Source: Samistivirus egole (Duplodnaviria; Heunggongvirae; Uroviricota; Caudoviricetes). Taken from it: a stretch of DNA of 60,107 nucleotides. How positions within the stretch are numbered: position 1 is the stretch's first letter; the number at the start of each line of letters is the position of its first letter. The notes below the pieces were generated by a model that was not told the DNA's origin, searched no databases, and saw only the letters and a list, made by a program, of their open reading frames with translations. Positions 1-60,107 of this stretch are shown piece after piece. The DNA lies in the IMG/VR virus record IMGVR_UViG_2974779775_000001, positions 1-60,107 of that record; one strand, 5' to 3'. Both the position numbers and the translations under genes were made by a program.

Positions 1-211
1 GTGGGGTATGTTCCGGGCGGGAACAAAAGGCATCTACCCTGCATATTAAGGCTAGCAGACACATGGGCCCACGAATCCAAGGCAAGTAGGGCTGTCAAGC
101 ACCGATAATTAGGCCCCAAAAGTGTCCCAAAGTGAGCAGAAACACGCTGATTTCAAGGGAAATGCTGCCATTTTGCCCGAAATCATGCCAAAAATCCCCA
201 ATTTTAACAGT

Positions 212-675
212 CATTCGTAAAGCAGCCCCAATCTAGCCCACATGCAGCCCCGAATCAGCCCATCTTCCTGGAAAATTAGGCAGTCATCGTAAATGGACCC
301 ACCATTCGAAGGCCAATGAGTCTGACAGACCTTAGATTCATAGATGAGGTGTCGATTCTCCCTATATACATGCCAGACTTGAGTCTGATGTGAGAAAAGC
401 CCGGCAATTTGAAGAAGCTTTCGTAAACGAACTAGATAGATACACACGCATTATAGGGAAGGGTAGGTAGTATATGTATATAGGGGACAAGGGTACTCAT
501 CACTACCGGCCTTGAATCTCAGCATGTCTTGTCTCTCATGTATATAGCAGAAAAGCCACCCCGAAGGGTGGCTATTTTTGTAAACTCAAATCCTTGCGAA
601 ATTGTGGAATCTTCCGGGATTCTGAGGCCCATTCGTAAAGGGAATCTCTGGGAAATTTGAGGCCCCATCGTAAAG
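212..675 (+). repeat. Five copies of TCGTAAA (mostly CA(T)TCGTAAAG) in the non-coding left end
   Basis: TCGTAAA at 215, 287, 421, 633 and 668. The last two sit in ~20-bp direct repeats GAGGCCC(A/C)(T/A)TCGTAAAGGG. Confidence 0.75.
554..573 (-). terminator. Intrinsic terminator, UUCG loop
   Basis: On the minus strand AGCCACCC-TTCG-GGGTGGCT followed by TTTCT; a T-run also follows on the plus strand. Confidence 0.7.
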
Positions 676-889
676 GGGAAAAAGTCGGACATAGGGGACA
701 AATGACTGATGATGTTCATAGTCATGATGTTAGTTAGACTAGCTAAGGTGTCCGGGTCCGACATTGAAAGGTCCCTGGGAGGCGGCCGACCTTCCGCTCA
801 TTACCCCTCGCCGAATGACTGATAGGGGTCCCAGGGACACACTTTGTACTACTCTTCTATGTTAGCAAGAGCGTGAGCCTATGTCAACA

Positions 890-1123
890 TCACTTGGTGT
901 AGTCAGGGAACAGGCGTTCCAACTCCCAGTCTTCCAAGAGATAGGCAGAGTGAGTGGGGGAGGGTACAGAGATACTGACAGCCCTGCCAAACTTCTTTGC
1001 CTGTTCGTTCCAGACCTTACCGATGAAAGAGTTGGGAGTGATTCCCTCCACCTTGAAGTAGAAGCTTCCCGAGAGAACCAGGTCACCCATGGACAGTTCG
1101 ATGCTTTCCTTTACCGGCTTCAT
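890..1123 (-). CDS. Hypothetical protein (start 1123 leaderless, or 1090)
   Basis: ORF with its own promoter; ATG at 1123 lies 6 nt from the -10. Confidence 0.7.
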   Translation of the reverse strand: MKPVKESIELSMGDLVLSGSFYFKVEGITPNSFIGKVWNEQAKKFGRAVSISVPSPTHSAYLLEDWELERLFPDYTK

Positions 1124-1129
1124 GTGTTG

Positions 1130-1158
1130 AGTCTACCAGTACAAGAGGGCTCTGTCTA
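1130..1158 (-). promoter_or_regulatory. Early sigma70/HrdB-type promoter
   Basis: TAGACA-N17-TAGACT. Confidence 0.8.
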
Positions 1159-1202
1159 CCCACCGGCCAATTTGTCGGACCCCGACCCCGAAGGGCCGAG
1201 CA

Positions 1203-1502
1203 TCAGAAGTCGGGTTCGTCCATCAGGCTGCTGAACTCCTCTTCCATTTCAGCAATGGCCTCAGCCATCCAGAGGGCTCGTTCCTTCCTGCGAATTTCAC
1301 GACGGTGCCAGCGTCCGTTGTCCAGCTCATCCATGTAGCGGTGGGCAAGGATACGGCTGTTACCCATGACTCCACTGTTACGAGTCACGTGACCACTCCA
1401 CCTCTTACGGTGAAGCCCGGAACGGGGAATCGGGATACCCTTGGCACTGTTAGCGTACTCCGTGGCGCGAACCACACTGTACCAGTCACCGACAGAACGC
1501 AT
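1203..1502 (-). CDS. Hypothetical protein
   Basis: 99-aa ORF, GGGAGG RBS, own promoter, stop followed by hairpin. Confidence 0.8.
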   Translation of the reverse strand: MRSVGDWYSVVRATEYANSAKGIPIPRSGLHRKRWSGHVTRNSGVMGNSRILAHRYMDELDNGRWHRREIRRKERALWMAEAIAEMEEEFSSLMDEPDF

Positions 1503-1528
1503 ATACTTCCTCCCTTTTGCTTAGCTTG

Positions 1529-1557
1529 AGTCTACCAGAGTACAAGGACACTGTCTA
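1529..1557 (-). promoter_or_regulatory. Early promoter
   Basis: TAGACA-N17-TAGACT. Confidence 0.8.
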
Positions 1558-1634
1558 GCTACCGGGCGTTTGTCCGGCCCCGCCAAAAATCCCCTAAACC
1601 CTTTCGGGCTAGGGGACTGGCGAACATTCCTGGA

Positions 1635-2648
1635 TTAGCTGGCCAGGGCCAGGACCGCCTTACGGATGCGGTTCTTCTCGACGTTGACGACCGGGTCAAA
1701 GCCACTTGCGGCGATGAACAGGTTATCGACGTTGCCACCACGCGGCATCCGGTACCAGTCGATACGCTCCGTCAGAGCGTTCAGAGCACCCGCCATCGTG
1801 CCAGACAGAGACTGCGTGGTCTTGGGACCGTCACCCGTGTCGGTGAAGATGCCCATGAGGATGTCACGCTTCGACTCCCACTTGACCATGCTGCCCTTGA
1901 CATCCTTTTCGGGCTTGGGGTACAGGTCCTGAATCAGAGCATCGAACTTGTCCTTCGTGCACTGCACCTCGAACAGAGAGTTCATCTCACGCTCGAACTC
2001 ATCCGCGTAGGCGAACGTGATGTTCAGAGCCTCACGCGCAGCAGCCATGCGACCCTCGATGGTCTGCGTGTGGCGCATCTTGAACTGTTGCTTCACACCG
2101 TTACGGAGTGCAAAGTTCAGCGTGTTCTGACACACGACACGAACCGGGGTAATGCTTGCCTGAACTGCGACAGACCCGTCATGCGACGTGTTGACCAGAA
2201 GATACAGCTTGGTCACGTCATCGTCACCGACCTTGATGTCACGCCCGATGCTCAGCGAACCGAACACCACACGACCATCCTTGATAGAACCGGCAGTCTC
2301 CCAGGTTCCACCACCCGCAAGGATGCCGTCACCGAAGCCGAACAGCTCTTCGTTCTGGACGACCTTGTACCGCTCGCCCACCGTGGCCAGAACGTCATTC
2401 CGGCCGGTGAAGGGGTTGGTACGGACGACCATGTGAGGCTCCGTCACGAAGTCATAGGTGTCGGACACCAGACCCATGATTTCCTTGATGGACTCCAGAC
2501 GCACATCCCAGCCCGAAAGGTGGGCGAGAGACAGCATCTCCGAAGTGGTCAGCTCCCCCTCGAATACGGTTCCGAGGTTGTGCCACGCGGGCTCACTGCG
2601 AGTGGCGAACGCGACCTGACCCTTGGAACCAATCTCAAGACCGTGCAT
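1635..2648 (-). CDS. DUF932 family (phage/plasmid TIGR03299-like) protein
   Basis: AWHNLG...Y.VVQN.E.F...WETAGSIKDGRVVF...NTSHDGS...TPVRVVCQNTL motifs. AGGAGG RBS supports the start at 2648. Confidence 0.85.
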   Translation of the reverse strand: MHGLEIGSKGQVAFATRSEPAWHNLGTVFEGELTTSEMLSLAHLSGWDVRLESIKEIMGLVSDTYDFVTEPHMVVRTNPFTGRNDVLATVGERYKVVQNEELFGFGDGILAGGGTWETAGSIKDGRVVFGSLSIGRDIKVGDDDVTKLYLLVNTSHDGSVAVQASITPVRVVCQNTLNFALRNGVKQQFKMRHTQTIEGRMAAAREALNITFAYADEFEREMNSLFEVQCTKDKFDALIQDLYPKPEKDVKGSMVKWESKRDILMGIFTDTGDGPKTTQSLSGTMAGALNALTERIDWYRMPRGGNVDNLFIAASGFDPVVNVEKNRIRKAVLALAS

Positions 2649-2706
2649 GTTGTGCCTCCTAGGCAGATTGGTGTTAGGGCCGGTTTCCCTGCCCTTCGAT
2701 GTCTCT

Positions 2707-2736
2707 AGTCTAGCAGTAGGCAAGGGGTGATGTCTA
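2707..2736 (-). promoter_or_regulatory. Early promoter
   Basis: TAGACA-N18-TAGACT-N6-ATCGAAGGG. Confidence 0.8.
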
Positions 2737-2840
2737 CCCATGCTGCCGGGCTCATGTCCACAATGTCCGATTTGCCCGTTGCCGGACCCGGACACACGAA
2801 GGCCCCTCCGAAGAGGGGCTGTGTGCGAGCCTTAGCAGAC

Positions 2841-3281
2841 TCAGTACGCGGCGTCCAGGCAGGAACGCTCCCAGTTGGCCAGGTACATGCCGTCCAGCTT
2901 GGACACATAGGCGTCCACGATGTCCTTCGAGTCCTTGAGACCCAGACCGGTCTTCTCACGGAGCTGCTTGATGCACTGAATCTTCTTGTTGGAACCGACC
3001 TCACGGACGATGTCCTTGACCAGCTCCGCACCCTGCGCCTTGACGCGCGCCTCGATGTCACGGAGACGGTTCAGCTCGTGGCTGGTGGGCTGCTCGGCGT
3101 CCTGCTTACCGGAACGGTAGCCAGCCTGGTAGCCCTCGGCGTAGGACTTGTCCTCACGGTTCTGGAGTTCCCCGGCGTAGATGGCCTCGAACATGTTGAC
3201 CAGCTCCATGGCCTTGTTGAGGCTCATGTGACCCTCGAAGTTGTGGAGGGAGGCGAGGAGCTGAGCGCGAAGGTCCGACAT
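2841..3281 (-). CDS. Protein with C-terminal ribosomal L7/L12 (bL12) CTD-like domain
   Basis: KKIQCIKQLREKTGLGLKDSKDIVD resembles the bL12 CTD KI.VIK.VR..TGLGLKEAK.LVE. Confidence 0.75.
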   Translation of the reverse strand: MSDLRAQLLASLHNFEGHMSLNKAMELVNMFEAIYAGELQNREDKSYAEGYQAGYRSGKQDAEQPTSHELNRLRDIEARVKAQGAELVKDIVREVGSNKKIQCIKQLREKTGLGLKDSKDIVDAYVSKLDGMYLANWERSCLDAAY

Positions 3282-3326
3282 GATGTTCTCCGTTTCTAGG
3301 GGCTCCTTGCCCCTTTCGATGTCTCT

Positions 3327-3356
3327 ATCTTAGCAGTACCAAGGGCCCTGTGTCTA
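3327..3356 (-). promoter_or_regulatory. Early promoter
   Basis: TAGACA-N18-TAAGAT-N6-ATCGAAAGGG. Confidence 0.8.
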
Positions 3357-3403
3357 CCGGTCGTTTTTGTCCGGGCCCGACAGGGCCCCGAAGGGCCCTT
3401 CTG

Positions 3404-3844
3404 TCAGAACCTCACACCGACACCGGAACCGTCCAGCGATTCCACGATGCTCTTTGCGGTACGCAGGTCCAGCGTCGGGAAGTGGGCGCGAAGGTGCTTG
3501 ATGCACGCAATCTTGCGCTCCAGGTTGTAGTAGCTGAATTCACTGTTCGCCCAGATGGACGCACGCGCGACCAACTTGGTGTGGTCGTTCTCAGCGGCAT
3601 AGGTGGTCAGACGCTCCCCGTGCGCCTTACCCTGTCCGTAGCCGTCGTTGAAGGCGGACTCCACACGCCCGTTCGCCTCCTTACGGGCCAGGTCCCAGGC
3701 GTTGTTCTCCACCTCGTTGACCCGCTCCAGGTGGGCACCGTAGATGAGGTTGGCCACCGTGAACGCCTTCTTCAAGCTCATCTTGACACCGTTGGCGTTG
3801 AAGATACGCATGATGCGGGCCTCGTCCAGGGTGAAGATGCTCAT
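3404..3844 (-). CDS. Paralog of 2841-3281; divergent bL12 CTD-like domain
   Basis: Same length (146 aa). Shares MSL.KA, EG/DGY..GK and RKIACIKHLRAHFPTLDLRTAKSIVESLDG. Confidence 0.7.
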   Translation of the reverse strand: MSIFTLDEARIMRIFNANGVKMSLKKAFTVANLIYGAHLERVNEVENNAWDLARKEANGRVESAFNDGYGQGKAHGERLTTYAAENDHTKLVARASIWANSEFSYYNLERKIACIKHLRAHFPTLDLRTAKSIVESLDGSGVGVRF

Positions 3845-3889
3845 GGTAGCCTCCAGTCTCAGGGAGCTTGTCTCCCTTTCGATGTCTTT

Positions 3890-3918
3890 AGTCTACAGGA
3901 CTAGTGAGGCAGATACAA
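3890..3918 (-). promoter_or_regulatory. Early promoter
   Basis: TTGTAT-N17-TAGACT-N6-ATCGAAAGGG. Confidence 0.75.
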
Positions 3919-3976
3919 CCCCTCTTCAAAGTGTCCGGGCCCGACACGGGCCCCGAAAGTCAAGGGCCCGGTAGGG

Positions 3977-4312
3977 TCAAGGGTTGGTGTGTCCCCTTTT
4001 CAGTAGTATCTGTTCGATGATGAATTTCGAATCCATCACGCGATTGAATTCATCATCTGAGCGGCTTTCCGTCCTGCCTGCCCATGCATTGAGAATGGAG
4101 ATGATGAACTGAAACATCACCGCCTGCACAGGCTCAGGATAGGTCGAAAGCAGATAGGCGAATGCATGAGGGTCGAATGACCGCTTATCCATTTCGTCAA
4201 TCAGCTTATTGGCCAGACGCTCATACGACGTAGGCCGTGGCGTTACGAGTCGCGCACCCTCATACATGTCAGGTGCGATGATGCTTGTTCGTTTGAAGGG
4301 ACTACGCGCCAC
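3977..4312 (-). CDS. Hypothetical protein (start GTG 4312 or ATG 4267)
   Basis: C-terminal part of the 225-aa ORF. The upstream part of that ORF overlaps two other genes. Confidence 0.65.
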   Translation of the reverse strand: MARSPFKRTSIIAPDMYEGARLVTPRPTSYERLANKLIDEMDKRSFDPHAFAYLLSTYPEPVQAVMFQFIISILNAWAGRTESRSDDEFNRVMDSKFIIEQILLKRGHTNP

Positions 4313-4466
4313 CCTCTCCCCCAAAGTCTTCCGTTGTACCGTATCCGTCTGAGACGCTGACAGACAGGCCCAGCACCTTTGCCATGAACTCTGCCGTAGC
4401 AGTAGCAAAGGGCCAGGCCGTGTCGTGAGCGTCATCATCGGGCGTGTCGATTTCGATGATGACCAT
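4302..4466 (-). CDS. Small acidic hypothetical protein (54 aa, MVIIEIDTPDDDAHD...)
   Basis: Translated by hand; AGGA RBS; fills the gap between the Lsr2-like gene and the next gene. Confidence 0.65.
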   Translation of the reverse strand: MVIIEIDTPDDDAHDTAWPFATATAEFMAKVLGLSVSVSDGYGTTEDFGGEGGA

Positions 4467-4475
4467 GACTCTATC

Positions 4476-4994
4476 CTATCGTGCGTGAACCTCGACGTCC
4501 ATACCGAGCACCACCGGGGAGCCACAGCCGCAGTGCGACAGGCTGTAACCGCACTTGCACACCTCACGCTCCGAGAGACGGATGCGCTTGCCACGGTAGT
4601 AAGCCGTGTACTCGGTACGGTTCGAACGGGTGGGCTCGGCGTGCGGACGGACATCCTTACCGGTCACCTTGACGTGCACACCGGGCGCAGCGGGCTTGAC
4701 CTCCGGGTTGTCTGCCTTGTAAGCGGCCAGCACCTCAGCCGACAGACGACCACGGGACGACACGGTGAGACCCTTGGAAGCGGCCCACGCACGCACCACC
4801 TTGGCATCGAACTGCCCGGCCTTGGGAGCGGCCTTGACGACCTTGCGAGGCGTGGCGTCGGTGTCAGCGAAGACCTTACCCGACTTCTCAGCCTCAGCGA
4901 TGGCCTCGTATGCGGCAGCGCTCATCCGGCCACGGGATTCCTTGGCCAGGCCCAGAGAGACAGCGTACGCGCGACGGGTCATGTTGACGTTCAT
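4476..4994 (-). CDS. Lsr2-like DNA-binding protein with two RGR AT-hook-type modules
   Basis: VRAWAASKGLTVSSRGRLSAEVLAAY matches the Lsr2 C-terminal domain. The N-terminal RRAYAVSLGLAKESRGRMSAAAYEA is a second, similar module. Confidence 0.8.
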   Translation of the reverse strand: MNVNMTRRAYAVSLGLAKESRGRMSAAAYEAIAEAEKSGKVFADTDATPRKVVKAAPKAGQFDAKVVRAWAASKGLTVSSRGRLSAEVLAAYKADNPEVKPAAPGVHVKVTGKDVRPHAEPTRSNRTEYTAYYRGKRIRLSEREVCKCGYSLSHCGCGSPVVLGMDVEVHAR

Positions 4995-5021
4995 GGGGTT
5001 TCCTTCCCTCGGTGTGCACTC

Positions 5022-5050
5022 AGTCTATCGGATTGAAGGCGGAGAGGCAA
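5022..5050 (-). promoter_or_regulatory. Early promoter
   Basis: TTGCCT-N17-TAGACT. Confidence 0.7.
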
Positions 5051-5091
5051 GCCCCGGTGCAGAGGTTGGTTTCCCTCCCCTTCATGTCTCT

Positions 5092-5121
5092 AGTATAGAG
5101 GACGTAACAGGGTCCTGTCTA
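5092..5121 (-). promoter_or_regulatory. Early promoter in tandem with 5022-5050 (no full gene between)
   Basis: TAGACA-N18-TATACT-N6-ATGAAGGGGAGGGAAACC. Confidence 0.75.
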
Positions 5122-5183
5122 CAGTCCTAAATGTCCGATTTGCCCGAAGTCCGGGCCCGACATGCCCCCGAAGGGGCAAGGGG

Positions 5184-5918
5184 CTAAGCCTTTCGGCGCT
5201 TAGAGACCTTGGACGCGAAACGGATATCTGCCTTACCGAAGATGCAAAGGCCACACGTTACGCACGCGCCACCCTTTTCGGTAATGAGAGGAATGCGCTT
5301 GGCATTCTCAGGGCAGATAGCCCCAGGCTTACCAGTTTCGGTAAGCATGAATTCCTTACCCTGTTCGTGAGTCTCAGAGAGATAGGCAAGGCGGACCGAA
5401 GGGAATTCCTTCTTTGTCGCCAGCGCCTTTTCCTCATTCTCACTGTCCACACTCAGATAAACAGAGAGGTTTTCGTGCCCTACGATGTGACGCACGTACT
5501 GGAATGACCTAGTGTAAATCCAGAATTGCACATCCTGGAAAACCTCAGCCATTCGAGCGATATTCTGTGCGTATTCCGCAGAGAAGATATCGCCGTCAGC
5601 GTGCCAGCGAAACAGCTTAGGCGCGTCACGCTTTTCACAGTCAGCCCTGAAACTCTCAATCATTACTGCGAGATTGAGAAACTGGTCCTCGTTAGGGTCA
5701 TTGAGAATGGCCCAGTTGTTGAGAACCAATTCACGATATGCAGGATACTGCCTTTCGAGCTTACCTGCATAGCATACGGTCTCACAGACCTTTGTCGCGC
5801 CGGGGCAGGAAAACGCCTTTCCACTCGGAATGGAGAATGCGTTTTTGATGACCGACTGTTCCCCTCGCTTGTTGGCAAGGTTGGCAGTCTTACGGTCATT
5901 CGTGCGCTTAAGCGGCAT
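5184..5918 (-). CDS. GP88-like / radical-SAM-like Fe-S protein
   Basis: SCPGATKVCETVCYA Cys cluster, FRWHADGD, WIYTRS and C-terminal C..C..C. GGAGG RBS at the 5918 start. Confidence 0.65.
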   Translation of the reverse strand: MPLKRTNDRKTANLANKRGEQSVIKNAFSIPSGKAFSCPGATKVCETVCYAGKLERQYPAYRELVLNNWAILNDPNEDQFLNLAVMIESFRADCEKRDAPKLFRWHADGDIFSAEYAQNIARMAEVFQDVQFWIYTRSFQYVRHIVGHENLSVYLSVDSENEEKALATKKEFPSVRLAYLSETHEQGKEFMLTETGKPGAICPENAKRIPLITEKGGACVTCGLCIFGKADIRFASKVSKRRKA

Positions 5919-6213
5919 TGCGTTCCTCCGAGCTGTAGGGCAATTCAGTGTTACGGACAATGGTACCGAGCGAAACAGCGTTGATTGTCTTGTGTCCAAG
6001 AATCCACGCCATTACGACACGGTGCTGACCATTGTAGACCGTGCCATTCTGAAAGTTGATAGGCATCTGAATTCCGTCACGCTCGCATGACTCAATGAAT
6101 TCATCGCTCATCTCAAAGAAAAGCTGAGTGAAAAGGTCCATCGTGGACTGACCTTCCTCGCGGTCTGCGAAGTCGGCACGGGCAACGATGGCTTCAACGC
6201 TCAGCTTCCTCAT
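5908..6213 (-). CDS. ParB/Sulfiredoxin-like domain protein (leaderless start)
   Basis: F.ESC..DGI..PI....VYNGQHRV motif; TATACT -10 lies 7 nt upstream of the ATG. Confidence 0.65.
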   Translation of the reverse strand: MRKLSVEAIVARADFADREEGQSTMDLFTQLFFEMSDEFIESCERDGIQMPINFQNGTVYNGQHRVVMAWILGHKTINAVSLGTIVRNTELPYSSEERNAA

Positions 6214-6220
6214 GTGTTCG

Positions 6221-6249
6221 AGTATAGCAAGACATGCGGACGTAAACAA
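6221..6249 (-). promoter_or_regulatory. Early promoter, leaderless transcript
   Basis: TTGTTT-N17-TATACT. Confidence 0.6.
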
Positions 6250-6378
6250 GCCCCTAGACGAATGTCTGAAATGTCCGTTGTCCGCCCCGGACATGACTGA
6301 GGGCCCCCGAAGGGGCCCGGTGTCAGAGAAAGATGATTGCGAGAAAGAACACAATCACCACGTACCAGAGAAAGGCGG

Positions 6379-6456
6379 TCAGACATTCTCGCAAACCTCC
6401 CGGTACCAAGAGTAGTGCGTGTACAGGTAGAAGTGAAGCCACTCAACGAAGTGCAT
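6379..6456 (-). CDS. 25-aa aromatic-rich peptide MHFVEWLHFYLYTHYSWYREVCENV
   Basis: AGGAG RBS 5 nt upstream; starts 2 nt after the stop of 6459-6782. Confidence 0.5.
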   Translation of the reverse strand: MHFVEWLHFYLYTHYSWYREVCENV

Positions 6457-6458
6457 GT

Positions 6459-6782
6459 TTACTCCTGACAGAGAGGCAGGCCCAAGTCGTCCTGCATGTC
6501 CAGAAAGTCCGAGTTGAAGATTTCAAGGTACGTGCCACCCTTGATTTCTTCGATACCGAGCATGTATGCCACGATGAGCCTGTGACATCCCTCGTGAATC
6601 ATGTTCTGCTCCTCATCATAGCAGATGGGAGAGACGATTCCAAGGGTCTGGCATGAGTCCATGAACTCATCCGACAGCTCAGACAGCTTGCGCAAGAGAA
6701 GTTGTTCACGAGTGAGACCAAGAGCCTCGGCGTCGTAGAACAGAGCGTTGTCGATGAGTGCCTTCACACTGTACATCTTCAT
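6459..6782 (-). CDS. ParB/Sulfiredoxin-like domain protein, paralog of 5908-6213
   Basis: SDEFMDSCQTLGIVSPI...IHEGCHRLIVAYMLG. Confidence 0.65.
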   Translation of the reverse strand: MKMYSVKALIDNALFYDAEALGLTREQLLLRKLSELSDEFMDSCQTLGIVSPICYDEEQNMIHEGCHRLIVAYMLGIEEIKGGTYLEIFNSDFLDMQDDLGLPLCQE

Positions 6783-6805
6783 TGCTTTCCCCTTTCGCTA
6801 GTACG

Positions 6806-6835
6806 AGTCTACTGCACTACCGGGCCCCATGTCAA
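6806..6835 (-). promoter_or_regulatory. Early promoter
   Basis: TTGACA-N18-TAGACT. Confidence 0.85.
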
Positions 6836-6908
6836 CACATCTGAAAAATGTCCGGGGCCGCCAAAAGGGGCCCCGAAGGGCCCCCAAGGGGTCAAGCCGT
6901 TGTTGTGA

Positions 6909-7181
6909 TTAGTCCTCGCTGGTGTCCTTCTGGCTCACCAGCTTCGCACGACCGAGCAGAGAGGCGTCAGCCTCCTTCCACTTACGGACCGGGCGACCGG
7001 TGCGCACGCGGGGGAAGCGGGCCAGGATGGCACGGGCGCGGGTCTCGTCGGCCTCCAGGATGTCGAACCGCTGGAAGGGAGCGACGTTGGACGTGGCACC
7101 GAACTCGATGTCCACCCCCTGGACAATCATGGCCACACGGAGGGCGAGAGCGTCACGGGCGGGAACGATACCGGCAATCAT
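6909..7181 (-). CDS. Hypothetical protein
   Basis: 90-aa ORF, GGAG RBS, GC3-rich codons, followed by a hairpin and a palindrome. Confidence 0.75.
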   Translation of the reverse strand: MIAGIVPARDALALRVAMIVQGVDIEFGATSNVAPFQRFDILEADETRARAILARFPRVRTGRPVRKWKEADASLLGRAKLVSQKDTSED

Positions 7182-7294
7182 GTGAACTCCACTGCTAGAA
7201 GTAAGCTGGGGTATGAAGTTGTCAGAGACTTTGGCAGGAAGGGAAAAACCTCACGTTGCGAGGCCCTGTGGCCTGTCCCCTTGTGCTTAGCTAG

Positions 7295-7324
7295 AGTCTA
7301 GCAGGCTGACCTACTCGCAGTCAA
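7295..7324 (-). promoter_or_regulatory. Early promoter (-35 inside the 3' end of the upstream gene)
   Basis: TTGACT-N18-TAGACT. Confidence 0.75.
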
Positions 7325-7493
7325 CCAGGTACTCGGGCTCGTCGTCCTCGGAGACGGTCCAGATGTCCGCCAGCCATCCGCTACGGATGACGCCAGCCGA
7401 CACGAACTTGTGCGGCTCAGCAGCCTCACGGACAGCGTCCGCGTGCTCCTCTTCGGAGATGATGCTGTAGCCCTCGGGAATCTCGAACGTCAT
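7311..7493 (-). CDS. Small acidic hypothetical protein
   Basis: 60 aa, GAGGAG RBS, own promoter. Confidence 0.8.
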   Translation of the reverse strand: MTFEIPEGYSIISEEEHADAVREAAEPHKFVSAGVIRSGWLADIWTVSEDDEPEYLVDCE

Positions 7494-7538
7494 GATTGCT
7501 CCTCTCTTGGGGAGGTTTCCCTCCCTTTCGATGTTCTA

Positions 7539-7567
7539 AGTCTACATGAGAGATGGGGCGGACGCAA
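7539..7567 (-). promoter_or_regulatory. Early promoter
   Basis: TTGCGT-N17-TAGACT-N6-ATCGAAAGGG. Confidence 0.75.
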
Positions 7568-7626
7568 CACCCAATATTCGTTAGGCTGCCTAAGTTGTCC
7601 GGGTCCGACCCCGAAGGGCCAGACTG

Positions 7627-7785
7627 TTAATCTCCCATGTCATCCAAGTGAGCATCGGGAGCGGGCTCGAACTCAAGGAAGGTGTCTTCGAAAAGCACCA
7701 TCCATGCGTAGCCCTCACGGTTGTCAGGATTGCACTTACCACGGTGCATGTCACCCGTGGCAGCACCACACTCAATGCAGGTCAC
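7627..7785 (-). CDS. Small Cys/His protein (52 aa, MTCIECGAATGDMHRGKC...)
   Basis: GTG start overlaps the upstream TGA; AAGGAGG RBS; not in the supplied ORF track. Confidence 0.7.
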   Translation of the reverse strand: MTCIECGAATGDMHRGKCNPDNREGYAWMVLFEDTFLEFEPAPDAHLDDMGD

Positions 7786-8000
7786 TCGGCCTCCTTGATG
7801 TCCATGGCAACCAGCATGTCAACCCTGCTGACAGTGAGGGCAATCTCTCGCCCGTCCTTGTCAGTGAAGTTGAAGGTACTTGCCTTGGCAGCGACCGCCT
7901 TGCGCCACGACTCGTTCGTCTCCTCCGCACTGTGCGAAGTCAGAGTGAACAGAACCGGCTTGTCACGGTGGGCCAGGTGAACAGCAACGCGAGTAGCCAT
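7782..8000 (-). CDS. Hypothetical protein
   Basis: 72 aa, GAGAGGA RBS, own promoter. Confidence 0.8.
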   Translation of the reverse strand: MATRVAVHLAHRDKPVLFTLTSHSAEETNESWRKAVAAKASTFNFTDKDGREIALTVSRVDMLVAMDIKEAE

Positions 8001-8045
8001 GATGCATCCTCTCTTCCGGGAGTTTTTCTCCCTTTCGATGCTCTA

Positions 8046-8074
8046 ACTCTACACCATCAGACAGACAGAATCAA
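8046..8074 (-). promoter_or_regulatory. Early promoter
   Basis: TTGATT-N17-TAGAGT-N6-ATCGAAAGGG. Confidence 0.75.
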
Positions 8075-8121
8075 GACTGTCGGGCCCCGACACGGGCCCC
8101 GAAGGGCCCGGCGGGAAGGTG

Positions 8122-8406
8122 TTACTTCTTGGCCTTGGCGCGCTTGTTGCTGTGGTTGCCGTTCATGAGGGCCGTGAAGTCCAGCATGATGTTCTGCTTG
8201 AAGTTGGTCGCTCCGTGGAACTTGCCGTCCTGGTCACGGATGACGATGCGGACCTCGGTGGAGTCGCTGCCCGGAGTGGTCTTCCAGGTCTCCAGACGGA
8301 TGCTGTAGGTGCTCTTGGAGCCCTTGACCTTGAAGCCCTCGGAGATGGTGACGCTGGAGACGATGTTGTGGTTGACGTCGGTCGCCTTGCGAAGGGTAAC
8401 AGCCAC
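8122..8406 (-). CDS. Basic hypothetical protein
   Basis: 94 aa, GTG start with AGGAG RBS. Confidence 0.8.
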   Translation of the reverse strand: MAVTLRKATDVNHNIVSSVTISEGFKVKGSKSTYSIRLETWKTTPGSDSTEVRIVIRDQDGKFHGATNFKQNIMLDFTALMNGNHSNKRAKAKK

Positions 8407-8458
8407 GGTGACTCCTAAGTCTCTGCTAGGGGTTTCTTTCCCCCTTGCTGATAGCTAA

Positions 8459-8487
8459 AGTCTACACGACTCAGCCGACAAGTACAA
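8459..8487 (-). promoter_or_regulatory. Early promoter
   Basis: TTGTAC-N17-TAGACT. Confidence 0.75.
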
Positions 8488-8548
8488 CCCATGAAATTAT
8501 GTCCGAAATGTCTGTCGGAGCCGGACAGGGGCCCGAAGGCCCCTCCCG

Positions 8549-8875
8549 TCAGTCTGCCAGGATGGCGGCCAGACGCTCACGCTGCGCACGGTCATGCGCA
8601 CCGGAACGGCTCGCGTACTCCTGGAACTCGGAGACGGTTTCGACGGAGAAGTGTCCGTTTTCGTCCAGCTTGGCCACACGAACGGTGTAGCGTCGGGCGT
8701 AGTCGTCGTTCCGCTCCGAAGAGACGAAGAACATGGACTGTCCGTCGATGGTGCTGTAGCACATGTCCGAAATGCGCGACTTCCACCACCGCATGGTAGA
8801 AGCGGAGAAGAAGTGGTTGCCCTGGTCCTTGGCGATGGCCTTGGCGTCCTCGATGCTGAACAGAACCTTACGCAT
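8549..8875 (-). CDS. Hypothetical phage protein (GNHFFS..TMRWW.SR family)
   Basis: 108 aa from MRKVLF; GAGGA RBS; own promoter. Confidence 0.8.
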   Translation of the reverse strand: MRKVLFSIEDAKAIAKDQGNHFFSASTMRWWKSRISDMCYSTIDGQSMFFVSSERNDDYARRYTVRVAKLDENGHFSVETVSEFQEYASRSGAHDRAQRERLAAILAD

Positions 8876-8904
8876 TTGGGGTTCCTCTCCCTCGGTGTAA
8901 GACG

Positions 8905-8933
8905 AGTCTATCAGAGACAAGGGACATGCACAA
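8905..8933 (-). promoter_or_regulatory. Early promoter
   Basis: TTGTGC-N17-TAGACT. Confidence 0.7.
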
Positions 8934-8990
8934 CACCTACCGGGCCTTTTTGAAAATGTCCGACCCCGACAGGGCCCGAAGGCCCCTCTG

Positions 8991-9305
8991 TCAGGATTCG
9001 ATGGACTTCTGACGCTCACGCGGGAGCGCAGCCACCTCCGTGATGATTTCGGTCAGACGCTCCTCATCGACCCACCCCTCAACGGAGTCATCCAACACGC
9101 CATTGTCGTCAGGCATGTTGCCCTCGGGGTCGAAGATTCCGCATTCGACTCCGTAGGTTCCGTACGCCTTGACGACCGACAGACGCCATCCGTTCTCGTA
9201 GTTGACGTAGAAGTGGATGCCCGTTCCGTTCTCACCGTGACGCGGACCGAAAGTGACCTTTGCACCCGGAGCAACGTCACGCGCGATGTTGGCAAGCTCA
9301 CTCAT
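8991..9305 (-). CDS. Hypothetical phage protein
   Basis: 104 aa from MSELAN; own promoter, followed by a hairpin. Confidence 0.8.
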   Translation of the reverse strand: MSELANIARDVAPGAKVTFGPRHGENGTGIHFYVNYENGWRLSVVKAYGTYGVECGIFDPEGNMPDDNGVLDDSVEGWVDEERLTEIITEVAALPRERQKSIES

Positions 9306-9336
9306 GGTCTTTCCCTTCGTCGTTTTCGTTAGCACT

Positions 9337-9365
9337 AGTCTAGCAGTCGGATTTTTGAGTCGCAA
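9337..9365 (-). promoter_or_regulatory. Early promoter
   Basis: TTGCGA-N17-TAGACT. Confidence 0.7.
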
Positions 9366-9446
9366 CCCCTCAGACCGATTTTTTAGTCTGTGGGCAAAAT
9401 GTCTGTTTTTTTAGTCGGGGGCGGACGCCCCGAAGGGCTAGCCGCC

Positions 9447-9758
9447 TTACTCCCAGGGCCGGTAGTCAGACCAGTCGGAACCCTCGTGATTCTGAATTTC
9501 GACGGTCACCGTGTCACCCAAACGGTGATTCACGCTGTACAGGGAACGGCTGGAGCCCTGGTAACGCCTCTGGGCCTTTGCCCACTTGACCAGCTTCTCA
9601 GCCTGCTTACGGGAACGGCAGGGCCATGCCTCGATGCACTCTCCGTAGTTGTACCACCATCCGCCCTCTTCCGAGCCACCACAGGCCCGGTCCACCAGAT
9701 GAATGTTCACCCAGTGCTTGTTCCGACGACGCTGACCCATACGCAGACCCTTGGCCAT
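9447..9758 (-). CDS. Hypothetical phage protein (R.CGG.EEGGWWY motif)
   Basis: 103 aa, AAGGAGG RBS. Confidence 0.8.
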   Translation of the reverse strand: MAKGLRMGQRRRNKHWVNIHLVDRACGGSEEGGWWYNYGECIEAWPCRSRKQAEKLVKWAKAQRRYQGSSRSLYSVNHRLGDTVTVEIQNHEGSDWSDYRPWE

Positions 9759-9782
9759 TTCCGCCTCCTTGTTGATGACCTA

Positions 9783-9811
9783 AGTCTAACAGAAGCCTAG
9801 GACAGATTCAA
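9783..9811 (-). promoter_or_regulatory. Early promoter
   Basis: TTGAAT-N17-TAGACT. Confidence 0.75.
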
Positions 9812-9866
9812 TATGCTTGCCAGGATGTACAGTGATTGTCGGACCCGGACAAAAAAATTCGCCTAC

Positions 9867-9927
9867 AAATTCACCCCTCTTTTCTAAGGGAATCTGGGAA
9901 GAAATCCTTGAAAAGAGGGGTGAATTT
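9867..9927. repeat. Perfect 18-bp inverted repeat with a 25-nt spacer in an AT-rich non-coding tract
   Basis: AAATTCACCCCTCTTTTC (9867-9884) / GAAAAGAGGGGTGAATTT (9910-9927). Confidence 0.85.
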
Positions 9928-10181
9928 TTTCTGCGAATGTTTTTCGAAGGTCAGATTGCGACTTTTTCGTCTTTTCCTGCCTCACAAAGGCAGTATTTCG
10001 AATGTGTCGCCTCGATTGCGACAAAGCCGCTTTCCTGATACCTCGAAAGAAGGTTGGCCAGAAGGGACGAGTTGAAAACCGGTGTTTTGGATTTCAGCCC
10101 GTCCCTTTCCAGCAAAAGGGACATACTGTGGAATCGAACCTGAGAAACAGCCTTTTTCCGCATTATGCCCCCCCCTACTGC

Positions 10182-10328
10182 CTAGGCCAGTTCGGACATG
10201 TGCGGGTAGGCGTCCCAGTCGAAGCCGTCCACACGGTCACCATCCTGCACATCGGACACAGGCACCGTGATGGTGGTGAAGACACCAGCGTCGCTGGCCT
10301 GCTCAAGAAGGGTACGGAGGTCAGTCAT
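10182..10328 (-). CDS. Small acidic hypothetical protein (48 aa, MTDLRTLLEQASDAG...)
   Basis: Translated by hand; purine-rich RBS and own promoter; not in the ORF track. Confidence 0.7.
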   Translation of the reverse strand: MTDLRTLLEQASDAGVFTTITVPVSDVQDGDRVDGFDWDAYPHMSELA

Positions 10329-10359
10329 GTTCTTCCTTCTTCCTCTTGGTGATAGCTCT

Positions 10360-10388
10360 AGTCTAGTCTACGTACATGGGGGATGCAA
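10360..10388 (-). promoter_or_regulatory. Early promoter
   Basis: TTGCAT-N17-TAGACT. Confidence 0.7.
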
Positions 10389-10448
10389 GCCCTAGATGTT
10401 CCGGGAATTTTCAGCGCCTATCGTACACGCGCGGGGGAAATGTGGGGT

Positions 10449-10575
10449 ATGTACTTAATGTACCTTAATAGGGCCTATGTACCATATGTCCGATATGTAC
10501 CATGCGTACCTGTATGTACCCATATAGCAGGATATATCCCCTATCCTCCCTATGTACCGAATGTCCGATATGCCC
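10449..10575 (+). repeat. Phased hexamer array ATGTAC/ATGTCC with ~9-10 bp periodicity
   Basis: Hexamers at 10449, 10458, 10477, 10486, 10495, (10504), 10514, 10552, 10561 and 10570. Confidence 0.75.
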
Positions 10576-10691
10576 GTTTGTCGGGGACGGACTGTTACAC
10601 ATCCGTTATCTAAGAAACCCTGTTTTGGTGGTTTGGCGGGCCCTGACTAGGGCATGATGTAGGCATAGCCACTACGGACCAGGGAGACACA

Positions 10692-11153
10692 GTGAACGCC
10701 ACCACCGCCACCCACACCAACACCCACACTGACGGCCGGACCTGCACCTACAGCACGGAAAAGGCCACAAACGCCCGTGTGCGTAGGCAGGTGCTCGCTA
10801 CGGTCCTGTACCTGGCTAGCCTTACGGGAGACAGTGACGGGGCCACATGGGCTAACTGTGTGGGGTGTGGGGAGCGTGCCCACGTGGGTGGTACGCCTAG
10901 GGCCATGGACACGTTCAACCTTGGCCACGTGCACAGTGATGCTGAGGGTGGCATGTGGTGCGTGTGCAACTTCCTTCCCCTGTGCAGGCAGTGCAACGTA
11001 GACATGGGCAAGGAACACATGATGGACCTTCTCACCCCGATGTATGACAATCGGGACATGTGGGACGGTAAGCTCCTCAAGGACACCGGGGCTGAGGTTG
11101 CACCCATGGACAACCGAGGACGTGCCCGCTGGAACGCCCCCACGGGCCGCTAA
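10692..11153 (+). CDS. HNH-family endonuclease-like protein
   Basis: CVGC...LGHV...NFLPLCRQCN zinc/HNH pattern; GGGAG RBS before the GTG. Confidence 0.7.
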   Translation: MNATTATHTNTHTDGRTCTYSTEKATNARVRRQVLATVLYLASLTGDSDGATWANCVGCGERAHVGGTPRAMDTFNLGHVHSDAEGGMWCVCNFLPLCRQCNVDMGKEHMMDLLTPMYDNRDMWDGKLLKDTGAEVAPMDNRGRARWNAPTGR

Positions 11154-11167
11154 GCGGCTTTGAGAGT

Positions 11168-11196
11168 AGCCCCTAGGACGTAGTGGCCTAGGGGCT
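11168..11196. terminator. Hairpin at the convergence of the early HNH gene and the leftward operon
   Basis: AGCCCCTAGG-N9-CCTAGGGGCT then CTTTC. Confidence 0.65.
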
Positions 11197-11391
11197 CTTT
11201 CATGCCCTCAGACGGGCCCTCAGCCCTTTTGAAAACGGCTTTCAACTAGGGTGGAACCTTCCCCGGAACCTTCCCGCAAGAGAATGTCAAGGGATATGGG
11301 CGCACTATCTGGATTGTTACAAAGGTATGCGAAGCATGTATCGTACAACATCAAAAATTACTAACATTTCGCACACCTTTTAATGTAACAA

Positions 11392-11628
11392 TTAGGTAAC
11401 GTCGGGGTCGGACTCTTCCTCATCCATTACGAATGATGGGGGAGGAGAGAACGTCTTTCCCGCAGAATGGGCGTCGAATACGGCTTTCGCTTCGTCAGGA
11501 TTTACAGCACGAGCAATGCACATCATTACGTCGTAGATACGAAACAACATGATTGTCTGTACTATCTCTGATGCATCCTCTGCGAATACATCTTGAGGCT
11601 CGTTGTCACTGTTCATCTTGTCTGTCAT
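11392..11628 (-). CDS. Hypothetical protein
   Basis: Acidic ORF overlapping the thyX stop; start 11628 or 11616. Confidence 0.7.
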   Translation of the reverse strand: MTDKMNSDNEPQDVFAEDASEIVQTIMLFRIYDVMMCIARAVNPDEAKAVFDAHSAGKTFSPPPSFVMDEEESDPDVT

Positions 11629-12391
11629 TCCCAAATGGTTTGAGAGCGACAGGGAATTCAGGAACAATGAGGTCACGAACGGCCTGCGCATACTGCTGAA
11701 TTTCGTACTGTGCCTTGTGCTCTAGTCTTTCATTGAGAAAATGCATTACTGCTGCAAGGCTGGTAGTCCAACGCCATCTTACATACATACCATATGCGGG
11801 GAGGAATAGTCTTGCTTGTTCCGGCGCGATTCCTGCTCGCATAGCAGTCTCGTATAGTTCCTGGCCTTCTTCGATGTAATCGGCCAGAGCACCTGTCCAA
11901 TAGTCACCGTATTCAGGCTGACATCCGACAACCTTCTGATTTGGCGTTTCTGCTGGAAGAGGCTCACCACTTCCTTGCTTGCTATTAGCGGGCTTTGAAC
12001 GCCATTCGTTCTCTGCTGGCATGTGGAATGTAGGGTCTTCTGTTACATACCTTCTTGATGATTCATTCCAGCCTATCTGGTCATCAAGGGCTGTACTGGC
12101 AACAGTGTACTTCCACCACTGCCGGGCCACAAATAGTGGCGCATATACTTCAAATGTCAGTGCAACATGACGAAAAGGAGAGTATTCCTTGTTTCTGACT
12201 AGGAAATTAATCAGTCTTTCATCCTTGTCAGAGAACTCGGCACTCTCCTTCGCGTAACTTACTCGTGCTGCATTGACGATTGAAAGGTCTGTACCCATGT
12301 GGTCTACGAGTCTTACGTATCCCTGGTCCAGTACATCAATCTTCGTCAACGTCCATCCATCCTTGTTCTTCAAAAGCGGTAACCCAGTCAC
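11606..12391 (-). CDS. thyX: FAD-dependent thymidylate synthase ThyX
   Basis: YVRLVDHMG.DLSIVNAARVSY, PF.H..LTFEVYAPLFVARQW, NESSRRY, PEQARLFLP, HFLNERL...AQYEI motifs. Confidence 0.92.
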   Translation of the reverse strand: MTGLPLLKNKDGWTLTKIDVLDQGYVRLVDHMGTDLSIVNAARVSYAKESAEFSDKDERLINFLVRNKEYSPFRHVALTFEVYAPLFVARQWWKYTVASTALDDQIGWNESSRRYVTEDPTFHMPAENEWRSKPANSKQGSGEPLPAETPNQKVVGCQPEYGDYWTGALADYIEEGQELYETAMRAGIAPEQARLFLPAYGMYVRWRWTTSLAAVMHFLNERLEHKAQYEIQQYAQAVRDLIVPEFPVALKPFGNDRQDEQ

Positions 12392-12578
12392 TCGCTGGCA
12401 AATCTGATGGCACGAATTCTACCTTGAAGGTGTGAATTATGCCTGTTTCTCGTTCTCGTACTGCAAAATGGTTACCCACAAAAGTGATATCGTGGGTGTC
12501 TTCCATGTGGTTCATGTTGTTGTAAATGTCTTCGAATAGGAAGAGGTCAAGAATCTCTTGTGCACGTTCTCTTGTCAC
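12336..12578 (-). CDS. Hypothetical protein
   Basis: 80-aa ORF in a tightly packed operon. Confidence 0.7.
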   Translation of the reverse strand: MTRERAQEILDLFLFEDIYNNMNHMEDTHDITFVGNHFAVRERETGIIHTFKVEFVPSDLPASDWVTAFEEQGWMDVDED

Positions 12579-12739
12579 TTTAGATTCTCAATCTCTCCAT
12601 CGAGCCGGGCAATTTCGCGCTTGTAGCGCTGCTCAAGAATTCTGTTTCCAGCACTCTTGGCCTTTTCCATTCCACGAGCTGCGTTCCTACGCTGCTCGTA
12701 CAGGCTATTGAGAGCCTTCTTAACGTCCTTGTCGGTCAT
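12575..12739 (-). CDS. Hypothetical coiled-coil protein (54 aa, MTDKDVKKALNS...)
   Basis: Translated by hand; TGA overlaps the next GTG. Confidence 0.65.
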   Translation of the reverse strand: MTDKDVKKALNSLYEQRRNAARGMEKAKSAGNRILEQRYKREIARLDGEIENLK

Positions 12740-12878
12740 TTGCTATCAGCCATTCCTGTAGGGCGTATATCTCGGTCGCTATCTGCTTACCGCGCGGAGT
12801 GCTTCTGTGCTTCAAGTATTCGACCTTGAGATTAGCAAGTCTCTTCTCTGCTTCGTCCTTGTTCTTGGGGCTGCTCAT
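12720..12878 (-). CDS. Hypothetical protein (52 aa, MSSPKNKDEAEKRL...)
   Basis: Translated by hand; start overlaps the upstream stop. Confidence 0.6.
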   Translation of the reverse strand: MSSPKNKDEAEKRLANLKVEYLKHRSTPRGKQIATEIYALQEWLIANDRQGR

Positions 12879-13195
12879 ATGTTATTCCTGTCAAGGATGC
12901 CGTGTACGTAGTCGGCATCTATATCGTCGTAGTTAGACAGCATTCTTAGTTCTGCTGTCGCTTCCTTGTACCGGCGATTTTCTGACAGATAGTTGTCAGC
13001 ATCATTAGCCCACCGGTAGGCATCTTTGCGAAGTGCTAGGAACTTCTCTCGGGGAATCTCTTCATCGGGCAGGATATCAAATTCAACCCATACTGAATAC
13101 TCCTCTTCTGTCATTCCTAGAAACTCGTGGAGTGACATTTCTGTGTCACTGTCATGCCACTTGTCCACGAGGTCTTCTAGTTGTCCTCTGTTCAT
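12875..13195 (-). CDS. Hypothetical protein
   Basis: 106 aa; LHEFLGMTEEEY..W motif typical of phage proteins. Confidence 0.75.
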   Translation of the reverse strand: MNRGQLEDLVDKWHDSDTEMSLHEFLGMTEEEYSVWVEFDILPDEEIPREKFLALRKDAYRWANDADNYLSENRRYKEATAELRMLSNYDDIDADYVHGILDRNNI

Positions 13196-13199
13196 GTCC

Positions 13200-14057
13200 T
13201 CAGTTTGTCACATGTCCTGGGACATTGTCAAGACGTGACACTGCCTTGTTCACTGTGTTCACCGGGACATCTGTCCCCTTGATGTCACAAATCTGCTTGT
13301 GCAATTCTTTTCTGTCCGTGACACCCTTGTCCCATAGCTCTCTAACCAGGGCGGACACTGACTTGTCCTTGTTTGTCACCGCTGTCTCTGTCACCTTTTT
13401 TGTCCCTGGGACATTGTCCGTGACAGGAATATCCGGTGACGTGACAGAAAATGTCTTGTCCTCTGTCTTTGCCACCTTGTCCTTTTTGTCACCTGTCTTG
13501 TCCTTTGTCCTCTTTCTGTCCAGAGGCTGTCCAGTGACATTTGTGACGGCTTCATTCAGACGGAAGAATACCACATCCTTGAAGCCACGGAAAGTCTTGC
13601 CTGGGAAGATAAGCCAGCTAATCTTACCAAACACTGGCATACGCTTAGGAACAAGACCCATTGAGCGCATCTCGCTTCGGTGAACAAAGCGCAGATAAAG
13701 CTCGAAAAGGATTCCGGCAATAACTGGTGGTGCTCCAAAAAGAACCATTCCAGGGATGCCATAGGATAGCAGGATGGCGTGCTCTACGTTGAGGTAGACA
13801 GACGCACCAACGAACAGATATGTTGCTAGTTTTGTTGCAAGGCCAGAATCTTCTGTTCTGGCATACTTTGAGGCAAGGTCAGCTACAAACAGAGCTGCGC
13901 CATCAAAAGCCGCGCTTACACCGATAGCAAGAATCTGGGGCACGCCATAGAACGTAATTGCGAGCGAATAGAGACTCCACCAAGATAGTGCGAGGCTTAC
14001 AACAAGCACAATCGCAAAGCCGAGCCAACCAACCTTGAATTTCTTAAGATATTTCAT
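13200..14057 (-). CDS. DUF2637-like membrane protein with a C-terminal putative HTH (Spd-like)
   Basis: Four N-terminal hydrophobic helices (LALSWWSL, AAFDGAAL, SVYLNVEHA), a low-complexity linker and a helical C-terminal domain. GAGGAG RBS at 14057. Confidence 0.7.
   Translation of the reverse strand: MKYLKKFKVGWLGFAIVLVVSLALSWWSLYSLAITFYGVPQILAIGVSAAFDGAALFVADLASKYARTEDSGLATKLATYLFVGASVYLNVEHAILLSYGIPGMVLFGAPPVIAGILFELYLRFVHRSEMRSMGLVPKRMPVFGKISWLIFPGKTFRGFKDVVFFRLNEAVTNVTGQPLDRKRTKDKTGDKKDKVAKTEDKTFSVTSPDIPVTDNVPGTKKVTETAVTNKDKSVSALVRELWDKGVTDRKELHKQICDIKGTDVPVNTVNKAVSRLDNVPGHVTN
13206..13540. repeat. Dense TGTC/GACA repeat field inside the 3' half of the DUF2637-like gene
   Basis: About 32 TGTC or GACA by hand count in ~335 bp, including TGTCCC-T-GGGACA (13401), TGTCC-TG-GGACA (13213) and GGGACA-TC-TGTCCC (13264). 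Confidence 0.85.
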
Positions 14058-14796
14058 TAGCCCTCTCCTCTGTGATAGGCTTGTCGTCCTTCCATCCGAC
14101 GATGATTGTATTTGGTCTATAATCAGTTTCGTGCAGATGCTTCTTTGAACTATTGCATGACTTACATAGAATTTGGAAGTTTCTGAAAGAGTGCTCTCCA
14201 CCCAAATAGAGGGGAACAATATGGTCTAGAGTTAGAATGCTGTCTGACGTGCATTCAGGATTGAGACAGACATTGCCGTAGAAATCCTTAACGATTGTCA
14301 TGTAGTCTCTAGGAAGAGGTTCAACCGTTCCTGCACGTTTTGCAGCGAAGTACCTTGCATTGTTTCCTCTGACAATATCCCTATTGTTCTCAACCCATCT
14401 ACGAGTGTTCTCTTTTCTTCTTTCAGGATTGCTTTGATGCCATCGTCTGTTCTTTTCTCTAGCGGCCTCTGGATTATTCTTATGCCATTCGTGGTTCTTT
14501 TGCTTAACCTTATCCGGATTAGCTAGTCTCCAACGGCGGGTGGCTTCCCTATTTGGCTCAGGATTGACTGCCCTCCTGGCTCTCGCTTGGGCATTCTTCT
14601 TTTCTCGGTTACGCTCGGTCCATTCGCGCTCATATTGTCTGAACTTATCTGGATTAGCTTCACGAGCCTTCTTGCGTTTAATCTTGGCGCATTCGAGGCA
14701 GTGCCCCTTCAATTTTATCGTGCCATCTGCCCTCTTTCCGTCCTTTCCAAATTCGGACAGCCCTTTAGACAGACCGCAGCTATTGCATGTCTTCAT
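14044..14796 (-). CDS. HNH homing endonuclease with N-terminal zinc finger and repeated W...NPE/NP helices
   Basis: CNSC...CLEC; C-terminal LTLDHIVPLYLGGEHSFRNFQILCKSCNSSK. Confidence 0.88.
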   Translation of the reverse strand: MKTCNSCGLSKGLSEFGKDGKRADGTIKLKGHCLECAKIKRKKAREANPDKFRQYEREWTERNREKKNAQARARRAVNPEPNREATRRWRLANPDKVKQKNHEWHKNNPEAAREKNRRWHQSNPERRKENTRRWVENNRDIVRGNNARYFAAKRAGTVEPLPRDYMTIVKDFYGNVCLNPECTSDSILTLDHIVPLYLGGEHSFRNFQILCKSCNSSKKHLHETDYRPNTIIVGWKDDKPITEERANEIS

Positions 14797-14924
14797 GTAG
14801 CTACAATAGCATAAAATTCATTATTGTGCCACCAACTCAGTGCCAGCGCGACAATGAGAACAACTCCGAATGATATTGAACCCCGCCAGTCAAGAATACG
14901 CTTGACGTTTGGCGTTTTCATCAT
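14793..14924 (-). CDS. 43-aa peptide resembling the N-terminus of the DUF2637-like protein (remnant 5' end)
   Basis: MMKTPNVKRILDWRGSISFGVVLIVALALSWW; AAGGAG RBS; TGA overlaps the HNH ATG. Confidence 0.6.
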   Translation of the reverse strand: MMKTPNVKRILDWRGSISFGVVLIVALALSWWHNNEFYAIVAT

Positions 14925-14942
14925 TCTCCTTTAGACAAAAGT

Positions 14943-14969
14943 GCAGGCGGCCCGGATTGGACCGCCTGC
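14943..14969 (-). terminator. Intrinsic terminator after dps
   Basis: GCAGGCGG...CCGCCTGC followed by ACTTTTG on the minus strand. Confidence 0.7.
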
Positions 14970-14976
14970 TATGAAA

Positions 14977-15378
14977 TTATTTTCCTGACTCACTGAACAT
15001 CCAGAGCCACTTATCGATACCTCGCTTAACCTCAATGAGGACATCCTGTGTTGCAAGGTCATCGGTAATGTTCAGTATACCATTCTGTAGAACGTGGGTC
15101 AATCCTCTTAGAGAACTCACCATGTTATCCACAACCTGCTGGTAACTTACTGATTCACCGGACATTTCGTATGCAACCTTTGGAGCAAGATACCAACCGT
15201 TTGCTCGTGCACGTTCAGCGATAGCGTCAGCATATTCGGTTATATCGGAGTGAAGCTCATCCAGCTTCTCATGTAGGTAAAAGAACTCCTTACCCCTGAG
15301 ATTCCAATGACTCTCCTTGACGACCAAGGAGAGAATCAAAAGCCATTCGAGAGCTTCCTCCATCTTTGCTTCTAGCAC
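14977..15378 (-). CDS. dps: Dps/ferritin-like protein
   Basis: HWNLRG.EF..LHEKLDE......D.IAER and D..TQD......DKWLWM ferroxidase pattern. Confidence 0.8.
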   Translation of the reverse strand: MLEAKMEEALEWLLILSLVVKESHWNLRGKEFFYLHEKLDELHSDITEYADAIAERARANGWYLAPKVAYEMSGESVSYQQVVDNMVSSLRGLTHVLQNGILNITDDLATQDVLIEVKRGIDKWLWMFSESGK

Positions 15379-15589
15379 TCTCCACCTCCTTAATCGCCGT
15401 TTTTACGTTGTGATGCATCTCTAGACCAGGAAGTATGTAAGTATCACATACCATGCACCATAGTCTGAGGTCGGTAGATGCACCAGGCTTTAGTCTGACT
15501 ATCAAATTGTTATGACAATCGGGACACTCTAGTGCCGGGGCCAAATTCTCTTTGACTAGTCGATTGTATTTATGAAAGTCCTGCCACAT
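15290..15589 (-). CDS. Zinc-ribbon protein
   Basis: CPDC...CMVC; its 3' end overlaps the dps start. Confidence 0.65.
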   Translation of the reverse strand: MWQDFHKYNRLVKENLAPALECPDCHNNLIVRLKPGASTDLRLWCMVCDTYILPGLEMHHNVKTAIKEVESARSKDGGSSRMAFDSLLGRQGESLESQG

Positions 15590-15601
15590 GCAATCAGTGT
15601 A

Positions 15602-15805
15602 TCACGCATCTCTCAAAGTGCGTAGTACGTTCTCTACGTCATGTGTAGCAGTCTCAATTGCATTACGAAGATTACTCACTTCGTTCTCATAAGCATTGTC
15701 AGCCTCAACGGCATCCTGCTTGATTTCACTGATAAGGGCAGTAACAAGATTTCTGTTCAAGCCAGCCGAATCGGTCAATAGAAGCAGCTCAATTTCCGCT
15801 CTCAT
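15602..15805 (-). CDS. Hypothetical protein
   Basis: 67 aa, coupled to the upstream gene. Confidence 0.7.
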   Translation of the reverse strand: MRAEIELLLLTDSAGLNRNLVTALISEIKQDAVEADNAYENEVSNLRNAIETATHDVENVLRTLRDA

Positions 15806-15966
15806 TTAACACCATCCACATGTGAATGTGACCTACAAACAATCACTGACTTCCCGAAATAGGTAACAGTGACGGCTGGCTTGTTCGGACAGTTCTTCAT
15901 GTAACACTTGCCCTTTGAATTGCGAGTGTTCTCGCCTTTCTTGTCTCTTCCAAGACTGTCAGGCAT
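15802..15966 (-). CDS. Small Cys/His protein
   Basis: C....C...........C..H; start MPDSL overlaps the cytidylyltransferase stop. Confidence 0.6.
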   Translation of the reverse strand: MPDSLGRDKKGENTRNSKGKCYMKNCPNKPAVTVTYFGKSVIVCRSHSHVDGVK

Positions 15967-16420
15967 CGCGTAGCTTCTCCTTGATTCTTGTGGTTGACAT
16001 TCCAGTACGTCTATCAATGTAAATGAGAATTAGGTCGTTCTCATCCAGCCATTCCTTGGTGAATTGCATCTGGCCATAATAATCTCTACCGGCCCAATCT
16101 GAACCAATGGCGACTACTTCAATCAGACCATCCATACCTGAATCATGCATAACTTTACAGGCATTGACAATGGATTTCTTTGAATCCTCTTCACCAATAT
16201 TAGGAACAACAAGGTCCACGTATCGACATGATTCCAGAACTAGCTTACGCTCTCTGAATGTCTGTACTGGTGGATTGTTCTTGAACCTGGCAATGAATTC
16301 GTCTGTATTCAGACTTACTACTACCTTACCATCTCCAGCAAGCCTCTTGCAAGAGCGGAGAAGTTCTACGTGTCCTTCGTGAAACAAATCAAATGTTCCA
16401 CCTGTGTAAATGTTAGGCAC
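15959..16420 (-). CDS. Cytidylyltransferase (TagD/RfaE-like)
   Basis: YTGGTFDLFHEGH (HXGH), RERKLVLESCRYVDLV, GSDW, RRTGMSTT. Confidence 0.88.
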   Translation of the reverse strand: MPNIYTGGTFDLFHEGHVELLRSCKRLAGDGKVVVSLNTDEFIARFKNNPPVQTFRERKLVLESCRYVDLVVPNIGEEDSKKSIVNACKVMHDSGMDGLIEVVAIGSDWAGRDYYGQMQFTKEWLDENDLILIYIDRRTGMSTTRIKEKLRDA

Positions 16421-17069
16421 GTAGATACTCCACGTCAGTGGGAAGCTGATACTTTACCCACATATTGAATGCAAGCTGGTCGTGGTCCCACATCTCACCG
16501 GAATTTGCTTCCTGATACGTCTTGTCATCAGCAGCCTTGCCAGCAAATGGATGCAGATGTTCCATGTTCACATGTTCAAGGTAGGTCAGCGTTCCCAGAC
16601 CCTCTCCCAGAGCCTTCCAGTAGTTGTCAGCAAATAGATGAATAAGGGTTGGGGCAACCATGTACCCAAGCTTTCTTACAATATCGCTGTCCATAAAGAC
16701 AGCCGTAGGAAGGCCCTGGCCCTGCCAACCATCATTTGCATAAGCCACCATATTTCGCTGGAACTGATTGGCAATCTCAACATCCCATCGATAGGTATGA
16801 GGAAGAACGTCATCTCCCATAAATCCGATGATGTCGCAATAGTCAACATACTCTTCGGCCATTGCGTTGAGCGTTCCCACCAGTCTTCGCCTTCTGCCAA
16901 TACGAAGAGGAAGTCCGCTATCGAGATATTCTTCCAGCTTTTCGTCATCTTCGTCTACACAGAATACAGCTTCTATATCTGCTGTAGTGTCAATTGCCTC
17001 ATTCAGTCGCTGGGCGTTTTCTGGACGACCTCTGGTAGGAATGAGGACAGTAATTCTTTTCTCTCTCAT
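16413..17069 (-). CDS. Glycosyltransferase family 2-like
   Basis: VLIPTRGRP, FCVDEDD, FMGDD, HLFADN. Confidence 0.8.
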   Translation of the reverse strand: MREKRITVLIPTRGRPENAQRLNEAIDTTADIEAVFCVDEDDEKLEEYLDSGLPLRIGRRRRLVGTLNAMAEEYVDYCDIIGFMGDDVLPHTYRWDVEIANQFQRNMVAYANDGWQGQGLPTAVFMDSDIVRKLGYMVAPTLIHLFADNYWKALGEGLGTLTYLEHVNMEHLHPFAGKAADDKTYQEANSGEMWDHDQLAFNMWVKYQLPTDVEYLRA

Positions 17070-17692
17070 GCGTAATCCGTCTCTTGTACAATGCTCTTTT
17101 CAAGACCTGTGATGTACACAAGGTCAGCCCACGTAGGCTTTGAGCAATATCCATTTAGCTCACCGGCCTTGGCGTACATATAAAGGGTGTCGTCGTACTG
17201 GCCAGTCAATCCATCTCTTTCGAGTAGAGCCTTTATCTTCTGGGCTCCATTCTCAGAATACATCATGGAGACACCACCATATCTCTGATAGACCTTAGTG
17301 AGACTTCTACTGACACCATCTCTGCGCTCATCGAACATCTTGTCAGAGTCTCTTGGAATAAAGAGTGAGAAGAAGTCCCAATCATCAGGCAATTCGGCTA
17401 CACGCTGTTCGAAATTGAGCTGAAAATCGTCATGTAGCAAAGCGTCATCCTCAAAGGTCACGATGGGTGCCTTTTCAATCGCATTCAGTACGCTGTACCA
17501 AATACCCAAATGGCCCAGACGTGCATCCCAATTGATTGCATATGGATGCTTTGCCTGAGCCTCACGAAGTTCGTCAATATCACGTCCGTCTACTGCCAAA
17601 ACGCGAACATGCTCCCAGCTTTCAAGCTTTGGGAGCATTTTCTGAATGTAGTGCAGACGAGAATAATCTATGCTGAATATTGTATATCTCAT
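17066..17692 (-). CDS. Glycosyltransferase family 25-like
   Basis: AVDGR, GHLG...S, VTFEDDA pattern. Start moved to MRYTIF to avoid the tRNA. Confidence 0.7.
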   Translation of the reverse strand: MRYTIFSIDYSRLHYIQKMLPKLESWEHVRVLAVDGRDIDELREAQAKHPYAINWDARLGHLGIWYSVLNAIEKAPIVTFEDDALLHDDFQLNFEQRVAELPDDWDFFSLFIPRDSDKMFDERRDGVSRSLTKVYQRYGGVSMMYSENGAQKIKALLERDGLTGQYDDTLYMYAKAGELNGYCSKPTWADLVYITGLEKSIVQETDYA

Positions 17693-17709
17693 ATCTCTAT
17701 TTCTGTGAG

Positions 17710-17780
17710 AGCCCCGCAAGAGAATCGAACTCTTAACTCTTCATTACGAAAGAAGTGCGTTACCATTACGCCAGCGGGGC
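17710..17780 (-). tRNA. tRNA-Thr(CGT)
   Basis: Cloverleaf: GCCCCGC/GCGGGGC acceptor, GCGT/ACGC D-stem, TT-CGT-AA anticodon loop, AAGAG-TTCGATT-CTCTT T-arm; CCA not encoded. Confidence 0.88.
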
Positions 17781-17790
17781 AGTGGTGAAA

Positions 17791-18264
17791 TCAGAGCTTC
17801 CACCAGGCTCGTCTACGACGACGACGGGACTTCTTTACCTTTATTACGCTTAGTATACACAAAGCGACAGCAACAGTCAACACCAAAGGACTGGCACCGA
17901 AGTAAAAGAGCACTATGGTAAATCCAAACAGCGCAATCCGTAGTTTCCATAGAGAACTAATCATGCTAGGTCTTCTAGGTGCTGGCCTTGTACTACCGGC
18001 GAATCTTGCACCCTTGCTTTGGTTGCATCTCAAGTGAGCGAGAGCCACATTACCCCAAACATGACCAGGAGAGTTCTCACGCCAACTAAGTGGAGTGATA
18101 TGGTCAAGCGACGCAGACCTTGGGTGAGGATATTTCAATCTCTTATTCACCCTTTTGTTGCAAAGATGGCATACCCATCCTGACTGCGCGTAGACCTGAG
18201 CCCTGGTAATACTGGGGTCATATGGAACACCGTACTCTATGCAACGGTCTTCATCTGTCTTCAT
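17791..18264 (-). CDS. HNH nuclease domain fused to a C-terminal transmembrane hairpin and Arg-rich tail
   Basis: CHLC...SLDHITPLS...GHVWGNVALAHLRCNQSKG, then two hydrophobic helices and RRRRRR. Confidence 0.8.
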   Translation of the reverse strand: MKTDEDRCIEYGVPYDPSITRAQVYAQSGWVCHLCNKRVNKRLKYPHPRSASLDHITPLSWRENSPGHVWGNVALAHLRCNQSKGARFAGSTRPAPRRPSMISSLWKLRIALFGFTIVLFYFGASPLVLTVAVALCILSVIKVKKSRRRRRRAWWKL

Positions 18265-18291
18265 AACAGAAGCATAGCATGATTGTCAAGC

Positions 18292-18846
18292 TCAGTACCA
18301 ATTGTTGTCTCGGAAATGAGCCCATGCATTACAAGGAGAGCCGTAGCGGTCCTCGATGTAGTCTACACCCCATTTCACCTGAGTGAAAGGGTTTGTCTTC
18401 CAATCCTTACCAGCTTTGGCCATCTTCGAGCCCGGTAGAGCTTGAGGAATTCCATAAGCACCTGATGAGGAATTTACTGCATTTTCATTCCATTTGCTCT
18501 CATGATGCCATAGATTGTTCAGACAAGAGAACTGCTTGGAACCGACCTGCTCCTTCGCAAATTCCTTTGGAGTAGGCTTTGGCGTTGGTGTACGCACAAC
18601 AAGCGAACTCAAGGAAGGTTTTGGAGTAGGTGAAGATGTCAGACTAGGCTGTGGTGCAGCCTTTGGAGCCTCACTCTTGCTTGGTGTTGCTGATGGCGAT
18701 GATGACGGACTTTGCTTTTCAGCTACCGGCTTTGGAACATCCAAAGGCAGATTGCCTGTTTCTGACAAAGCAGTTACAACTGTTGCTGTAGCTACTCCGA
18801 TACAGAGAGCAATGGCAGCTATATTGCCCCTCATATCTTGACCCAT
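18292..18846 (-). CDS. Membrane-anchored/secreted lytic transglycosylase (SLT-like)
   Basis: N-terminal signal/TM, Pro-Ser linker, CLNNLWHHESKWN...SGAYGIPQALPG...QVKWG..YI..RYG; GGAGG RBS. Confidence 0.82.
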   Translation of the reverse strand: MGQDMRGNIAAIALCIGVATATVVTALSETGNLPLDVPKPVAEKQSPSSSPSATPSKSEAPKAAPQPSLTSSPTPKPSLSSLVVRTPTPKPTPKEFAKEQVGSKQFSCLNNLWHHESKWNENAVNSSSGAYGIPQALPGSKMAKAGKDWKTNPFTQVKWGVDYIEDRYGSPCNAWAHFRDNNWY

Positions 18847-18875
18847 TGTTACCTCCAAGTTGAGTTGGTCCAATG

Positions 18876-18904
18876 AGTCTACAGATGTAACGGTTCTGTG
18901 TCAA
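18876..18904 (-). promoter_or_regulatory. Sigma70/HrdB-type promoter
   Basis: TTGACA-N17-TAGACT. Confidence 0.85.
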
Positions 18905-19071
18905 GACAGTACAGAGATGTACTTAACAATCTTCACAGAAGTTGCACCATCTGCTTCAAGCTCTGCCTTTTCAATGAGAGCTTCTGCATGAGAAATGATT
19001 TCATCTGTTTCTTTGAATTCTCCCTTAGTATTTCTATACTTTAGGAAATATCCTTTAACTTCTACAGACAT
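18901..19071 (-). CDS. Hypothetical protein (56 aa, MSVEVKGYFLKYRN...)
   Basis: Translated by hand; AT-rich; AAGGAAG upstream. Confidence 0.55.
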   Translation of the reverse strand: MSVEVKGYFLKYRNTKGEFKETDEIISHAEALIEKAELEADGATSVKIVKYISVLS

Positions 19072-19110
19072 TGTAATTATCTTCCTTGAGAGAGATTAGT
19101 AAGTATTTTC

Positions 19111-19250
19111 ATGAGGTTACGAAGTAACCTCATCTACTAACATCGTTAGATGTTAGTAGTTAATTTATATAGTCCCGCTATGAAATAGCGGGTCTTACAC
19201 ACCCCACCAGGTCGAAACTGGAAGCAGTGACCGCAGAGTGAGGTAAGACC
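19111..19250. repeat. Cluster of back-to-back inverted repeats
   Basis: ATGAGGTTAC-GAA-GTAACCTCAT (19111-33); CTACTAACATC-GTTA-GATGTTAGTAG (19134-59); CCCGCTAT-GAA-ATAGCGGG (19174-92); GGTCTTAC...GTAAGACC (19191-19250). Confidence 0.85.
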
Positions 19251-19290
19251 CTTGGAGAACCCTCAGACCGTTAGTCGGATTTTAGGCAAA

Positions 19291-19440
19291 TAAAAATGCC
19301 CCAGGAAGTTGCGACCCTTCCTGGGGCATTTAGACGTAAATGCACGATGTTGGTCGCAACAACATCCTGTTCTCCATTCAGGATAGCGCAACCAACATCG
19401 TGTGTCAAATCGAGTGTATTTGAGGCGTACCTCAACCACT
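19291..19440 (-). ncRNA. Putative ~150-nt structured sRNA or attenuator leader
   Basis: Flanked by a TTGACA/TACGAT promoter and a 15-bp terminator hairpin (19294-19331) with a U tract. Internal 12-bp stem 19343-54/19391-402 with an inner 6-bp stem. Confidence 0.55.
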
Positions 19441-19475
19441 GATATAATCGTAGCATAGCTCAAAGAGCATGTCAA
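19420..19475. promoter_or_regulatory. Overlapping divergent promoters with an inverted repeat on the rightward -35
   Basis: Plus: TTGAGG-N17-TATAAT (19420-48). Minus: TTGACA-N17-TACGAT (19475-47). TTGAG-GCGTAC-CTCAA palindrome at 19420-35. Confidence 0.75.
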
Positions 19476-19490
19476 CGACGAAGGGAAGCT

Positions 19491-20459
19491 ATGGATATCA
19501 GCTTTTCAACGATTCCGGGCAATTTGAACACGACCATTGGATATGGCGTGGCCGGATTCAACATGGTTCGCAGTCTACAGAAGCTAGGTCACAGAGTGCC
19601 CTTCGCTGACAAAAGCTGCCCCATTGAAATCTTCTTCTCCCAGCCAGATTACTGGGAATGGAGTAATCAGTTCAACTATCATATCGGTTATACTCCTTGG
19701 GAATCAACCCAACTGCCACCGGGCTGGCTTGAGAATATGAATCTTGCTGATGAGGTTTGGACGACATCAGAAATCATCAAGCGCTGGTACACAGCAGCCG
19801 GTGTGAAGAATGTCAAAGTTTACCCACATGGTATTGACCCAATCTGGACTCCGAAGAAGCGAAGCGTATATGAGAAGATGAAGTTTCTGCACATGGGAGA
19901 ACCAGCTCCTCGCAAGGGAGGACAAATGGCTGTTGACGCATTCCGTGCAGCATTTGGAGACAACCCTGATGTAGAGCTTACAGTAAAGGCTCACCGATTG
20001 AACAATGTGCGCCGGTACGAGAACGGAAGAATCATTGGTTCAATTGATGACTACAGCAATGTAAGACTTGTGACCCAAGAACTACCAGAAGACCATCTGG
20101 TCAGCTTTGTCAAGCAGCATCATGTCATGGTCTATCCAAGCTGGGGAGAGGGATTCGGTCTCATCCCATTCCAGGCCATCGCAACAGGAATGCCAACCAT
20201 TTGCACGGCTAAGTGGGCAGAATATAAGAACTATCTTGGACCACTTGGACTGGACTCAAAGCTTGCTGATTCACCTTGGCCCGGTACTCATCCAGGGAAG
20301 ATGCTTGAACCAAGCTTTGATGACCTTGTAGATAAGTACAGATATGCATACGACAACTTTGATGAACTGAGCAATGAATTCTACTTTCAGGCACCCTACT
20401 TGCACGCAGAGTACAACTGGGAAAAGCTCACCGAAGAAGCCTTCGCCCACTTGATTTAA
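19491..20459 (+). CDS. Glycosyltransferase family 4 (GT-B)
   Basis: TPWESTQLP, DEVWTTS, HG, RKG, YPSWGEGFGLIPFQAIATGMPTI. Confidence 0.88.
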   Translation: MDISFSTIPGNLNTTIGYGVAGFNMVRSLQKLGHRVPFADKSCPIEIFFSQPDYWEWSNQFNYHIGYTPWESTQLPPGWLENMNLADEVWTTSEIIKRWYTAAGVKNVKVYPHGIDPIWTPKKRSVYEKMKFLHMGEPAPRKGGQMAVDAFRAAFGDNPDVELTVKAHRLNNVRRYENGRIIGSIDDYSNVRLVTQELPEDHLVSFVKQHHVMVYPSWGEGFGLIPFQAIATGMPTICTAKWAEYKNYLGPLGLDSKLADSPWPGTHPGKMLEPSFDDLVDKYRYAYDNFDELSNEFYFQAPYLHAEYNWEKLTEEAFAHLI

Positions 20460-20537
20460 GTGGGCGTTTGCTGTAGCATAGAGGAACTACGCGATGATAG
20501 CCGTGCCTAACGAAGCACGGCCAGAAGGGATTTTACT

Positions 20538-22481
20538 TTGACTTTGGTCGATGATAAGGGCTTCCTTACAGACCCTTATAGAAACTTCATCCACACAAGC
20601 CGCTACGCAAGGTACCGTGATGACCTTGGACGACGTGAGACTTATGTGGAGACTGTTGACAGATACATGAATTACATGCGCAACAGTCTGATTAACAATC
20701 ACGGATATGGAGTTCCCGAAGAGGAATATGACCTCGTTCGGGACTTTATTCTTGAGCAGGCAGCAATGCCCTCCATGCGTGCCATGATGACTTCCGGACC
20801 AGCCCTGGACAGAGACAATGTCGCTGCCTATAACTGTTCCTACGTCACAATTGATGACCCACGAGCATTCGATGAAACCCTGTACATTCTGATGAATGGT
20901 ACAGGCGTTGGCTTCTCTGTTGAGGAAAAGTATGTTCGAAAGCTTCCAGTCATTGCAGAAGAGTTTGAAGCTACTGAGAGTGTAATCAAGGTAGCTGACA
21001 GCAAGGAAGGTTGGGCACGAGCATATCGTGAGCTACTTAGCCTTCTCTGGGGTGGTCGCGTTCCTCGTTGGGACACCTCTAAGGTACGTCCAGCGGGCGC
21101 GAGGCTAAAGACTTTTGGTGGTAGGGCATCTGGCCCTGGTCCACTAGAGCAGCTTTTCCAGTTCACGATTGACGTATTTGCTAAGGCTGCCGGTCGTCAG
21201 CTCACCTCACTTGAGGCGCATGACCTTGTTTGTAAGATTGCAGAAGTTGTAGTTGTTGGTGGAGTAAGGCGTTCAGCGCTTATTTCTCTTTCCGACCTCT
21301 CTGACCTCCGTATGGCTACAGCAAAGTCCGGTAGCTGGTGGGAGAGTCAGCCCCAGCGTTCTCTTGCAAACAACTCAGTCGCCTACACTTCAAAGCCTGA
21401 CATGACTGCCTTTATGGCTGAATGGAAGAACCTTTACGACTCCAAGTCTGGAGAGCGTGGAATCTTCAATAGACAGGCTGCAAAGACCCAGGCGGCTAAG
21501 AATGAAAGGCGAGATGGCAATTTCGACTTCGGAACTAATCCATGTAGCGAAATTATCCTTCGACCTAATCAGTTCTGTAATCTGACTGAGGTTGTTGTCC
21601 GACCAGACGACAACACGGAGAGTCTGATGCGTAAGGTAAAGGCCGCCACAATCCTTGGAACGTGGCAGTCAACCCTTACCAATTTCAAATACCTTCGTAA
21701 GGTTTGGAAGAAGAACACCGAGGAAGAAAGACTACTTGGCGTTTCTCTTACCGGCCAGTTTGGTAACAGACTGATGTCAGGCCAGGAAGGAATGAAGGAG
21801 CTAAAGGATGTCCTCGAAGCTCTGAGATTTCAGGCGATTGCTGCAAACGCCGAGACTGCTGATGCTATTGGCATTCCTCGTTCCACAGCAATCACTTGTG
21901 TCAAGCCTTCTGGAACTGTTTCACAGCTAGTAGGTGTTCCTTCGGGAATGCACACCGAGCATGACCACTTCTACATTCGAACAGTACGAGGAGACAACAA
22001 GGACCCTCTTACTCAGTTCCTCAAGGACAGTGGAGTTCCAAATGAGCCTGACGTAATGAAGCCTAATGACACCACAGTCTTTAGCTTCCCTAAGAAAGCA
22101 GCAGAAGGTGCACTTACTCGAAATGACCTTACGGCAATAGAGCACCTAGAGATTTGGCTAGCGTATCAGCGACACTGGTGCGAGCATAAGCCATCCATCA
22201 CTGTTTCTGTCAAGGAGCACGAATGGATGGAAGTAGGAGCTTGGGTTTACAAGCACTTCGATGAGGTGTCAGGAATTTCATTCCTTCCATTCTCTGAGCA
22301 CACCTACAAGCAGGCTCCATATCAGACCATTACCGAGGCAGAATACAAGGAATGGCTTGAGAAGATGCCTACAGAGATTCAGTGGGACCTTCTTCCTACA
22401 TATGAAGAGGGAGACAACACGACAGGTTCTCAGGAGCTTGCCTGCTCCGCAGGAGCGTGTGAAGTCGTAGACATTGGTTAA
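20538..22481 (+). CDS. nrdJ: Class II (adenosylcobalamin-dependent) ribonucleotide reductase
   Basis: MPSMRAM, YNCSY, LMNGTGVGFSVE, TNPCSEI, TCVKPSGTVSQL, C-terminal ELACSAGACE. Confidence 0.92.
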   Translation: MTLVDDKGFLTDPYRNFIHTSRYARYRDDLGRRETYVETVDRYMNYMRNSLINNHGYGVPEEEYDLVRDFILEQAAMPSMRAMMTSGPALDRDNVAAYNCSYVTIDDPRAFDETLYILMNGTGVGFSVEEKYVRKLPVIAEEFEATESVIKVADSKEGWARAYRELLSLLWGGRVPRWDTSKVRPAGARLKTFGGRASGPGPLEQLFQFTIDVFAKAAGRQLTSLEAHDLVCKIAEVVVVGGVRRSALISLSDLSDLRMATAKSGSWWESQPQRSLANNSVAYTSKPDMTAFMAEWKNLYDSKSGERGIFNRQAAKTQAAKNERRDGNFDFGTNPCSEIILRPNQFCNLTEVVVRPDDNTESLMRKVKAATILGTWQSTLTNFKYLRKVWKKNTEEERLLGVSLTGQFGNRLMSGQEGMKELKDVLEALRFQAIAANAETADAIGIPRSTAITCVKPSGTVSQLVGVPSGMHTEHDHFYIRTVRGDNKDPLTQFLKDSGVPNEPDVMKPNDTTVFSFPKKAAEGALTRNDLTAIEHLEIWLAYQRHWCEHKPSITVSVKEHEWMEVGAWVYKHFDEVSGISFLPFSEHTYKQAPYQTITEAEYKEWLEKMPTEIQWDLLPTYEEGDNTTGSQELACSAGACEVVDIG

Positions 22482-22485
22482 AAGA

Positions 22486-22514
22486 AGCCGGTACTTTCGA
22501 GTACCGGCTCTTTT
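22486..22514 (+). terminator. Intrinsic terminator
   Basis: AGCCGGTACT-TTCG-AGTACCGGCT-CTTTT. Confidence 0.85.
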
Positions 22515-22541
22515 GCTTCATAGCCAATACCTCTTTATACT
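22513..22541 (+). promoter_or_regulatory. Promoter for endolysin
   Basis: TTGCTT-N17-TATACT; the -35 overlaps the terminator U tract. Confidence 0.7.
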
Positions 22542-22567
22542 ATTAATCGAAGGAGGTGAATGCGAAA

Positions 22568-23992
22568 ATGGCAACACCAATGACAGCAACGCAGATTGTT
22601 GCTCAGCTCAAGAAGTGGGGAATCAAGTACAAGGAAGTAAAGTCTTGGAAGTCCCACAACAGAAATTCTGTTGGCGCATGGGGTGGAATGAACGGATTTA
22701 TCTGGCATCACACTGGCGCTGACGTAACTGCCGCTAAGGCCGGAGAGTACGCAGGAAATATTCTTTACAATGGCATTTCTGGACTACCTGGTCCTCTATG
22801 CCACTTTGGACTTGCTCCAGATGGAATGCTTTACCTGGTAGGATGGGGTCGTGCAAATCACGCTGGAGGTGGAGACCCTGCGGTTCTCAACCACGTAATC
22901 AATGAAGATTACTCTAAGCAGCTAAAGCCTACTCGTGGTAATTCAAACGGTACTGACGGAAACGCTCATTTTTATGGCGTAGAAATCATGTACTCTGGAA
23001 GCCGCAAGATGACTGATGCTCAGTACAAGACTGCGCTCAAGCTTTCAGCAGCCATTCTAGATTTCCATAAGTGGTCTGAGAAGTCCGTAATTGGACATGG
23101 TGAATGGTCTAATGACAAGTGGGACCCAGGCTATGCTTCCGGAAAGATTATGGACATGGTAAAGGTTCGTGCTGACATTAAGGCGACAAAGGCGGCCGGT
23201 CCAGGAGGAACAACTCCTGCCCCTAAGCCAACACCTACTCCAACACCTAAGCCAACTACTGGTACTTACACAGTAAAGAAGGGTGATACTCTATGGAGCA
23301 TTTCCCAGGCAACTAAGGTTTCTGTTGCAGACCTCAAGTCTTGGAATGGACTAAAGTCCGATGATATCTCTATCGGTCAGGTTCTCAAGACAAAGAAGCC
23401 TGCTACAACGACTCCAACAAAGCCGCCTACAGTTCCAACGATTCCTGTACCAGTGCCAGTAATCATTCCTAAGTCTCGTGAGGCAAAGGATGTTATTGTT
23501 GCACAGTCAGCCGTTGCTCTAAAGGCATGGCCTTTCATTAGCGATATTGAAAAGGCTAAGGGCCTTCCAACGGGACTGCTTCTTGCAGTCGGTTCTCGTG
23601 AGACAAACCTCACCAATGTAATTGGCGACGGTGGTCATGGATTCGGAGTATGGCAGCGTGACAACAGATATTGGCCAGTCGATGAATCATATCTAAATGA
23701 TGTGAAGAAGCAGGCCGAAGATGCTGCAACGCTTCTTGCTGCGAATTACAAGGTATTGAAGAGTTGGGATTACGCTGTAGCCGCATACAATGCAGGCGTG
23801 GATGGAGTTCAGAAGGCTCTAGCCGCTCTAAAGTCTGCTGATGCAGCAACTACAGGTGGAGATTACGCAGCCGATGTTCTAGGTAGACTAGCCTTTACTA
23901 AGGATGTGGCTCCAACAACCACTCCAACCCCAACGCTTGAACAGCGTGTGACAGAGCTGGAAAAGAAGGTCTCCGCACTTGAAAAGGAGTAA
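22568..23992 (+). CDS. Endolysin: Amidase_2 + LysM + lysozyme/transglycosylase-like C-terminal domain
   Basis: IWHHTG, RANHAG, GVE, GHGEW; YTVKKGDTLWSIS LysM; SRET...GFGVWQRD...AAYNAG; AAGGAGG RBS. Confidence 0.88.
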   Translation: MATPMTATQIVAQLKKWGIKYKEVKSWKSHNRNSVGAWGGMNGFIWHHTGADVTAAKAGEYAGNILYNGISGLPGPLCHFGLAPDGMLYLVGWGRANHAGGGDPAVLNHVINEDYSKQLKPTRGNSNGTDGNAHFYGVEIMYSGSRKMTDAQYKTALKLSAAILDFHKWSEKSVIGHGEWSNDKWDPGYASGKIMDMVKVRADIKATKAAGPGGTTPAPKPTPTPTPKPTTGTYTVKKGDTLWSISQATKVSVADLKSWNGLKSDDISIGQVLKTKKPATTTPTKPPTVPTIPVPVPVIIPKSREAKDVIVAQSAVALKAWPFISDIEKAKGLPTGLLLAVGSRETNLTNVIGDGGHGFGVWQRDNRYWPVDESYLNDVKKQAEDAATLLAANYKVLKSWDYAVAAYNAGVDGVQKALAALKSADAATTGGDYAADVLGRLAFTKDVAPTTTPTPTLEQRVTELEKKVSALEKE

Positions 23993-24090
23993 GTGATGTG
24001 TTATCCTATGATTACAGCCTACGGAAATGAGTCCGAGACTGTCTGGCGACATTCGTGCCGCTAGCTTAGGATGGATATATTACTGCCAGG

Positions 24091-24114
24091 GCCCCAACGT
24101 GAGTTGGGGCTTTT
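24091..24114 (+). terminator. Intrinsic terminator
   Basis: GCCCCAAC-GTGA-GTTGGGGC-TTTT. Confidence 0.85.
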
Positions 24115-24141
24115 GGCATTTGACTTCATAATTGATATACT
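24113..24141 (+). promoter_or_regulatory. Promoter giving a leaderless mRNA
   Basis: TTGGCA-N17-TATACT-N6-ATG(24148). Confidence 0.7.
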
Positions 24142-24147
24142 GTTCAC

Positions 24148-25884
24148 ATGTCCTATCAACTACAAGTCCTCACAGATGCTCCATTTTCCTATTGGAAGCT
24201 GGACGAAGCAGGCCCAGCATTCCCAGATTCAGCCGGTAGCATGAGAACCGCTGACCTAGTGGGAACAATCTCTCGTCACCCTGCCCTTGTGACAGGCTCA
24301 GGAAACGCTCTGCTATTGAACAATAGCAACCATCTGGATATGGACGACCCTGTTTTCAACAAAGGCTACGAGCTACGTCAGTTCACTCTAGAGGCATGGG
24401 TTAAGCCCATCAGCCTCACAGATGAAGTGTCAATCATGAGCCATTCTGGGACTTACGATGGACTCACCATCACACCTACCCACATCTATTTCAGAACAAA
24501 GTATCTTGCGGCCGGTAGTTGTGAGGTCTCATACGAATACTCAACTGGTAAGTCTTTCCATGTCGTAGGTGTTCACACCAACGCAAAGAACTCTCTCTAT
24601 GTAGATGGAGTTCTGGTGGCAGAAACAGACCTGACAGAAGACCAGCAGATTGACTCCTATTCATTCCTTACTTCTGACCTCATCGCTGGCCAGGGAAGTG
24701 GAACGATTGCCCTTGACGCTCCAGCTATTTACACGAACTCTCTGGGCTCAGAAGCAATCTCACGACACTATTCAAATGGAGTAGATGTCGATACGAGCGA
24801 AGCTATCGCAGGATTCAACGATGCAATCTTCTGGAACTTCACAGACGAAACCAGAAACATCGCAATCAAGAAGGTCTGGACAAGCGATGCTGATTGGGCA
24901 GACGCAGTTCTGACAGATGTAGCGGTTGTGGACAATACAATTACGCCAAGCTATTCACAGACAGAATCAGAAATTGTCGAAGATGGATTGATTGTCCCTG
25001 TTTACACAAACACCTCGCTACCAGGAGTCTGGCTGACTTCTCTACAATTCACCTCAATCCCAGAAGAAACTGTTTCTGATGCAAGAATCAATTGGAAGGG
25101 CGAGGGCTCTTACACAATTGAGTATTCTGTGGACGGAGGAACAACCTGGCTCACACCATCTGATTCTGGCTCAACCGTTCTCGACAACGAAAGCGTTGTT
25201 GATATCAGAGTCACATTTGCTGGTGGAATTGTTGATGACACCAGTTATGTTAGCTCAATCGAAGTGGTTGCCTATCTAGACAAATACTATCGAGGAAGTC
25301 GTTCTGACAGAACTGCATTGATGACCGGTACAGGAGTTGTCAGCGATTCGTATTACGAGCCAATTGAATACGCTGACATCAATGGCCTCAGAATCATCTC
25401 CGGAATGGTTGACATCTCCCTTGACGATTCTTATGAGGGTGAAGAAGAACCAGGAGACTTGAATGTCAATGGTTTCGATATGTGGGTCAAGGCGACTCCG
25501 GGAAACATCTTCAATGCTACTGGAATCAATGTAGAACGCTCAGGAGATACAATTGTCTTTTCTGGATTCAGTGCATTCACTGTGAATGGCCAGTCCGTCA
25601 CAAGTGGAGCTACTGTCTTTGGCTCAGATAGCTGGTATCACATTGCTGGAGTATTCTCAACACCGGGAAATTATGCAATGTCTGTCGGAAGCCCCGGCAC
25701 AGTGATTTCCCAATTGTCCATTATCTACGGAAGCCTAAGCCTCCTAGGACTACAACAGATGTATGCCGCTTATCTCGGTCTGCCAGGTCTTGTCGTAAAT
25801 GACACTTCAACCGTTGATATCGGTGAAGGAAGTCCTGCTACCAACTTGTACGCGCATGTCTGGGGAATTACACCAGCAGGATAA
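24148..25884 (+). CDS. LamG/concanavalin-like domain virion protein
   Basis: YWKLDE, FTLEAWVKP, FHVVGV, LYVDG motifs. Confidence 0.75.
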   Translation: MSYQLQVLTDAPFSYWKLDEAGPAFPDSAGSMRTADLVGTISRHPALVTGSGNALLLNNSNHLDMDDPVFNKGYELRQFTLEAWVKPISLTDEVSIMSHSGTYDGLTITPTHIYFRTKYLAAGSCEVSYEYSTGKSFHVVGVHTNAKNSLYVDGVLVAETDLTEDQQIDSYSFLTSDLIAGQGSGTIALDAPAIYTNSLGSEAISRHYSNGVDVDTSEAIAGFNDAIFWNFTDETRNIAIKKVWTSDADWADAVLTDVAVVDNTITPSYSQTESEIVEDGLIVPVYTNTSLPGVWLTSLQFTSIPEETVSDARINWKGEGSYTIEYSVDGGTTWLTPSDSGSTVLDNESVVDIRVTFAGGIVDDTSYVSSIEVVAYLDKYYRGSRSDRTALMTGTGVVSDSYYEPIEYADINGLRIISGMVDISLDDSYEGEEEPGDLNVNGFDMWVKATPGNIFNATGINVERSGDTIVFSGFSAFTVNGQSVTSGATVFGSDSWYHIAGVFSTPGNYAMSVGSPGTVISQLSIIYGSLSLLGLQQMYAAYLGLPGLVVNDTSTVDIGEGSPATNLYAHVWGITPAG

Positions 25885-25888
25885 CGAG

Positions 25889-25915
25889 AATGGCCCCATG
25901 TCGGGGCCATTTTTG
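25889..25915 (+). terminator. Intrinsic terminator
   Basis: AATGGCCCC-ATGTC-GGGGCCATT-TTT. Confidence 0.8.
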
Positions 25916-25941
25916 CTTAATAACGCCAATGTCCTTATGAT
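25913..25941 (+). promoter_or_regulatory. Promoter giving a leaderless mRNA
   Basis: TTGCTT-N17-TATGAT-N6-ATG(25948). Confidence 0.7.
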
Positions 25942-25947
25942 GTCAGT

Positions 25948-26283
25948 ATGAAAAAGACCAATATCCAGACAGTTGAAGAGGCCGCTTACGGAGTCTACGT
26001 TTGGGAAATGCCTAATGGACAGTGGGTTGGAGACGATGAAGGTAACTTCCTCTCCATTGCTGCCATGAAGGGTGACCTCAAGCGTCTGAATGAACTGACC
26101 GAAGCTGCCCGTCATTATGGAATTATGGTTGGTAAGCCACTGTTTCTTTCCGGACATCGAAAGGTCGATGATGAGGAATTTGAATACCAGAAGCAGCGTC
26201 AGGCTTTCGGACTGATTCCAGACGAGAATGACATTCCAGCTCTCGTAAGTGAGCAGATTTACAAGGAGCGCAATGACCAGTAA
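25948..26283 (+). CDS. Hypothetical protein preceding the portal
   Basis: 111-aa ORF overlapping the portal start. Confidence 0.8.
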   Translation: MKKTNIQTVEEAAYGVYVWEMPNGQWVGDDEGNFLSIAAMKGDLKRLNELTEAARHYGIMVGKPLFLSGHRKVDDEEFEYQKQRQAFGLIPDENDIPALVSEQIYKERNDQ

Positions 26284-27853
26284 TCGAGTTGTAGAAGCAG
26301 AGCCAGAGGACGAGAGAGTAATTGAAGTTTCTCTAGGCAACGAATACAGTCGTGACATCAGTCACGACCCTGACCCATTTCTAAAGTCAGCCGATGAGCT
26401 GAACAAGAATCTCGATGGTCTGTCTCGTTCCTTCAAGATTCGCACCACGAAGTCAATTCAGAAGTTCTACCGTGGTACGGATGGCGCTGCCTCAAAGAAG
26501 GAAGAAAGCCAGGAGGTCACGGGATACAATGCCTTCCAGGTAATGCTTCCTCCGTACAATCTCGACTACTTGGCAAAGCTTTATGAAGTAAGCCCTCCAC
26601 ACTATTCAGCAGTAAAGGCAAAGGTGTCCAACATCGTTGGTCTCGGCTTTGACCTTGTAGAAACATCAGCAGCAAAGCGCAAGCTAGATGAATTGGATGG
26701 TGAAGAAAAGACCAAGAAGGCTCGTAAGAAGATTGAACTTGAGAAGGAGCGCATCAAGGAATGGATTATTTCCTGCAACGAAGAGGATGACTTCCTAGAA
26801 ACGCTTATCAAGGTATGGACTGATTACGAGGTAACCGGAAATGGATATCTTGAAGTTGGCCGAAAGACCAATGGTGAGATTGGCTACATTGGACATGTTC
26901 CAAGTACCACCATGCGTATCAGACAGCGACGTGATGGATTCGTTCAAATCATTTCAAATAAGGCTGTCTTCTTCCGAAACTTCGGAGACAATGAGACAAC
27001 GGACCCGGTAGGAAATGACCCAAGACCAAATGAAGTCATCCACATTAAGAAGTACGCTCCAAGCAATGGGTATTACGGAATCCCTGACATCGTGGCAGCT
27101 AAGGCTGCTGTCGCAGGTAATGAGTTCGCCACCCGATTCAACTTGGACTATTTCGAGAACAAGGCTGTTCCTAGGTATGTCATTGTCATCAAGGGAGGAA
27201 AGCTCTCCCCAGCAGCAGAGCGACGAATCACCGAGTTCTTCCAGACTTCCCTAAAGGGTAAGAATCACAGGACTCTGTATGTTCCTCTACCACCTGATGA
27301 GCAAGACCGCAAGACCAGCTTTGAAATGAAGCCAGTTGAGGCCGGTACTCAGGACAGCTCATTCAACAATTACCGTAAGGGAAACCTGAATGACATCCTC
27401 ATGGCCCACCGAGTTCCTATCACAAAGGTTGGCCTTGCAGAGGGAGCAAGTCTAGCAGTTGCACGAGACGCAGACAAGACCTTCAAGGAACAGGTTTGCC
27501 GACCAGAACAGACTATTTTCGAAAACAAGCTCAACAAGATTATGAAGGAAATCAGCGATGTATTCCTCATTCATCTCAACGAGCTATCACTTACTGACGA
27601 AGACACTCAGAGCAAGATTGACGAAAGAGCAATTCGCAACCAGTGGACTACACCTAACGAGATTCGTGCTCGTCAGGGTAAGCCAGGTCTTCCAGGCGGT
27701 GACAAGATTGTCGAGCAAAAGCCACAGCAGCAAGCAGAGGCAAGAGCGCAGGCAGGACAAACAAGAACGCGAGACGCACAGCGTTCAGCCGCTTCACCTG
27801 ATAAGGATGGAGAGGCGCGTCAGCCAAAGGGTGAAGGTAGAGCAGTTCAGTGA
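26273..27853 (+). CDS. Portal protein
   Basis: TGNGYLEV.R, NEVIHIKKY...YYGIPD, YFEN.AVP, DILMAH.VP, TPNEIR pattern; AAGGAG RBS at 26273. Confidence 0.88.
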   Translation: MTSNRVVEAEPEDERVIEVSLGNEYSRDISHDPDPFLKSADELNKNLDGLSRSFKIRTTKSIQKFYRGTDGAASKKEESQEVTGYNAFQVMLPPYNLDYLAKLYEVSPPHYSAVKAKVSNIVGLGFDLVETSAAKRKLDELDGEEKTKKARKKIELEKERIKEWIISCNEEDDFLETLIKVWTDYEVTGNGYLEVGRKTNGEIGYIGHVPSTTMRIRQRRDGFVQIISNKAVFFRNFGDNETTDPVGNDPRPNEVIHIKKYAPSNGYYGIPDIVAAKAAVAGNEFATRFNLDYFENKAVPRYVIVIKGGKLSPAAERRITEFFQTSLKGKNHRTLYVPLPPDEQDRKTSFEMKPVEAGTQDSSFNNYRKGNLNDILMAHRVPITKVGLAEGASLAVARDADKTFKEQVCRPEQTIFENKLNKIMKEISDVFLIHLNELSLTDEDTQSKIDERAIRNQWTTPNEIRARQGKPGLPGGDKIVEQKPQQQAEARAQAGQTRTRDAQRSAASPDKDGEARQPKGEGRAVQ

Positions 27854-28314
27854 CGCACAAGATTTGGCATAAGACTGACGAAATGGCGAGAGGCTTGAGA
27901 AAGCCAATCAATACGGCTGCAATCTCCATCATGGGTGTTTATACATTCATATGGGGGTTGTGGCTGGCTCTGCCCTGGGCGACATTTGCTCGTAGTCCAA
28001 TCTACGGAATGATGTCCAATCTCGCGCCGGAACTGGTGTGGGGTCTAGCAGCCATGGCCATTGGAGCAATCATGCTCTATGGCGTGTGGTCCCAGGTGTA
28101 TAGAGCATTGCACAGAGGAGCCCTTGCAGGCTTCTACTACTGGTTTGTCATCAGTGGCTTCTACCTCATGGGAAGCTGGCAGTCAGTAGGATGGATAAAT
28201 GCCTTCATGGTTGCCATCTATTGCGCCTTTGTAGCCATCAACCTACGAGTCAATAGGAAGCTTGTTGACTCTAGTTTGCATGATAATAAAGAAGTGAATA
28301 AGATAAGACCATGA
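27850..28314 (+). CDS. Four-TM membrane protein
   Basis: Four hydrophobic segments; GTGA overlap with the portal stop. Confidence 0.7.
   Translation: MTHKIWHKTDEMARGLRKPINTAAISIMGVYTFIWGLWLALPWATFARSPIYGMMSNLAPELVWGLAAMAIGAIMLYGVWSQVYRALHRGALAGFYYWFVISGFYLMGSWQSVGWINAFMVAIYCAFVAINLRVNRKLVDSSLHDNKEVNKIRP
28276..28304 (+). promoter_or_regulatory. Promoter giving a leaderless mRNA
   Basis: TTGCAT-N17-TAAGAT-N6-ATG(28311). Confidence 0.7.
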
Positions 28315-29594
28315 AGATTGAGAAGGCATCCTGGCATGCCGATGAACACAACGTTCGTCTGACAATGCCAATTGCAAAGTATGATGTGGAGAAGCGTCAG
28401 GTAAGTGGATTTGCCACTCTTGACAACTTCGACTCTCATGGTGACATTGTTCTAGCAGAGGCTTCACAGAAGGCTTTTGCTCGTTTCCGTGGAAACATCC
28501 GTGAGATGCATCAGCCTATTGCAGTAGGAAAGCTGGTCGATTTCCGAGAGGAAGAGTTCTACGACTCTACGACTCAGAAGTTTTTCCGGGGCATCTATGC
28601 GACAGCGTATGTGTCAAAGGGTGCTCAGGACACATGGGAAAAGGTACTTGACGGTACTCTAAGTGGTTTTAGTATCGGCGGTAGCATCGTAGACTCTGAA
28701 ACTGAGTGGAATAAGGATGCCCAGACAAACGTACGATTCATCAAGGACTATGAGCTTATCGAACTCTCCCTTGTCGATAATCCAGCTAATCAGCTAGCCA
28801 ACATTTTCAGTATTGAGAAGATGGCAGATGGCGACAAGGTAATGAAGGGTATGGTCGTAGAAACCTCCGTAGAGAATGTCTTCTGGTGTCCAGCAGATGA
28901 AATCGCAAAGACTACAACCGAAGAAAGTGCAGGCTGCTCCGCTTGCGGAAAGTCAATGCAGAATATTGGTTGGTTCGAGACTGACAGCAACCGACAGGAA
29001 GCCGTCAAGAATCTCGTACAAGAATTTACAAAGTCTTCTGACAAGGACACTGACAAGGGAGGTGCAGAACAAATGGCAGATGAGCGTAAGGACGACGTTG
29101 CAGAGCAGGGTCGTGCAGAATCCGAGACTCCAGTAGAAGAATCAACAACTGAGAATGCTCCAGAGGTTGAGGCTGATGGAACTGTTGAGTCTGATGACAA
29201 GGAGACCGCAGCAGAAGTAGATGAGGGCGGCGCAGAGGAGCCAAACTTCGAGAAGATGCTTGAGCAGGTCCAGGAAACAATTAAGAAGGGCCTAGAGCAG
29301 ACTCGTGAAGCTACTGCTGAGGAAATCAAGACTATCGAAACCAAGGTTGATGAAATCAACAAGGCATTCGATTCCAAGTTTTCTGAGCTAGTCGAAAAGC
29401 ACGGCGAGCTTAGCGAAAAGTTTGAGAGCCTTTCCAAGCAGGCTGATGACGTTACAAAGCGTCTAGACAGCGTGGAAAAGGAAACGGCTATTAAGAAGTC
29501 CGGCGACGTTGGCACGTCAAAGGAAGAGACCATTAGCAAGGCTAAGGGCTCAAAGTGGGGCGGACACTTCCTCAGTGTATCCGACATCAAGTAA
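28311..29594 (+). CDS. Capsid maturation protease fused to an acidic/coiled-coil scaffold-like region
   Basis: REMH, GFSIGG, ELSLVDNPAN (HK97-type); position between portal and capsid. Confidence 0.85.
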   Translation: MKIEKASWHADEHNVRLTMPIAKYDVEKRQVSGFATLDNFDSHGDIVLAEASQKAFARFRGNIREMHQPIAVGKLVDFREEEFYDSTTQKFFRGIYATAYVSKGAQDTWEKVLDGTLSGFSIGGSIVDSETEWNKDAQTNVRFIKDYELIELSLVDNPANQLANIFSIEKMADGDKVMKGMVVETSVENVFWCPADEIAKTTTEESAGCSACGKSMQNIGWFETDSNRQEAVKNLVQEFTKSSDKDTDKGGAEQMADERKDDVAEQGRAESETPVEESTTENAPEVEADGTVESDDKETAAEVDEGGAEEPNFEKMLEQVQETIKKGLEQTREATAEEIKTIETKVDEINKAFDSKFSELVEKHGELSEKFESLSKQADDVTKRLDSVEKETAIKKSGDVGTSKEETISKAKGSKWGGHFLSVSDIK

Positions 29595-29625
29595 TCCAAG
29601 AAAAGGAAAGAGGTGAACAAACAAC

Positions 29626-30621
29626 ATGAGCGATGAGCTAATTGAAAAGGTCATTCGTACCACTGAGGTAGCATCTGGTGGCGGTGGTCTGCTAAACGCA
29701 GAACAGTCAAACCGTTTTATCGATTACATGTGGGAATCCACAGTTCTCGGTACCCAGGTTCGTACCATTCGTATGAGAGCCGATACAGTTGATATTGACA
29801 AGCTCGGAATTGGTGAGCGTCTAATGAGAGTTGCCACTGAGGCAGTTGACGACGGTGTAAACGCCGGAGCAACCTTCTCTAAGATTTCTCTTACCACCAA
29901 GAAGCTTCGTCTAGACTGGGAAATCTCAACAGAGTCCCTTGAAGACAACATCGAGGGTGAGGCCCTTGAGGACCACATTGCACGTCTAATGGCAACTCAG
30001 GCCGGTAACGACCTTGAGGACGTAGCCATTAACGGTAACACGGCCCTTACCACCGACCCTCTACTAAAGGCATTCGATGGATGGCGTAAGCGTGCACTCG
30101 CTGGAGGTCACGTAATTGACCACGGCGGTAACGGTGTAGACCGTAGCGTCTTTAACAAGGCTCTTAAGGCAATGCCACGTAAGTACATGCAGCGTCGTAA
30201 CGGCCTTAAGTTCTTCACAGGTTCCAATGTAATTCAGGACTACCTATTCAGCCTACAGAACACATCTGCTGACTATGTTACCCCAGAGGCTATGGCCGCT
30301 GCCGGTATCAACAGTGGAGTTCGTACTGAGGGTCCAGCCGGTTTCACAACTGGTAATGCATTCGGTGTACCTGTACAGGAGGTTCCTCTATTCGAGGAGA
30401 CTCTTGATGGAGACTACTCCGGAGCTGCTGGAGACCACGCGGATGTATGGCTAACATTCCCTAACAACATGCTATGGGGTGTAAAGCGAGAAATCCAGGT
30501 CTTCCGTGAGTTCAAGCCTAAGAAGGACACCACGGAGTACACCATGTACTGTCGTGTAGGTACTCAGATTGAGAATGCAGACGCATTCGTTGTCGTCAAG
30601 AACGTCAAGATTTCTGCCTAA
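29626..30621 (+). CDS. Major capsid protein
   Basis: GGLL.AEQSNRFID, L.TKKLRLDWEIS.E.LEDNIEG; HK97-fold context. Confidence 0.88.
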   Translation: MSDELIEKVIRTTEVASGGGGLLNAEQSNRFIDYMWESTVLGTQVRTIRMRADTVDIDKLGIGERLMRVATEAVDDGVNAGATFSKISLTTKKLRLDWEISTESLEDNIEGEALEDHIARLMATQAGNDLEDVAINGNTALTTDPLLKAFDGWRKRALAGGHVIDHGGNGVDRSVFNKALKAMPRKYMQRRNGLKFFTGSNVIQDYLFSLQNTSADYVTPEAMAAAGINSGVRTEGPAGFTTGNAFGVPVQEVPLFEETLDGDYSGAAGDHADVWLTFPNNMLWGVKREIQVFREFKPKKDTTEYTMYCRVGTQIENADAFVVVKNVKISA

Positions 30622-30646
30622 TCCTTACCAGGTACAATTTAATAGC

Positions 30647-30672
30647 GAAAGAGGGCTTCGGCCCTCTTTCTG
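30647..30672 (+). terminator. Intrinsic terminator
   Basis: GAAAGAGGGC-TTCG-GCCCTCTTTC. Confidence 0.8.
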
Positions 30673-30708
30673 CTTTTCTATGCTACAATCGTCATATGGA
30701 GGACATCA

Positions 30709-31110
30709 ATGAGTTTTGAAAAGATGAAGGTTGATGAGCTGCGTCAGATTGCTGACGATTTTGCAGTGGACATCGACCCAAAGGACAACAAGGCAGTTAT
30801 TCTCAGCAAGCTGGTTGAGAATGGCGTGACCTACGATTACTACCGAAAGCAGATTGGTGCGGAAGAAGAGAACCCGGCACCAATTGTTGCTCCAACCCCA
30901 ACTTTCGATAAGCCTGCGGAGCCTGACGAAGACGAGAAGGTTCTTCTTCGCATGACTCGTGACAACGGAACCTTTGAAGTAAGAGGTGTACGATTCACTA
31001 AGGCCAACCCTTACGCAATTGTGCGAGAGCGAGATGCTGATTACATCCTTGAGAAGTACGAAGGATTCAGAATTGCCTCTCCAAAGGAAGTTCGAGAGTT
31101 CTACGGCTAA
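30709..31110 (+). CDS. Head-associated protein with an N-terminal Rho-N/HeH-like helix pair
   Basis: EKMKVDELRQIA...KAVILSKL; GGAGG RBS. Confidence 0.65.
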   Translation: MSFEKMKVDELRQIADDFAVDIDPKDNKAVILSKLVENGVTYDYYRKQIGAEEENPAPIVAPTPTFDKPAEPDEDEKVLLRMTRDNGTFEVRGVRFTKANPYAIVRERDADYILEKYEGFRIASPKEVREFYG

Positions 31111-31133
31111 AAGAGACCCTTCGGGGTCTCTTT
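31110..31133 (+). terminator. Intrinsic terminator
   Basis: AAAGAGACCC-TTCG-GGGTCTCTTT. Confidence 0.8.
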
Positions 31134-31160
31134 GCTATTTAAGCTGAAACAATCTATAAT
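31132..31160 (+). promoter_or_regulatory. Promoter giving a leaderless mRNA
   Basis: TTGCTA-N17-TATAAT-N6-ATG(31167). Confidence 0.75.
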
Positions 31161-31166
31161 GCAGAC

Positions 31167-32039
31167 ATGGAAATCTACCGAGACACTACAAGCACTGTTA
31201 CTCTGGAACATCCAGTAACAGGAACCCTAACCGCTGATGTATTGCGCGGTGATACAGTGATTTCCGCTAACCAGCCTGTTACCTCAAATGGTAATGTCCA
31301 CACGACTACTCTTGACTGGAGTCTGACTGAATACGATGGCACATTGAAGGTCGTCTGGAAGAAGACGGGATTCGAACGCTCAACATATGTTGATGTAGTG
31401 ACTCCTATTGTTCCTCTTTCTCAGCTAGCAGTTCTTCTTGAGGACGTTGCGGAGCAAGACCGATATGATGCCGAAGCTGTTGTCAGACGAATCATCGAGG
31501 TATATACTGGACAGAGTTTTGGTAAGTTCAGGGGAGCGAAGGATGTGGCCGGTAACGACAGTAGCCGTCTAGCCCTTCCATCACCCCTCATCTCATTTAC
31601 AGATATGACCGACAGTGTACTGAGCTACAACCCTTCTTCATTCCGTATCACGGGCGAAGGATGGTTCCTTGGCCAGGCTCCAGGAGCATATTGGACCATT
31701 AAGGATGCACCTCCAGAGGAAGTCCTTGACCAATTCAGTGATGGAGTAATTTACGCGCCTGGCACTATCAAGAAGCGAGATTTCACCTATACCTCTGTCT
31801 ATACCATTACAGGCGACTGGGGATATGAGACGGTTCCTTTCCCTGTCGTTCAGGCAGCCAAGATGCTGATTTCTGACTATGCATGTCAGGACTCTTCCTA
31901 CCGAGACAAGTATCTCGAATCAATGAAGGCAGCAGACTGGAGAATCCAGTTCACTCAGGCAGCTTACGACGGCACCGGAAATCTAAAGGCAGACCAGCTC
32001 CTTGACCCATATAGGCTAACCAATATGGTGGTAATATGA
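31167..32039 (+). CDS. Head-to-tail adaptor
   Basis: Position; I..YTGQ.F, G.WG...VP..V.QAA..L pattern. Confidence 0.72.
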   Translation: MEIYRDTTSTVTLEHPVTGTLTADVLRGDTVISANQPVTSNGNVHTTTLDWSLTEYDGTLKVVWKKTGFERSTYVDVVTPIVPLSQLAVLLEDVAEQDRYDAEAVVRRIIEVYTGQSFGKFRGAKDVAGNDSSRLALPSPLISFTDMTDSVLSYNPSSFRITGEGWFLGQAPGAYWTIKDAPPEEVLDQFSDGVIYAPGTIKKRDFTYTSVYTITGDWGYETVPFPVVQAAKMLISDYACQDSSYRDKYLESMKAADWRIQFTQAAYDGTGNLKADQLLDPYRLTNMVVI

Positions 32040-32524
32040 CGTGCCTTCTTTCTTCTCGATTCAATATGCGAGCCACTGTGCTTCGTCAGTCTGGAACCAA
32101 TCCACAGGAAAATCCCGGTGGTCATTGGGAAACTCAGCAAGACCCAGAAACAGGAGATATCATCCGAGTATGGGTACCAGACGAAGACAGTGATACTCCA
32201 GGAGACCAGACACTAGTAATCAAGTGCATGGTTCGAGGGGTCACAAATGGTGGTATTCGTGTAGCAGGAACAACCCAGCGATACTCAGAAGTTTATGAGA
32301 ATATCGACTGGGCTACTTTGGTTTTCCCAAAGGGAGTCATCCTGTCAAAGCGTGACCGAATCACCAATGTCTCCAATGCAAAGGGAGACATCATCTGGAG
32401 AGAAGAAGAAATTCAAGGAGCACCAGCGACCGTATTCATGGTTATGGGTGTAACTCCAGTCGTTGACCCATTCGGAAATCACATTGAAAATACAGCTCTG
32501 ATTCAGAGGGCTCAGGTACAGTAA
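32036..32524 (+). CDS. Head-to-tail stopper
   Basis: Synteny; translationally coupled. Confidence 0.6.
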   Translation: MTCLLSSRFNMRATVLRQSGTNPQENPGGHWETQQDPETGDIIRVWVPDEDSDTPGDQTLVIKCMVRGVTNGGIRVAGTTQRYSEVYENIDWATLVFPKGVILSKRDRITNVSNAKGDIIWREEEIQGAPATVFMVMGVTPVVDPFGNHIENTALIQRAQVQ

Positions 32525-33324
32525 TGGCAGTGGCAAAGGGCAAGGCATTTCTTGCTGTCAATGCGGACACAATTGAAGTGTCTGCTCTCACGGGATTCAT
32601 CACTGGCTTGTCAGCTAAGGTTGGCAACGATGTGAATACAGGCCCGGTATTGAATTACGCTCACGACAAACTGTCTGAGCGCTTTGACGCATATATGTCT
32701 GTAATAGCCCCAGCCGCACCAGGCCAATTCCACCACGTCTATGACTGGGGAAGAATTGGTGTTCCGCAAGCTCAGCTTTGGAAGAATGTACTGAGAGGTC
32801 GGGGAAACGACCGGTACGCATCCTTTGAATTCAGAGCGTCTGTATTGCCAGTCCCTTTTCCAGAAGGGGACAAGAAGCCATTCAGACGAAAGCACAGATT
32901 TATCTATAAGGCCATGATTATGGAATACAACATGGCTGTGACCATTCGTCCTAAGCGAGCAAAGATTCTGGCATTCCCTGTGGAAGACCGAATCATTTTC
33001 ACAAAGGGGCCTGTGGTCGTACAGAATCCTGGTGGTGCTGCAACCACTGGAGCATTCACAGCAGCATGGACAAGTTGGTGGACAGGAGCCGGTGCAGAGC
33101 AGGTCTTCAATTCAGAAATTAGGAAGACCCTGGAAGGAGACCTGTCAGAAAAAGCAATGGCTAGATTCATCAGAAGGTTCAAGCCAGCACGCAAGAAGGC
33201 TGTGAAGCTCTCCATTGCAGACAACAATGCCGCATTCGCAAATGGAGCCAGGCTCGCAGAGGAGTTCCTTGCAGAAAGAAATAGAAAGAACGCGGCACGA
33301 AGGAGAGTAAATGACGAGCTATAA
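32524..33324 (+). CDS. Neck / tail-completion protein
   Basis: Synteny; HHVYDWG conserved-looking motif. Confidence 0.55.
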   Translation: MAVAKGKAFLAVNADTIEVSALTGFITGLSAKVGNDVNTGPVLNYAHDKLSERFDAYMSVIAPAAPGQFHHVYDWGRIGVPQAQLWKNVLRGRGNDRYASFEFRASVLPVPFPEGDKKPFRRKHRFIYKAMIMEYNMAVTIRPKRAKILAFPVEDRIIFTKGPVVVQNPGGAATTGAFTAAWTSWWTGAGAEQVFNSEIRKTLEGDLSEKAMARFIRRFKPARKKAVKLSIADNNAAFANGARLAEEFLAERNRKNAARRRVNDEL

Positions 33325-33868
33325 GCTAACAGGCTCACATGCAGTCAATGCCTTTACTCAGGCTAAGCTAGTAGAGGCTGGCTTTCTCAACATGGCTGAT
33401 TACAAAGTGCTGACACCAATCATTCCAGCGCAGCAGCAGCCAGAATTCACCAATCTCCCCAAGGGCATTCCGTTCATTGTTTACAACTATGCACAGGAAG
33501 GCACCTATCAAGACTGGTGGCTTGAGCACGAGCAGCTTGCATATGTGGTCTATACAGATGATGCAAATAAAATCAGAGACATCATTCACTATCTGACTCA
33601 GCTATATCGTAGATTCGATTGGTCTGCTGATGAGTTGAATGACTGGCTTCTTGGAAGTGATTGGAAAGATGGTGGCGCTGGTACTCCAAACCAAAGGGCC
33701 TTTGAGTTTAAGTACATCAGAGTAGTGAATTCAACTAGCATTGAGCCAGCTACCGAAGAAGGTGGAAGACATTCAGCAATGATTGTATTGCATGTGTGTT
33801 TCACCAGTGACCTTGATGGAGAACCTGAGCTAGGAACGAGACACAACAAGCTGGGAATGAGAGCCTAG
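33311..33868 (+). CDS. Tail terminator
   Basis: Synteny immediately before the major tail protein; PFIVY motif. Confidence 0.6.
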   Translation: MTSYKLTGSHAVNAFTQAKLVEAGFLNMADYKVLTPIIPAQQQPEFTNLPKGIPFIVYNYAQEGTYQDWWLEHEQLAYVVYTDDANKIRDIIHYLTQLYRRFDWSADELNDWLLGSDWKDGGAGTPNQRAFEFKYIRVVNSTSIEPATEEGGRHSAMIVLHVCFTSDLDGEPELGTRHNKLGMRA

Positions 33869-33869
33869 T

Positions 33870-33898
33870 TTGCTTCATAACCCCGCTGCCCTTAACAT
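33870..33898 (+). promoter_or_regulatory. Promoter for major tail protein
   Basis: TTGCTT-N17-TAACAT. Confidence 0.6.
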
Positions 33899-33959
33899 AA
33901 TCTTGAGGAAGTGCTCTAGCCAAGCAACACTTTTTCAAGAAAAGAGGTGAAAGAAAAAC

Positions 33960-34583
33960 ATGGCATATCAGGTTAAGAACATTATCATTGGTGCAGCAGC
34001 GGTTTACCTATCAGCGGAAGACTCCACTGAGTGGACAGCAGCGCCAACCCTTCCAAGTCCATCCGGTACAGCTAGCATGACGCCTGCCCTAGACGCAGAC
34101 GCATCCTGGAAGCACTCCGGATTTACTTCCGAAGGTGTCGAGGTTTCTTACGAGCCAGACTACGGTGAGGTAGAAGTTGACCAGCTTCTCGACTCCGCTA
34201 AGCTATTCAAGCAGTCTATGCGAGTAATGGTTAACACCACCTTCTCAGAGGCTACTCTTGAGAACCTTCTCATCGTTTGGGGACAGCAGAACACCACCCT
34301 GACTTCCGGTGCAAGTGATACCACTCTCGGAATTTCAGCAGGTGCTCTTGGTGACGAGCCAACCGAGCGTTCCGTAGCCTTTGTAGGCCCTGCACCACGT
34401 GCAGATGCCGGTACAAAGAGAGAGCGTGTATACCACGTACGACGTGCTCTATCAATTGAGTCTTCTTCTCATTCACTGAGGAGAAATGAGGCAACGGTAT
34501 TCCCAGTCTCATTCCGACTTCTTCCAGACCCAAGCTTCTCAGGTCAGGAGTACGGTGTGATTAAGGACAGGAACATCGCCTAA
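33960..34583 (+). CDS. Major tail protein
   Basis: NIIIGAA.VY, GFTSEGVEVSYEP, EATLENL, FPVSFRLLPD. Confidence 0.82.
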   Translation: MAYQVKNIIIGAAAVYLSAEDSTEWTAAPTLPSPSGTASMTPALDADASWKHSGFTSEGVEVSYEPDYGEVEVDQLLDSAKLFKQSMRVMVNTTFSEATLENLLIVWGQQNTTLTSGASDTTLGISAGALGDEPTERSVAFVGPAPRADAGTKRERVYHVRRALSIESSSHSLRRNEATVFPVSFRLLPDPSFSGQEYGVIKDRNIA

Positions 34584-34602
34584 TCCGATGACTTTCAGCG
34601 TT

Positions 34603-34623
34603 AGCCCCCGAAAGGGGGCTTTC
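34603..34623 (+). terminator. Intrinsic terminator
   Basis: AGCCCCC-GAAA-GGGGGCT-TTC. Confidence 0.8.
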
Positions 34624-34680
34624 GCATTTTGGATTATGAGAACCCATTGATATAATCAAGTTAAACACATAGGAGGAAAT

Positions 34681-35025
34681 GTGGCAACACAGGTTTACAC
34701 AGTCGAAGAGATTGTTCTACAGGATGGCACTGAGGTAACTCTCAAGCCACTGAACATTAAGAATCTCCGACGATTCATGAAGAAGTTCAAGGAAATTGAG
34801 AAGCTAAAGGAAGACGACGAGGTAGTTGACTTCCTGATTGAAGTTGGACAGCTATGTCTCTCATCTCTGTACAAGGAGTACGAGGACACAGAAAAGTTCG
34901 AAGACGCAGTTGACATGCCAACGGTTCACAAGATTATCGAAATCTGTGGAGGGGTTAAGTTGAATGACCCGGAACTGATGGCCGCAGCGGCGGCAGTGAT
35001 GGAGCAGCAAGCTGGGACGAGCTGA
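34681..35025 (+). CDS. Tail assembly chaperone (G)
   Basis: Position after the major tail protein; AGGAGG RBS. Confidence 0.8.
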   Translation: MATQVYTVEEIVLQDGTEVTLKPLNIKNLRRFMKKFKEIEKLKEDDEVVDFLIEVGQLCLSSLYKEYEDTEKFEDAVDMPTVHKIIEICGGVKLNDPELMAAAAAVMEQQAGTS

Positions 35026-35324
35026 ATCTAACCCAGCTTGAAGCAGAACTTTTCCTGCTAGGCATTTGGAAAAACTTCGAAGAGATTGAAGAAAATCTGA
35101 CATTGGCAGAACTGGAGAAGCTACTAGAAGTAAAGCGAGACCAGGACTGGCAGAATAAGAAATTCGCGGCAGCGTTGAAGGGTATCGACCTAGATGAACC
35201 ACAAGACAAGGAAGCTGCAACCTTCGATGACATCAAGCGCAGAGCAGAAGCCAAGAACAGGGGCGTATCAGCCGAGGAGCTGGAGTTTGCTGAGATTGGC
35301 ATTGGAATAGAAGGAGATGACTGA
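34968..35324 (+). CDS. Tail assembly chaperone extension (GT), reached by a probable -1 frameshift
   Basis: The -1 frame is open 34968-35324 (…SWDELNLTQLEAELFLLGIWKNFEEIEENL…) with no ATG/GTG before this region. Confidence 0.65.
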   Translation, partial: PGTDGRSGGSDGAASWDELNLTQLEAELFLLGIWKNFEEIEENLTLAELEKLLEVKRDQDWQNKKFAAALKGIDLDEPQDKEAATFDDIKRRAEAKNRGVSAEELEFAEIGIGIEGDD

Positions 35325-35326
35325 CA

Positions 35327-38300
35327 ATAGAGAACATTAATATCCGCTTTAGTGCTACTGCGGATTTCCGTGCGGCTCGAACTGAAATCGAAGCCATTAA
35401 CGCTCAGCTTGCAGCAATGCAGGCTAATTTGGCGCGCGGAATGACGCCAGCAGCCCTTGCAACGAATCAGGCGGCATTCAGGAATCAGGTTCGCAGTCTT
35501 GGTAGTATGACTACCGAGACAATGCGTGTTGCCTCCGCGTCTGAAATGTACACCAAGGCGCTTCTAAAGGAGGATGTTACTCTTCGTCAGGCTCTAAAGA
35601 ACCGAACCACATTCAACCAGGTTCTTCGTGAGCAGTACCAGTTGAGTAGAGCCGCTTCAATGCAGTGGAGCACAAACACTCGTGGCGGCTCTACCATGGA
35701 CCTCATCGTTCCTCGTGACGCTCCAGAGCGTCTAGGTAAATTCCGTCAAACACTTAGCGCTGTGCGTGCTGGAACTATTTCCACAAACGTAGCGCTAGGC
35801 GAGATGGCCATCAAGATGGGTCTCGTCAGTCAGGTTGCTGCCTCTGCTGGTGCCAACATGATTAAGTGGGGTAAGAACACTCAGTGGGCTGGTCGTCAGC
35901 TAATGGTTGGTTTGACCCTTCCAGTAGTTGCGGCCGGTGCTGCAATGGGTAAGCTTGCCTATGACGTAGAAGCTCAGATGACTCGTATCAATAAGGTATA
36001 CGACTTCTCAGCCACCAAGGACCAGAACGCAGCAAAGAATGCACAGGAAACTGCAACCCTCAGAGCTAACTCTATGAGGGCTGCTAAGACTGCCGCAGAA
36101 CAGTTTGGTGCATCAATGAAGGACACCCTTTCAGTTGAAGCAAACCTGGCAGCAACTGGTGAAAAGGGTAATGAGCTTATTGGTAAGACCACCGAGGTTA
36201 TGCGTCTTGCGACTCTTGGTGAAATGGATTACCAGAGAGCCCTAGAAACCACCATCACCTTGCAGTCAGTTTATGGAGACAACACTTCTAAGTTGGCCGA
36301 AGACTTCAACTACATGAACGCAGTAGAGAATGCAACTTCTCTATCCATCGAAGACTTCTCAAAGGCTCTGCCAAAGGTAGCTGCCCCAATGAAGACTCTT
36401 AATGGTACTTTGCAAGATGCTGGTACTCTATTGGTTGCAATGCGTGCTCGTGGTATCAATGCAGTTGAAGGTGCAAACGCAATCAAGGCGTCCTTCACCA
36501 GAGTATTGAAGCCTACTAAGCAGGCCAAGGACATGTTCCAGATTTTCACCCGACAGTCATTGACAGAGCTTACTGACAAGACTAATGGTGAAGTCATTCC
36601 TACGTTCCAGGCATTGCAGAAGGCGACGGCCGGTCTTACAGGAAAGCGTCGTCAGGCTCTATTTGCATCTCTATTCGGTACGCAGCAGACCACTCGTCTA
36701 CAGGCAATCGTTGAAGAGATGGGTAATCTAGAAGACGAAACAACTCAGGTTGGTAAGGCATATCAGATTGCCAAGCAGGATTCAAGCGTTTGGGCCGAGT
36801 CCGCTAGTCGAGAGATGGAGGCATTGCAGAACAGTGCTTCTGGTCGTCTAAAGATTGCCATTGAGTCTCTAAAGGTGCAGCTCGCAGAAGCAGGTAAGCC
36901 ATTCCTTGAGATTGCAGGATACATCGTACGAGGTGTAACTGCTATCGTCAAGGCATTCAACGACCTTCCAGGACCAATCAAGTCATTCGCTAGTATTGCA
37001 ATTATTGCCGGTGCTATTGCCGGTCCTGTCATCATGCTCGTAGGTCTGTTCGCCAACTTGGCAGGACAGGCAGTCAAGATGGGTGCAGGTCTTCTTGGAC
37101 TCGTATTCCGATTCCGTGCACTTCTACCAGAGCAGGTAGCATCACGTCTTGCCTCAATGCAGCAGACGGCAGCAATGCAGACTCAGCAGGGTCAGACTCA
37201 GGCCCTTATCGCAACGGTAAATGAACTTACCGCAGCCCTTGGACGAGCTACAGCAGCTCAGCAGGGGCTTACTCAGGCTTCCCGAACGGGCCAGGCAGCA
37301 ATGGGTGTAAGGCCAGGTGTAGTATCTGGCGCTCCTATTCCTGTCAATACTCCTACGCCAACTACTCCAGTCGTTGGTCCAATTACGCCTACCGCAGCAG
37401 GATACCGTGACTCAACCGGTCGTGCACTTACCACAGCAGAGGTAAGAAACTGGCAGGCAGCACAGGCGGCATCTGCAAGCATTAATCAGAACGCAGCAGC
37501 AACTCGTCGTAACTGGACTCAGATGGGTAGCAGTTTCCAGAACCTAGCACTCGGTGCAGGATTCATGGGAGCAATGGTTACCGATTCTGGAACGATGGCT
37601 AACAACATCTCTCAGATGCTTATCCCTCTAGCCCTATTCGGCCCAATGCTTATCGGTCCAATTGTCAAGTTCGCTGGAGCCATCAAGACCCTTGTCATGC
37701 CTGCCATCAGTGCGGTTGGTAGCGCTGCTACTTCTGCATTCGGAACTGTCGCTACAAGAGGCCGGGCAGCAATGGGTGCCGTTCGTAGCTCTATTGGCGG
37801 AGCAGTTGCAGCAATGGGTGGACTGAGCGCAGTCATGGGAACTGTCCTTGCTGTAGCTCTTGCAATTGGTGCAGCCTGGTACATCATTAATAAGAATGTA
37901 GCTGCCTCTCGTAAGGAGCAGGAGAACATTGAAAAGTCTTCTGAGGCATGGGCAAAGACTCTTGGATTCACCTACACTGAGCAGCAGAAGATTGTTGCGC
38001 AGGGAACTCACAACGTTTCTTCTCTGAATGACAAGATGAATGAATTCAAGAAGAACAACAAGGACGCCTACCAGGACATTCAGAAGTTCTATGATGCAGA
38101 TGAGGCAGAGAAGTGGGGCCGTGCAATTGAAGAGGGTGTAAAGGTTCGTCTTCATGGTGGTACCGTAAGTGCCGCTCAGGAAGCCGTAAAGACATCTCTT
38201 GCAATTATGGGTCAGCGTTACAGCAATGCCGAGTTCCAGTATAAGCTAAAGGCACAGATTGACTTTGACGACGTTTCTCAGGTTATCGAGAAGCGTCTAA

Positions 38301-41300
38301 AGGATGCTGCCACGGATATGCGTGACGCTACCAATTTGAAGTTTGACCAGTCTAAGTCTGAAAGCTTTGGACGATTCTTCGCCAACCCAGGAACCATTCA
38401 GCAGAAGGCCGGTGAGGCAATGAAGGCCAATGCTAAGGACCTTTGGGACATCTATGACAACACTCAGGAAGCAGAGAAGAAGAAGGTATTTGATAAGATT
38501 GCCGAGTCTGTAAACTCTGAGTCTGTCAAGCTATTTGAGACCTACAAGAAGAAGTATTCCAAGGAATTCAAGGAAATGGGAATCGAGACCTTTAAGGACT
38601 GGACTGACTATCTAAACAAGGACAGCAACATCGAATCTGGTGTAGCCGACATTTCTCTTGGACAGAAGCTTGGGCTTTCTGATGGAGAAATCCACAAGGT
38701 GCAGCGTGCAGGAGACGCCGTAAAGGGATTCTCCAAGGAATTTGCTGACATGCAGGGTATTCCGAAGGGTAAGGCTGGGGTTAACTTCAATGACCTCACA
38801 AAGGAACTTCCTGAGCTACAGAAGACCAAGCAGGAGCTATGGTCTGTAAAGCAGGCCGAAGACGGATACTACTCCTCACTTCGTGAAAGAAGTCGCGCAG
38901 GGGTAGAGACCTCTGATGCCGACAGACTTGCCACTCTGAACATCTACAGAAGAATGGCCGGTCTGGAAGACGCTACCTCTCTTGAGCAGATGTTCCAGAA
39001 GGAAATTGATAAGAGCACAGACTCTCTAACTGAGAACATGAATGCATGGGAAGCAAACTCCGATAACATCGGAGACTTCACTGACGCCTATAAGGGAGTT
39101 ATGTCCAATACTCGTGATGAGGCACTTGGACAGGCAGAAAATCTTCTTAACGACCAGATGCAGGGAGAAATCGACGGCATCAATGCACGTTCCGAGGCAC
39201 GCTCAAAGGCTCTGGATGCTGCTCAGGAAAGAGCAGATAAGAGATTTGATGAGCGACAGGACCGTACAGAAAAGCGTTTCGAGGCGAAGCAGGAAGCCCT
39301 TGACAACAAGTACGAGAAGAAGCAGAAGGCGTTCGACAAGAAGTGGGACAATATCATGGAGAACCATGATAAGAAGTGGGAAGGTCGAACTGATTCTATC
39401 AACAAGGCGTACGATGCCAAGGTAAAGAAGATTGAAGATGCTATCAAGGCTGAGGAACAGGCCGAGCAGAAGCGTCAGGAAATCTTCGAAAAGGAAAAGA
39501 CTCGTATCCAGCGCATGGCGTCTCTTGCCAATCAGAACATTGACTTCAACATGGCTATCAATTCAGGTAACCTTGATGAGGCTGCAAAGATTGGTAACAA
39601 CATCCAGGCGGATATGGATTCTTGGGCTACCGAGGATGCTTCCGCAGCTAGCCAGTCTGCATCTGACAAGAAGATTGAATCTCTCAACAATCAGAAGACA
39701 ACTGTTGAAGCCGAAAGAGACCGCCGTCTCAAGGTCATTCAGCAGATGGAAGAGGCTGAGAAGAAGCAGCTACAGGCGCGTAAGGAGCGTGAGCAGGAAG
39801 CTCTAAACGCTCAGCGCGATGCTGCCAACAAGGCTTTGCAGATTGCTCGTGAGACAGCACTCAAGAAGATTCAGATTGAGCGTGAAGCCTACAACAAGGG
39901 AATTCAGGCTCAGCGTGAGGCATTGCAGAAGGAGACCAATGACAAGATTAAGGCAACTCAGAGAAAGTATGAGGCTGCAAAGCGTGCCATTGAGCTTGAA
40001 CTTGCCACTCTAAAGGCATTCGTTCCACGAAACAAGAAGGAACTCGATGAGCAAATCAAGAAGATTGAGGCGGCTTACCAGAAGTACGGTGTAAATCTAA
40101 AGGGCAAGGGTAATGACTGGTCCAAGTACATCAAGGACAGTCTTAACAAGAACGTCAGCGCTGCTGCATCCGACCTCAAGAACAAGATTGCTTGGGATAA
40201 GATTGCAAAGAGCGTAGCCAGTGAAATTTCCGAAGGTGCATTCGGTCTTACAATTGGTCAGTTCTCTGATTGGGTTTCAACCGGTAAGCTTCCTAAGTCT
40301 GGTCTAAATGAGAAGTCTGGAAAGAACAAGTCTCTAGACGCTCACCACGAGGGTGGTCTTATTGGTGGAAAGTCCGGTGGTTCAGGTAGAACTGGATATG
40401 CTGGTGGTCGTGCTCATTCCGAGCTAGACATTCGTGCAAAGCGTGGCGAATACATGATGAAGGATAAGGCCGTAAAGAAGTACGGTGTTGACTTCATGGA
40501 GAACATCAATGCCGGAAAGCTAGGAACTGGTGGTATTGGTGGAGCCGAAGGAATGGGTCTACCAGGTCTCCTTGGTGCTGGAATGGCCGGTATGATGCAG
40601 GCCATGATTCAGAAGGGTATTCAGCAGGGTGCTGACTCCGCTCTGATGATGGGTATTGACGGAATGGGTATTCCAGGTGCAGCCGGTATGTACGGAAACG
40701 TCATGCTTAATGCTGAGCAGCTACAGAATGCAGCAACCATTATTGCGACCGGTAAGGGAATGGGAGCCAATCCTACAGACCTTATCGTTTCCATCATGAC
40801 TGCTATGCAGGAGTCCACTCTAAGGAATCTCAATTACGGTGACCGTGACTCTCTTGGTCTATTCCAGCAGCGTCCTTCACAGGGTTGGGGAACTCCTGAG
40901 CAGATTCGTACTCCTTCTTATGCGGCACGTAAGTTCTTCGAGCACTTGCTTGCAATGAAGGGTCGCGGAAAGCTACCTCTATGGGAGCAGGCTCAGAGGG
41001 TTCAGCGTTCTGGATTCCCAATGGCTTACGCAAAGTGGGAAGCAATGGCACGAGCAGTTGTGGCTGGAACTGGATTCAAGGCATTCGGAAGTGGCGCAAA
41101 GCGTCGTCCAGTAAATGGCCCGGTGTCCAGAGACTATGCTCACCACTCAAACCTACCACGAGCTACTGACTTTGGTGTAGGAGTAGGCACACCAGTCTAC
41201 GCAGCAATGAACGGTAATGTCACCACCTCTACGGACCTCCGTGGAAACGGCAATGGCGGATACCGCTCATACGGTCGCTACGTCGTAGTTCAGAATGGCT

Positions 41301-41734
41301 CTGAGAAGACTCTGTATGCTCACCTCAGCAGAAGAAGTGTAGGCGCTGGCTCCAGTGTTCGCGCAGGACAGCTACTTGGTTACTCCGGTAATACAGGTAA
41401 CTCCACCGGTCCTCACCTCCACTTTGAAACCTGGCGTGGTGGCCAGACAGTTCCTCCGGGTACTTTTGGAATTCCTGGTCTTGCAGTAGGTGGAAAGATT
41501 AAGTACGACAACACCATTGCAAACCTTCACAAGAATGAGGCAGTTCTTACAGCTCCACTCACGGCAAAGCTTGAGAGTGGAATTGACAAGATTGACTCAG
41601 GAGGCGGTAACACGTACAATTTCACTATCAACGCAGACGGTGGAATTAACACCGAAATTGATTTTGAAAAGGTTGTTACTCGTGCTCTCGATAAGATTGA
41701 GAGCAAGAAGGGAAGGAGCAGGGTGGTTAAGTAA
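35327..41734 (+). CDS. Tape measure protein with C-terminal transglycosylase-like and M23 peptidase domains (non-canonical start proposed; first ATG at 35417)
   Basis: >2100 aa, Ala-rich helical. AMQES.L...DSLGLFQQRP and YAHLS...GNTGNSTGPHLHFE motifs. Frame open from CTG-ACA-ATA at 35321-35329. Confidence 0.88.
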   Translation: MENINIRFSATADFRAARTEIEAINAQLAAMQANLARGMTPAALATNQAAFRNQVRSLGSMTTETMRVASASEMYTKALLKEDVTLRQALKNRTTFNQVLREQYQLSRAASMQWSTNTRGGSTMDLIVPRDAPERLGKFRQTLSAVRAGTISTNVALGEMAIKMGLVSQVAASAGANMIKWGKNTQWAGRQLMVGLTLPVVAAGAAMGKLAYDVEAQMTRINKVYDFSATKDQNAAKNAQETATLRANSMRAAKTAAEQFGASMKDTLSVEANLAATGEKGNELIGKTTEVMRLATLGEMDYQRALETTITLQSVYGDNTSKLAEDFNYMNAVENATSLSIEDFSKALPKVAAPMKTLNGTLQDAGTLLVAMRARGINAVEGANAIKASFTRVLKPTKQAKDMFQIFTRQSLTELTDKTNGEVIPTFQALQKATAGLTGKRRQALFASLFGTQQTTRLQAIVEEMGNLEDETTQVGKAYQIAKQDSSVWAESASREMEALQNSASGRLKIAIESLKVQLAEAGKPFLEIAGYIVRGVTAIVKAFNDLPGPIKSFASIAIIAGAIAGPVIMLVGLFANLAGQAVKMGAGLLGLVFRFRALLPEQVASRLASMQQTAAMQTQQGQTQALIATVNELTAALGRATAAQQGLTQASRTGQAAMGVRPGVVSGAPIPVNTPTPTTPVVGPITPTAAGYRDSTGRALTTAEVRNWQAAQAASASINQNAAATRRNWTQMGSSFQNLALGAGFMGAMVTDSGTMANNISQMLIPLALFGPMLIGPIVKFAGAIKTLVMPAISAVGSAATSAFGTVATRGRAAMGAVRSSIGGAVAAMGGLSAVMGTVLAVALAIGAAWYIINKNVAASRKEQENIEKSSEAWAKTLGFTYTEQQKIVAQGTHNVSSLNDKMNEFKKNNKDAYQDIQKFYDADEAEKWGRAIEEGVKVRLHGGTVSAAQEAVKTSLAIMGQRYSNAEFQYKLKAQIDFDDVSQVIEKRLKDAATDMRDATNLKFDQSKSESFGRFFANPGTIQQKAGEAMKANAKDLWDIYDNTQEAEKKKVFDKIAESVNSESVKLFETYKKKYSKEFKEMGIETFKDWTDYLNKDSNIESGVADISLGQKLGLSDGEIHKVQRAGDAVKGFSKEFADMQGIPKGKAGVNFNDLTKELPELQKTKQELWSVKQAEDGYYSSLRERSRAGVETSDADRLATLNIYRRMAGLEDATSLEQMFQKEIDKSTDSLTENMNAWEANSDNIGDFTDAYKGVMSNTRDEALGQAENLLNDQMQGEIDGINARSEARSKALDAAQERADKRFDERQDRTEKRFEAKQEALDNKYEKKQKAFDKKWDNIMENHDKKWEGRTDSINKAYDAKVKKIEDAIKAEEQAEQKRQEIFEKEKTRIQRMASLANQNIDFNMAINSGNLDEAAKIGNNIQADMDSWATEDASAASQSASDKKIESLNNQKTTVEAERDRRLKVIQQMEEAEKKQLQARKEREQEALNAQRDAANKALQIARETALKKIQIEREAYNKGIQAQREALQKETNDKIKATQRKYEAAKRAIELELATLKAFVPRNKKELDEQIKKIEAAYQKYGVNLKGKGNDWSKYIKDSLNKNVSAAASDLKNKIAWDKIAKSVASEISEGAFGLTIGQFSDWVSTGKLPKSGLNEKSGKNKSLDAHHEGGLIGGKSGGSGRTGYAGGRAHSELDIRAKRGEYMMKDKAVKKYGVDFMENINAGKLGTGGIGGAEGMGLPGLLGAGMAGMMQAMIQKGIQQGADSALMMGIDGMGIPGAAGMYGNVMLNAEQLQNAATIIATGKGMGANPTDLIVSIMTAMQESTLRNLNYGDRDSLGLFQQRPSQGWGTPEQIRTPSYAARKFFEHLLAMKGRGKLPLWEQAQRVQRSGFPMAYAKWEAMARAVVAGTGFKAFGSGAKRRPVNGPVSRDYAHHSNLPRATDFGVGVGTPVYAAMNGNVTTSTDLRGNGNGGYRSYGRYVVVQNGSEKTLYAHLSRRSVGAGSSVRAGQLLGYSGNTGNSTGPHLHFETWRGGQTVPPGTFGIPGLAVGGKIKYDNTIANLHKNEAVLTAPLTAKLESGIDKIDSGGGNTYNFTINADGGINTEIDFEKVVTRALDKIESKKGRSRVVK

Positions 41735-42135
41735 TGGCTATAACTTTTGCAAAGCCAAGACTTATGCGCTGGAATAACAATGCGATTACTGACCATAATC
41801 GTGGTGAACTCTCAATCGACGTTGAGCGAATTGAGAAGAAGCAGCGCATGGCCGATGGAACAATGAGAAAGTACATTGTCGCAGACAAGCGCACTTTCAG
41901 CGTCCAGTGGCAGAATCTACCGCATTCCTCCTCCTATACGGTAGACGGTTTCTGGGGTGCGCGTCAATTGAAGTCTTTCTATGACGCCACCCCAGGAGCC
42001 TTCACTTTGGAAGTGACGTATGGAGATGGAACAGTGGAAACATATCAGGTCATGTTTTCTGACTTCAACATGAGCCTGAGTAAGCGTGGGTCTTACGATT
42101 TCTACGAAGTCACAGTGTCAATGGAACAGGTATAA
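41734..42135 (+). CDS. Minor tail protein (distal tail-like)
   Basis: Follows the tape measure gene; ADG.MRKY.VA.KR.F.V.W pattern. Confidence 0.7.
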   Translation: MAITFAKPRLMRWNNNAITDHNRGELSIDVERIEKKQRMADGTMRKYIVADKRTFSVQWQNLPHSSSYTVDGFWGARQLKSFYDATPGAFTLEVTYGDGTVETYQVMFSDFNMSLSKRGSYDFYEVTVSMEQV

Positions 42136-45100
42136 TGCAGACGACTACATTTGAGGTAAATAAGCTATTGAAGGAGGGGCTTGCCGTAAAGGCAGTGCCC
42201 CAGCTTATTGCTGAGTGGAATATGAATCGCTATGCTGGCATTCAGACCGTAGACAACACCCCAGCAGAATATGATGAGGGTGACCCAGAATATTACCCAA
42301 TTGAGTCAATCGCATTTCCCCTGCGACCATCCAAGAGTGGTGTTGTCAAGGCACGCGCGAGCGTGGAGGGAATTGTCTCTGAGTACACAGACAGGCCCGG
42401 CAATAAGAGATACTATCTTGCAGGACTAGATGACCCATATAAGTATTGGAGCAGCCCAAAGGCTAGCTCCCTTGTCAGTGGACAGAATGGATTTACCACA
42501 ACAGTACGCCCATACATTGTCTACAAGACCGCTTCATGGGTCAACAAGATTTACCTGCTATTCGAAAACACAGCAGCGTTCCCTGTTGATTACGACATTG
42601 ACGTAACGACTGATGGAACAACCTGGACCACAGTTGGTGGAGACATTCAGCCACCAGCAGATGGAAAGGTTACTCTATATCGACAGGCCAATGGAACTTG
42701 GGGAACAACTGTTTACCGAGACAATCCAGTGAAGCTCAAGGGAATTCGAATCAAGGTCAATACAATCAGTGCTCTCGGTAAGTATCTTGAACTGATTGAA
42801 ATGTCCCTTCGCCTAGAGCAGGACTTGACAGCTACTCTCATTTCCAGCGATTCTTCATTCAGCATGGGAACAACGTCATTTGTAACTCCTCTCGGAGGGG
42901 CGTCTTCCAATACTGCTAGCATTCAGCTATCAAACATTGATGGACGCTACAACAATACAAATGACGAGTCTCTGTTCTATGGACTCATCGACAAAAATGT
43001 CAAGTTCACCTACAACATCGGATATGACACAACGCCGGTAGGTGGAAGTGGCATGGTCTATATCAGAGAATACACCATGTTTGCTGACTCATGGTCTGGA
43101 CAGGGTGAAGAGATTGCGACTGTTTCAATGAAGGATGCTTCCAAGTTCTTGCAGGAAATGAAGCCCCCAAAGATGTTCTTTGAGAACATGACGCTTGCTC
43201 GAATTGTCTGGCAACTATGTGACATCATGGGATTCAGTGACTATGCGTACGAAAAGATTGACGATGATAAGGCAACAATCGTTCCTTACTTCTGGACCGA
43301 TGGAGAGAAAACCATTTGGGAAATCTTCTCCAGCCTGGCAATCACTACGCAGAGCGCTATCTACTTTGATGAGTTTGGCATTCTGCAAATCCTCACAAGG
43401 GACAAGGCGTACAACCTTGGTAATCCAATCGCCTGGCAACTAGATGGCTTGAAGAATGGTACAAAGCAGCCTGACATTGTTGACCTTTCTCAGAAGTATG
43501 ACTACGAGGCAAACAACGTAACGGTTCGTTATTCAAAGGCCACGATGTCAGAAACTCAGCAGGGTCGAACTCCAGTAATGGATATTGTCTGGCAGCCAGA
43601 AGGAGATGTCGTTCTTAGAAGCAGCCAGCTCAGAGAAGCTATGAATTCCTCTCAGACATTCATCAGAATGACCGGTAGCGAAGCAGCTACCTGGCCTTAT
43701 TCTGGAATCATTGAGTGTGAGGGTGAGCTAATGCGCTATAACTCAAAGGGCTATTGGTACTACAACAAGTCTGGAGTCAGTACGTTCCGAGCCTTGAAGT
43801 CTGCTGATGAAAAGAAGCAGGTAGACGAGGAACTAAGCCATCCAGATTTGAAGTTCAAGAATGCATTCTCTGGTTGGTTCGGGATATCTGAAAGAGGACT
43901 TTGGAACACATATCCAGCGGCTCACACTGATGACGCAAATGGATATGGCGTAAGGGTAGCAAACTACAAGGGTGACTACAAGACCTGGCGTGGTGGATTT
44001 GTCCACAACAAGGACCAGTCAACCATCAGCTTGAAGGCCACCACGACGACCAATGTAAATACCTGTTACGTAGCCTCACGAGGTAGCGAGACTGATAAGA
44101 GCATTTGGTACGTAGGCACTCGCGTTCGTTTCAGGGACTCTGGATACAACCATGGCATGGCAGGCATTGCGTTCAATCTCGGCACCAAGGACAAGGGTTA
44201 TTTCCTTGAGCTTTGTCGAACAGACAGGCTTCCTGGTGGTCGAAAGTACCAGAACGAAGTAAACTTCTACATTCGTAGAAGCAATGGAAAGCTAGAGCGA
44301 TTCGGTCCTGACAAGGGCAAGGGAGTTGCAATGGCTATTTCCAAGAATGTCTGGTACGACATTGACATTGCAATCCGAATGGAGAACGGTGTCTATGGAG
44401 ACCCCGGTGCCTTTGTGGGTCACGTTATTCAGGTAAGCATCAACGGGCAGAACAAGATGACCTTTACCATTCCTGTTTCAAAGAAGGAGCCTCTGACGGG
44501 ACGCTTTGGTTGCTTCACTCGTGGAAGCACTCATGCTGACTTTGAGTACCTTTACGGAAATGGAACGACAGAGGATTTGCACATTGACACCACAGGATTC
44601 TTTGACCGAATTCGAGGCGGTATTGTAAGTAGCCAGGCATATACTGAATGGCTATACAAGTGGCATTACACCAGCCACATTGTCAAGAAAAAGAAGAAGT
44701 ACCTATGGGCTAGATATGCAAACAGATTCTTCGATGATTTCGGAGCCATCTGTCACGAAGTCAGGGAATTCGATGTGAAGTTTGATAAGGCACCTGCCGT
44801 TCACTCAAACATCTATTTCTCCAATGACACGCAAATTGTCTGTCCCGAATATCAGTCTGACCCATTCGGAGCTAAATTCATTCTGGCAAATGCTTATCGA
44901 AGCAATGCCATTGTGAACGGTGAGGATACTCTAACCTATGGTCCAGATAATTCAATTGAACAGAAGCTCATGATTTATGGACGAACCATCACCAAGGAAG
45001 ACGAAAAGACAATCGTCTCCACCAACGATGATGCAGTTCTGCGTCGTGGTCAGGTCGATACAGAAATCCAGCCAGAGTGGATTCAGACGGAAAGCGGTGC

Positions 45101-45329
45101 CCAGGCACTCGCAGATTGGGTCACTCATCACTGGGCAGATGGTTGCGATGAGGTGGAGGCTGAAATCTTTGGTAATCCATTGATTCAGCTTGGAGACATC
45201 GTTTCAGTCAACTACCCACAGAAGGATTTCGACCCGGTACATCATAGGTACTTCGTAGTTGAAATCGGTAGGGGCTACGATACCGGATACGACAATACGA
45301 AGCTCACGTTGCGCAGAGTCAAAGCTTAA
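42135..45329 (+). CDS. Minor tail protein (baseplate hub-like)
   Basis: 1064 aa; YFDE.G.LQ and GNP.IQLGDIV patterns. Confidence 0.75.
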   Translation: MQTTTFEVNKLLKEGLAVKAVPQLIAEWNMNRYAGIQTVDNTPAEYDEGDPEYYPIESIAFPLRPSKSGVVKARASVEGIVSEYTDRPGNKRYYLAGLDDPYKYWSSPKASSLVSGQNGFTTTVRPYIVYKTASWVNKIYLLFENTAAFPVDYDIDVTTDGTTWTTVGGDIQPPADGKVTLYRQANGTWGTTVYRDNPVKLKGIRIKVNTISALGKYLELIEMSLRLEQDLTATLISSDSSFSMGTTSFVTPLGGASSNTASIQLSNIDGRYNNTNDESLFYGLIDKNVKFTYNIGYDTTPVGGSGMVYIREYTMFADSWSGQGEEIATVSMKDASKFLQEMKPPKMFFENMTLARIVWQLCDIMGFSDYAYEKIDDDKATIVPYFWTDGEKTIWEIFSSLAITTQSAIYFDEFGILQILTRDKAYNLGNPIAWQLDGLKNGTKQPDIVDLSQKYDYEANNVTVRYSKATMSETQQGRTPVMDIVWQPEGDVVLRSSQLREAMNSSQTFIRMTGSEAATWPYSGIIECEGELMRYNSKGYWYYNKSGVSTFRALKSADEKKQVDEELSHPDLKFKNAFSGWFGISERGLWNTYPAAHTDDANGYGVRVANYKGDYKTWRGGFVHNKDQSTISLKATTTTNVNTCYVASRGSETDKSIWYVGTRVRFRDSGYNHGMAGIAFNLGTKDKGYFLELCRTDRLPGGRKYQNEVNFYIRRSNGKLERFGPDKGKGVAMAISKNVWYDIDIAIRMENGVYGDPGAFVGHVIQVSINGQNKMTFTIPVSKKEPLTGRFGCFTRGSTHADFEYLYGNGTTEDLHIDTTGFFDRIRGGIVSSQAYTEWLYKWHYTSHIVKKKKKYLWARYANRFFDDFGAICHEVREFDVKFDKAPAVHSNIYFSNDTQIVCPEYQSDPFGAKFILANAYRSNAIVNGEDTLTYGPDNSIEQKLMIYGRTITKEDEKTIVSTNDDAVLRRGQVDTEIQPEWIQTESGAQALADWVTHHWADGCDEVEAEIFGNPLIQLGDIVSVNYPQKDFDPVHHRYFVVEIGRGYDTGYDNTKLTLRRVKA

Positions 45330-45330
45330 T

Positions 45331-45359
45331 TTTGCCTTTGCGCAACTCTGGGATATAAT
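45331..45359 (+). promoter_or_regulatory. Promoter giving a leaderless mRNA
   Basis: TTTGCC-N17-TATAAT-N6-ATG(45366). Confidence 0.65.
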
Positions 45360-45365
45360 CAATCC

Positions 45366-45728
45366 ATGAGCATTAACAGCAATCAAATCATCAAGAAGCC
45401 TGATGTCGTCATCGACCCCAATTTCTTTCTACCACCTGGGGTCGTTGATGCTCGTTACCCAAACGAGATTGAAGTCACTACCGACGAAATCACCGATGTC
45501 ATCGACACAGATGACATTCTTGATGCTGACAGTGACACGAATCTGGACGAGCCAGAGGAGACGGGCGAAGACAACGACACCGTAATCCTCTACCCACCTG
45601 ACACGGCTATCGTGGTTAGCCAGACCATCCGATTTGATGGCTCTGGAAAGCAGGTCGTAGACGTAATTCTGGAAATTCCAGATGTACAGGATTCCATTCA
45701 GGTTGACGTAAGGATGACAAAGGCATGA
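45366..45728 (+). CDS. Minor tail protein (acidic)
   Basis: ORF in the tail module. Confidence 0.65.
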   Translation: MSINSNQIIKKPDVVIDPNFFLPPGVVDARYPNEIEVTTDEITDVIDTDDILDADSDTNLDEPEETGEDNDTVILYPPDTAIVVSQTIRFDGSGKQVVDVILEIPDVQDSIQVDVRMTKA

Positions 45729-46522
45729 TAACTACCCAAGGAAAGTCAGTAATCTTTAGATACCTAGCAGGAAACCTTCCTCGTATCGCAGAATCAATCG
45801 CGGTGGGAATTGGCAACTCAGCAGAGAATGTCAATGATACTGGCCTTGATTTCGAGACGGAAAGGATTCCTGTTACTTTGGTGTCCGCAGATATCCTGAA
45901 CGATAGGATTATCTTTAAGGGAACCATTCCACAGGAATATGTAGGAACCATCTACGAGGTGGCACTATGGTATGGAACCCCTCCACAAACGTCAGGAGGC
46001 AGCACAATTATTGTGAGCTTTGACTCTGACACAGAAGGATGGCTCCCTGCTACATGGAATACTTCCGTAGCTCGAATTGGAGTGGACGGTTTGCAGGTTG
46101 CTGGTGGAGCTAATTCAGTTCTGTCAGACATTGCATTGGATATGTCTGTATATTCAGACGCTGACTTCATGTCATTGGCTTACAATGCAGATGCAGCAAT
46201 TGGAAACGTCTCACTTCGATTCAGCACAGACGATACAAATTACTACGAATACACCTTTGCTGCTGCCACTGGATATGAAATCAAGACAATGGGCAAGACA
46301 GCATTCACGGCAACTGGAACGCCTGATTGGGGCAACATCACTTCAATTACAGTTTCAGCGACTGGTACAGGAAACGTAGTCTTTGATGGTATTAGAGCAG
46401 AAGACGCAGATACCCTCAGCACAGATTATGCACTTGTTGCCAGGTCAGTTCTCGGTACTCCAAAGGTAAAGACCTCAGATACCGAAATGGACATTGAGTA
46501 CGCATTGGAAATCACTATATGA
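45725..46522 (+). CDS. Minor tail protein
   Basis: MITTQGK..I.RYLAG; tail-fibre anchor-like; coupled to the next gene. Confidence 0.65.
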   Translation: MITTQGKSVIFRYLAGNLPRIAESIAVGIGNSAENVNDTGLDFETERIPVTLVSADILNDRIIFKGTIPQEYVGTIYEVALWYGTPPQTSGGSTIIVSFDSDTEGWLPATWNTSVARIGVDGLQVAGGANSVLSDIALDMSVYSDADFMSLAYNADAAIGNVSLRFSTDDTNYYEYTFAAATGYEIKTMGKTAFTATGTPDWGNITSITVSATGTGNVVFDGIRAEDADTLSTDYALVARSVLGTPKVKTSDTEMDIEYALEITI

Positions 46523-49500
46523 GAATTCTACTAAGAGACCTTACACCAGGAACAGACTACAACATTCAGCTTCGGTCAAACGATGGAACAAACGTTTCAG
46601 ACTGGAGCCGAATCTTTCCTCTTACGACAATTCAGGATACGCTGGCCCCAGCTCATCCCGTCAATCTGTCATGGGTAGTCAATCGAACCGCATTTTCCGC
46701 TAAATGGGATGCGGTTACTCAGAATGAGGACGCAAGCCCTCTTGAGGACTTCTCTCATTATGTAGTCAGTCTGACTGATGGTACGACCGTTGTCGAAGTA
46801 AAGACTGCAAATACGTTCTATGACCTAGCCTTCGAAACCAATAAGGCTTTCTTTGGCACGCCAAAGCCTACAGTCAGCATTACCGTATTTGCCGTTGACC
46901 TTACAGGCAATCGCTCTGTGGCCTCTACGACTCTATCAGCAACCAACCCGCCACCACCTGACCCAACTGGAGTAGCGGCGGCCGGTATTGTGGGTGGCGT
47001 CAGCATGAAGTGGGACGTTCAGGTAATTGATGACCTCGCAGCTTACGACGTATACATGAGCACCACCGGCTCTGGATTCACTCCAAGCAACTCTAACCGT
47101 ATTTACAGTGGTACAGGAAATGCTGTTGTATTCGACTCAAGCTCTCTGGGCATCGTTCACTACTTCAAGATTCGCTCTCGTGACGTATTCGATAGCATTT
47201 CAAACTACGTCACTGTTTCTGCGACTCCTATTTCCCCAACTGATGTAGACACGACAGCGCCCGGTGTTCCAACAGGTCTAGCTGTAACCATGGCTGTAGA
47301 CACTAATGATTCAGCCTTTGCGACAGCAGCTCTATCATGGACTGCCCCATCTGATACCGACCTTGCTGGATATGTTGTTCGATACAAGCAGAATGCAAGT
47401 AGCACCTACGACTACGTAAATGTCCCTGTAGGCACGACCTCAATTACTATTGGAGGTCTAGTTGTTGGTGTCCAGTACAATTTCTCTGTACAGTCATTCG
47501 ACCGAAGCACCAACAGAAGTGCATTCTCTGCTGCGGTAAACGGAACTGCTGTTAACACTGCTCCGTCAACTCCAGCGGCTCCAACTGCTGTGGCTGACGT
47601 AATGAGCATTCAGGTAAGTCACGCATTGCAGAAGGCAACCTCTGGCCGCCTTGAGTCTGACGTTAGTTACCTTGAGGTTCACCTAGGAACCACGTCTACA
47701 TTCACCGCAAGCGACTCTACGATGATTGGACAATTGCAGGTAGAGCCTGGCAGCACCTTCGTTTCCGAAGTTTTCAACACGCCCGCCCAGGACTCTTCTC
47801 TGGCACGTTGGGTACGAGTCATTGCTGTTGACCGAGGTGGATTGAAGTCTGCTGCTTCCGCAGTTGCTTCCGTCACTGTCGGTCTAATCAGCAACGCCTA
47901 CATTGCCAATGCGACCATTACGTCTGCCAAGATTAACAACCTGGACGCCAACAAGATTACGGCCGGTACGGGTATTATCAATGCCCTTCTCATCAAGTCT
48001 TCTTTGACTGTAGATACAGGCGGTACTGTAAAGAGCACCAACTATGCAGCAGGCTCAACCGGATATCAGCTATCCAACAATACTCTGGAAATCAACCAGG
48101 GTACTATTCGAGCTGCCGCATTGCTTCTACAGGATGCTCCAAACATCGTTCTGCCTCAGTACGCTGACTTTGAATTCCAGTCAAGCTGGTACACCGGAAA
48201 GCAGGTTACCTTCAACGACGGTGGAACGACGACTTGGGCAATTGCAACCGCTCCAGAAGTTACGCCAAAGTATGGAACTCAGTGTCTCAAGCACACCTGG
48301 ACTGGTGGAGGAACATTCTCACGAGTTTACCAGGGTCTAAGCTACACAGACTACAATGTCATTGTAGAGCCAAACACTGACTACATTGCCTCTGTATGGG
48401 TTTACAATCCATCAGGCTCCGGTGATAAGGTAGTCGGCTTTGGTGTAAAGACAGACCTTGCAACTTATCCACAGCCTGGCGGAACTCCAACTGTCGTCGC
48501 CAATGGAACATGGACCAGAATTCAGGGTACGTTCAACACTGGTACAAGCAGCACGCTTATGACCTACATGAGTCTATACAATGCTGGCTCTGTCTACTTC
48601 GATGGAATTCAGATTGAGCGAAAGCTTACCAGCGCAACAACGGCTTCACCATGGCGTGCTCCAAGCACGACTTCAATTGATGGTGGAATTATTCGTACTG
48701 GTGAAATCCGTTCAACGGCCTTGGCAAATGGTCTTTCAGGACAGCCAGCCTGGTCAATCAACTTGACTGGTGGGGCTCAGTTTGGCGATGCCACAGTTCG
48801 AGGACGAATTGTAGTTGGTGACCCTGCAAACCCAACTGCTGATGGTACGAACTCACGTATTCACTCTTCAAACTATTCAGCCGGTGTTAGCGGATGGATT
48901 ATCCGTAATGACGGATATGCAGAATTCCGTCAGCTAGCCGTTAACTCCATCAAGGTAACTGCACTGGACTCTCCAATGCAGAACAATACCTACGCAAAGC
49001 TATTTGACTACATGCAGGACGGAACGCTATGGCTGACATCTGGTGCTGTAGCTCAGAAGACTGACCCCGGTGCATACTCCGCTGAATCTCTATTTGAATT
49101 CACTGGACCCGGCCTGGTACTCAGAAATGCTGTCGGTGTTACCAAGGTTGCTTATGACCCAACAATTCTATACCGTATCTCAGCTCGTATCCGTGCGTAT
49201 GAAGTAGCGACGCTGAACGCAAACCCAAGCTTTGAAACAAACACGTCAGGGTGGTTTGCCTATGGCTCAAACAGCATTACCAGAGACACCACCAAGTTCT
49301 TTACAGGCACAGCATCAGTTCGTTGGGACCAGGTTGGTACATCCAACGGAGTCTATGGAATGGGAACGGTTGTCAACGTCAAGGCTGGTAGAACCTACAA
49401 TTTCGCAGCTCGTGTACTTCCAAATAGCACTGTCATTCGAGACAATCTCAAGATGAACATTGTTTGGAAGGATGCGGCCAATGCGACAATTTCTACCACC

Positions 49501-52500
49501 TTCAATGACATGGCCCCACCTGTTGATGAGAATGGTGTAGCAATTCCTATTGATGGAACGACATGGGTTCAGTTTGCTTCTCAGGGTGTGGCTCCAGTTG
49601 GCGCTGTCACCGCAAGTTTTGAGATTCAGGCCGGTATTTCTGGTAGCCCTGTAGCTGGTATTCAGGGATGGTTTGACGATATCTTCATTACGACTCCTCC
49701 ACGAGTCAAGGTGGGTCTATTTGGCTTCGACAATAGCAACAATGTAATCGACTGGGATTTTGTTGATGCTGCAACAACTCCTACCAAGATGCATGCAATG
49801 CCTACGGACTACAGTCAGCTTTCCACTTTGGCTGGTGCTCAGTACATGATGGTTTCTAATGACCAGGAAGTAGCAATTGCTTCTGGTACTGGTAGCACTA
49901 CTGCTGACTGGGTTACTGTAACTGGTTATGTTCGTGGTCGTGGTGGTACTGGAACAGATGGTCTATTCGGTTCTCAGGGACAGGCAAATGACCCTTATGC
50001 TCCAGCAGCATTGAACCAGTCTGTTCGTTACCTTGTACCTTATGTAGAATTCGATATTGCAACAGGCTCAAAGGCGCAGCTCGACCAGTTCTCCATCGAA
50101 GCATATGAGAATGGTGCTCCAGGAAAGATTGATACAACTGATATCAACGGAACAAAGGGTATTTCAATTGAGAACATTGAAGATGACTCTGAGTTCGACC
50201 ACGCTATCAGATTCTACACTGGTGCATCAGATGAAATGAAGCCCGGTATGATTGGTCACATTCTTGACGGTGACCTTAACAGTGCTGCTCATATTCGTAT
50301 GGCTCCACCAATGCTCAACAACGAGAGCACTTATGGTCGAGTTTACATGGGAATCTACGACAGAAACCCTAACTACATTTACGACTCATCATTCCAGAAG
50401 GGAATTGTCAACTGGACTGCAAACACTGCAACTCCTGGTTCAGCAGTTTCTTGGGATGAAACCGTAGGCCGTATTGAGCTTGGTTCCTTGAAGATTACTA
50501 CAACTGGTACTCCAGTTGCAGCAACAGAAATCTATGGAAAGTATGACATCTACACCGAGCAGCATCCAGACCTCATTGGAAGGAAGATTTCCGTATCAGG
50601 TTGGTTCAAGCCTGGAATGATTAAGCCTGTTCGTCTATATCTCAATTGTCACGACGAAACTGGCGCAATCATTATCAGTTACTACTTCCAGAAGACTCCA
50701 GTTAATACAACTGATTGGATTAAGCAAGCATGGACCATGCCAGTAGTTGTTCCTGACAATACGTACTACCTTCGTTACTTCTGGTGGTGGAACAATGCTG
50801 CGGCCGGTGAGACAATTTGGGTTGACGAATGTCAGCTTGAGACTGGTGGAGTTTCTAACTATAGAGATGCACAGGCGTCACTTATCAGCCTTACCTCTGA
50901 TACGGTTCGCTCAACAGGTTCAATCATCGTTTCAAGCTCTGACCTAGACCTTCCATTGAATATCTGGGGTGGAGGAAGTAGGCGTAGAGATGTTTCCACT
51001 TACCCATCATTCATTTCACAGACTGATGGTGGTAGTGGTGTATTTCGTGCAATTAACTACACTGATACCTACGGAAACCGTGCATCTACTCAGATGTCAA
51101 ACTACTCTGCGGATGGAATTGAAGAGGCGGCAGTAAGAATCTATGCTGGCCAGGATGATAGATATCCTGGACGAATTGCATTGACAAACCTTTCTGGAAG
51201 CTTTGCATTGTCAACATATGCTGATGATGGTGCCGACATGACTACAAGCACAAATGTTCGTGTTGGTGGCCACCTAGATGTACAGGGTAACCCACCTTGG
51301 GTCGCTCCTACATTGTCTAATGGTGTCAACTATTCATCTGCATACAATGTGGCTTACTTTAAGAGCAATGGAAATGTTTACCTTCGTGGTGTAATTCAGA
51401 CTTATTCCAAGGCGACGACCTTGTTCACCCTGCCTTCTGGATATCGCCCAGCACAGACGGTTTATCTCAATGCTATTCAGTGGAGCAGCACGACATCAAT
51501 TGGTGCTGTATTGCTCCAGGTAAATACTACTGGAACCGTGCAAGTAACATCTTCTGCAAGCACACTGGCCCAGCTATCCCTTGATGGCCTATGGTTTAGC
51601 GTTGCTCCAGAAGCGGTAGCACCTCCTGTTACTGGTGACACTACGCCCCCTGCTGCGCCTTCCGGCTTTAGCATTAATGCGTACAGCTCAGGTTCCTCAA
51701 CTGGCGTTTATCAATTGAAGTGGACCAATCCAAGCACCTCTGACACGGCTGGTGTCAAGGTTATCTGGAGAACTGACCGTTATCCAACAGTCACGATTCC
51801 TGCATCTGGTACAAGGACGCTTACAACTGATGGAAGCATTATCACAGTTACAGGAACTCCTTCTCAGGCTAAATCTTACAACCATTCTGGACTTCCGGTC
51901 AACAAGACCATTTACTACAGAATTGTTGCTTATGATAAGTCTGGAAATCACTCTGGATATCTATCAGCTTCAAGGTATCTTCTTGCAAGTCCATTTACGA
52001 TTTATGCTACAGATTCTGACGCATACCGTCTTGGATATGGAGGAATGTGGCGTAACGACGGTGACGCTCCTTATCAGGGTGACTGGACAGAGAATGACAA
52101 CCACAGAGGACTATTCTTCTATGGAGATGGAATTTACAACAAGCTGGCAACTGGTGGTGTTGTGAGAACTCCTACCAAGATGACAGTTTATGTCCAGAGA
52201 CAGAGTACGTCTCATGGTAATAACGCTGGAGTTGGATTGAATCTACGTGGGCACACATATGGTTCAAAGCCTTCTGGAGACCCGGTAGGTAAGATGACCA
52301 ATGAAGGTTCTGATGGAGATAGCATTGTAGCCCTTTCAAGAGGAGAGGCTGCAACAGTTACAATTCCATCAAGCTGGTATAACAACTTTGTAGATTCAAC
52401 ATCTGCAAACCGACTAAGAGGTGTAGGTTGTTATGGTAGCACGACAAGCGAGTACCTTGTCTTGTACGGAAAGAGTTCTGGCTCATCCCATGGAAAGATT

Positions 52501-52521
52501 ACGGTCTACCACAAGGGATGA
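46519..52521 (+). CDS. Large tail fibre/receptor-binding protein with FN3 repeats and carbohydrate-binding-like modules
   Basis: Repeated P..P..L...W...DL..Y FN3 units; NPSFE/SSFQ CBM-like modules; 2000 aa. Confidence 0.8.
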   Translation: MRILLRDLTPGTDYNIQLRSNDGTNVSDWSRIFPLTTIQDTLAPAHPVNLSWVVNRTAFSAKWDAVTQNEDASPLEDFSHYVVSLTDGTTVVEVKTANTFYDLAFETNKAFFGTPKPTVSITVFAVDLTGNRSVASTTLSATNPPPPDPTGVAAAGIVGGVSMKWDVQVIDDLAAYDVYMSTTGSGFTPSNSNRIYSGTGNAVVFDSSSLGIVHYFKIRSRDVFDSISNYVTVSATPISPTDVDTTAPGVPTGLAVTMAVDTNDSAFATAALSWTAPSDTDLAGYVVRYKQNASSTYDYVNVPVGTTSITIGGLVVGVQYNFSVQSFDRSTNRSAFSAAVNGTAVNTAPSTPAAPTAVADVMSIQVSHALQKATSGRLESDVSYLEVHLGTTSTFTASDSTMIGQLQVEPGSTFVSEVFNTPAQDSSLARWVRVIAVDRGGLKSAASAVASVTVGLISNAYIANATITSAKINNLDANKITAGTGIINALLIKSSLTVDTGGTVKSTNYAAGSTGYQLSNNTLEINQGTIRAAALLLQDAPNIVLPQYADFEFQSSWYTGKQVTFNDGGTTTWAIATAPEVTPKYGTQCLKHTWTGGGTFSRVYQGLSYTDYNVIVEPNTDYIASVWVYNPSGSGDKVVGFGVKTDLATYPQPGGTPTVVANGTWTRIQGTFNTGTSSTLMTYMSLYNAGSVYFDGIQIERKLTSATTASPWRAPSTTSIDGGIIRTGEIRSTALANGLSGQPAWSINLTGGAQFGDATVRGRIVVGDPANPTADGTNSRIHSSNYSAGVSGWIIRNDGYAEFRQLAVNSIKVTALDSPMQNNTYAKLFDYMQDGTLWLTSGAVAQKTDPGAYSAESLFEFTGPGLVLRNAVGVTKVAYDPTILYRISARIRAYEVATLNANPSFETNTSGWFAYGSNSITRDTTKFFTGTASVRWDQVGTSNGVYGMGTVVNVKAGRTYNFAARVLPNSTVIRDNLKMNIVWKDAANATISTTFNDMAPPVDENGVAIPIDGTTWVQFASQGVAPVGAVTASFEIQAGISGSPVAGIQGWFDDIFITTPPRVKVGLFGFDNSNNVIDWDFVDAATTPTKMHAMPTDYSQLSTLAGAQYMMVSNDQEVAIASGTGSTTADWVTVTGYVRGRGGTGTDGLFGSQGQANDPYAPAALNQSVRYLVPYVEFDIATGSKAQLDQFSIEAYENGAPGKIDTTDINGTKGISIENIEDDSEFDHAIRFYTGASDEMKPGMIGHILDGDLNSAAHIRMAPPMLNNESTYGRVYMGIYDRNPNYIYDSSFQKGIVNWTANTATPGSAVSWDETVGRIELGSLKITTTGTPVAATEIYGKYDIYTEQHPDLIGRKISVSGWFKPGMIKPVRLYLNCHDETGAIIISYYFQKTPVNTTDWIKQAWTMPVVVPDNTYYLRYFWWWNNAAAGETIWVDECQLETGGVSNYRDAQASLISLTSDTVRSTGSIIVSSSDLDLPLNIWGGGSRRRDVSTYPSFISQTDGGSGVFRAINYTDTYGNRASTQMSNYSADGIEEAAVRIYAGQDDRYPGRIALTNLSGSFALSTYADDGADMTTSTNVRVGGHLDVQGNPPWVAPTLSNGVNYSSAYNVAYFKSNGNVYLRGVIQTYSKATTLFTLPSGYRPAQTVYLNAIQWSSTTSIGAVLLQVNTTGTVQVTSSASTLAQLSLDGLWFSVAPEAVAPPVTGDTTPPAAPSGFSINAYSSGSSTGVYQLKWTNPSTSDTAGVKVIWRTDRYPTVTIPASGTRTLTTDGSIITVTGTPSQAKSYNHSGLPVNKTIYYRIVAYDKSGNHSGYLSASRYLLASPFTIYATDSDAYRLGYGGMWRNDGDAPYQGDWTENDNHRGLFFYGDGIYNKLATGGVVRTPTKMTVYVQRQSTSHGNNAGVGLNLRGHTYGSKPSGDPVGKMTNEGSDGDSIVALSRGEAATVTIPSSWYNNFVDSTSANRLRGVGCYGSTTSEYLVLYGKSSGSSHGKITVYHKG

Positions 52522-52529
52522 GTCCCAAC

Positions 52530-52559
52530 TTGACAGACCGACCTGGCATGAGCTAAGGT
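52530..52559 (+). promoter_or_regulatory. Sigma70-type promoter
   Basis: TTGACA-N18-TAAGGT. Confidence 0.65.
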
Positions 52560-52596
52560 GTAGTTACACTAGAAAAGAAAGAGAGAAATAGAATAA

Positions 52597-52800
52597 ATGA
52601 TGAGTAAAGATGGTCTTAAGTTCCTAGCAATTAAGGAAAGAATTGCACAGATTACTGCGGACTATGAAGAGAGAATCGCAGACCTTCGTGCGGACTACAC
52701 CTTGACTGTCGAAGAACTCCAGGGTCAAATCTCAACGCTCACCAACGAGATTAACGAACTCAAGGCGGACAAGAGTGCGGTGGCTGAGAAGAAGGACTAA
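52597..52800 (+). CDS. Small coiled-coil protein
   Basis: Heptad pattern; 67 aa. Confidence 0.7.
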   Translation: MMSKDGLKFLAIKERIAQITADYEERIADLRADYTLTVEELQGQISTLTNEINELKADKSAVAEKKD

Positions 52801-53218
52801 GAAGCTCGTTGCGCCAACAGTCCCAGTGGATTATCCCACTGGGACTTGCGTGCAGACGGAGAACGGTGTATTTTTCATCAAGGGCAAGTTCAGGTTTAGA
52901 ATCACATCAGACCGAATCTTGTCTAGCTGGCAGTACCCCTTTGTCATCCCCTCAACTGAGGCGGCTTGTGCAAAGTACAGGATAGGTGGTAAGCTCGGTT
53001 TCCGTCAAGGAACTTTGGTTGAGGATATGTCCAATGGTAAAATATATCTGATATCAGAGAACCTTAGACGACAGATTGTTTCGCCAGACTTCTTTGGTGT
53101 CATGCTATTTCCCCGAGACAAAGTAATTGAGGTGTCTCCGGAGGAGATTGCCCTACACAAGGAAGGAGAGAACATAACTTGGCAACTACCCCCTACAAGC
53201 CTACAAGCTGGTCAGTAG
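52775..53218 (+). CDS. Hypothetical protein
   Basis: 147 aa with two similar halves (G..V....NG..F.I). Confidence 0.7.
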   Translation: MRWLRRRTKKLVAPTVPVDYPTGTCVQTENGVFFIKGKFRFRITSDRILSSWQYPFVIPSTEAACAKYRIGGKLGFRQGTLVEDMSNGKIYLISENLRRQIVSPDFFGVMLFPRDKVIEVSPEEIALHKEGENITWQLPPTSLQAGQ

Positions 53219-53619
53219 GCGAGCAGATTACTCGTGAGAAGCTAAACCAGATGACTTCTAACGACCAGTACATTTTTGAGAATCAGCCAAATGCATTTTA
53301 CAATGCTCACGGAATCAAAAAGACTTCTGGTCTTAAGATTATGGCTGGTTACGTTTACATCCAGGGCGGAAAGGCCCGGCACTACGAGAAGGCTGTGTAC
53401 TTTGGTAACTTCTTCTCAGTAGGATGTAAGCCAGTAATCGTAACTGGTCAAGTCATTCAGAAGCAGTCACGAATTCACTGCATCATTCGAGGACTAACCG
53501 GAGAATACTGGCCTGACCACAGAGGCTTTACAGCCGTTGTTGACTCAGACGAGCTAAGCTCCAAGTCAAACTATTTCCACTACGGCGTGAATGTTCAGTT
53601 CATCGCTGTCGGATACTGA
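53179..53619 (+). CDS. Minor tail / fibre-associated protein
   Basis: W..GE.IT..KLNQM..ND N-terminus; TTG start with AAGGAG RBS. Confidence 0.6.
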   Translation: MATTPYKPTSWSVGEQITREKLNQMTSNDQYIFENQPNAFYNAHGIKKTSGLKIMAGYVYIQGGKARHYEKAVYFGNFFSVGCKPVIVTGQVIQKQSRIHCIIRGLTGEYWPDHRGFTAVVDSDELSSKSNYFHYGVNVQFIAVGY

Positions 53620-53897
53620 TGTACAGACCAATCCGCAATTGGCACAATCGAAAGAGAATTGTCTCAGACGATGGCTATGTGCTGGTCTTTGCTCCTGAAC
53701 ATCCAAAATCATTCAATGGAGGATGGTACTATGAGCATCGGATGGTCTTTGAGGCCCGACTAGGAAGACTGCTTGACTCAACGGAGACCGTTCATCACAT
53801 CGGATGCAAGACTGATAATACGAGGAAGAATCTGTTCCTCTGCTCCTGGGAGGAGCATGACAGACTCAACCGACAAGAAGCCTTGACACGAAGATGA
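53619..53897 (+). CDS. HNH endonuclease (HNH_3-like)
   Basis: GYV.V..P.HP...YYEHRMV.E..LGR.L...E.VHH....DN...NL.LC. Confidence 0.82.
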   Translation: MYRPIRNWHNRKRIVSDDGYVLVFAPEHPKSFNGGWYYEHRMVFEARLGRLLDSTETVHHIGCKTDNTRKNLFLCSWEEHDRLNRQEALTRR

Positions 53898-53912
53898 CGG
53901 CATGTTAGGCTT
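53883..53912 (+). promoter_or_regulatory. Sigma70-type promoter
   Basis: TTGACA-N18-TAGGCT. Confidence 0.7.
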
Positions 53913-53939
53913 GTCCGTACAACAACGAAAGGAACAAGC

Positions 53940-54695
53940 ATGTCCGACATGACATGGCTGTTTGTATCTGATGTCCACTTTCCGAATCACGACAGGCGCA
54001 TGCTTGACCTGTGGTTCGAAGTGATGAAGTATCTCAAGCCAGGTGCTATCGACCTGCTTGGAGACATTGACGATGCAGATGGAACGGGCCGGTGGGCAGA
54101 GGGAACTTCACGAGAAGGCTTCTCCCAGAATGACCCTGGCGTTACAGGTACACGAGACTTCCTTGCAGAGATTCATGGCAAGGCACCGAAGGCTGACAAG
54201 CACTTCTTCGATGGTAATCATGGTTGGCATCGACACGTGAAGTGGTTGGACAAGAACAACCCACAGTCCCTTGAGGATGGGGTGTATACTCCAGAGAGTA
54301 TCTACGGTGTGGCTGCCAATGGCTTTGTATGGCACAACTACCTGGAACGACCTACAGAGCGCTACGGAAAAATCTATGCACATCATGGCGTGAGTATTTC
54401 TCAGTATTCTGCTGAGTCTGTTCGCAACGATGTCAAGAAGTTCGAAGTCTCTCTGATTCGTGGCCATTCACATCGACAGGGGTATTACGCCCACACGGCC
54501 CCTCTTGAGGACCGTACAGTTCGTGGCTGGGAAATTGGCCACATGTGCGTTCCCACAGGACAGGATTACGACCTGTCTCCTGACTGGCAGGCTGGCTTCG
54601 CCTATGGCGTAGTTTCAGGTGATGAGGTCTTCATTGACCTTGTTCCAGTCATCAATTACCGATGCAACATCGGCACAAAGGTATTCACAGGATAA
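53940..54695 (+). CDS. Calcineurin-like metallophosphoesterase
   Basis: SDVH, GDIDD, GNH, HHG, GHSH motifs. Confidence 0.82.
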   Translation: MSDMTWLFVSDVHFPNHDRRMLDLWFEVMKYLKPGAIDLLGDIDDADGTGRWAEGTSREGFSQNDPGVTGTRDFLAEIHGKAPKADKHFFDGNHGWHRHVKWLDKNNPQSLEDGVYTPESIYGVAANGFVWHNYLERPTERYGKIYAHHGVSISQYSAESVRNDVKKFEVSLIRGHSHRQGYYAHTAPLEDRTVRGWEIGHMCVPTGQDYDLSPDWQAGFAYGVVSGDEVFIDLVPVINYRCNIGTKVFTG

Positions 54696-54748
54696 AGATA
54701 AAGCCTCCCATGCTATAATGAAAGAAAAAGCAAGGGAGGTTAAGTCTT

Positions 54749-55096
54749 TTGGGTAAGTACGCTAAGTTCGCTATGGCAGTCGTTGCCACAGTTCTAACTG
54801 CTGTGGTAGGATTCGCTGGCGGCGGCATTACCGATGTCGAATGGGTTAACGTAGCTATTGCTGGTGTTGGTGCTGCTTCTGTATTTGCTGCACCTAACGT
54901 TCCAGGCTCTCGTTACACGAAGTCCATTCTTGCGGTTCTTGCAGCAGTTCTAGCATTCCTTACTTCCGCCATCATTGGTGGAATCTCCCCTGTTGAATGG
55001 GGCCAGATTGGAATCCTAGCACTTGGTGCTCTTGGTATTTACGCTGTCCCTAACAAGGTTGGCGATTCAGTACAGGGAGTACGACTTGAACCATAA
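54749..55096 (+). CDS. Holin (internally duplicated 4-TM protein)
   Basis: Two repeats K....V.A.VL....G.I..VEW......G......PN; AGGGAGG RBS before the TTG. Confidence 0.65.
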   Translation: MGKYAKFAMAVVATVLTAVVGFAGGGITDVEWVNVAIAGVGAASVFAAPNVPGSRYTKSILAVLAAVLAFLTSAIIGGISPVEWGQIGILALGALGIYAVPNKVGDSVQGVRLEP

Positions 55097-55265
55097 TAAA
55101 TGTGGTGGACGAGTATTCATCGATAGAGTCTTTTCAGATAGGACTCATCTGGAACTGGCATGCATTGAATGTGGTGCCAGGTGGATGCTCGATAAAACCA
55201 AGAATAAGCTTGCCGCGTGGCTGTCTGCGAGAGAGAAGACTCATTCAGCACAGTTTGCTCGGTGA
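55086..55265 (+). CDS. Zinc-ribbon protein
   Basis: HNKCGG...CIECG; TTG start with GGGAG RBS. Confidence 0.65.
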   Translation: MNHNKCGGRVFIDRVFSDRTHLELACIECGARWMLDKTKNKLAAWLSAREKTHSAQFAR

Positions 55266-55283
55266 AGGACAGGATGCTATACT
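55255..55283 (+). promoter_or_regulatory. Promoter for the replication module
   Basis: TTGCTC-N17-TATACT with TGn extension. Confidence 0.65.
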
Positions 55284-55327
55284 CGACATAGCGCTCCCCT
55301 GCGTACGCAAGTGCGCAGGGGACATTA

Positions 55328-55858
55328 TTGTTTGGAGACCATGTGGGAAAAGAGAAAAGAACCGGTAAGAGAAATGCCGCTCGTTACTTCTTTCTCGATG
55401 GCGTTCCTCACAAGAAACTACAAATCAATCGTGGGGCAGACACTTTGCTCGCATGGAATTATATTGAACGCAAGCGCGTTGCGTACGTATGGTCTGTAGC
55501 AAAGAGAAACATGAAGCCTGCATTCCTGAGCAGAGACGTTATGAGAATGCTCAATCGTCACAGGAACAGTATTCATCTCTACATTCATGAACAGCAAATC
55601 AGAACTCCTTTCAAAACATATTCTCTCGATGGAGAATATAGGCCCGGTATGTTTCTGTGGTCAGAGAAGGATATTCTTGACCTTCATGAACTGCTTGTCA
55701 ATAGAGGATATGGACGTAAGCGCAAAGATGGACTACCCACTGCGTCACGACTTCCTTCTAGAGCAGAGCTACTTGCCATGATGCGGAACGATGTGGTTCT
55801 ATACACGAAGACCCGTGATGGTGAATTCACACCAGTGTGGCAAGAGAAAGATTGGTGA
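55328..55858 (+). CDS. Putative HTH DNA-binding protein
   Basis: Basic protein; SRDVMRMLNRHRNSI..YI resembles a MerR/excisionase-like HTH. The start may be the GTG at 55343. Confidence 0.55.
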   Translation: MFGDHVGKEKRTGKRNAARYFFLDGVPHKKLQINRGADTLLAWNYIERKRVAYVWSVAKRNMKPAFLSRDVMRMLNRHRNSIHLYIHEQQIRTPFKTYSLDGEYRPGMFLWSEKDILDLHELLVNRGYGRKRKDGLPTASRLPSRAELLAMMRNDVVLYTKTRDGEFTPVWQEKDW

Positions 55859-55861
55859 GAC

Positions 55862-56146
55862 ATGGCGCAGGCCAAGTACACTCCCTTCGGAGACAGGCTT
55901 AACCCATCTGTTGCAATTCTACAGGCGGCTAATGCTTTGGATGTCGCAGCTAAGTTTGCGGTTGAATCTAAGGATACTGACACCCTAGTTAGAGTAGCTA
56001 GGGAGTGGGTTGAAATCAGTGGCCGTCTCGTGTACGATGACGAAGAAGAGGACGACGCTCCCGAGGTAAGGGAAGAAGGTCGTCCGTTTGGTTTCTCAGT
56101 GACGAGCGATATTGGAGAGGAGGAAGCTGAGAGTGACAACGATTAA
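55862..56146 (+). CDS. Hypothetical protein
   Basis: 94 aa with an acidic tail. Confidence 0.7.
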   Translation: MAQAKYTPFGDRLNPSVAILQAANALDVAAKFAVESKDTDTLVRVAREWVEISGRLVYDDEEEDDAPEVREEGRPFGFSVTSDIGEEEAESDND

Positions 56147-56324
56147 GGGTAGCCTTACTTACACGCATAACCTTGGAAACTTTCAGAACATCAAGGTTGA
56201 TGTAGGTATTGAGGATACGGTTCGTGATGGCGAGACCGTTGACCAGGCTTTTGACCGAGTGTTTGCAAAGCTGGAAGACCAGCTTGGAACCCGTGTTGCG
56301 AAGGCGGTAGAAGAACTAGGATGA
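56133..56324 (+). CDS. Hypothetical protein (NLGNFQNIKVD motif)
   Basis: GTG start with GAGGAGG RBS. Confidence 0.7.
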   Translation: MTTIKGSLTYTHNLGNFQNIKVDVGIEDTVRDGETVDQAFDRVFAKLEDQLGTRVAKAVEELG

Positions 56325-56686
56325 CCAGGAAGCAGAAGAGTCCAAGGGCTAAGGCATTCGAGCTGATTGGCGTCTACAAAAAGCTCTATCGTGAGAAGTA
56401 CGGCAAGCTACCCCTAATGAACAGCAATGCTCTACAGTGGGGTTTCATGGCTGCTATTGATGACCTGGAGTATGGTAACGCAAGGAAAGCGCTCGAATAC
56501 TTCTTCACTTGTGAGTCTCCTGGTCATGACGTTCAGGTGTTCCTGAACAAGTATGATAAGCTTCACGAGAACAGGCTGAGGGTAGAAGAAGACGCCCGGA
56601 AGCGAGTAGTACGCCTACGTAAGACGGCAGCTCTAGTAGCTGCACTAGACAAGAAGAATGAGGAGGCAATAGATGGCGAGCACTGA
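56321..56686 (+). CDS. Hypothetical protein (possible helicase loader / initiator)
   Basis: Coupled directly upstream of the helicase. Confidence 0.6.
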   Translation: MTRKQKSPRAKAFELIGVYKKLYREKYGKLPLMNSNALQWGFMAAIDDLEYGNARKALEYFFTCESPGHDVQVFLNKYDKLHENRLRVEEDARKRVVRLRKTAALVAALDKKNEEAIDGEH

Positions 56687-57893
56687 GGCAAAGCTCATCA
56701 ATTCCGTTTGCCGTTCAAAGCAAGTGGGACCGCTACTCGCTGATAATGTCGATGACCTCTTTATCTCACACAAGGACATCTGGATTGGACTGCGCAAGTA
56801 TTACATGCAGTTCAAGGCAATTCCAGATGTCTCTGTGTTGCAGGAGCGTTACGCACTGCTTGAGGACATCGAAGCCAAGGGCGAACCAGAATTCTACCTG
56901 GACGAGCTAAAGGGCGAGTATCTAAGGAGTCGTATTGACTCCATCATGGGTAAGGCCGATGAGGCTCTATCCAGGGAGGCTCCAGCGCGAGTTCTCGCAA
57001 AGCTTACCGCAGAGCTTGGTAAGCTCAATAAGTTCACCAACAACGTACGTGACCTCAACCTTACTGACTACGAAGCTGCTGAATTGCACTTCCAAGCGGT
57101 ACGTGAGAGGTCAGCGGCTAACGGTTCTCCTGGCATTCCTACTGGAATTAAGGCAATCGATGCTGCGTATCCTACTGGTATGGCTCCTGGTCACCTCATC
57201 GTGGCTATCGGCTGGCCTGGTAAGGGTAAGACGTGGTTCACCTCCTATCTTGCATGCAAGGCTTGGGAACGTGGATTCAAGCCAATGATTGTTTCTCTTG
57301 AGATGTCTCCTGAGAACATGCGAGACCGAATCTATACTCTCATGGGTTCTGGCCTATTCTCTGCCACTGACTTTGCTCGTGGACAGATTGACATTGACAA
57401 CTTCCGTGCCTGGGGCCAGAAGAAATTGGTTGACAAGCCCGACTTTGTCATTGTCTCCAATGAGGGTGTAGGTGACGTAACTCCCAACACTGTTCAGGCT
57501 AAGATTGAGCAGCATCGTCCAGACATCGTAATCTGTGACTATCACCAGCTATTTACGAACAACAACCGAAGCAACTCTCCTGTAGAGCGAGCCATGGGTG
57601 TGTCTCGTGAATTCAAGCAGCTTGCAATCACGAATAACATTCCTCTGATTGACATCACTGCTGCAACGGCTGACGACACGAACAGCACGAAGACGGCTCC
57701 TATGCTGAACCAGGTTGCCTGGTCCAAGGCTATCGAGTATGATGCTGACATGGCCTTCGCGGTTCACCGTGACCCTGACAGTGGCCTCATGCAGGTTATT
57801 TGCAGGAAGAATCGTCATGGTTCAGACTTCGAGTTTGAGATTGACGCAGACCTCGATAAGGGTGTCTGGAAGGAATCTTACGGCGGCTTCTGA
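56673..57893 (+). CDS. DnaB-like replicative helicase
   Basis: GIPTGI..ID, GWPGKGKT Walker A, SLEM, ICDYHQL, KNRHG. Confidence 0.9.
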   Translation: MASTEAKLINSVCRSKQVGPLLADNVDDLFISHKDIWIGLRKYYMQFKAIPDVSVLQERYALLEDIEAKGEPEFYLDELKGEYLRSRIDSIMGKADEALSREAPARVLAKLTAELGKLNKFTNNVRDLNLTDYEAAELHFQAVRERSAANGSPGIPTGIKAIDAAYPTGMAPGHLIVAIGWPGKGKTWFTSYLACKAWERGFKPMIVSLEMSPENMRDRIYTLMGSGLFSATDFARGQIDIDNFRAWGQKKLVDKPDFVIVSNEGVGDVTPNTVQAKIEQHRPDIVICDYHQLFTNNNRSNSPVERAMGVSREFKQLAITNNIPLIDITAATADDTNSTKTAPMLNQVAWSKAIEYDADMAFAVHRDPDSGLMQVICRKNRHGSDFEFEIDADLDKGVWKESYGGF

Positions 57894-58189
57894 TGCACAG
57901 CAATGTTAAACGGTTTCAGGTGGACGGCATTATCGGAGATGATGCTGATTTTCCACGGCTGAGAGCACACTACGAACATTTGCTGGTTAAAGAAATGCGC
58001 AATGGCGGTTACATTCCAGTCCTTGACCTTGGTCCATATTTCTCAACCGAATATCAGAATAAACGATACAACTTTGTCGTGACGGCATACGGAATTTACG
58101 TTGGGAGGAGAAAGGCTTGGGAAATCCAAGGAATAACGAATGGTCAACTAGTGTCTATGACTACTCCGAAGAACAAATCGCAATCGTGA
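57893..58189 (+). CDS. Hypothetical protein
   Basis: 98 aa, coupled to the helicase. Confidence 0.7.
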   Translation: MHSNVKRFQVDGIIGDDADFPRLRAHYEHLLVKEMRNGGYIPVLDLGPYFSTEYQNKRYNFVVTAYGIYVGRRKAWEIQGITNGQLVSMTTPKNKSQS

Positions 58190-59181
58190 TTCAGGGAATC
58201 GGGGTCGATGTAGAGGGCGAAACAGGCAATGACTTCCTGTGCTATTGTCCATTCCACGGCAACACGGACACCCCAAGTTTCTCTGTTTCCAAGCGCAATG
58301 GTACGTATATTTGTTTCAATGCTGCCTGCGCCGAACAGGGAAACCTGATGGGTCTGGTTCAGCGACTTCGTAAGTGCAATATGATGGAAGCACTTCGATT
58401 CATTATGAAGCACAAGGATACTCGTCGTGTATCTCTTGCTGAAAAGAAGGAGAAGCGAGCGGCGAGGGCTGGGGACTTCAACATCTTCCCAGCAGAGCCT
58501 TTTAAGCGCATGTATGATGACTTCTGGCAGTATCCAGAAGCCGTTCGATACATGGTAGAAGAGAGAGGCTTCGAAGAGGAGACTCTTCATCACTTCGAGA
58601 TTGGTTATTCAGTCAAGAACGATATGGTGATTGTCCCTATGCATTCCCCAGATGGAAAGCATGTGGGCCTCATCGGTCGTTCAATCGAAGGCAAGAGATT
58701 CAAGAATTCACCTGGTCTTCCAGTGAGTCGTACTCTTTGGAACCTTAACAGGGCAAAGGCGGCCGGTGATACAGTGGTTATCACAGAAGCATCATTCGAT
58801 AGTATGAGAGTCCATCAGTCTGGTTATCCTTGTACAGTAGCCTTGCTGGGAGGACATCTAAGTCTCATCCACATCGACTTGCTTGAGCGTTATTTCAATA
58901 CGCTTATCATCATGACCGACTTTGATGACAAGACAAAGCACATTTCTCCAGTGTGCCGTAAGTGCTCTGGGCAATGTGTTGGGCACAATCCAGGACGAGA
59001 CCTCGGAAAGCTCATTGTAGAATCCTTCCCTAGGAAGCGAGTGCTTTGGGCATCCAACGGATACAAAGAGGTCTATCCTAACGAAGCCAAGGATGCTGGC
59101 GGAATGCATGACAAGGAAATCAAGAATTGCATTCAGAACGCTGTCTCCAACTTCGAGTACAAGAGGTGGGGCTTGTACTGA
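58117..59181 (+). CDS. DNA primase (CHC2 zinc finger + TOPRIM)
   Basis: CPFH..TDTPSF, CF...C, VITEASFD, MTDFDD, KDAG. Confidence 0.88.
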   Translation: MGNPRNNEWSTSVYDYSEEQIAIVIQGIGVDVEGETGNDFLCYCPFHGNTDTPSFSVSKRNGTYICFNAACAEQGNLMGLVQRLRKCNMMEALRFIMKHKDTRRVSLAEKKEKRAARAGDFNIFPAEPFKRMYDDFWQYPEAVRYMVEERGFEEETLHHFEIGYSVKNDMVIVPMHSPDGKHVGLIGRSIEGKRFKNSPGLPVSRTLWNLNRAKAAGDTVVITEASFDSMRVHQSGYPCTVALLGGHLSLIHIDLLERYFNTLIIMTDFDDKTKHISPVCRKCSGQCVGHNPGRDLGKLIVESFPRKRVLWASNGYKEVYPNEAKDAGGMHDKEIKNCIQNAVSNFEYKRWGLY

Positions 59182-59257
59182 CAAGCCCTTCTCTGCTACA
59201 ATAGAACTTAGTAGGCGCATAGCGACCTCGAATAACACTAGGAGAATATAAACTAAT

Positions 59258-60022
59258 ATGGGTACTCTTAAGGGTCTCGCAGCAATTCGCGCACATAACG
59301 AGAAGCAGGCACAGGCAGCCAAGGAGCGAGAAGCGCGTCTCAACTCCGCAAAGGTGGAATACCTTAGCCTGAATGATGGACAGAGTGTAAAGGTTCGTTT
59401 CCTCCAGGAAATGGACGCAGAAGCGAAGAACTACGACAAGGCTCGTGGCGTAGGTGTTGGTGTCGTTGAGCACAGCGTTTACGACAAGGCAAACCGTCGT
59501 ATGTACCGCACCGCCTGTCTGATGGACGACGAAGGTCGCTGCTACGGTTGTGAGCGTTACCGTGCAGGCGACAAAGACTATTCAACAAAGCGTAACTACT
59601 ACATCAACGTTCTTGTAGATGCAATGGACGGTGAGGCTCCAAAGACTATGGTTCTTTCCCGTAGCCTTGGCTCATCTTTCTTCGAGAAGCTTATTACGAT
59701 GCATGACCTTCTCGACAGCATCACTGAGCACAACTTCAAGGTAACTCGAACCGGTACCTCAAAGGACACCAAGTGGGACCTCCAGCTTCTTAAGGGAGAT
59801 GCACCACTGGACGACAGCGAGGCCGTAGTTCACGACATCGACAATGAGGCCAATGGCATCATCCGTCGATACCCTTACGAGGCAACCTCTGAGAAGGCTT
59901 CCCAGGAGCAGTATTTCGCTGGTGAAACTTACAAGCAGAAGGATGACGCTGCCGATTCTGGCAATGCATCTGGTGGTGCCTCCAAGGCTACTTCCGGCTA
60001 CAACATGGACGAGTCCTGGTAA
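59258..60022 (+). CDS. Single-stranded DNA-binding protein (gp32-like)
   Basis: L.DGQSVKVRF, C......C..C Zn site, YYINVL, acidic aromatic tail (MDESW). Confidence 0.72.
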   Translation: MGTLKGLAAIRAHNEKQAQAAKEREARLNSAKVEYLSLNDGQSVKVRFLQEMDAEAKNYDKARGVGVGVVEHSVYDKANRRMYRTACLMDDEGRCYGCERYRAGDKDYSTKRNYYINVLVDAMDGEAPKTMVLSRSLGSSFFEKLITMHDLLDSITEHNFKVTRTGTSKDTKWDLQLLKGDAPLDDSEAVVHDIDNEANGIIRRYPYEATSEKASQEQYFAGETYKQKDDAADSGNASGGASKATSGYNMDESW

Positions 60023-60030
60023 ACAAGATT

Positions 60031-60053
60031 GCCCCTCTTCGGAGGGGCTTCTT
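60031..60053 (+). terminator. Intrinsic terminator
   Basis: GCCCCTC-TTCG-GAGGGGC-TTCTT. Confidence 0.8.
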
Positions 60054-60080
60054 GCGTATCTGAGGCCGGTCTGATAGAGT
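60052..60080 (+). promoter_or_regulatory. Promoter for the next gene (outside the window)
   Basis: TTGCGT-N17-TAGAGT. Confidence 0.65.
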
Positions 60081-60107
60081 GGACCTACAACAACAAGGAA
60101 GGTAGCA

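Follow-up and report, generated by a model that had tools for sequence, protein, structure and literature searches.

The left end of the phage genome studied here carries a 15-bp box, TGTCSG-N3-CSGACA, at the boundary of one small early gene after another, and the question raised by this locus is what the box does and which molecule reads it. The window that we have analysed is the whole stretch of 60,107 nucleotides, for which an initial annotation had counted 16 copies of the palindrome confined to an early region and had proposed either a dimeric phage or host factor acting on all of the early promoters together or a site of crossover between cassettes. The count is correct. Exact copies are located at 749-763, 3368-3382, 3932-3946, 6279-6293, 8078-8092, 8513-8527, 8957-8971 and 9837-9851; copies with a single mismatch at 1173-1187, 1571-1585, 2780-2794, 5148-5162, 6849-6863, 7596-7610 and 10579-10593; and one copy with two mismatches at 9413-9427. 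The eight exact matches in the window compare with 0.00 expected from 100 shuffles. Allowing up to two mismatches gives 22 matches against 6.1 expected, 19 of them between 749 and 11414 and the other 3, which is chance level, in the remaining 48 kb. No description of these boxes was found in the literature searched, and Rfam covariance models run against positions 1-12000 gave no match at E = 0.1 or better.

What had been called the early region is an exact direct terminal repeat (DTR) of 11,341 bp in a cluster BE1 Streptomyces phage, with the left copy at 1-11341 and a G+C content of ∼56%, as compared to 47-49% in the rest of the window. A scan of the full genome extends the claimed confinement: boxes with at most one mismatch number 15 per repeat, all within the two DTR copies, and there are none in the 113-kb unique part. 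The same confinement is found in Watermoore, Jay2Jay and Mildred21 and, for the BE2-type box, in Karimac, Bmoc, Wofford and Birchlyn. Box density is ∼700 per Mb in the repeat versus ∼1.7 per Mb in host genomes. A probable degenerate 17th box with two mismatches (11400-11414) lies beyond the DTR by 59 bp, where the leftward ThyX operon has its 3' end, and the Jay2Jay counterpart of this box is exact.

The array genes of the repeat are on the minus strand and, when read along this coding strand, the order of each unit is gene, GC hairpin, box, variable spacer and HrdB-type promoter, the latter of the form TAGACA/TTGNNN, 17-18 nt, TAGACT and downstream of the GC hairpin in ∼14 units. In keeping with the earlier remark that the palindrome nearly always abuts a gene-end hairpin, the hairpin ends no more than 7 nt upstream of the box or overlaps it in 13 of 16 cases; at 3368 the two abut, the box at 1173 overlaps the 3' arm of the terminator hairpin and that at 7596 also overlaps a hairpin arm. 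Distances from box to -35 were recomputed (3; 11, 13, 13, 13, 14; 23, 25, 25, 26, 28, 29; 43 and 47 nt) and reproduce exactly the classes of 3, 11-14, 23-29 and 43-47 bp reported before, with the copies at 8078, 3368, 1173 and 9837 providing gaps of 3, 11, 14 and 25 nt, respectively. The helical phasing that had been read into these gaps is marginal (R = 0.48 at 10.5 bp, Rayleigh p ∼0.04, with paralogous cassettes that are not independent data points), and periods of 15-16 bp fit better. The distance to the promoter, which varies between 3 and 47 nt in BE1, is near 22 nt at most Coruscant sites; variability of the sort seen in BE1 is unusual for a classical activator or repressor. A companion motif, ATGTCCGWTWTGCCC, flanks the box at 2780 (motif at 2763) and that at 5148 (motif at 5131). 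The last box of the array, at 749, adjoins a small non-coding cassette (∼765-887), and a run of ATGTACC-type repeats together with the companion motif occupies 10440-10578, between the array and the gene for an HNH endonuclease, in a layout that is conserved in all lineages examined. These data support the box as a non-random DNA-level element that occurs once per early transcription unit.

The slot is occupied by a 6-N3-6 box in relatives as well, with half-sites that are specific to the lineage, seven types in all (TGTCSG, G/AGCCG, TGACCG, TGGCGC, GTGCGC, TTGCGG and possibly TTGCCG). Because both half-sites change together between lineages the box behaves like the site of a dimeric factor, so that this part of the original proposal stands; the part that allowed the factor to come from the host finds no support, since phages with different boxes grow on the same hosts, as detailed below. 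Bmoc combines BE1-type genes with BE2-type boxes at orthologous sites and all of its sites have therefore switched together. When its intergenic regions are placed against the orthologous regions of the window the hairpin, promoter and leader align and only the box is switched, as for the copy at 3932 whose Bmoc ortholog is a type B box. Among divergent type A lineages the box, and especially its promoter-side half CGGACA, is nearly invariant, and the neighboring hairpin stems vary by compensatory changes. The box at 1571 is a hybrid, TGGCGG + CGGACA on the coding strand, that is retained in the aligned type A lineages except L225, and the left half of the copy at 6849 is the same hybrid form, TGGCGG.

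The gene that best tracks the version of the box is that of the HNH endonuclease (10692-11153, plus strand, 153 aa), the one gene of the repeat that runs rightward, away from the array. Its family, phrog_7426, is restricted to this phage group, and the CxxC..CxxC zinc site and residues H79, N93 and N102 are invariant. All lineages examined have a box located ∼100 bp upstream of the HNH gene or operon, and for most of them it is of their own type; in the window this is the copy at 10579, ∼100 bp from the start codon, and in BE2 phages it is the GACCG form. We scanned the genome for residues common to Bmoc and BE2 phages as opposed to other BE1 phages and found 9 discordant versus 5 tree-like columns in the HNH gene (p = 1.7e-5; background 1.07%), the highest ratio for any real gene of at least 90 aa. 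In an HNH tree of 29 lineages the seven box types, which were named as groups after the trees had been seen, need the minimum of 6 changes, and the type B clade is recovered with support of 99/97. Placement of Bmoc with type A phages is rejected by an AU test on the HNH data (p = 0.005), whereas Bmoc nests among type A phages in trees of ThyX, DUF932 and Lsr2, for each of which a single type B clade is rejected (p <= 4e-4). Among the trees tested, that of HNH alone is in agreement with box type, a co-variation that derives from Bmoc, the one clear discordant lineage, and more weakly from L225 (support 85/63). The HNH region of Bmoc is only ∼74% identical in DNA to either its BE1 or its BE2 relative, so that no clean HNH transfer event can be drawn, and since the HNH gene adjoins the array linkage to another determinant is possible. 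Residues specific to the type B HNH have no equally clear counterpart as a code for types C and D, and a structure model of the HNH monomer has a mean pLDDT of 54.5, too poor for judging a dimer.

Because the version of the box tracks the HNH gene we regard docking of the HNH protein as the most likely function of the box. Our leading, if tentative, reading of the sequence comparisons is that the box is the recognition site of a phage-encoded, sequence-specific symmetric dimer for which the HNH protein is the best candidate, and the box binder is probably this endonuclease. There would be one site per early unit, between the terminator hairpin of the leftward gene and the next host-type (HrdB-like) promoter, and one more upstream of the promoter that serves the HNH gene of the repeat. 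Binding would mark or insulate unit boundaries and control ∼17 early promoters together, most likely by shutting them off or by keeping the units independent, and the enzyme may also nick or cut at the box. Published phage HNH nickases read short CSG-type sites, AC^CGR and AC^CSG (PMC3592412), which is a lead only. These N.phiGamma-family enzymes (Xu and Gupta 2012, PMC3592412) are likewise small, zinc-containing phage HNH proteins with short C/G-rich sites, and the half-sites described here have the CSG core in common with them. They differ in being encoded beside terminase genes and in acting as monomeric nickases on 3-5 bp sites in the service of packaging, whereas the HNH of this phage is a predicted enzyme of phrog_7426 with a 15-bp dyad as its putative site.

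A related reading, which we consider possible but distinctly less probable, has the boxes serving as targets of HNH cleavage or nicking for recombination rather than for transcription: breaks made at the unit boundaries would lead co-infecting phages to exchange their promoter-gene cassettes more often and could promote recombination from repeat to repeat and, by this route, concatemer formation. The co-variation of HNH with box type and the intact catalytic residues would fit such a function equally, and the sites occur only in the recombinogenic terminal repeat. Relatives at 95% identity differ by gains, losses and replacements of cassettes whose boundaries lie inside the repeated units, and paralogs occupy different array positions in BE1 and BE2 phages. 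Where the exchanges occurred is less favorable. Comparison of close relatives gives nine cassette breakpoints, all of them in the repeated unit or at gene ends, but only one of them lies within 5 bp of a box (at 9413, where homology to Watermoore restarts 5 bp from the box edge; the box at 8957 is on the retained side of a cassette replacement relative to the same phage), and two deletions cross over in the -10/leader repeat and not in the box. The earlier suggestion that the palindromes are themselves crossover sites is thus not borne out. In addition, thirty double-strand targets in its own genome would be hazardous to the phage unless the HNH enzyme only nicks or is tightly controlled, and the physical ends of the genome do not coincide with boxes.

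The layout also invites comparison with integrons (intI, attI and an attC array), in which an enzyme gene points away from a series of small cassettes that all run in one direction, each with an imperfect palindrome behind it, and in which an extra site lies next to the enzyme gene. By this analogy, the HNH protein and the boxes might form a nuclease-driven, integron-like system that nicks every unit boundary, so that cassettes for host takeover are traded between co-infecting phages while enzyme and sites co-evolve as a private compatibility code that sets which phages are able to trade; we think this unlikely. The divergent neighbor is an HNH endonuclease and not a tyrosine recombinase (IntI), and HNH enzymes are not known to carry out the chemistry of excision or insertion. 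The cassettes have promoters and terminators of their own, unlike the promoterless cassettes of integrons, and their sites are 15 bp long as compared to the 57-141 bp of attC.

It is also unlikely, in our estimate, that a different phage protein binds the box as an operator-type repressor or activator, be it some further regulator or one of the candidates put forward at the outset (the Lsr2-like protein, the ParB-like pair, the DUF2637 protein and the ORF at 55328), with the match to the HNH tree reflecting linkage or coincidence. Symmetric, lineage-specific sites upstream of every promoter are what such a protein would be expected to have. Repressor operators and stoperators are familiar from temperate actinophages, as in the gp71 sites of L5 and the CIRs of phiC31; for the BE phage Riptide the genome announcement states a lytic life cycle. 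None of the listed candidates tracks box type, which the HNH protein, absent from that list, does: the ratios of discordant to tree-like columns are 1/40 for Lsr2, 0/27 and 0/2 for the ParB-like proteins, 1/35 for DUF2637 and 0/39 for the ORF at 55328, and the Lsr2 tree, as noted, rejects a single type B clade. A change of specificity may, however, need just one or two residues, which would be invisible to the discordance scan, and several candidates do have one discordant column. Pfam detects no helix-turn-helix domain in any protein of the repeat, and the annotated 'DNA binding protein' at 14977-15378 is ferritin/Dps-like.

That the box might function with no dedicated protein, as the second hairpin of a tandem terminator in RNA or as a cruciform in DNA that gene conversion between the units keeps uniform in each genome, is suggested by its position against the terminator hairpin in 13 of 16 units, by lineage differences that are 'compensatory' in both arms and by the 6-bp stem and 3-nt loop that perfect boxes could form, as 8 of 15 copies could in Mildred21. 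We consider this improbable. In the phage of the window the box is only loosely palindromic: in 13 of 16 copies the bases at positions 5 and 11 do not pair, perfect palindromes are limited to 2 of 16 (6279 and 8078) and folding as RNA yields only -2.8 kcal/mol on average, so that most copies make poor hairpins. Type A lineages retain hybrid sites in which position 3/13 does not pair, and the box does not form the stable stem-loop of an intrinsic terminator. In several units two separate hairpins are ruled out because the left half-site is at the same time the 3' arm of the actual terminator, and boxes with no hairpin at all exist at 9837 and, upstream of HNH, at 10579. True hairpin stems are free to vary in sequence and the box is not, and conversion of only 15 bp at 13 Bmoc sites is implausible without selection. 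Least probable is a site for a host Streptomyces transcription factor exploited by the phage, for which the 9-16 exact matches in each of five Streptomyces genomes, versus 1-4 for a reversed control pattern, would speak. BE1 and BE2 phages with different boxes were, however, isolated on the same hosts (S. griseus ATCC 10137 and S. lividans JI 1326), and the host matches, whose counts are biased upward because these genomes were chosen for holding one such palindrome each, are scattered and mostly inside coding sequence (∼9 of 16 in one complete genome are in open frames with high third-position G+C), with no regulon-like set among them.

The closest parallels to the repeated unit are the promoter-early stem-loops (PeSLs) of T4-type phages (Arbiol 2010, PMC2839356; Comeau 2014, PMC4122927). 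Both are composite junctions of a terminator and an early promoter flanking small variable genes, here too with small ORFs separated by a stem-loop terminator and, behind it, a sigma-70-type early promoter, and in both it is homology between the repeated junctions that lets close relatives gain, lose and replace cassettes, the breakpoints falling within the unit. The resemblance is one of analogy and not of homology. PeSLs belong to the hyperplastic regions of T4-like myoviruses, whereas this phage is a Streptomyces siphovirus (Samistivirus), so that host, phage family and promoter type differ; its array is found only in the long terminal repeat, and an extra 15-bp symmetric box, which differs by lineage, changes at all sites together and follows a nuclease gene, lies between hairpin and promoter.

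A second parallel is the 17-bp palindrome TGTTCGGNNNCCGAACA of the cluster O mycobacteriophages (Cresawn 2015, PMC4351075), which is also a private, many-copy inverted repeat of actinobacteriophages with a variable 3-bp center, a TGT...ACA frame and a CGG/CCG core. It was proposed by its authors to be bound by a dimeric protein, with a function left unassigned, and they inferred that recombination between its copies causes indels, a precedent for the exchange of cassettes considered above, and they judged a role in transcription unlikely for a motif that is invariant and genome-wide, with a third of its copies inside genes (PMC4351075). The cluster O sequence, TGTTCGG-N3-CCGAACA, is of the form 7-3-7, whereas the box TGTCSG-N3-CSGACA is 6-3-6, degenerate, strictly intergenic, present once per transcription unit and limited to the terminal repeat.

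As cited in Hughes 2018 (PMC5764925), the long terminal repeats of T5 and SPO1 hold blocks of pre-early or host-takeover genes, and on that description they resemble the present repeat in their length of ∼10-13 kb and in being packed with small genes, mostly without a known function, whose expression is likely to come first. Genes expressed first after infection reside in the long terminal repeats of large lytic phages, but apart from T5 and SPO1 little is known of how these blocks are controlled and how they diversify. No comparable palindrome in each unit and no co-varying nuclease is known for these two phages. The repeat described here offers a simple, testable pair in the 15-bp box, found at each unit boundary, and a single nuclease from whose phylogeny the type of box can be predicted, together with a natural 'swap' control in Bmoc, where type B boxes sit among repeat genes that are otherwise BE1-type. 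If the pairing is true it would provide a handle on early-gene control in ∼90 sequenced Streptomyces phages and might explain other orphan palindromes of this sort, for example the cluster O repeat, and it would yield orthogonal site/protein pairs of potential use in Streptomyces engineering.

The 15-bp element TGTCSG-N3-CSGACA (the box; individual copies are named by their start coordinate) occurs as 8 exact copies in the 60-kb window and as none in 100 shuffles. When up to two mismatches are allowed there are 22 matches, against 6.1 expected, with 19 of these lying within 749-11414 and the other 3 at chance level. All 16 intergenic copies listed in the initial annotation were recovered by pattern search, 8 of them exact, 7 with one mismatch and one, 9413, with two. 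The window forms the left end of the genome of a cluster BE1 Streptomyces phage in the genus Samistivirus. This genome, 135,653 bp long and closest to that of Watermoore (95% identity), carries an exact direct terminal repeat of 11,341 bp, and in a whole-genome search every copy with at most one mismatch falls inside the two repeats, with none in the 113-kb unique part; the annotated confinement to an early region is thus borne out, that region being the terminal repeat. Long repeats have been reported for BE1 phages and likened to those of T5 and SPO1, with no mention of the motif (PMC5764925), and our literature search found no description of the box. The box was rejected as a site of packaging cleavage or as the physical end of the genome, the repeat boundaries being without a box. 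The G+C content per 2 kb is ∼52-60% over the repeat (1-11341) and 45-51% over the remainder of the window. Past the last box, close to the left end of the genome, are two near-repeats GGCCC(C)AT(T)CGTAAAGGG (600-700), which may be an end-recognition element; Karimac has a similar pair.

Genes of the repeat are transcribed leftward, and each unit reads, on the coding strand, stop codon, GC hairpin, box, variable spacer, promoter (-35 TAGACA or TTGNNN, 17-18 nt, -10 TAGACT), leader with ribosome-binding site and next gene. The hairpin, typically GGGCCC-TTCG-GGGCCC without a U tract, ends at most 7 nt before the box or has its 3' arm overlapped by it in 13 of the 16 cases, in keeping with the original description of boxes as nearly always abutting a gene-end hairpin; copies 9837 and 10579 have no adjoining hairpin and 749 no clear one. 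Recomputed distances from box to -35 are identical to those first listed. The helical phasing read from them is weak (R = 0.48 at 10.5 bp, p ∼0.04, in a sample where several cassettes are paralogs), and periods of 15-16 bp fit better than 10.5 bp; being marginal and without specificity for 10.5 bp, phasing was rejected. The gap classes look like the outcome of optional spacer modules, examples being GGCCCGGTRG and the companion motif ATGTCCGWTWTGCCC, which has three copies (2763-2777, 5131-5145 and 10561-10575), all in the repeat and each directly beside a box. Since ATGTCCGWTWTGCCC stands before the box proximal to the HNH endonuclease gene in all lineages regardless of box type, it probably represents a conserved element in its own right. 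After many early promoters the leader contains a conserved ACATCGAAAGGGAG and then a short hairpin, GGGAGGGAAACCTCCC, before the ribosome-binding site (7495-7510 and others), an arrangement common to BE1, Bmoc, Wofford, LukeCage and Coruscant.

Boxes of the window's type (type A) number 14 per repeat in Watermoore, 15 in Jay2Jay and 13 in Mildred21, and in these relatives too are found only in or beside the repeat. A search of BE2 phages and more distant relatives gave no TGTCSG boxes; the same slot is occupied by other 6-N3-6 palindromes, G/AGCCG-CCC-CGGY (type B) in Karimac, Wofford, Birchlyn, StarPlatinum, Yaboi and LukeCage, TGACCG-GCC-CGGTCA in Tomas, TGGCGC-CNG-GCGCCA in Coruscant (with a distance of ∼22 nt to the -35 at most sites), and GTGCGC-CNG-GCGCAC and TTGCGG-N3-CCGCAA in one metagenomic relative each. 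Between lineages the two half-sites vary in concert, as suits the dimeric factor first proposed. At most sites in Coruscant (827-11213) the box is followed by a second palindrome, TAGATG-N7-CATCTA, a fixed element also seen in Coruscant-like phages and represented by AAAAGATCTT in BE2 phages (e.g. Karimac) and Tomas; BE1 has no obvious counterpart after the box. The most informative genome is that of Bmoc, whose repeat genes are of BE1 type (70-86% protein identity to those of the window) and which has 13 BE2-type boxes (GGCCG-CCC-CGGCC) and, on searching, 0 of type A. Where intergenic regions of Bmoc are orthologous to those of the window, hairpin, promoter and leader align and the box alone has switched. 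Among divergent type A lineages the box is nearly invariant, most of all in the promoter-side CGGACA, with a variable center, and the neighboring hairpin stems vary by compensatory changes.

We consider it likely that a lineage-specific phage protein recognizes the box, and assign about half of that likelihood to the product of the HNH gene (10692-11153). Six relatives were assembled genome-wide, and columns were scored as discordant where Bmoc sides with Karimac (type B) rather than with the type A set of window, Jay2Jay and Mildred21. Over the genome such columns amount to 1.07% and tree-like columns to 13%; HNH has 9 discordant and 5 tree-like columns (p = 1.7e-5), the top ratio among real genes of at least 90 aa. 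In trees of 29 lineages, comprising isolates, IMG/VR contigs and metagenome contigs, the seven box types require no more than the minimum six changes on the HNH phylogeny, which has a type B clade that includes Bmoc (support 99/97); ThyX, DUF932 and Lsr2 trees place Bmoc among type A phages. In AU tests, for which the groups were named after the trees had been seen, a grouping of Bmoc with type A is rejected by the HNH data (p = 0.005), as is one with Mildred21 (p = 2e-5), and monophyly of type B is rejected by ThyX, DUF932 and Lsr2 alike (p ≤ 4e-4). A second, weaker discordant lineage, L225, joins the TTGCGG lineage in the DUF932 tree (support 100/99) and has type A boxes and an HNH within the type A clade (85/63). 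The co-variation of HNH and box rests essentially on one clear switch. The idea that Bmoc acquired its HNH region by recent transfer was rejected, as there is no such tract and DNA identity is ∼74% to both BE1 and BE2.

The HNH family (phrog_7426) is found in this phage group only, and all homologs keep the CxxC..CxxC zinc site, H79, N93 and N102; the residues specific to type B (W53Y, R62N, H64Y, M88T, C92A and L94M) lie around the zinc and catalytic core. An AlphaFold model (mean pLDDT 54.5) is too low in confidence to judge dimerization, and a PDB sequence search returned nothing meaningful. Every lineage examined has a box, in most cases of its own type, ∼100 bp upstream of the HNH gene or operon, and before that box stand a conserved ATGTCCG..TGCCC motif and ATGTACC repeats in a run. 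In the window this ATGTACC/GGTACAT-type run, between array and HNH (10440-10560), holds 5 of the genome's 10 ATGTACC copies; its layout is conserved in BE1, BE2, Tomas, Coruscant and metagenomic relatives, and its possible roles are those of origin, packaging site or protein-binding array. Going by the published length of 10,778 bp (PMC5764925), the boundary of the Jay2Jay repeat separates the HNH-proximal box from the HNH start codon (10693-10813), so that HNH lies outside the repeat there and inside it in the window phage.

The main rival, possible though doubtful, is that HNH nicking at boxes drives cassette exchange or repeat-to-repeat recombination. Crossover at the box was also an option of the initial annotation, yet in a small sample, the window against five relatives of 95% identity, the box is not a preferred breakpoint: two deletions (Cursive, PacManQ) have their crossover in the -10/leader repeat, and the ends of replacements fall on a stop codon, on a ribosome-binding site and, once, 5 bp from box 9413. 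With breakpoints in the repeated regulatory unit and at gene ends, it is the repeated unit that serves as homology for cassette flux, as do the PeSLs of T4-type phages (PMC2839356, PMC4122927), the nearest described counterparts, which share with the box units the composite junction and shuffling role. Another near counterpart, the 17-bp palindrome TGTTCGGNNNCCGAACA of cluster O mycobacteriophages (>30 copies, function unknown; PMC4351075), has a similar frame; the box belongs to neither class. Among the cassettes, tandem 146-aa paralogs on the minus strand (2841-3281 and 3404-3844), the former matching the C-terminal domain of ribosomal protein L7/L12 (Pfam E = 2.7e-8), have homologs at different array positions in BE2 phages, and the minus-strand cassette 1203-1502, absent from the closest relatives (Watermoore and others), has related genes (54-57% aa) in Jay2Jay, Karimac and Tomas, where they occupy the corresponding place in the array.

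Binding of the box by another phage protein is unlikely. The binders first suggested do not co-vary with box type, with discordant/tree-like counts of 1/40 for the Lsr2-like protein, 0/27 and 0/2 for the ParB-like pair, 1/35 for the DUF2637 protein and 0/39 for the ORF at 55328, and a Pfam search of the repeat proteins gave no helix-turn-helix. Also rejected were a 'DNA binding protein' (14977-15378), which is ferritin/Dps-like and lacks co-variation, and, as a type A-specific binder, the DUF7447 protein (8549-8875), missing from many type A lineages by tblastn. Beyond the window, a Holliday-junction resolvase (65340-65660; 5 discordant, 3 tree-like) and a polynucleotide kinase/phosphatase (104993-105898; 13 and 24) have residues shared by Bmoc and BE2 above the genome average, and were set aside as not significant after multi-gene correction.

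A purely structural element, hairpin or cruciform, homogenized by conversion is improbable. Of the 16 window copies, 13 have non-complementary bases at positions 5 and 11 and only two are perfect palindromes, and as RNA the 15-mer folds with a mean energy of just -2.8 kcal/mol; hybrid sites such as TGGCSG...CGGACA, in which position 3/13 is unpaired, are maintained throughout the type A lineages; Coruscant, Bmoc and BE2 phages have several units whose left half-site serves at once as the 3' arm of the true terminator, so two separate hairpins are impossible; and some copies have no hairpin nearby. An Rfam search of the box region gave no match. Together these features lead us to favor a sequence recognized on duplex DNA by a symmetric protein. 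That this protein is a Streptomyces factor, the host half of the original proposal, is very improbable, given that BE1 and BE2 phages from the same isolation hosts have different boxes, that five Streptomyces genomes, selected for containing one such palindrome, have 9-16 exact matches each (1-4 for a reversed control pattern), ∼9 of 16 in one complete genome falling within open frames of high third-position G+C, and that box density, ∼700 per Mb in the repeat, is ∼1.7 per Mb in hosts; the data give no support for a host regulon. A search for a host genome with the phage Lsr2 protein as query gave no relatives.

Returning to a phage-encoded box protein, with HNH as the best candidate, its binding would coordinately control or insulate the early units, a role to which we give a little less than an even chance and which is favored because each transcription unit has a single site, which invariably precedes a promoter, that of HNH itself included.

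Follow-up and report, generated by a model that had tools for sequence, protein, structure and literature searches.

What does the dense row of promoters, small genes and hairpins at one end of this phage genome represent? The DNA analysed (the window, 60,107 nucleotides) comprises bases 1-60107, the left end, of the 135,653-bp genome of a Streptomyces phage of cluster BE1. It was found that the array lies wholly within a direct terminal repeat, as 860-11200 matches 125172-135512 at 100%, and each genome end has one copy of the approximately 21 small genes of this 11-kb repeat. A preliminary description had proposed a modular promoter-gene-hairpin array, and motif counts, strand bias and conservation bear this out (Table 1). 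The terminal repeat is probably an immediate-early module of cassettes that are driven by host promoters, insulated from one another, translatable by the host and exchangeable.

Table 1. Features of the terminal repeat and its cassette units (genome positions)
Feature	Span	Strand	Promoter	Leader, genes and other contents	Hairpin	Palindrome
Terminal repeat, left copy	1-11341	.		first and last 11,341 bases identical		
Terminal repeat, right copy	124313-135653			exact identity with left copy		
HNH endonuclease gene	10692-11153	+		inner array edge, strand opposite to cassettes; phrog_7426, E = 2.5e-88		
Array head	10380-10691	-		9-bp-period ATGTACC/ATGTCCG repeat field, 10448-10581; block conserved across genera, ~10400-10445 (visible in Karimac and Coruscant listings)		10579-10592 (first)
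U1	9837-10394	-	10360-10394	10182-10328 (48 aa, acidic); 9951-10163 (70 aa)	long, U-tailed, near 9877-9931	9837-9850
U2	9413-9811	-	9783-9811	9447-9758 (103 aa; in all three genera)	present	9413-9426
U3	8957-9410	-	9337-9365	three phased GACTAAAAA tracts, 9366-9410; 8991-9305 (104 aa; absent from 13/13 relatives examined)	UUCG, 8971-8986	8957-8970
U4	8513-8933	-	8905-8933	8549-8875 (DUF7447)	UUCG, 8527-8544	8513-8526
U5	8078-8487	-	8459-8487	leader hairpin; 8122-8406 (94 aa, GC3 0.93)	UUCG, 8093-8110	8078-8091
U6	7596-8074	-	8046-8074	leader box ATCGAAAGGG and hairpin; 7782-8000; 7627-7785	UUCG, 7603-7624, overlaps palindrome	7596-7609
U7	7311-7567	-	7539-7567	leader box and GAAA-loop hairpin; 7311-7493 (60 aa, net charge -13)		
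U8	6849-7324	-	7295-7324	leader ~105 nt; 6909-7181	UUCG with U-tract, 6866-6885	6849-6862
U9	6279-6835	-	6806-6835 (TTGACA-N18-TAGACT)	6459-6782 (ParB-like, phrog_4635)	UUCG, 6301-6318	6279-6292
U10	5148-6249	-	6221-6249	ATG 7 nt past -10, predicted leaderless; 5908-6213 (ParB-like paralog); 5184-5918 (Pfam GP88)	UUCG, 5163-5178	5148-5161
U11/U12	3932-5121	-	tandem, 5092-5121 and 5022-5050	4476-4994 (Lsr2-like); 4302-4466; 3977-4312	near 3939-3962	3932-3945
U13	3368-3918	-	3890-3918	leader box and hairpin; 3404-3844 (146 aa, paralog of U14 gene)	UUCG, 3382-3399	3368-3381
U14	2780-3356	-	3327-3356 (-10 TAAGAT)	leader box and hairpin; 2841-3281 (ribosomal L7/L12 C-terminal-like domain)	UUCG, 2802-2819	2780-2793
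U15	1571-2736	-	2707-2736	leader box and hairpin; 1635-2648 (DUF932)	GAAA loop with U-tract, near 1592-1618	1571-1584
U16	1173-1557	-	1529-1557	1203-1502 (99 aa; in only 3/13 relatives)	UUCG, 1181-1200, overlaps palindrome	1173-1186
U17	890-1158	-	1130-1158	ATG 6 nt past -10, predicted leaderless; 890-1123 (77 aa; in 3/13 relatives)		
U18	749-887	-	859-887 (TTGACA-N17-TAACAT)	three-way-junction non-coding RNA, ~75 nt, roughly 770-845		749-762 (last)

Are the promoters real? With the pattern T[TA]G-N3-N17/18-TA[GT]A[CG]T, I found 17 matches on the minus strand between 1130 and 10394 (two of them overlapping), the same number as had been described before, and none on the plus strand; dinucleotide shuffles gave 0.17 on average and never more than 3. 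When the variants at 3327 (TAAGAT) and 859 (TAACAT) are included, the total comes to 18 distinct promoters, and these serve 17 transcription units, of which 12 are monocistronic. The -10 boxes match the Streptomyces consensus TANNNT; 20% of the host genes are leaderless, with a preference for AUG (PMC6742748), and the two units predicted to be leaderless (U10 and U17) agree with this class. As read from the promoter listing, 15 of the 18 have a TG no more than one base ahead of the -10 box. It is likely that some 18 promoters that conform to the housekeeping type of the host (-35 TTG or TAGACA, spacer 17-18, -10 TAGACT, mostly with the upstream TG) are fired leftward by the host sigma HrdB holoenzyme early in infection, each short transcript carrying one to three small genes or, in one case, a small structured RNA. 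As the preliminary description put forward, the array may also serve as a sink for RNA polymerase.

Hairpins with a UUCG loop and a stem of at least five pairs were found 12 times on the minus strand (11 GC-rich and intergenic, one weak and intragenic) and never on the plus strand. Three more units close with other hairpins, namely a 10-nt loop at ~3950, a GAAA loop at ~1600 and a long U-tailed terminator at ~9900. Directly after the hairpin lies a GC-rich near-palindrome of 14 bp, GTCSGGNCCSGACA, with 16 sites (up to two mismatches) in 860-11200 against 0.84 expected and only one site in the 113-kb unique part. The preliminary claim of a UUCG hairpin and palindrome at the end of each unit holds for most units; however, U7 and U17 have neither, while U1, U2, U15 and U18 have the palindrome with another hairpin or none. 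U7 lacks a terminator, since the end of its gene overlaps with the next promoter. The very stable GC-rich UUCG hairpin and the near-palindrome behind it would insulate the units, presumably through termination at the hairpin; since a U-tract is missing from most hairpins, they may stabilise 3′ ends or attenuate rather than terminate. About half of the predicted transcripts start with a conserved leader (ACATCGAAAGGG and a short stem-loop).

Is the array common among related phages? Thirteen relatives, which belong to three genera, have the same architecture, and each shows 15-21 promoter matches. Invariant gene content had been named as the outcome contrary to exchange; the presence/absence and identity matrix is a mosaic over the 13 relatives. 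In three deletions that arose independently, the crossover falls within an element common to the modules: the Cursive and Lululemon junctions are chimeric promoter/leaders with the crossover in the -10/leader repeat, and that of Birchlyn is within the BE2 palindrome of 12 bp. A cassette replacement runs exactly from a palindrome to the next stop codon and hairpin. Selection would put the breakpoints of any phage mosaic at gene boundaries; homology-driven exchange is indicated by the three chimeric junctions only, which directly support the proposed recombination between repeated intergenic units. Homologous recombination would reshuffle the cassettes by deletion, duplication or replacement with their expression intact, because all units have the same promoter/leader and hairpin/palindrome blocks. 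The U3 gene, peculiar to the present phage, has homologues only in unrelated phages.

What is the palindrome for? The same slot holds another GC-rich palindrome in each of the three genera, with 14-18 copies in BE1 phages, 13-15 copies of CCGCCCCGGY in BE2 phages and 16 copies of GGCGCCCGGCGCC in Coruscant; BE1 and BE2 phages have isolation hosts in common. Most likely, the palindrome works not through RNA structure but as DNA bound by a protein that the phage encodes, which could be a boundary, roadblock or shut-off factor. It is unlikely that hairpin and palindrome form a single RNA element (a terminator in two parts or a signal for 3′-end processing and stability) whose genus-specific palindrome results from concerted evolution rather than protein recognition. 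The position of the palindrome is indeed tied to the hairpin (-7 to +8 nt) and not to the promoter (26-70 nt from the -10 box), its first half lengthens the hairpin stem in several units by pairing with the stop-codon region, and it also follows the U18 non-coding RNA, where no promoter comes after it. However, the isolated palindrome folds at merely -1 to -7 kcal/mol, and its S positions are non-complementary in 11 of the 16 copies, so that pairing is not maintained in those copies. Its sequence is kept while its flanks vary, the opposite of the UUCG stems, which differ among units and yet still pair, and the copy at 10592 has neither gene nor hairpin upstream. It is quite improbable, too, that the palindromes are sites of a nuclease-driven, integron-like cassette exchange, nicked or cut by the HNH enzyme, with the promoters incidental. 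They bracket the cassettes, including both array ends at 10592 and 762, the Birchlyn crossover falls in one of them, replacement boundaries lie within 5 nt of one, the U3 gene was captured from unrelated phages, and the HNH gene occupies the inner edge of the array in 13 of 13 relatives (matrix and annotations). On the other hand, only one of the three mapped deletions has its crossover in the palindrome, the other two having theirs in the -10/leader repeat; domain searches of the products found no integrase or recombinase in the terminal repeat, and 12-22 bp of identity suffices for homologous or microhomology-mediated recombination in phages. Since HNH diverges between genera as much as its neighbours do (59-62% in the matrix, against 57-63% for Lsr2 and 59-64% for GP88), a co-variation of HNH and palindrome does not discriminate.

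Codon usage bears on the two remaining alternatives. The repeat genes have a GC3 of 0.73, compared with 0.51 outside the repeat (p = 7e-12), without a change in GC1 and GC2 (0.59/0.42 against 0.55/0.41 in the rest of the phage). It was revealed that CTA, AGA, CCA, TCA, ACA, GTA and CAA are nearly missing from the repeat genes, and exactly these seven codons match phage tRNAs with UNN anticodons. A-ending codons make up 7.0% in the repeat genes of the window, 7.8% in Karimac and 7.3% in Coruscant, against 19.6%, 23.7% and 23.7% outside the repeat. Such avoidance fits translation before the phage's own tRNAs exist; as the repeat genes shun codons read well only by phage tRNAs, the unmodified host could translate them at time zero. 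The tRNA region also has host-type promoters (TTGACA-N17-TAGAGT), so the phage tRNAs may be early too, which weakens this argument, and another possible source of the GC3 shift is biased gene conversion, the repeat being one that recombines often. Sharma et al. (2021) proposed the transfer of a block, given a GC content of 54.4% against 47.0% (PMC8612146). If the repeat were a foreign GC-rich block, taken up whole from a GC-rich phage or bacterium that is not yet sequenced, codons and signals would reflect ancestry, not timing; the GC content of 55-60% over 1-11 kb against 45-50% elsewhere is consistent with this. However, only the third codon position is shifted, GC1 and GC2 being phage-like and far from a donor of 72% GC. 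A-ending codons fall about 3-fold in aggregate and up to 40-fold singly (CCA), T-ending codons only about 1.5-fold; the same bias occurs in three genera whose repeats have only partly common genes, and even the U3 cassette has a GC3 of 0.72. Foreign origin as a block is thus very unlikely. Highly improbable, finally, is a later use of the promoters or their need for a phage-made factor, which would make the array a middle-gene or accessory region. The -35 boxes are often weak (TAGACA, TTGTAT, TTGCGT), and the Coruscant -10 box, TAAGCT, could mean a lineage-specific recognition factor; against this stand the host-type, mostly TG-extended -10 boxes and the absence of a detectable phage sigma domain (Pfam r2 or r4). 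The shunning of phage-tRNA codons would be hard to explain for late genes, and the analogous SPO1 and T5 repeats carry early genes (PMC10531801; PMC13250531).

How does the putative immediate-early module compare with known systems? The two analogues named in the preliminary description, PeSL and the SPO1 takeover module, proved to be the right ones. The promoter-early stem-loop (PeSL) cassettes of the T4-type phages phi1 and RB49 are likewise repeated intergenic modules of a host sigma-70-type early promoter and a stable GC-rich stem-loop, clustered in hyperplastic regions where small orphan genes lie next to them (Arbiol et al. 2010, PMC2839356). There, too, close relatives differ by deletions or replacements that leave one chimeric module, as in Cursive, Lululemon and Birchlyn. 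In contrast to those T4-type myoviruses, the present phage is an actinobacterial siphovirus, unrelated in lineage and host. The PeSL stem-loop lies within or overlaps the promoter, whereas here it lies 26-70 nt upstream of the -10 box, its loop is always UUCG and a 14-bp palindrome that differs by genus comes after it; the array fills the terminal repeat, is strictly unidirectional, and adds the conserved 5′ leader and the codon/tRNA partition.

The SPO1 host-takeover module was reportedly described by Stewart et al. in 1998. It lies in a 13.2-kb terminal redundancy (PMC10531801). Both modules are found in virulent phages of ~130 kb with Gram-positive hosts, where ~20-24 small genes, mostly of unknown function, fill a terminal repeat of 10-13 kb; the operons are short and numerous, and their early promoters, predicted ones in the present phage, are strong and of the host type. 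The sequences show no detectable relationship, as all PHROG and Pfam matches are different or unknown. I know of no hydroxymethyluracil DNA or TF1-type sites, both SPO1 features, in the present phage. Phage sigma factors, none of which was detected here, switch SPO1 transcription, and takeover activity has been demonstrated for SPO1 proteins, whereas it is putative for the present ones. The pre-early (first-step-transfer) region of T5 and other Tequintavirus phages, a 10-kb terminal repeat, is expressed first and is toxic to the host (PMC13250531; PMC5764925). T5 is also a siphovirus with a long direct terminal repeat, its ~17 pre-early genes take up the first 8-9% of the genome, and a size comparison with BE1 phages is already in print. 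Domain searches recognised no relatives of A1, A2 or Dmp among the repeat genes. To my knowledge, neither two-step DNA entry nor an injection stop signal is known for BE phages, and a promoter/hairpin/palindrome module per gene has not been reported for T5. Integrons, too, line up small exchangeable genes in one direction, with an imperfect palindrome behind each, and capture foreign genes. However, their cassettes are promoterless and their attC sites are 57-141 bp long, whereas here a promoter precedes every cassette, the palindrome measures 14 bp, an integrase is lacking and two of three crossovers fall outside the palindrome.

The only domains recognisable (PHROG, Pfam) among the cassette products are Lsr2-like, L12-C-terminal-like, ParB-like, DUF932 and GP88; there are two L7/L12 C-terminal-like and two ParB-like proteins and many small acidic ones. 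The probable role of these products is to reprogramme the host or to overcome its defences, and the Lsr2-like DNA binder under two promoters is among the takeover candidates. The 5′ leader hairpin, the codon/tRNA partition, the genus-specific palindrome and the non-coding payload of the last cassette go beyond what had been described; in BE1 and BE2 phages, the U18 RNA has compensatory changes in all three stems.

The array of small minus-strand genes at 860-11200 lies within a direct terminal repeat, in its left copy. In the 135,653-bp virus record, of which the window is bases 1-60107, the first 11,341 bases are identical to the last 11,341. The phage, a siphovirus of Streptomyces, belongs to the family Stanwilliamsviridae. 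It shares ~95-97% DNA identity with cluster BE1 Streptomyces phages such as Leo04, Peebs, and Samisti12, and a comparison with the phage collection gave 87 matching records, all from phages of Streptomyces. It is known that BE1 terminal repeats are ~11 kb long with 20-25 small genes and that those of T5 and SPO1 are of comparable size (PMC5764925); the place of the Lsr2-like gene in the BE1 repeat is also found in published notes. A literature search yielded no paper describing the regulatory architecture of this repeat, and the 11-kb repeats of BE phages, a large and well-sampled group (87 records), have so far been annotated merely as rows of hypothetical proteins.

The array is real, strongly non-random, and conserved. 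I searched for the promoter pattern T[TA]G-N3-N17/18-TA[GT]A[CG]T, using dinucleotide-preserving shuffles as the null. Between 1130 and 10394, it was found 17 times on the minus strand and never on the plus strand, while the shuffles averaged 0.17 matches and never exceeded 3. The 113-kb unique part of the genome has 23 and 9 matches on its two strands. Adding the -10 variants TAAGAT (at 3327) and TAACAT (at 859) brings the array to 18 distinct promoters, 15 of which have a TG at most one base upstream of the -10 element. By sequence, all 18 have the -10 TANNNT and the 17-18 nt spacing of the Streptomyces HrdB-type consensus (PMC6742748), which has a TTGAC-like -35 and a transcript start ~7 nt past the -10. 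The -35 in the array is TTGnnn or TAGACA. The Lsr2-like operon has two promoters in tandem. Two units, in which the ATG lies 6-7 nt past the -10, are predicted to be leaderless, which is consistent with a Streptomyces host, since ~20% of its genes are leaderless with a preference for AUG (PMC6742748). A search for a phage sigma factor gave no Sigma70_r2 match and a single 13-bit Sigma70_r4 match under the cut-off. Indirect evidence makes it probable that the host machinery expresses the array early.

The array comprises 17 units with 21 protein genes and one RNA; the promoter units are numbered along the minus strand from U1 at the inner end to U18 at the outer end. Read 5′ to 3′ on that strand, a typical unit begins with the stop codon of the preceding gene, followed by a GC-rich hairpin with a UUCG loop and by a 14-bp GC-rich near-palindrome (hereafter the palindrome) at -7 to +8 nt relative to the hairpin. 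A variable spacer, which leaves 26-70 nt between the palindrome and the -10, leads to the -35, a 17-18 nt spacer, and the -10 TAGACT. In about half of the units the leader box AGAGACATCGAAAGGG comes next, its GGG opening a short stem-loop whose stem sequence varies (GGGAG/CTCCC, GGGGC/GCCCC, and others). A Shine-Dalgarno sequence and the ATG complete the unit. UUCG-loop hairpins with stems of at least five pairs number 12 on the minus strand and none on the plus strand; all but one of them are GC-rich and intergenic, and three further, non-UUCG hairpins are predicted in the array. The promoter-gene-hairpin array with a palindrome that the preliminary description had reported is confirmed, with 17 matches, 12 hairpins, and 16 palindromes counted here. 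Its statement that every unit is closed by a UUCG hairpin and the palindrome was too general, as U7 and U17 lack both and four units have a different hairpin or none. The last unit, U18, has no ORF. Its payload is an RNA of ~75 nt with a predicted three-way-junction fold, and when 11 BE1 and BE2 phages are aligned, each of the three stems has compensatory changes. An Rfam search of 1-11400 revealed no known RNA family, the single weak match having E = 0.54. Positions of the individual features are listed in the table.

Coordinates of features in and around the array
Feature	Position in the window	Remark
DUF932	1635-2648	
Ribosomal L7/L12 C-terminal domain	2841-3281	E = 2.7e-8
Tandem paralog of the L7/L12 C-terminal-like gene	3404-3844	
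Lsr2 DNA-binding domain	4476-4994	
GP88	5184-5918	
DUF7447	8549-8875	
U18 promoter	859-887	
U18 payload	766-858	no ORF, predicted RNA
U8 leader	7186-7290	~105 nt
Phased tracts upstream of the U3 promoter	9366-9410	three GACTAAAAA tracts
Array head	10400-10690	non-coding
Repeated word in the array head	10448-10581	ATGTACC/ATGTCCG, 9-bp period
U-tailed terminator	554-573	predicted
Repeated word near the left end	188-677	CATTCGTAAAG / CATCGTAAA
DUF2637-type membrane-protein gene	13.2-14.1 kb	minus strand
GGACA-dense 3′ half of that gene	13200-13600	

Is this organization common among related phages? The repeats of 13 phages belonging to three genera (BE1, BE2 with Karimac and Birchlyn, and Coruscant) were compared. 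All 13 have 15-21 promoter matches, on one strand as here, and 7-16 UUCG hairpins. The leader box is recognizable in Karimac and Coruscant, and in IMG/VR the leader/promoter word had no match outside BE-type genomes and a few contigs. Core genes shared by the three genera are the Lsr2 operon, GP88, a ParB-like gene, an L12-like gene, and a gene for a 103-aa protein; DUF932 is also core, although it is missing in Birchlyn. Around this core, a protein identity matrix of the 13 relatives revealed a shell of variable genes whose identities are mosaic. The U1 gene, for one, shares 72% identity with the otherwise closest phages but 87-89% with more distant ones. The gene at 8991-9305 is absent in all 13 relatives; within the phage collection, related genes occur only in a 120-kb Streptomyces phage that is not akin to this one (40% identity) and in a Microbacterium phage.

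The ends of alignment blocks against nine BE1 relatives lie mostly in intergenic modules or a few bases from a stop or start codon, despite a coding share of 76% in the array; most departures from this are diverged stretches of equal length within the U14 gene. Such a bias toward gene edges could be explained by selection alone. However, three chimeric junctions reveal the mechanism of exchange. In Cursive, 2713-3873 is missing and the U13 promoter is fused to the leader of U15; the sequences change over inside a common TAGACTARAGACATCGAARGGG. In Lululemon, the deletion has removed the U14 gene together with the U15 promoter, and the switch again lies in the leader box. Compared with Karimac, Birchlyn is missing three cassettes (2.1 kb), and its switch falls within the 12-bp BE2 palindrome. 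Cassette replacements extend from just past a palindrome to the next stop codon and hairpin (8996-9407 and 8553-9407), and contigs of four metagenome runs recovered only known replacements, at 869/1570 and 8995/9408. Cassette exchange by recombination between the repeated units, as first proposed from the sequence, is thus borne out by these junctions. Gene order is conserved among the relatives but gene content varies, so the invariance that would have spoken against the proposal was not observed. Modular exchange of cassettes is demonstrated here at the sequence level.

The palindrome GTCSGGNCCSGACA, with up to two mismatches allowed, occurs at 16 sites in 860-11200 versus 0.84 expected, and once in the unique 113 kb. 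In BE1 phages, the slot 3′ of the hairpin is occupied by 14-18 copies of this sequence. The same slot has CCGCCCCGGY in BE2 phages (13-15 copies), which also have AAAGATCTT closer to the promoter (8-13 copies), and GGCGCCCGGCGCC in Coruscant (16 copies). All of these slot elements are GC-rich near-palindromes at an equal position, while their sequences differ by genus. A host factor is unlikely to read the palindrome, because BE1 and BE2 phages have been isolated on common host strains. As an RNA, the palindrome alone folds weakly (-1 to -7 kcal/mol), and in 11 of the 16 copies the S positions could not pair with each other. In contrast, the UUCG hairpin stems vary in sequence from unit to unit with pairing kept in each. 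These features suggest that the hairpin acts as an RNA structure and that the palindrome is a sequence-specific site, most likely for a phage protein. The genus-specific palindrome may serve as a handle for finding a putative DNA-binding factor of the early programme. It was also considered whether the palindrome, as a bracket of every cassette and of both array ends, might be the site of a co-evolving phage protein that insulates or shuts off the early units, as well as a preferred breakpoint for capture. In that case a virulent phage would possess, in its terminal repeat, a self-contained platform for acquiring genes in an integron-like manner, and the adjoining conserved HNH nuclease would be the candidate enzyme. 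I regard this wider proposal as improbable. The HNH divergence across genera equals that of the neighbouring genes, so the co-variation of HNH and palindrome does not discriminate.

Two other assignments of the palindrome were rejected. A restriction-type site does not fit, as CCSGG is not enriched in the repeat. A link to the GACA word field of the DUF2637-type gene was dismissed for lack of co-variation across BE1, Karimac, and Coruscant: the repeat palindromes of Karimac and Coruscant are unrelated to GTGACA, the word that replaces the GGACA of BE1 in their fields. In the window this gene has 16 GGACA and 28 GACA in 950 nt. As for other words, GGCGCC, GCCGGC, and GTCGAC are absent from the whole 135-kb genome versus ~29 expected each, which looks like restriction-site avoidance. 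The cassette palindrome of Coruscant is nevertheless made of two GGCGCC sites. For GGGCCC, the unique part has fewer copies than expected (5 versus 23) and the repeat has more (21 versus 5.6).

The higher GC of the BE1 repeat has been published and was explained as a block transfer (PMC8612146). It was found that GC3 is 0.73 in the repeat genes versus 0.51 in 108 other ORFs (p = 7e-12), while GC1 and GC2 are nearly equal. The shift is mainly in A-ending codons. Within the amino-acid families, the shares in repeat genes versus other genes are 0.01 versus 0.41 for CCA, 0.01 versus 0.18 for CTA, 0.00 versus 0.19 for AGA, 0.04 versus 0.22 for TCA, 0.06 versus 0.26 for ACA, and 0.05 versus 0.27 for GTA. 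All 44 phage tRNAs are encoded outside the repeat, and among them are UNN anticodons that match precisely the avoided codons (Pro-UGG and Leu-UAG, two each; Arg-UCU, Ser-UGA, Thr-UGU, Val-UAC, and Gln-UUG). In this reading, codons served by the 40-odd phage tRNAs are avoided in genes whose translation has to precede those tRNAs, and the pattern readily fits translation by a host that has no help from the phage. The published alternative, a single foreign GC-rich block acquired by transfer, is hard to reconcile with the drop in A-ending codons in all three genera alike (repeat genes versus other genes): 7.0 versus 19.6% in the window, 7.8 versus 23.7% in Karimac, and 7.3 versus 23.7% in Coruscant. 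Biased gene conversion in a recombining repeat possibly contributes to the GC3 shift. The data favour codon partition over block transfer as the reading of the higher GC, and this partition ties together two features of low-GC Streptomyces phages, namely the tRNA arsenal and the GC-rich repeat.

The array resembles the promoter-early stem-loop (PeSL) cassettes of T4-type phages in having a repeated intergenic motif with a host sigma-70-type promoter consensus, known here from sequence. It also resembles them in its mode of evolution, with a promoter and stem-loop beside orphan genes and a chimeric module at deletions (PMC2839356). It differs from them in the hairpin position relative to the promoter (the predicted hairpins here, candidate counterparts of the PeSL terminator or attenuator, being 11 GC-rich intergenic UUCG ones and three others) and, being from a Streptomyces siphovirus, in having neither T4-superfamily membership nor module homology. 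Like the ~20-24 small genes of the SPO1 takeover module, the 21 protein genes and one RNA fill the terminal repeat in short units. By analogy, the array is similar to that module (PMC10531801) and to the T5 pre-early region (PMC13250531) in location and probable role. Compared by annotation, no repeat gene had a Pfam or PHROG annotation matching T5 A1, A2, or Dmp. The array was rejected as an integron, since the integrase is absent (no repeat gene has a recombinase domain) and every cassette has its own promoter. Unlike the PeSL, SPO1, and T5 systems, it has an invariant UUCG loop, a genus-specific palindrome, a conserved leader, a strict one-strand arrangement, and a codon/tRNA partition. It is kin by descent to none of the three. 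PeSL-type modular shuffling has evolved independently in an actinobacterial siphovirus, where the crossovers are located to the base.

Among the gene products, two ParB-like paralogs are found in the repeat, and 8 of the 21 proteins are strongly acidic with a pI of 4.1-4.8, which is compatible with host takeover or counter-defence. For a shut-off of host DNA, RNA, or cell-division functions as in the SPO1-type module, the Lsr2-like, L12 C-terminal-like, and ParB-like domains are hints. The L7/L12 C-terminal domain is the part of L12 that touches translation GTPases. A gene with this domain was previously annotated in phage Riptide (PMC12509530). Both cassettes of the L12-like paralogs are deleted in Cursive and one in Lululemon. 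For the orphan cassette proteins, PDB sequence searches gave no usable match (the best, 5v8e with E = 0.065 and 9g69 with E = 0.004, cover partial stretches), and ESM Atlas scores of up to 0.82 were within the chance range. I infer a host-takeover function for the array; the additional role as an RNA-polymerase sink that was first suggested is conjectural. The analysis supplies experimenters with a map of 18 predicted early promoters, leaders, and boundaries, and it shortlists genes that probably act on the host immediately after infection and could be screened in Streptomyces for toxicity and anti-defence activity.

Several local features were also observed. The tracts upstream of the U3 promoter are spaced by ~21 nt and look like a bent-DNA or UP-like enhancer; this phased A-tract layout is retained in Karimac and Coruscant despite a different downstream gene. 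The unusually long U8 leader begins within the end of the preceding gene, and the U8 promoter overlaps conserved C-terminal codons (..LVDCE) of that gene in all three genera. In the tRNA-rich right arm (81-118 kb of the full genome, plus strand), there are ~17 promoters of the type TTGACA-N17-TAGAGT. Their -10 is mostly TAGAGT versus TAGACT in the repeat, and they may represent a second promoter class or a separate duplication burst. The array head, which separates the HNH gene from the first promoter, has ~12 copies of its repeated word and a ~40-bp block containing GCGCGTGTACGATAGGCGC that Karimac and Coruscant share. Possible roles of the head are an origin, a field of operators, or a stop region for injection as in T5. 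Close to the physical end on the left, a classical terminator is predicted to end leftward transcription ~550 bp from the end, and a word is present five to six times; packaging or end recognition may take place in this region.

Follow-up and report, generated by a model that had tools for sequence, protein, structure and literature searches.

Partial likeness to the ribosomal protein bL12 in two helical proteins encoded in the terminal repeat of a Streptomyces phage

Proteins with a bL12 domain have been described in phages by Mizuno et al. (2019), who proposed that they act as interfaces for translation factors and reported one of them in ribosome fractions of E. coli (PMC6375957). The C-terminal domain of bL12 is the factor-docking site (PMC3299993, PMC4592705). 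Closer to the present case, the 2025 announcement of the BE1 phage Riptide lists two adjacent genes of its right-hand repeat, 258 and 259, as "ribosomal protein L7/L12, C-terminus domain" (PMC12509530). The automatic UniProt name of a homolog in Daubenski likewise refers to an L7/L12 C-terminus domain. We analyzed a window of 60,107 nucleotides, which is the left 60 kb of the 135,653 bp genome of the Streptomyces phage Samistivirus egole and carries two such genes in tandem. Genes 258 and 259 of Riptide likewise lie in tandem in a terminal repeat, and relatives of both paralogs are carried by its left-hand repeat, which suggests that the Riptide pair is the same two genes. The likeness to bL12 is thus not new in itself, since it is already annotated in this sister phage. 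The Riptide record is an annotation only, which covers neither the anatomy of the proteins nor the limitation of the likeness to alpha4-alpha5, their distribution or the comparison with cellular proteins (PMC12509530). What is new here is the anatomy, half a domain on a helical body, together with the link to cellular proteins with a short module, the conservation pattern and a natural series of presence and absence. The proteins of Mizuno et al. bear out the premise of an initial annotation of this DNA that bL12-like genes occur in some phages, and they resemble ours in being phage-encoded matches to PF00542 in a non-ribosomal sequence context; however, they come from phages of Proteobacteria with genomes below 80 kb, compared to 136 kb and a Streptomyces host here, and they were described as carrying a bL12 "domain", sometimes within large polypeptides, whereas the present genes encode half a domain and form duplicated early cassettes in a repeat (PMC6375957).

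The phage genome is complete, with 49.9% GC, 44 tRNAs and one tmRNA. It carries at both ends exact copies of a direct terminal repeat of 11,341 bp. Both genes sit inside this repeat, so that there are two copies of each per genome; in bacteria, the bL12 gene lies instead beside rplJ. Phage Cross and further Samistivirus isolates of cluster BE1 are 97.6% identical over the region, and the homologs in Cross, gp3 and gp4, are annotated as hypothetical. Genes for DUF932, Lsr2-like, GP88 and ParB-like proteins are found near the pair. The two ORFs of 146 aa noticed initially are present, and the peptides quoted from them correspond to residues 99-122 of paralog 1 and 110-134 of paralog 2. The features of the locus, with the evidence on which each is based, are as follows.

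2802 to 2819, minus strand: GC hairpin with a UUCG loop, 3' of paralog 1, terminator-like, without a U tract (sequence reading).
2841 to 3281, minus strand: paralog 1 gene, 146 aa, canonical motif, homolog of Cross gp3 (ORF and translation).
2889 to 2987, minus strand: short L12 module of paralog 1, residues 99-131, comprising alpha4, a TGLGL turn and alpha5 (hhalign, AlphaFold and conservation).
3282 to 3320, minus strand: 5' leader of paralog 1, with a ATCGAAAGGG start, a GGGGC/GCCCC hairpin and a GGAG Shine-Dalgarno (sequence reading).
3327 to 3356, minus strand: promoter-like site of paralog 1, TAGACA-18-TAAGAT, with TG before the -10 (consensus scan and sequence reading).
3383 to 3398, minus strand: GC hairpin with a UUCG loop, 3' of paralog 2 (repeat family D3 and sequence reading).
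3404 to 3844, minus strand: paralog 2 gene, 146 aa, diverged motif, homolog of Cross gp4 (ORF and translation).
3431 to 3517, minus strand: diverged short L12 module of paralog 2, residues 110-138 (PF00542, AlphaFold and shared alpha4 residues).
3845 to 3883, minus strand: 5' leader of paralog 2, with a ATCGAAAGGG start, a GGGAG/CTCCC hairpin and a GGAGG Shine-Dalgarno (sequence reading).
3890 to 3918, minus strand: promoter-like site of paralog 2, TTGTAT-17-TAGACT (sequence reading).

Read on the minus strand, the order of elements in a cassette is the palindrome TGTCGGGCCCGGACA, a host-type promoter, the conserved ATCGAAAGGG leader with its hairpin, the Shine-Dalgarno, the ORF and the GC hairpin with the UUCG loop. 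A promoter-like site is found upstream of each gene, in agreement with the earlier proposal that each has its own promoter, and the two genes form separate cassettes of early type. The site of paralog 2 has a good -10 and a weak -35, and is absent from the list produced by the consensus scan. The GC content of the two genes (60-61%) can be set beside that of the terminal repeat overall (56%) and of the genome core (48.6%). Such a high GC content fits the need for translation by an unmodified high-GC host, and from this we infer that the two genes are expressed early.

The two proteins had been called tandem paralogs, and this description is well supported. Both match phrog_5819 (E 2e-75 for paralog 1 and 5.8e-56 for paralog 2), and BLASTP aligns one to the other with 25% identity (E 2e-5); judged on these comparisons, they are clearly homologous and diverged. 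The alpha4 residues K, I, C, I, K and R are common to both, with K/R at the first position in paralog 2. The turn and alpha5 of paralog 2 are altered and read FPTLDLRTAK.

The extent of the likeness to bL12 was then delimited. Paralog 1 matches the Pfam family PF00542 (Ribosomal_L12 C-terminal domain) with 34.4 bits (E 2.7e-8), above the gathering threshold of 25.9 bits, and the match spans just positions 5-37 of the 67 positions of the profile. Paralog 2 remains below the threshold (14.3 bits, E 0.054, positions 11-38), and 22 of the 36 family members match PF00542 at E<=10. The best-scoring matches among PDB sequences are bL12 chains. With hhalign, residues 100-132 of paralog 1 are aligned to residues 65-97 of E. 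coli bL12 over 33 columns with a probability of 95.2%, which becomes 97.2-97.7% against 21 actinobacterial bL12 proteins; these were taken from genomes and used instead of homologs of the E. coli protein, for which the search returned near-identical enterobacterial sequences only. Paralog 1 fails TIGR00855, the bL12 equivalog model (29.9 bits for a cut-off of 84.4), and paralog 2 has no match in the search with this model. Of the bL12-CTD-like motif claimed initially, homology to alpha4-alpha5 is retained (hhalign 95-98%) and the full domain is not. These alignments indicate that a module of about 33 residues is homologous to alpha4-alpha5 of the bL12 C-terminal domain, and that the likeness is real but partial. 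The module is 44% identical to E. coli bL12 over 33 residues, and its KKIQ(C/V)IK stretch is nearly identical to KKIQVIK of one Streptomyces-like bL12 sequence. In contrast, the beta1, beta2, alphaC and beta3 elements of bL12 are missing from the phage proteins, which have instead about 95 residues of long helices ahead of the module.

AlphaFold models built from 35-36 homologs are confident (pLDDT 81.8 and 86.5) and wholly helical, and neither paralog shows any beta-strand. The predicted helices cover residues 2-13, 21-62, 67-95, 100-111, 115-131 and 136-142 in paralog 1, and 8-17, 24-102, 111-121 and 127-138 in paralog 2. In front of the module, a helix takes the place of strand beta1 of bL12; the sheet and alphaC are missing, and about 20 residues remain after alpha5. 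The complete C-terminal domain of bL12 consists of about 67 residues, with three helices and three strands that form one sheet. Since the phage proteins have only half of it, and their models consist of helices alone, its fold is not mimicked in the way first proposed: the hairpin is homologous to that of bL12, but the overall fold is different. The fold searches made with both models (Foldseek against the PDB, VIA-align over 48,161 chains, BFVD and ESM Atlas) returned nothing beyond family members and generic matches to helical or coiled-coil proteins, and the best VIA-align Z scores, 6.2-6.4, are in the noise range for helical proteins. A two-helix match cannot attain significance in such searches, so that the absence of bL12 from their lists is uninformative.

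The N-terminal part was initially said not to be the dimerisation domain of bL12. HMMER agrees with this, as PF16320 was not found at E<=10 in 36 members, and a profile of the N-terminus gave nothing at E<=10 against PDB sequences. The statement is less secure with regard to hhalign, where the actinobacterial bL12 profile gives a colinear alignment of phage residues 1-36 to bL12 1-33. This alignment is borderline: the N-terminus alone has an E of 0.047-0.07, and 13 of 300 shuffles of its columns score at least as high. The central part of the long helix contains a (G/A)YxxGYxxGK repeat of the small-xxx-small type, which is conserved and in which G54 and G58 are invariant. Residues 36-95 have weak matches to the FliH/SctL models TIGR02499 and TIGR03825 (E 3-4e-3, far below the cut-offs), and one family member has a Yae1_N match. 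The FliH/SctL stator families dimerise through glycine-repeat helices. The glycine repeat and the single helices of 42-79 residues suggest a dimeric rod, and we infer that the protein is probably a dimeric helical stalk. A feature search of the atlas with residues 1-95 gave no usable match.

Conservation is concentrated in the module. Among 19 canonical homologs, the mean pairwise identity is 83% in the module (residues 99-125), 36% in the N-terminus and 42% in the tail. Of the 27 positions in the module, 16 are the same in all of these homologs, among them the exposed K100, Q102, K105, R108, K119 and D120, and the invariant surface positions of the canonical module are K, Q, K, R, T, K, D, K and D. 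Paralog 2 behaves differently, the identity among phages being 63% for the module and 64% for the N-terminus. The idea that one paralog is diversifying is consequently an oversimplification: the motif of paralog 2 is far from bL12 and yet stable among phages, and the part that evolves fast is the N-terminus of the canonical paralog. The hhalign alignment maps K100, I101, I104, K105, R108, L115, K116, D117, K119 and D120 to bL12 K65, V66, I69, K70, R73, L80, K81, E82, K84 and D85, respectively, and the counterparts of K65, V66, I69, K70, R73, K81, E82, K84 and D85 are all retained, or replaced by similar residues, in paralog 1. Paralog 2 retains those of alpha4 and differs partly in alpha5. The residues of bL12 were reportedly mapped for factor binding by Helgstrand in 2007 and by Diaconu in 2005, and we take the mapped positions from K65 to D85 to be those that bind IF2, EF-Tu, EF-G and RF3. 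The conservation pattern of the canonical module fits a conserved host partner, as far as can be read from the homologs. Weaker likenesses were also observed. The hairpin of paralog 1 in the PF00542 region has a weak match to the N-terminus of HU (Bac_DNA_binding, E 0.048), and the module aligns to residues 8-28 of the EF-Ts N-terminal domain with 43% identity over 21 columns (hhalign probability 17.5%), the core domain of EF-Ts being absent from the phage proteins. An EF-Tu-binding motif common to EF-Ts and L7/L12 is said to have been proposed by Wieden in 2001. These weak likenesses to HU and EF-Ts imply that a helix pair of this kind is not unique to bL12.

The same module was found in cellular proteins. 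Searching 1.84 billion representatives with a profile yielded 4096 matches at E<=1e-3. The 144 new top matches consist of 24 proteins of the phage family with a single module (128-178 aa) and 120 proteins with 2-6 modules, mostly three, at a median spacing of 66 residues. Comparison to Pfam distinguishes two types: repeats of the whole C-terminal domain (P0044, P0047, P0049) and repeats of the short module, limited to profile positions ~8-37 (P0050, P0055, P0059, P0074, P0180, P0061). Some short-module repeat proteins sit behind an N-terminal membrane helix, and other contexts of the module are membrane-anchored proteins, LRV/HEAT repeat proteins, the C-terminus of DUF6793 proteins and NCBIfam PRK06771. 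A scan of cellular genomes, one per species, with the canonical subfamily as query gave 408 relatives, every one of which matches residues ~85-125 only. Three top matches were examined and none of them is rplL. A 105-aa protein of Mycolicibacterium iranicum (L020:2824-3138) begins with a coiled coil and ends in a single short module (33.9 bits, positions 8-36), in which 20 of 26 residues are identical to paralog 1; a protein of an uncultured actinobacterium has the same design, and a Microbacterium protein has a membrane helix and two modules. The neighbours of these cellular genes are uninformative (GGDEF, transposase). Ordinary bL12 is also found in the Mycolicibacterium and Microbacterium genomes searched. 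Among 121 sampled Actinomycetes genomes, bL12 was found in 114 and an extra short module in about seven; this tally takes in the unpublished genomes G008, G033, G037 and G044, which have ordinary bL12 matches only. The cellular short-module proteins resemble those of the phage in the extent of the match (Pfam positions ~8-37, ~33 bits), in the helix that precedes the module and in ending just past alpha5. They differ in that they often have several modules or a membrane anchor, and in lacking the glycine-repeat helix. Taken at the level of sequence, the phage proteins belong to a large uncharacterised class, which we call here the short L12 module and which is not a curated family; they may derive from actinobacterial members of this class rather than directly from rplL.

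The phrog_5819-type family is restricted to Streptomyces BE-type phages. A paralog-1-type match is present in 75 records, and a true paralog-2-type gene in about 29 (at least 50% identity, a figure estimated from identity bands). Among the matches listed, there are two places per record, which is consistent with the terminal repeat. A protein 97% identical to paralog 1 is found in Samisti12, Peebs and Cross, and paralog 2 has 21 homolog clusters. Searches of whole records showed that Cross has both paralogs and that NootNoot has the canonical type only, in the same slot. In Lululemon only paralog 2 is present: exactly the canonical cassette is lost, in a region with 96% DNA identity where aligned. 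Each paralog is thus dispensable in some natural isolates, growth on laboratory hosts requires neither of them, and there may be some redundancy between the two.

Because the module keeps the factor-docking residues of bL12 and is highly conserved, our best guess at its function, held at somewhat under an even chance, is that the hairpin binds host translational GTPases and is displayed by an early, probably dimeric helical protein. Each paralog would be transcribed early from its own host-type promoter in the terminal repeat. The protein would be composed of a small N-terminal helix pair, a long (G/A)xxxGxxxG helix of the FliH/SctL kind and the C-terminal short L12 module, and the last would offer the surface that docks IF2, EF-Tu, EF-G and RF3 on the ribosome. 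The GTPases would then be bound away from the ribosome's own stalk, with the protein acting as a decoy or, through its N-terminal part, as an adaptor, and translation would be biased early in infection. The investment of the genome in translation (44 tRNAs and the tmRNA) was also counted in favour of GTPase binding. Several points argue against it: the module may be conserved for the folding of so small a domain or for another common partner, the phage proteins lack the half of the bL12 domain that forms the beta-sheet, the same module occurs in thousands of non-ribosomal proteins, and natural isolates can do without either paralog. In addition, the isolated C-terminal domain of bL12 binds factors only weakly. 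PADLOC returned nothing meaningful, and gave no evidence for the link to anti-defence suggested initially. A quite unlikely variant is an "alternative stalk", free-standing or attached to the ribosome, in which a dimeric rod with two docking hairpins would capture EF-Tu ternary complexes or EF-G and, with the 44 tRNAs and the tmRNA, re-route elongation to the AT-richer phage messages in a host of 72% GC, the paralogs being partly redundant and perhaps specialised on different factors. Should the hairpin indeed bind GTPases, the two proteins would be the first among the early proteins of phages shown to exploit the factor-recruitment surface of the ribosome as a separate tool; they would give a simple handle on the take-over of translation by large tRNA-rich actinophages, and a function would also follow for the bacterial proteins with the same 33-residue module, a class that is very large and unstudied. 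If it does not, the case is one of an ordinary, already-annotated domain match.

Three other explanations were weighed against GTPase binding. The module could be a general small helical unit for interaction or folding, of bL12 ancestry and without GTPase binding, directed to another host target and a function outside translation. This would agree with the very different contexts of the 4096 profile matches, most of the top ones with 2-6 tandem copies, with the small actinobacterial proteins made of a coiled coil and a module that are its nearest cellular relatives in place of rplL, and with the weak likeness to the helix pairs of HU and EF-Ts. We nevertheless consider it somewhat unlikely, as bL12 is by far the best match of the module (E 2.7e-8 compared to 0.048 for HU), its conserved residues are those conserved in bL12, and no other partner is suggested by the fold and PADLOC searches. 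Alternatively, the proteins could be extremely diverged whole bL12, in which the N-terminal domain is kept, a long helix stands in place of the hinge and nothing but alpha4-alpha5 is left of the C-terminal domain; as dimers bound to the C-terminal helix of uL10, they would take the place of host bL12 and give phage-modified ribosomes. The colinear hhalign alignment of the N-terminus, with a shared M-S/T-L anchor and hydrophobic pattern, its score (E 0.047-0.07), the helix-loop-helix at the N-terminus of the models and the phage bL12-domain protein in E. coli ribosome fractions (Mizuno et al., 2019) all point this way. Yet the N-terminal signal is borderline, PF16320 is unmatched among the 36 members, the N-terminal profile has no PDB match at E<=10, TIGR00855 gives 29.9 for a cut-off of 84.4, and the N-terminus of the canonical paralog evolves fast, which is unexpected for a uL10-binding surface; this explanation is improbable.

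The last explanation, which we regard as very improbable, is nucleic-acid binding or a take-over of chromosome or transcription, as might be supposed for the Lsr2-like and ParB-like neighbours, with the helix pair as an HU-like or helix-hairpin element. It draws on the Bac_DNA_binding match, on local Foldseek matches to the N-terminal helices of HU (rmsd 1.2-1.3 over 31-33 residues, E>6) and on the DNA-related nature of the adjoining early genes. The matching helices of HU are however those of dimerisation and not its DNA-binding arms, and the scores are non-significant, the bL12 match being stronger by six orders of magnitude.

Some minor observations complete the description of the locus. 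The DEPPF tails of some homologs may be mimics of the C-terminal tip of SSB, but the proteins of the window have no such tail and the phage has no PF00436 SSB. The uL24 reported for Riptide has no PF17136 match in this genome. Local structural matches of the models to the GlnRS N-domain and to YqeY were observed, with Z scores of 5.5-6.2.

Repeated elements were identified in the intergenic regions around the two paralog genes. The same palindrome lies just upstream of both promoters:

3360-3374, palindrome TGTCGGGCCCGGACA, upstream of the paralog 1 promoter
3931-3945, palindrome TGTCGGGCCCGGACA, upstream of the paralog 2 promoter

Further copies are distributed across positions 749-10593, throughout the early region. 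The leaders of both paralogs also have ATCGAAAGGG in common, and behind it comes a hairpin whose arms covary. Comparison of window positions 2841-3400 with the close relative Lululemon (PQ184791.1, locus L005) showed that exactly one promoter-gene-hairpin cassette, about 620 bp, is gone from the latter. The absence of one whole cassette points to gain and loss of cassettes as complete blocks, for which recombination between the intergenic repeats may be responsible. GC content is 56.2% in the terminal repeat carrying them (1-11341), 48.6% in the genome core and 60-61% in the paralog genes; early genes seem nearer to host composition than late genes.

One gene is located directly downstream of the paralogs:

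1638-2648, minus strand, DUF932 protein (E 1e-49)

The DUF932 family is frequent on plasmids and phages. A search of the whole genome gave no Pfam match to uL24 (PF17136), a gene reported in the sister phage Riptide (genome announcement, PMC12509530).

Within the module homologous to bL12 helices alpha4-alpha5, Val68 of bL12 (helix alpha4) is replaced by a cysteine in both paralogs:

2975-2977, Cys103 of paralog 1
3503-3505, Cys114 of paralog 2

A cysteine occupies this position in 17 of the 19 canonical homologs and in all 16 diverged ones. At the extreme C-terminus, several canonical-type homologs (P0015-P0018, P0020, P0043) have GDEPPF or MDEPPF. Neither paralog of the window has DEPPF: the last residues are LDAAY in paralog 1 and GVGVRF in paralog 2. 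DEPPF is similar to the acidic tip (DDEPPF) at the C-terminus of SSB in actinobacteria, a tip which recruits DNA-maintenance proteins. No SSB (PF00436) was found by Pfam in the whole genome. The DEPPF tail of these canonical-type homologs may serve as an exchangeable second docking peptide.

Pieces of bL12 were also observed in other proteins. A very large class of bacterial proteins, apparently undescribed, carries one to six copies of the 33-residue alpha4-alpha5 module without the remaining domain (for example P0050, P0055, P0059, P0074, P0133 and P0180, and loci L016:2539-3126 and, in Mycolicibacterium iranicum, L020:2824-3138). They are automatically annotated as "ribosomal protein L7/L12"; in some, a membrane helix at the N-terminus serves as an anchor, and the modules are predicted to be cytoplasmic. 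The metagenomic protein P0021 (232 aa), which combines a TIGR02996-like N-terminal segment (assigned by eye) with two complete bL12 C-terminal domains, is a further non-ribosomal use of this domain.

Follow-up and report, generated by a model that had tools for sequence, protein, structure and literature searches.

A DUF2637 membrane protein of Streptomyces phages whose gene carries a dense array of a short DNA word: a candidate DNA tether

The window analysed here is a stretch of 60,107 nucleotides. It covers the left 60 kb of the genome of a Streptomyces phage, which is 135,653 bp long and has a direct terminal repeat of 11,341 bp. Within a leftward row of genes it encodes a DUF2637 membrane protein, and the 3' part of this gene is covered by a dense array of a short word reading GACA on one strand and TGTC on the other (array 1, Table 1). 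The neighbours of the gene are early and nucleotide-metabolism genes, and the region around it shows 98% identity to the cluster-BE phage Samisti12. The 5' end of the DUF2637 gene is interrupted by an inserted HNH endonuclease gene, which is limited to this phage and Samisti12; the other BE phages match 60% of the region and the HNH gene is missing there. The original N-terminus is stranded upstream of the insertion, where tblastn finds 81% identity over 32 aa to the N-terminus of the Jay2Jay protein, ending at the codons for LALSWW. For the Dps/ferritin-like gene that follows directly upstream, the annotation in Jay2Jay and Coruscant reads DNA-binding ferritin-like or Dps. The GC skew of the window merely mirrors the direction of transcription.

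Table 1: Features of the DUF2637 locus (positions in the window) and of the second locus (positions in the phage genome).
Feature	Position	Strand	Basis
DUF2637 membrane-protein gene (P0001), 285 aa, with C-terminal three-helix domain	13200..14057	minus	ORF and translation
Four transmembrane helices (predicted), residues 8-132; 1 GACA/TGTC site in the coding DNA	13662..14036	minus	AlphaFold model, site counts
Disordered K/D/T/V-rich linker, residues 183-228	13374..13511	minus	pLDDT below 50
C-terminal three-helix (HTH-like) domain, residues 229-285; coding DNA also has array sites	13203..13373	minus	pLDDT 82
Array 1: 33 GACA/TGTC sites, core RKGACA (GTGACA, RGGACA), both orientations (24 + 9)	13195..13540	.	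Site list, flank counts
HNH endonuclease gene, inserted in the 5' end of the DUF2637 gene	14044..14796	minus	ORF
Left-over original DUF2637 N-terminus, upstream of the HNH gene	14826..14921	minus	tblastn
Dps/ferritin-like gene, directly upstream, same leftward gene row (context)	14977..15378	minus	Pfam Ferritin E 2e-11
Sub-array 2a, overlying a DUF3307 membrane-protein gene	genome 78798-78960		z 6.4
Sub-array 2b, overlying the PhoD_N domain of a phosphatase gene	genome 79858-80125		z 8.1
TraB-like FtsK/SpoIIIE ATPase gene, 604 aa	genome 75384-77198		1.6 kb upstream of sub-array 2a

The protein matches Pfam PF10935 (DUF2637) over residues 13-161 with 26.6 bits against a cut-off of 22.8 as well as phrog_10376 with an E-value of 6e-150, and its homologues are annotated as PF10935. 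The four N-terminal transmembrane helices of the original prediction were recovered in the AlphaFold model, which places them at residues 8-36, 41-66, 73-96 and 100-132 and also shows two amphipathic helices. The membrane helices and the C-terminal bundle are predicted at a pLDDT of about 80-88. Because the N-terminus is rich in lysine and helix 4 is followed by a basic stretch, the positive-inside rule would place both ends of the protein in the cytoplasm. A fold search with the membrane domain gave generic helical bundles only (Z ≤ 7.7, TM ≤ 0.32). The C-terminal domain had been proposed to be HTH-like, and this description would fit the predicted three-helix bundle (helices 234-243, 249-260 and 266-274) but finds no backing in any family model: similarity to known folds is weak (Foldseek E > 1), if mostly to DNA-binding HTH domains with the N-domain of the G20c small terminase as the best one (Z 5.9), the domain matches no HTH family model of Pfam, and a comparison with NCBIfam gave nothing useful. 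For the domain of one homologue only sub-threshold matches to HTH_33 and Tc3 were obtained. A search of the PDB sequences with a profile of the domain led to a match with pyocin S5, which we dismissed as chance. In 1.84 billion proteins the profile finds 16 cluster representatives, and in every match except the weakest the domain sits at the C-terminal end, most of the proteins being 270-300 aa long and the rest shorter. Judging from these profile matches, the domain is rare and tied to the DUF2637 membrane anchor.

Array 1 shows the highest density of GACA/TGTC sites anywhere in the 135.6-kb genome. The original prediction of about 32 such sites on both strands of the 3' half could be confirmed, as positions 13200-13545 contain 23 TGTC and 9 GACA on the plus strand, compared to a window mean of 2.3 per 200 bp. 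The sites are distributed very unevenly over the gene, with 32 of them in its last 360 nt and a single one in its first 495 nt. The number expected by chance had been given as about 3, which is right for base composition, while about 10 have to be expected given the amino-acid sequence. With the protein fixed and its codons redrawn at the usage of the window, 9.9 ± 2.3 sites were obtained with a maximum of 20 in 20,000 draws, so that the excess stays when the amino-acid composition is controlled for, the very control proposed as decisive against the repeats. The codon usage of the neighbouring early genes gave nearly the same value (9.8 ± 2.4 sites), shuffling the codon order gave 10.7 sites, and shuffling the amino-acid order followed by redrawing the codons gave 5.6 sites. 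Even a permutation of the synonymous codons inside the 3' part yielded 18.7 ± 2.1 sites and at most 27. Judging from these models, about two thirds of the sites could be lost with the protein unchanged. The codon choice in the 3' part is skewed towards the word: threonine is encoded by ACA in 12 of 16 cases (25% in the window), valine by GTC or GTG in 16 of 17 and aspartic acid by GAC in 11 of 13.

The word extends beyond the four bases. GTGACA, AGGACA and GGGACA make up 65% of the array sites compared to 15% of the GACA sites elsewhere. A C directly before GACA is found in none of the 33 sites of array 1 and once in 66 sites across all arrays (GCGACA), and a C directly after it in 3 of 33. 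Two known words of the host were considered, GACAC as the word of WhiA and TTGTCCACA as the Streptomyces DnaA box, and both were dropped as they do not fit these flanks. Near-palindromes had also been pointed out, and TGTCCC-T-GGGACA is indeed present at about 13401-13413. The spacing of the sites is irregular and their orientation mixed, with a triplet bias only and no fixed phase. As TRF finds no tandem repeats in array 1, an origin from such repeats was dropped. An antisense overlapping gene was dropped as well, since the stop-free stretch ranges from 93 to 224 aa among relatives.

The array might nevertheless have no function at the DNA level and reflect a low-complexity peptide, repeats born by slippage or a local codon bias. 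D, K, T and V do abound in the linker, where the dipeptides VT and DK spell the array word, and the amino-acid sequence alone raises the number of expected sites from about 4 to about 10; in some satellites (see below) the word occurs mostly in one orientation. The 32 observed sites, however, exceed the maximum of 20 among the 20,000 fixed-protein draws, the sites of array 1 occur in both orientations free of any tandem repeat, and the length of the antisense open reading frame is not conserved, in contrast to the synonymous sites. Seven further BE orthologues with 98% to 65% protein identity were compared, from three genera (Samistivirus, Coruscantvirus and Karimacvirus). In the 3' part all of them carry between 24 and 34 sites (z 6.2-9.9), and these are retained despite linkers that vary in length and sequence through indels and substitutions. 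The codon alignment illustrates how this is achieved: the VTNVT peptide is encoded by GTC-ACA-AAT-GTC-ACT in Samistivirus and the corresponding stretch reads GTC-GTG-ACA-AAC-GTG-ACA in Karimacvirus, and Val-Thr is written as GTC-ACN (TGTCAC) or GTG-ACA depending on the lineage, which is one hexamer in opposite orientations. At the AVSRL/ALSRM position a TGTCAC site even persists through a change from valine to leucine. When seven divergent phages are aligned, the codons of an invariant residue all share their third base in 10 of 111 columns (9%) of the 5' part and in 11 of 28 columns (39%) of the 3' part (Fisher p = 3e-4). On this sequence evidence array 1 is a genuine feature under strong selection as DNA.

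The only other region of the genome with a comparable site density is a second field of the RKGACA word at 78.8-80.1 kb, which lies outside the window and 66 kb from array 1. It consists of two sub-arrays (Table 1), and the phosphatase gene shows no excess outside its PhoD_N domain (z about 0). Both fields are present in six of six BE genomes (this phage, Jay2Jay, Mildred21, Coruscant, Yaboi and MindFlayer), with the second field in a syntenic position. The second field is partly intergenic in Yaboi, Coruscant and Mildred21. In genomes that lack the phosphatase gene much of it lies between genes, and the word there is mostly TGTCAC or TGTCAT; the idea that these intergenic arrays are remnants of the phosphatase gene was given up, as no trace of it is detectable in the relatives. 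Arrays 1 and 2 share no homology beyond the short word and therefore are not a duplicated segment. That the same word turns up in a gene for a transmembrane protein, within a PhoD_N domain and between genes at a syntenic second locus argues further against a by-product of peptide composition, a reading that we consider close to refuted and that would be very surprising if true. The original prediction had also tentatively tied the array to the 15-bp palindromes TGTCSG-N3-CSGACA of the terminal repeat. This link could not be upheld: the palindrome is present in Samistivirus genomes, but Coruscant and Yaboi lack it or have it replaced and still possess both arrays. It therefore appears to be a separate system.

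Neither the second field nor a gene located 1.6 kb upstream of sub-array 2a and 62 kb from the DUF2637 gene had been part of the original prediction. This gene encodes a putative TraB-like ATPase that begins with membrane helices, contains a Walker A motif and ends in an HTH-like tail. The protein matches phrog_12531 ('FtsK/SpoIIIE-like') over its full length and other FtsK PHROGs more weakly, the Pfam match to AAA_10 being sub-threshold only and the PDB match to FtsK having an E-value of 0.42. The ATPase gene was found in four of four BE genomes searched, each of which has arrays, whereas the BK phage Wakanda lacks it.

A closer look at more distant homologues revealed that the array position is maintained and the word is not. 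Homologues with 31-47% identity show arrays at the corresponding position of the gene but with differing words. Lineage-specific repeats in homologues had been proposed as a check in the original prediction, and they would be the expected outcome for a self-bound site. Those encoded in Streptomyces chromosomes (41-47% identity) are located in islands of 50% GC along with genes for integrase, Lsr2, terminase, portal and capsid, and they carry AGACA or GGACA arrays in the corresponding gene part (z 5-6). In this they look similar to the BE-phage satellites reported by deCarvalho et al. (PMC10690885), according to whom these satellites are devoid of replication genes and the two of them have a predicted membrane protein in common. 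We identified this shared protein as a homologue of the DUF2637 protein of the BE phages. In the satellite MulchRoom the array lies in gene 15 and reaches 24 sites per 300 bp; its flank, CGACA, is not seen in array 1. Gene 19 of the satellite MiniFlayer has no GACA field but contains 19 of the 35 TGCGA pentamers of its genome. A TGCGA field is missing from its helper MindFlayer, which carries two GACA fields.

We also applied an unbiased word test, in which the commonest 5-mer of each gene is compared to the fixed-protein null, and 10 of 12 genes were significant. Among them a metagenomic phage homologue shows an AGGCA array in both orientations. The metagenomic homologue P0075 is borderline in this test, and the Wakanda protein (28% identity) shows no array by it. 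The homologue P0085 (71% GC) has an excess of GACCG, but the densest stretch lies downstream of the gene. As for plasmids, the DUF2637 gene of CP108353 contains about 30 GCGCTCA words and that of CP109008 has no array. In MulchRoom and the chromosomal islands the word is mostly present in one orientation, and descent from a duplicated unit could inflate the excess there. Since MindFlayer has GACA fields and lacks a TGCGA field, the word follows the encoded protein and not the helper or the host. These comparisons support the view that the repeats travel with the DUF2637 gene and that the word changes with the protein lineage.

This pattern also bears on the question of who reads the arrays. 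They could be read by another phage or host factor, for example in packaging near the terminal repeat, as a pause during injection or as a roadblock for transcription. Array 1 lies 1.9 kb to the inside of the 11,341-bp terminal repeat, and the satellite gene points to the right terminal repeat at a distance of about 1-1.2 kb, both of which would fit such a role. Yet array 1 does not abut the boundary of the terminal repeat, array 2 is found in the middle of the genome, the WhiA and DnaA words do not match the flanks, and a shared host factor would not explain why the word tracks the DUF2637 lineage, which makes such a factor improbable.

Another candidate reader is the TraB-like ATPase. The arrays would then be clt-like fields for an enzyme pumping phage DNA through membranes or hyphal cross-walls, with the DUF2637 protein being an accessory in the position of an Spd protein or a mere host of the sites. 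The position of the ATPase gene next to sub-array 2a, its HTH-like tail and its FtsK/SpoIIIE-like PHROG match are in line with this, as is the fact that the C-terminus of TraB reads the short repeats of clt (PMC4447253). In plasmid CP109008 the DUF2637 gene is found between a GntR regulator and an FtsK-like gene in the fashion of spd genes. The ATPase occurs in the four array-containing BE phages searched and not in the array-less Wakanda, but this correlation of presence and absence is a single phylogenetic contrast. On the other hand the DUF2637 gene contains an array in MulchRoom, in MiniFlayer and in the chromosomal islands, and no FtsK-like gene is annotated or called in any of them. Since the TGCGA word of MiniFlayer forms no field in its helper, a single reader encoded by the helper cannot explain all arrays, and the private words of the satellites are left without explanation. 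We therefore regard the ATPase as an unlikely reader.

It is also conceivable that the arrays are iteron origins, one of them inside the gene of the origin-binding protein, and that the satellites keep a minimal origin module for the replisome of the helper. In agreement with this there are two fields per helper genome and one per satellite, the gene is found among early and nucleotide-metabolism genes, and the satellites reportedly lack replication genes of their own (PMC10690885) yet share the DUF2637 membrane protein. A phage precedent exists in SPP1, where gp38 binds the direct repeats of oriL within its own gene as well as those of oriR (PMC6316719). What speaks against origins is the sequence around the arrays: no 60-bp window between 12.7 and 14.4 kb reaches 68% AT, the AT-rich stretch nearest to sub-array 2b is 1 kb away (genome 81141-81240), and the sites are irregularly spaced in mixed orientation. 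MiniFlayer moreover has a separate, more classical iteron set with TGTCTGTCC repeated within a wHTH-like gene. To our knowledge an anchor of four membrane helices would be unusual for a replication initiator, and on balance we find an origin function doubtful.

As the word follows the encoded protein, the most economical interpretation is that the array within a given DUF2637 gene is recognized by the C-terminal domain which this gene encodes. We thus favour a model, with a probability of roughly 0.5, in which the cytoplasmic C-terminal domain binds the arrays and thereby holds the DNA at the membrane, the gene being tether and docking array at the same time. The four helices would reside in the membrane, and a flexible linker of about 45 residues would carry the 45-residue three-helix HTH-like domain. 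Many copies of this domain could bind the about 30 closely packed RKGACA sites of array 1 and the field at 78.8-80.1 kb, so that the phage DNA would be held at the cytoplasmic membrane at two places. With lower confidence we suggest that such a tether might organize replicating genomes at the membrane or at septa, similar to p16.7 of phi29, which binds DNA non-specifically, and it may act jointly with the TraB-like translocase of the phage. The weak fold matches of the C-terminal domain and its missing match to an HTH family count against the tether, as do the homologue from Wakanda without an array and the borderline result for P0075.

Going one step further, genes for DUF2637 proteins with such a tail might be portable tether cassettes made up of anchor, reader and array with co-evolving word and reader, and therefore helper, satellite and plasmid could coexist in one cell without cross-talk. 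The cassette of the BE phages along with the second array and the TraB-like pump would then hold or move replicating DNA at hyphal membranes and cross-walls, as a phage counterpart of the intramycelial spread of plasmids. This extension is speculative and we would not expect it to hold in full.

If the binding proves true, the protein would represent a sequence-specific tether of phage DNA to the membrane in which gene and site are inseparable by recombination. Lytic helper phages, their satellites and at least one plasmid of Streptomyces would each have a private version, and the tether could then also be a handle on the positioning of viral and plasmid DNA in multinucleate hyphae, which until now has been addressed for conjugative plasmids only. 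The arrays clearly exemplify how a dense code in the DNA, be it regulatory or structural, can be laid over three kinds of coding sequence by means of synonymous codons, and studies on recoding or codon optimization of such phages would have to reckon with it.

Different aspects of the proposed tether have parallels in known systems. The heptad arrays of Omega from pSM19035 likewise consist of many contiguous direct and inverted short words and act as a centromere platform. In contrast to the system described here, Omega is a soluble ribbon-helix-helix protein without membrane anchor and its sites are located in promoters and not on codons. Overlap with coding sequence is known from the origins of phages: the ori of lambda lies in the linker-coding part of gene O. 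From the membrane side p16.7 of phi29 may be compared, which is anchored once at its N-terminus, recognizes no specific sequence in binding DNA and terminal protein, and is not known to have a cognate site array. It is an early integral membrane protein whose cytoplasmic DNA-binding part recruits phage DNA to the membrane (PMC4974454), which makes it a precedent for a phage membrane protein organizing replication. In SPP1 oriL is found inside gene 38, oriR is intergenic and gp38 binds repeats of both (PMC6316719), which resembles our phage, where the putative sites lie in the gene of their candidate reader and a second field is found elsewhere. SPP1 and lambda differ from it by few, long and ordered repeats, an AT-rich element and soluble initiators, whereas irregular spacing and a predicted membrane anchor are found here. 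In conjugative plasmids of Streptomyces, TraB reads the 8-bp TRS repeats of clt, and SpdB2 is an oligomeric protein with four transmembrane helices that binds dsDNA, reportedly in a non-specific way (PMC4447253). The likeness would lie in membrane proteins of Streptomyces mobile DNA that read or handle DNA via short repeated words, and the phage does have a TraB-like ATPase. The DUF2637 protein itself differs from TraB as it has no ATPase; four helices are predicted in it, and the TraB-like gene is 62 kb distant. The same authors speculate that SpdB2-like phage proteins help phage DNA to spread, and phiC31 is cited as having a putative SpdB2 homologue (PMC4447253). We did not find PF10935 in pIJ101 or phiC31. 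For the parallel to Spd proteins drawn in the original prediction, no sequence similarity was found to SpdB of pIJ101, which belongs to no Pfam family, shows no DUF2637 match and reaches a probability of 0.8% when aligned to the DUF2637 family alignment with hhalign. As an analogy, SpdA2 of pIJ101 and its sps sites may be regarded as a fair conceptual precedent. SpdA2 is a soluble protein of 135 aa with an N-terminal DNA-binding region, and the 12-bp palindrome bound by it is present in two to three copies (Thoma et al. 2014, PMC4170104), whereas the phage protein is predicted to have a four-helix membrane anchor and carries its putative reader at the C-terminus, with about 33 copies of a 5-6-bp word in both orientations and a second locus. 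Both are proteins of Streptomyces mobile elements with a motif within their own coding region that at the same time shapes the encoded peptide, SRDD/E in SpdA2 and VT/DK here.

Besides the array of GACA/TGTC sites (RKGACA) in the 3' half of the DUF2637 gene, the genome of the phage carries a second RKGACA field in two parts, which lies outside the window. It runs under a DUF3307 membrane-protein gene and under the part of a phosphatase gene coding for its PhoD_N domain, and it is syntenic in all six genomes examined from the BE cluster of Streptomyces phages to which this phage belongs. Where the phosphatase gene is missing among these genomes, the field becomes partly intergenic. A gene for an FtsK/SpoIIIE-like (TraB-like) ATPase, predicted to be membrane-anchored and with a C-terminal HTH-like tail, is located 1.6 kb upstream of the field. 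We found this gene in four of four BE phages searched, and a search in the BK phage Wakanda did not find it.

At the DUF2637 gene itself, an HNH endonuclease gene interrupts the 5' end, and the original N-terminus (32 aa, last residues LALSWW) has been left behind upstream (window 14826-14921); the gene downstream of the insertion has a replacement start repeating the first helix. A Dps/ferritin-like gene stands immediately ahead of the DUF2637 gene in every BE phage looked at. The palindrome TGTCSG-N3-CSGACA sits in the terminal repeat of this phage, and at the corresponding place Coruscant (first 13 kb) carries another palindrome, TGGCGC-N3-GCGCCA, which occurs there seven times; neither of the two was found in Yaboi.

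Coordinates of the features described
Feature	Sequence	Position	Remark
Second RKGACA field	phage genome	78798-78960, 79858-80125	L001 2799-2961, 3859-4126
TraB-like ATPase gene	phage genome	75384-77198	604 aa; L049 5385-7199
HNH insertion region	window	14044-14921	DUF2637 gene 5' end
Dps/ferritin-like gene	window	14977-15378	
DUF2637 gene	plasmid NZ_CP108353 (L051)	5767-7011	414 aa
Island	Streptomyces chromosome, L038	about 4000-20800	~50% GC in roughly 70%
Island	Streptomyces chromosome, L040	about 5300-18100	~50% GC in roughly 70%
TGTCTGTCC copies	MiniFlayer OQ357865 (L042)	12263-12408, 11812, 103, 16495	

In the DUF2637 gene of plasmid NZ_CP108353, the word GCGCTCA recurs about 30 times within the half coding for an 'ALT'-rich linker, and 1 kb upstream of this gene is a ParB-N-terminal-domain gene. 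Two chromosomal islands encode an integrase, Lsr2, a DUF2637-tail protein, terminase, portal and capsid, and look like integrated relatives of the satellite virus MulchRoom. In MiniFlayer, another satellite with a DUF2637-tail homologue, the 9-mer TGTCTGTCC or its complement occurs seven times, with four copies clustered within gene 13 and one in each terminal repeat. From its sequence, we take the start of the gene 13 product to resemble a winged-helix replication-organiser protein. Together, repeats and gene are a candidate origin with its own initiator, in an element reported to be without replication genes.
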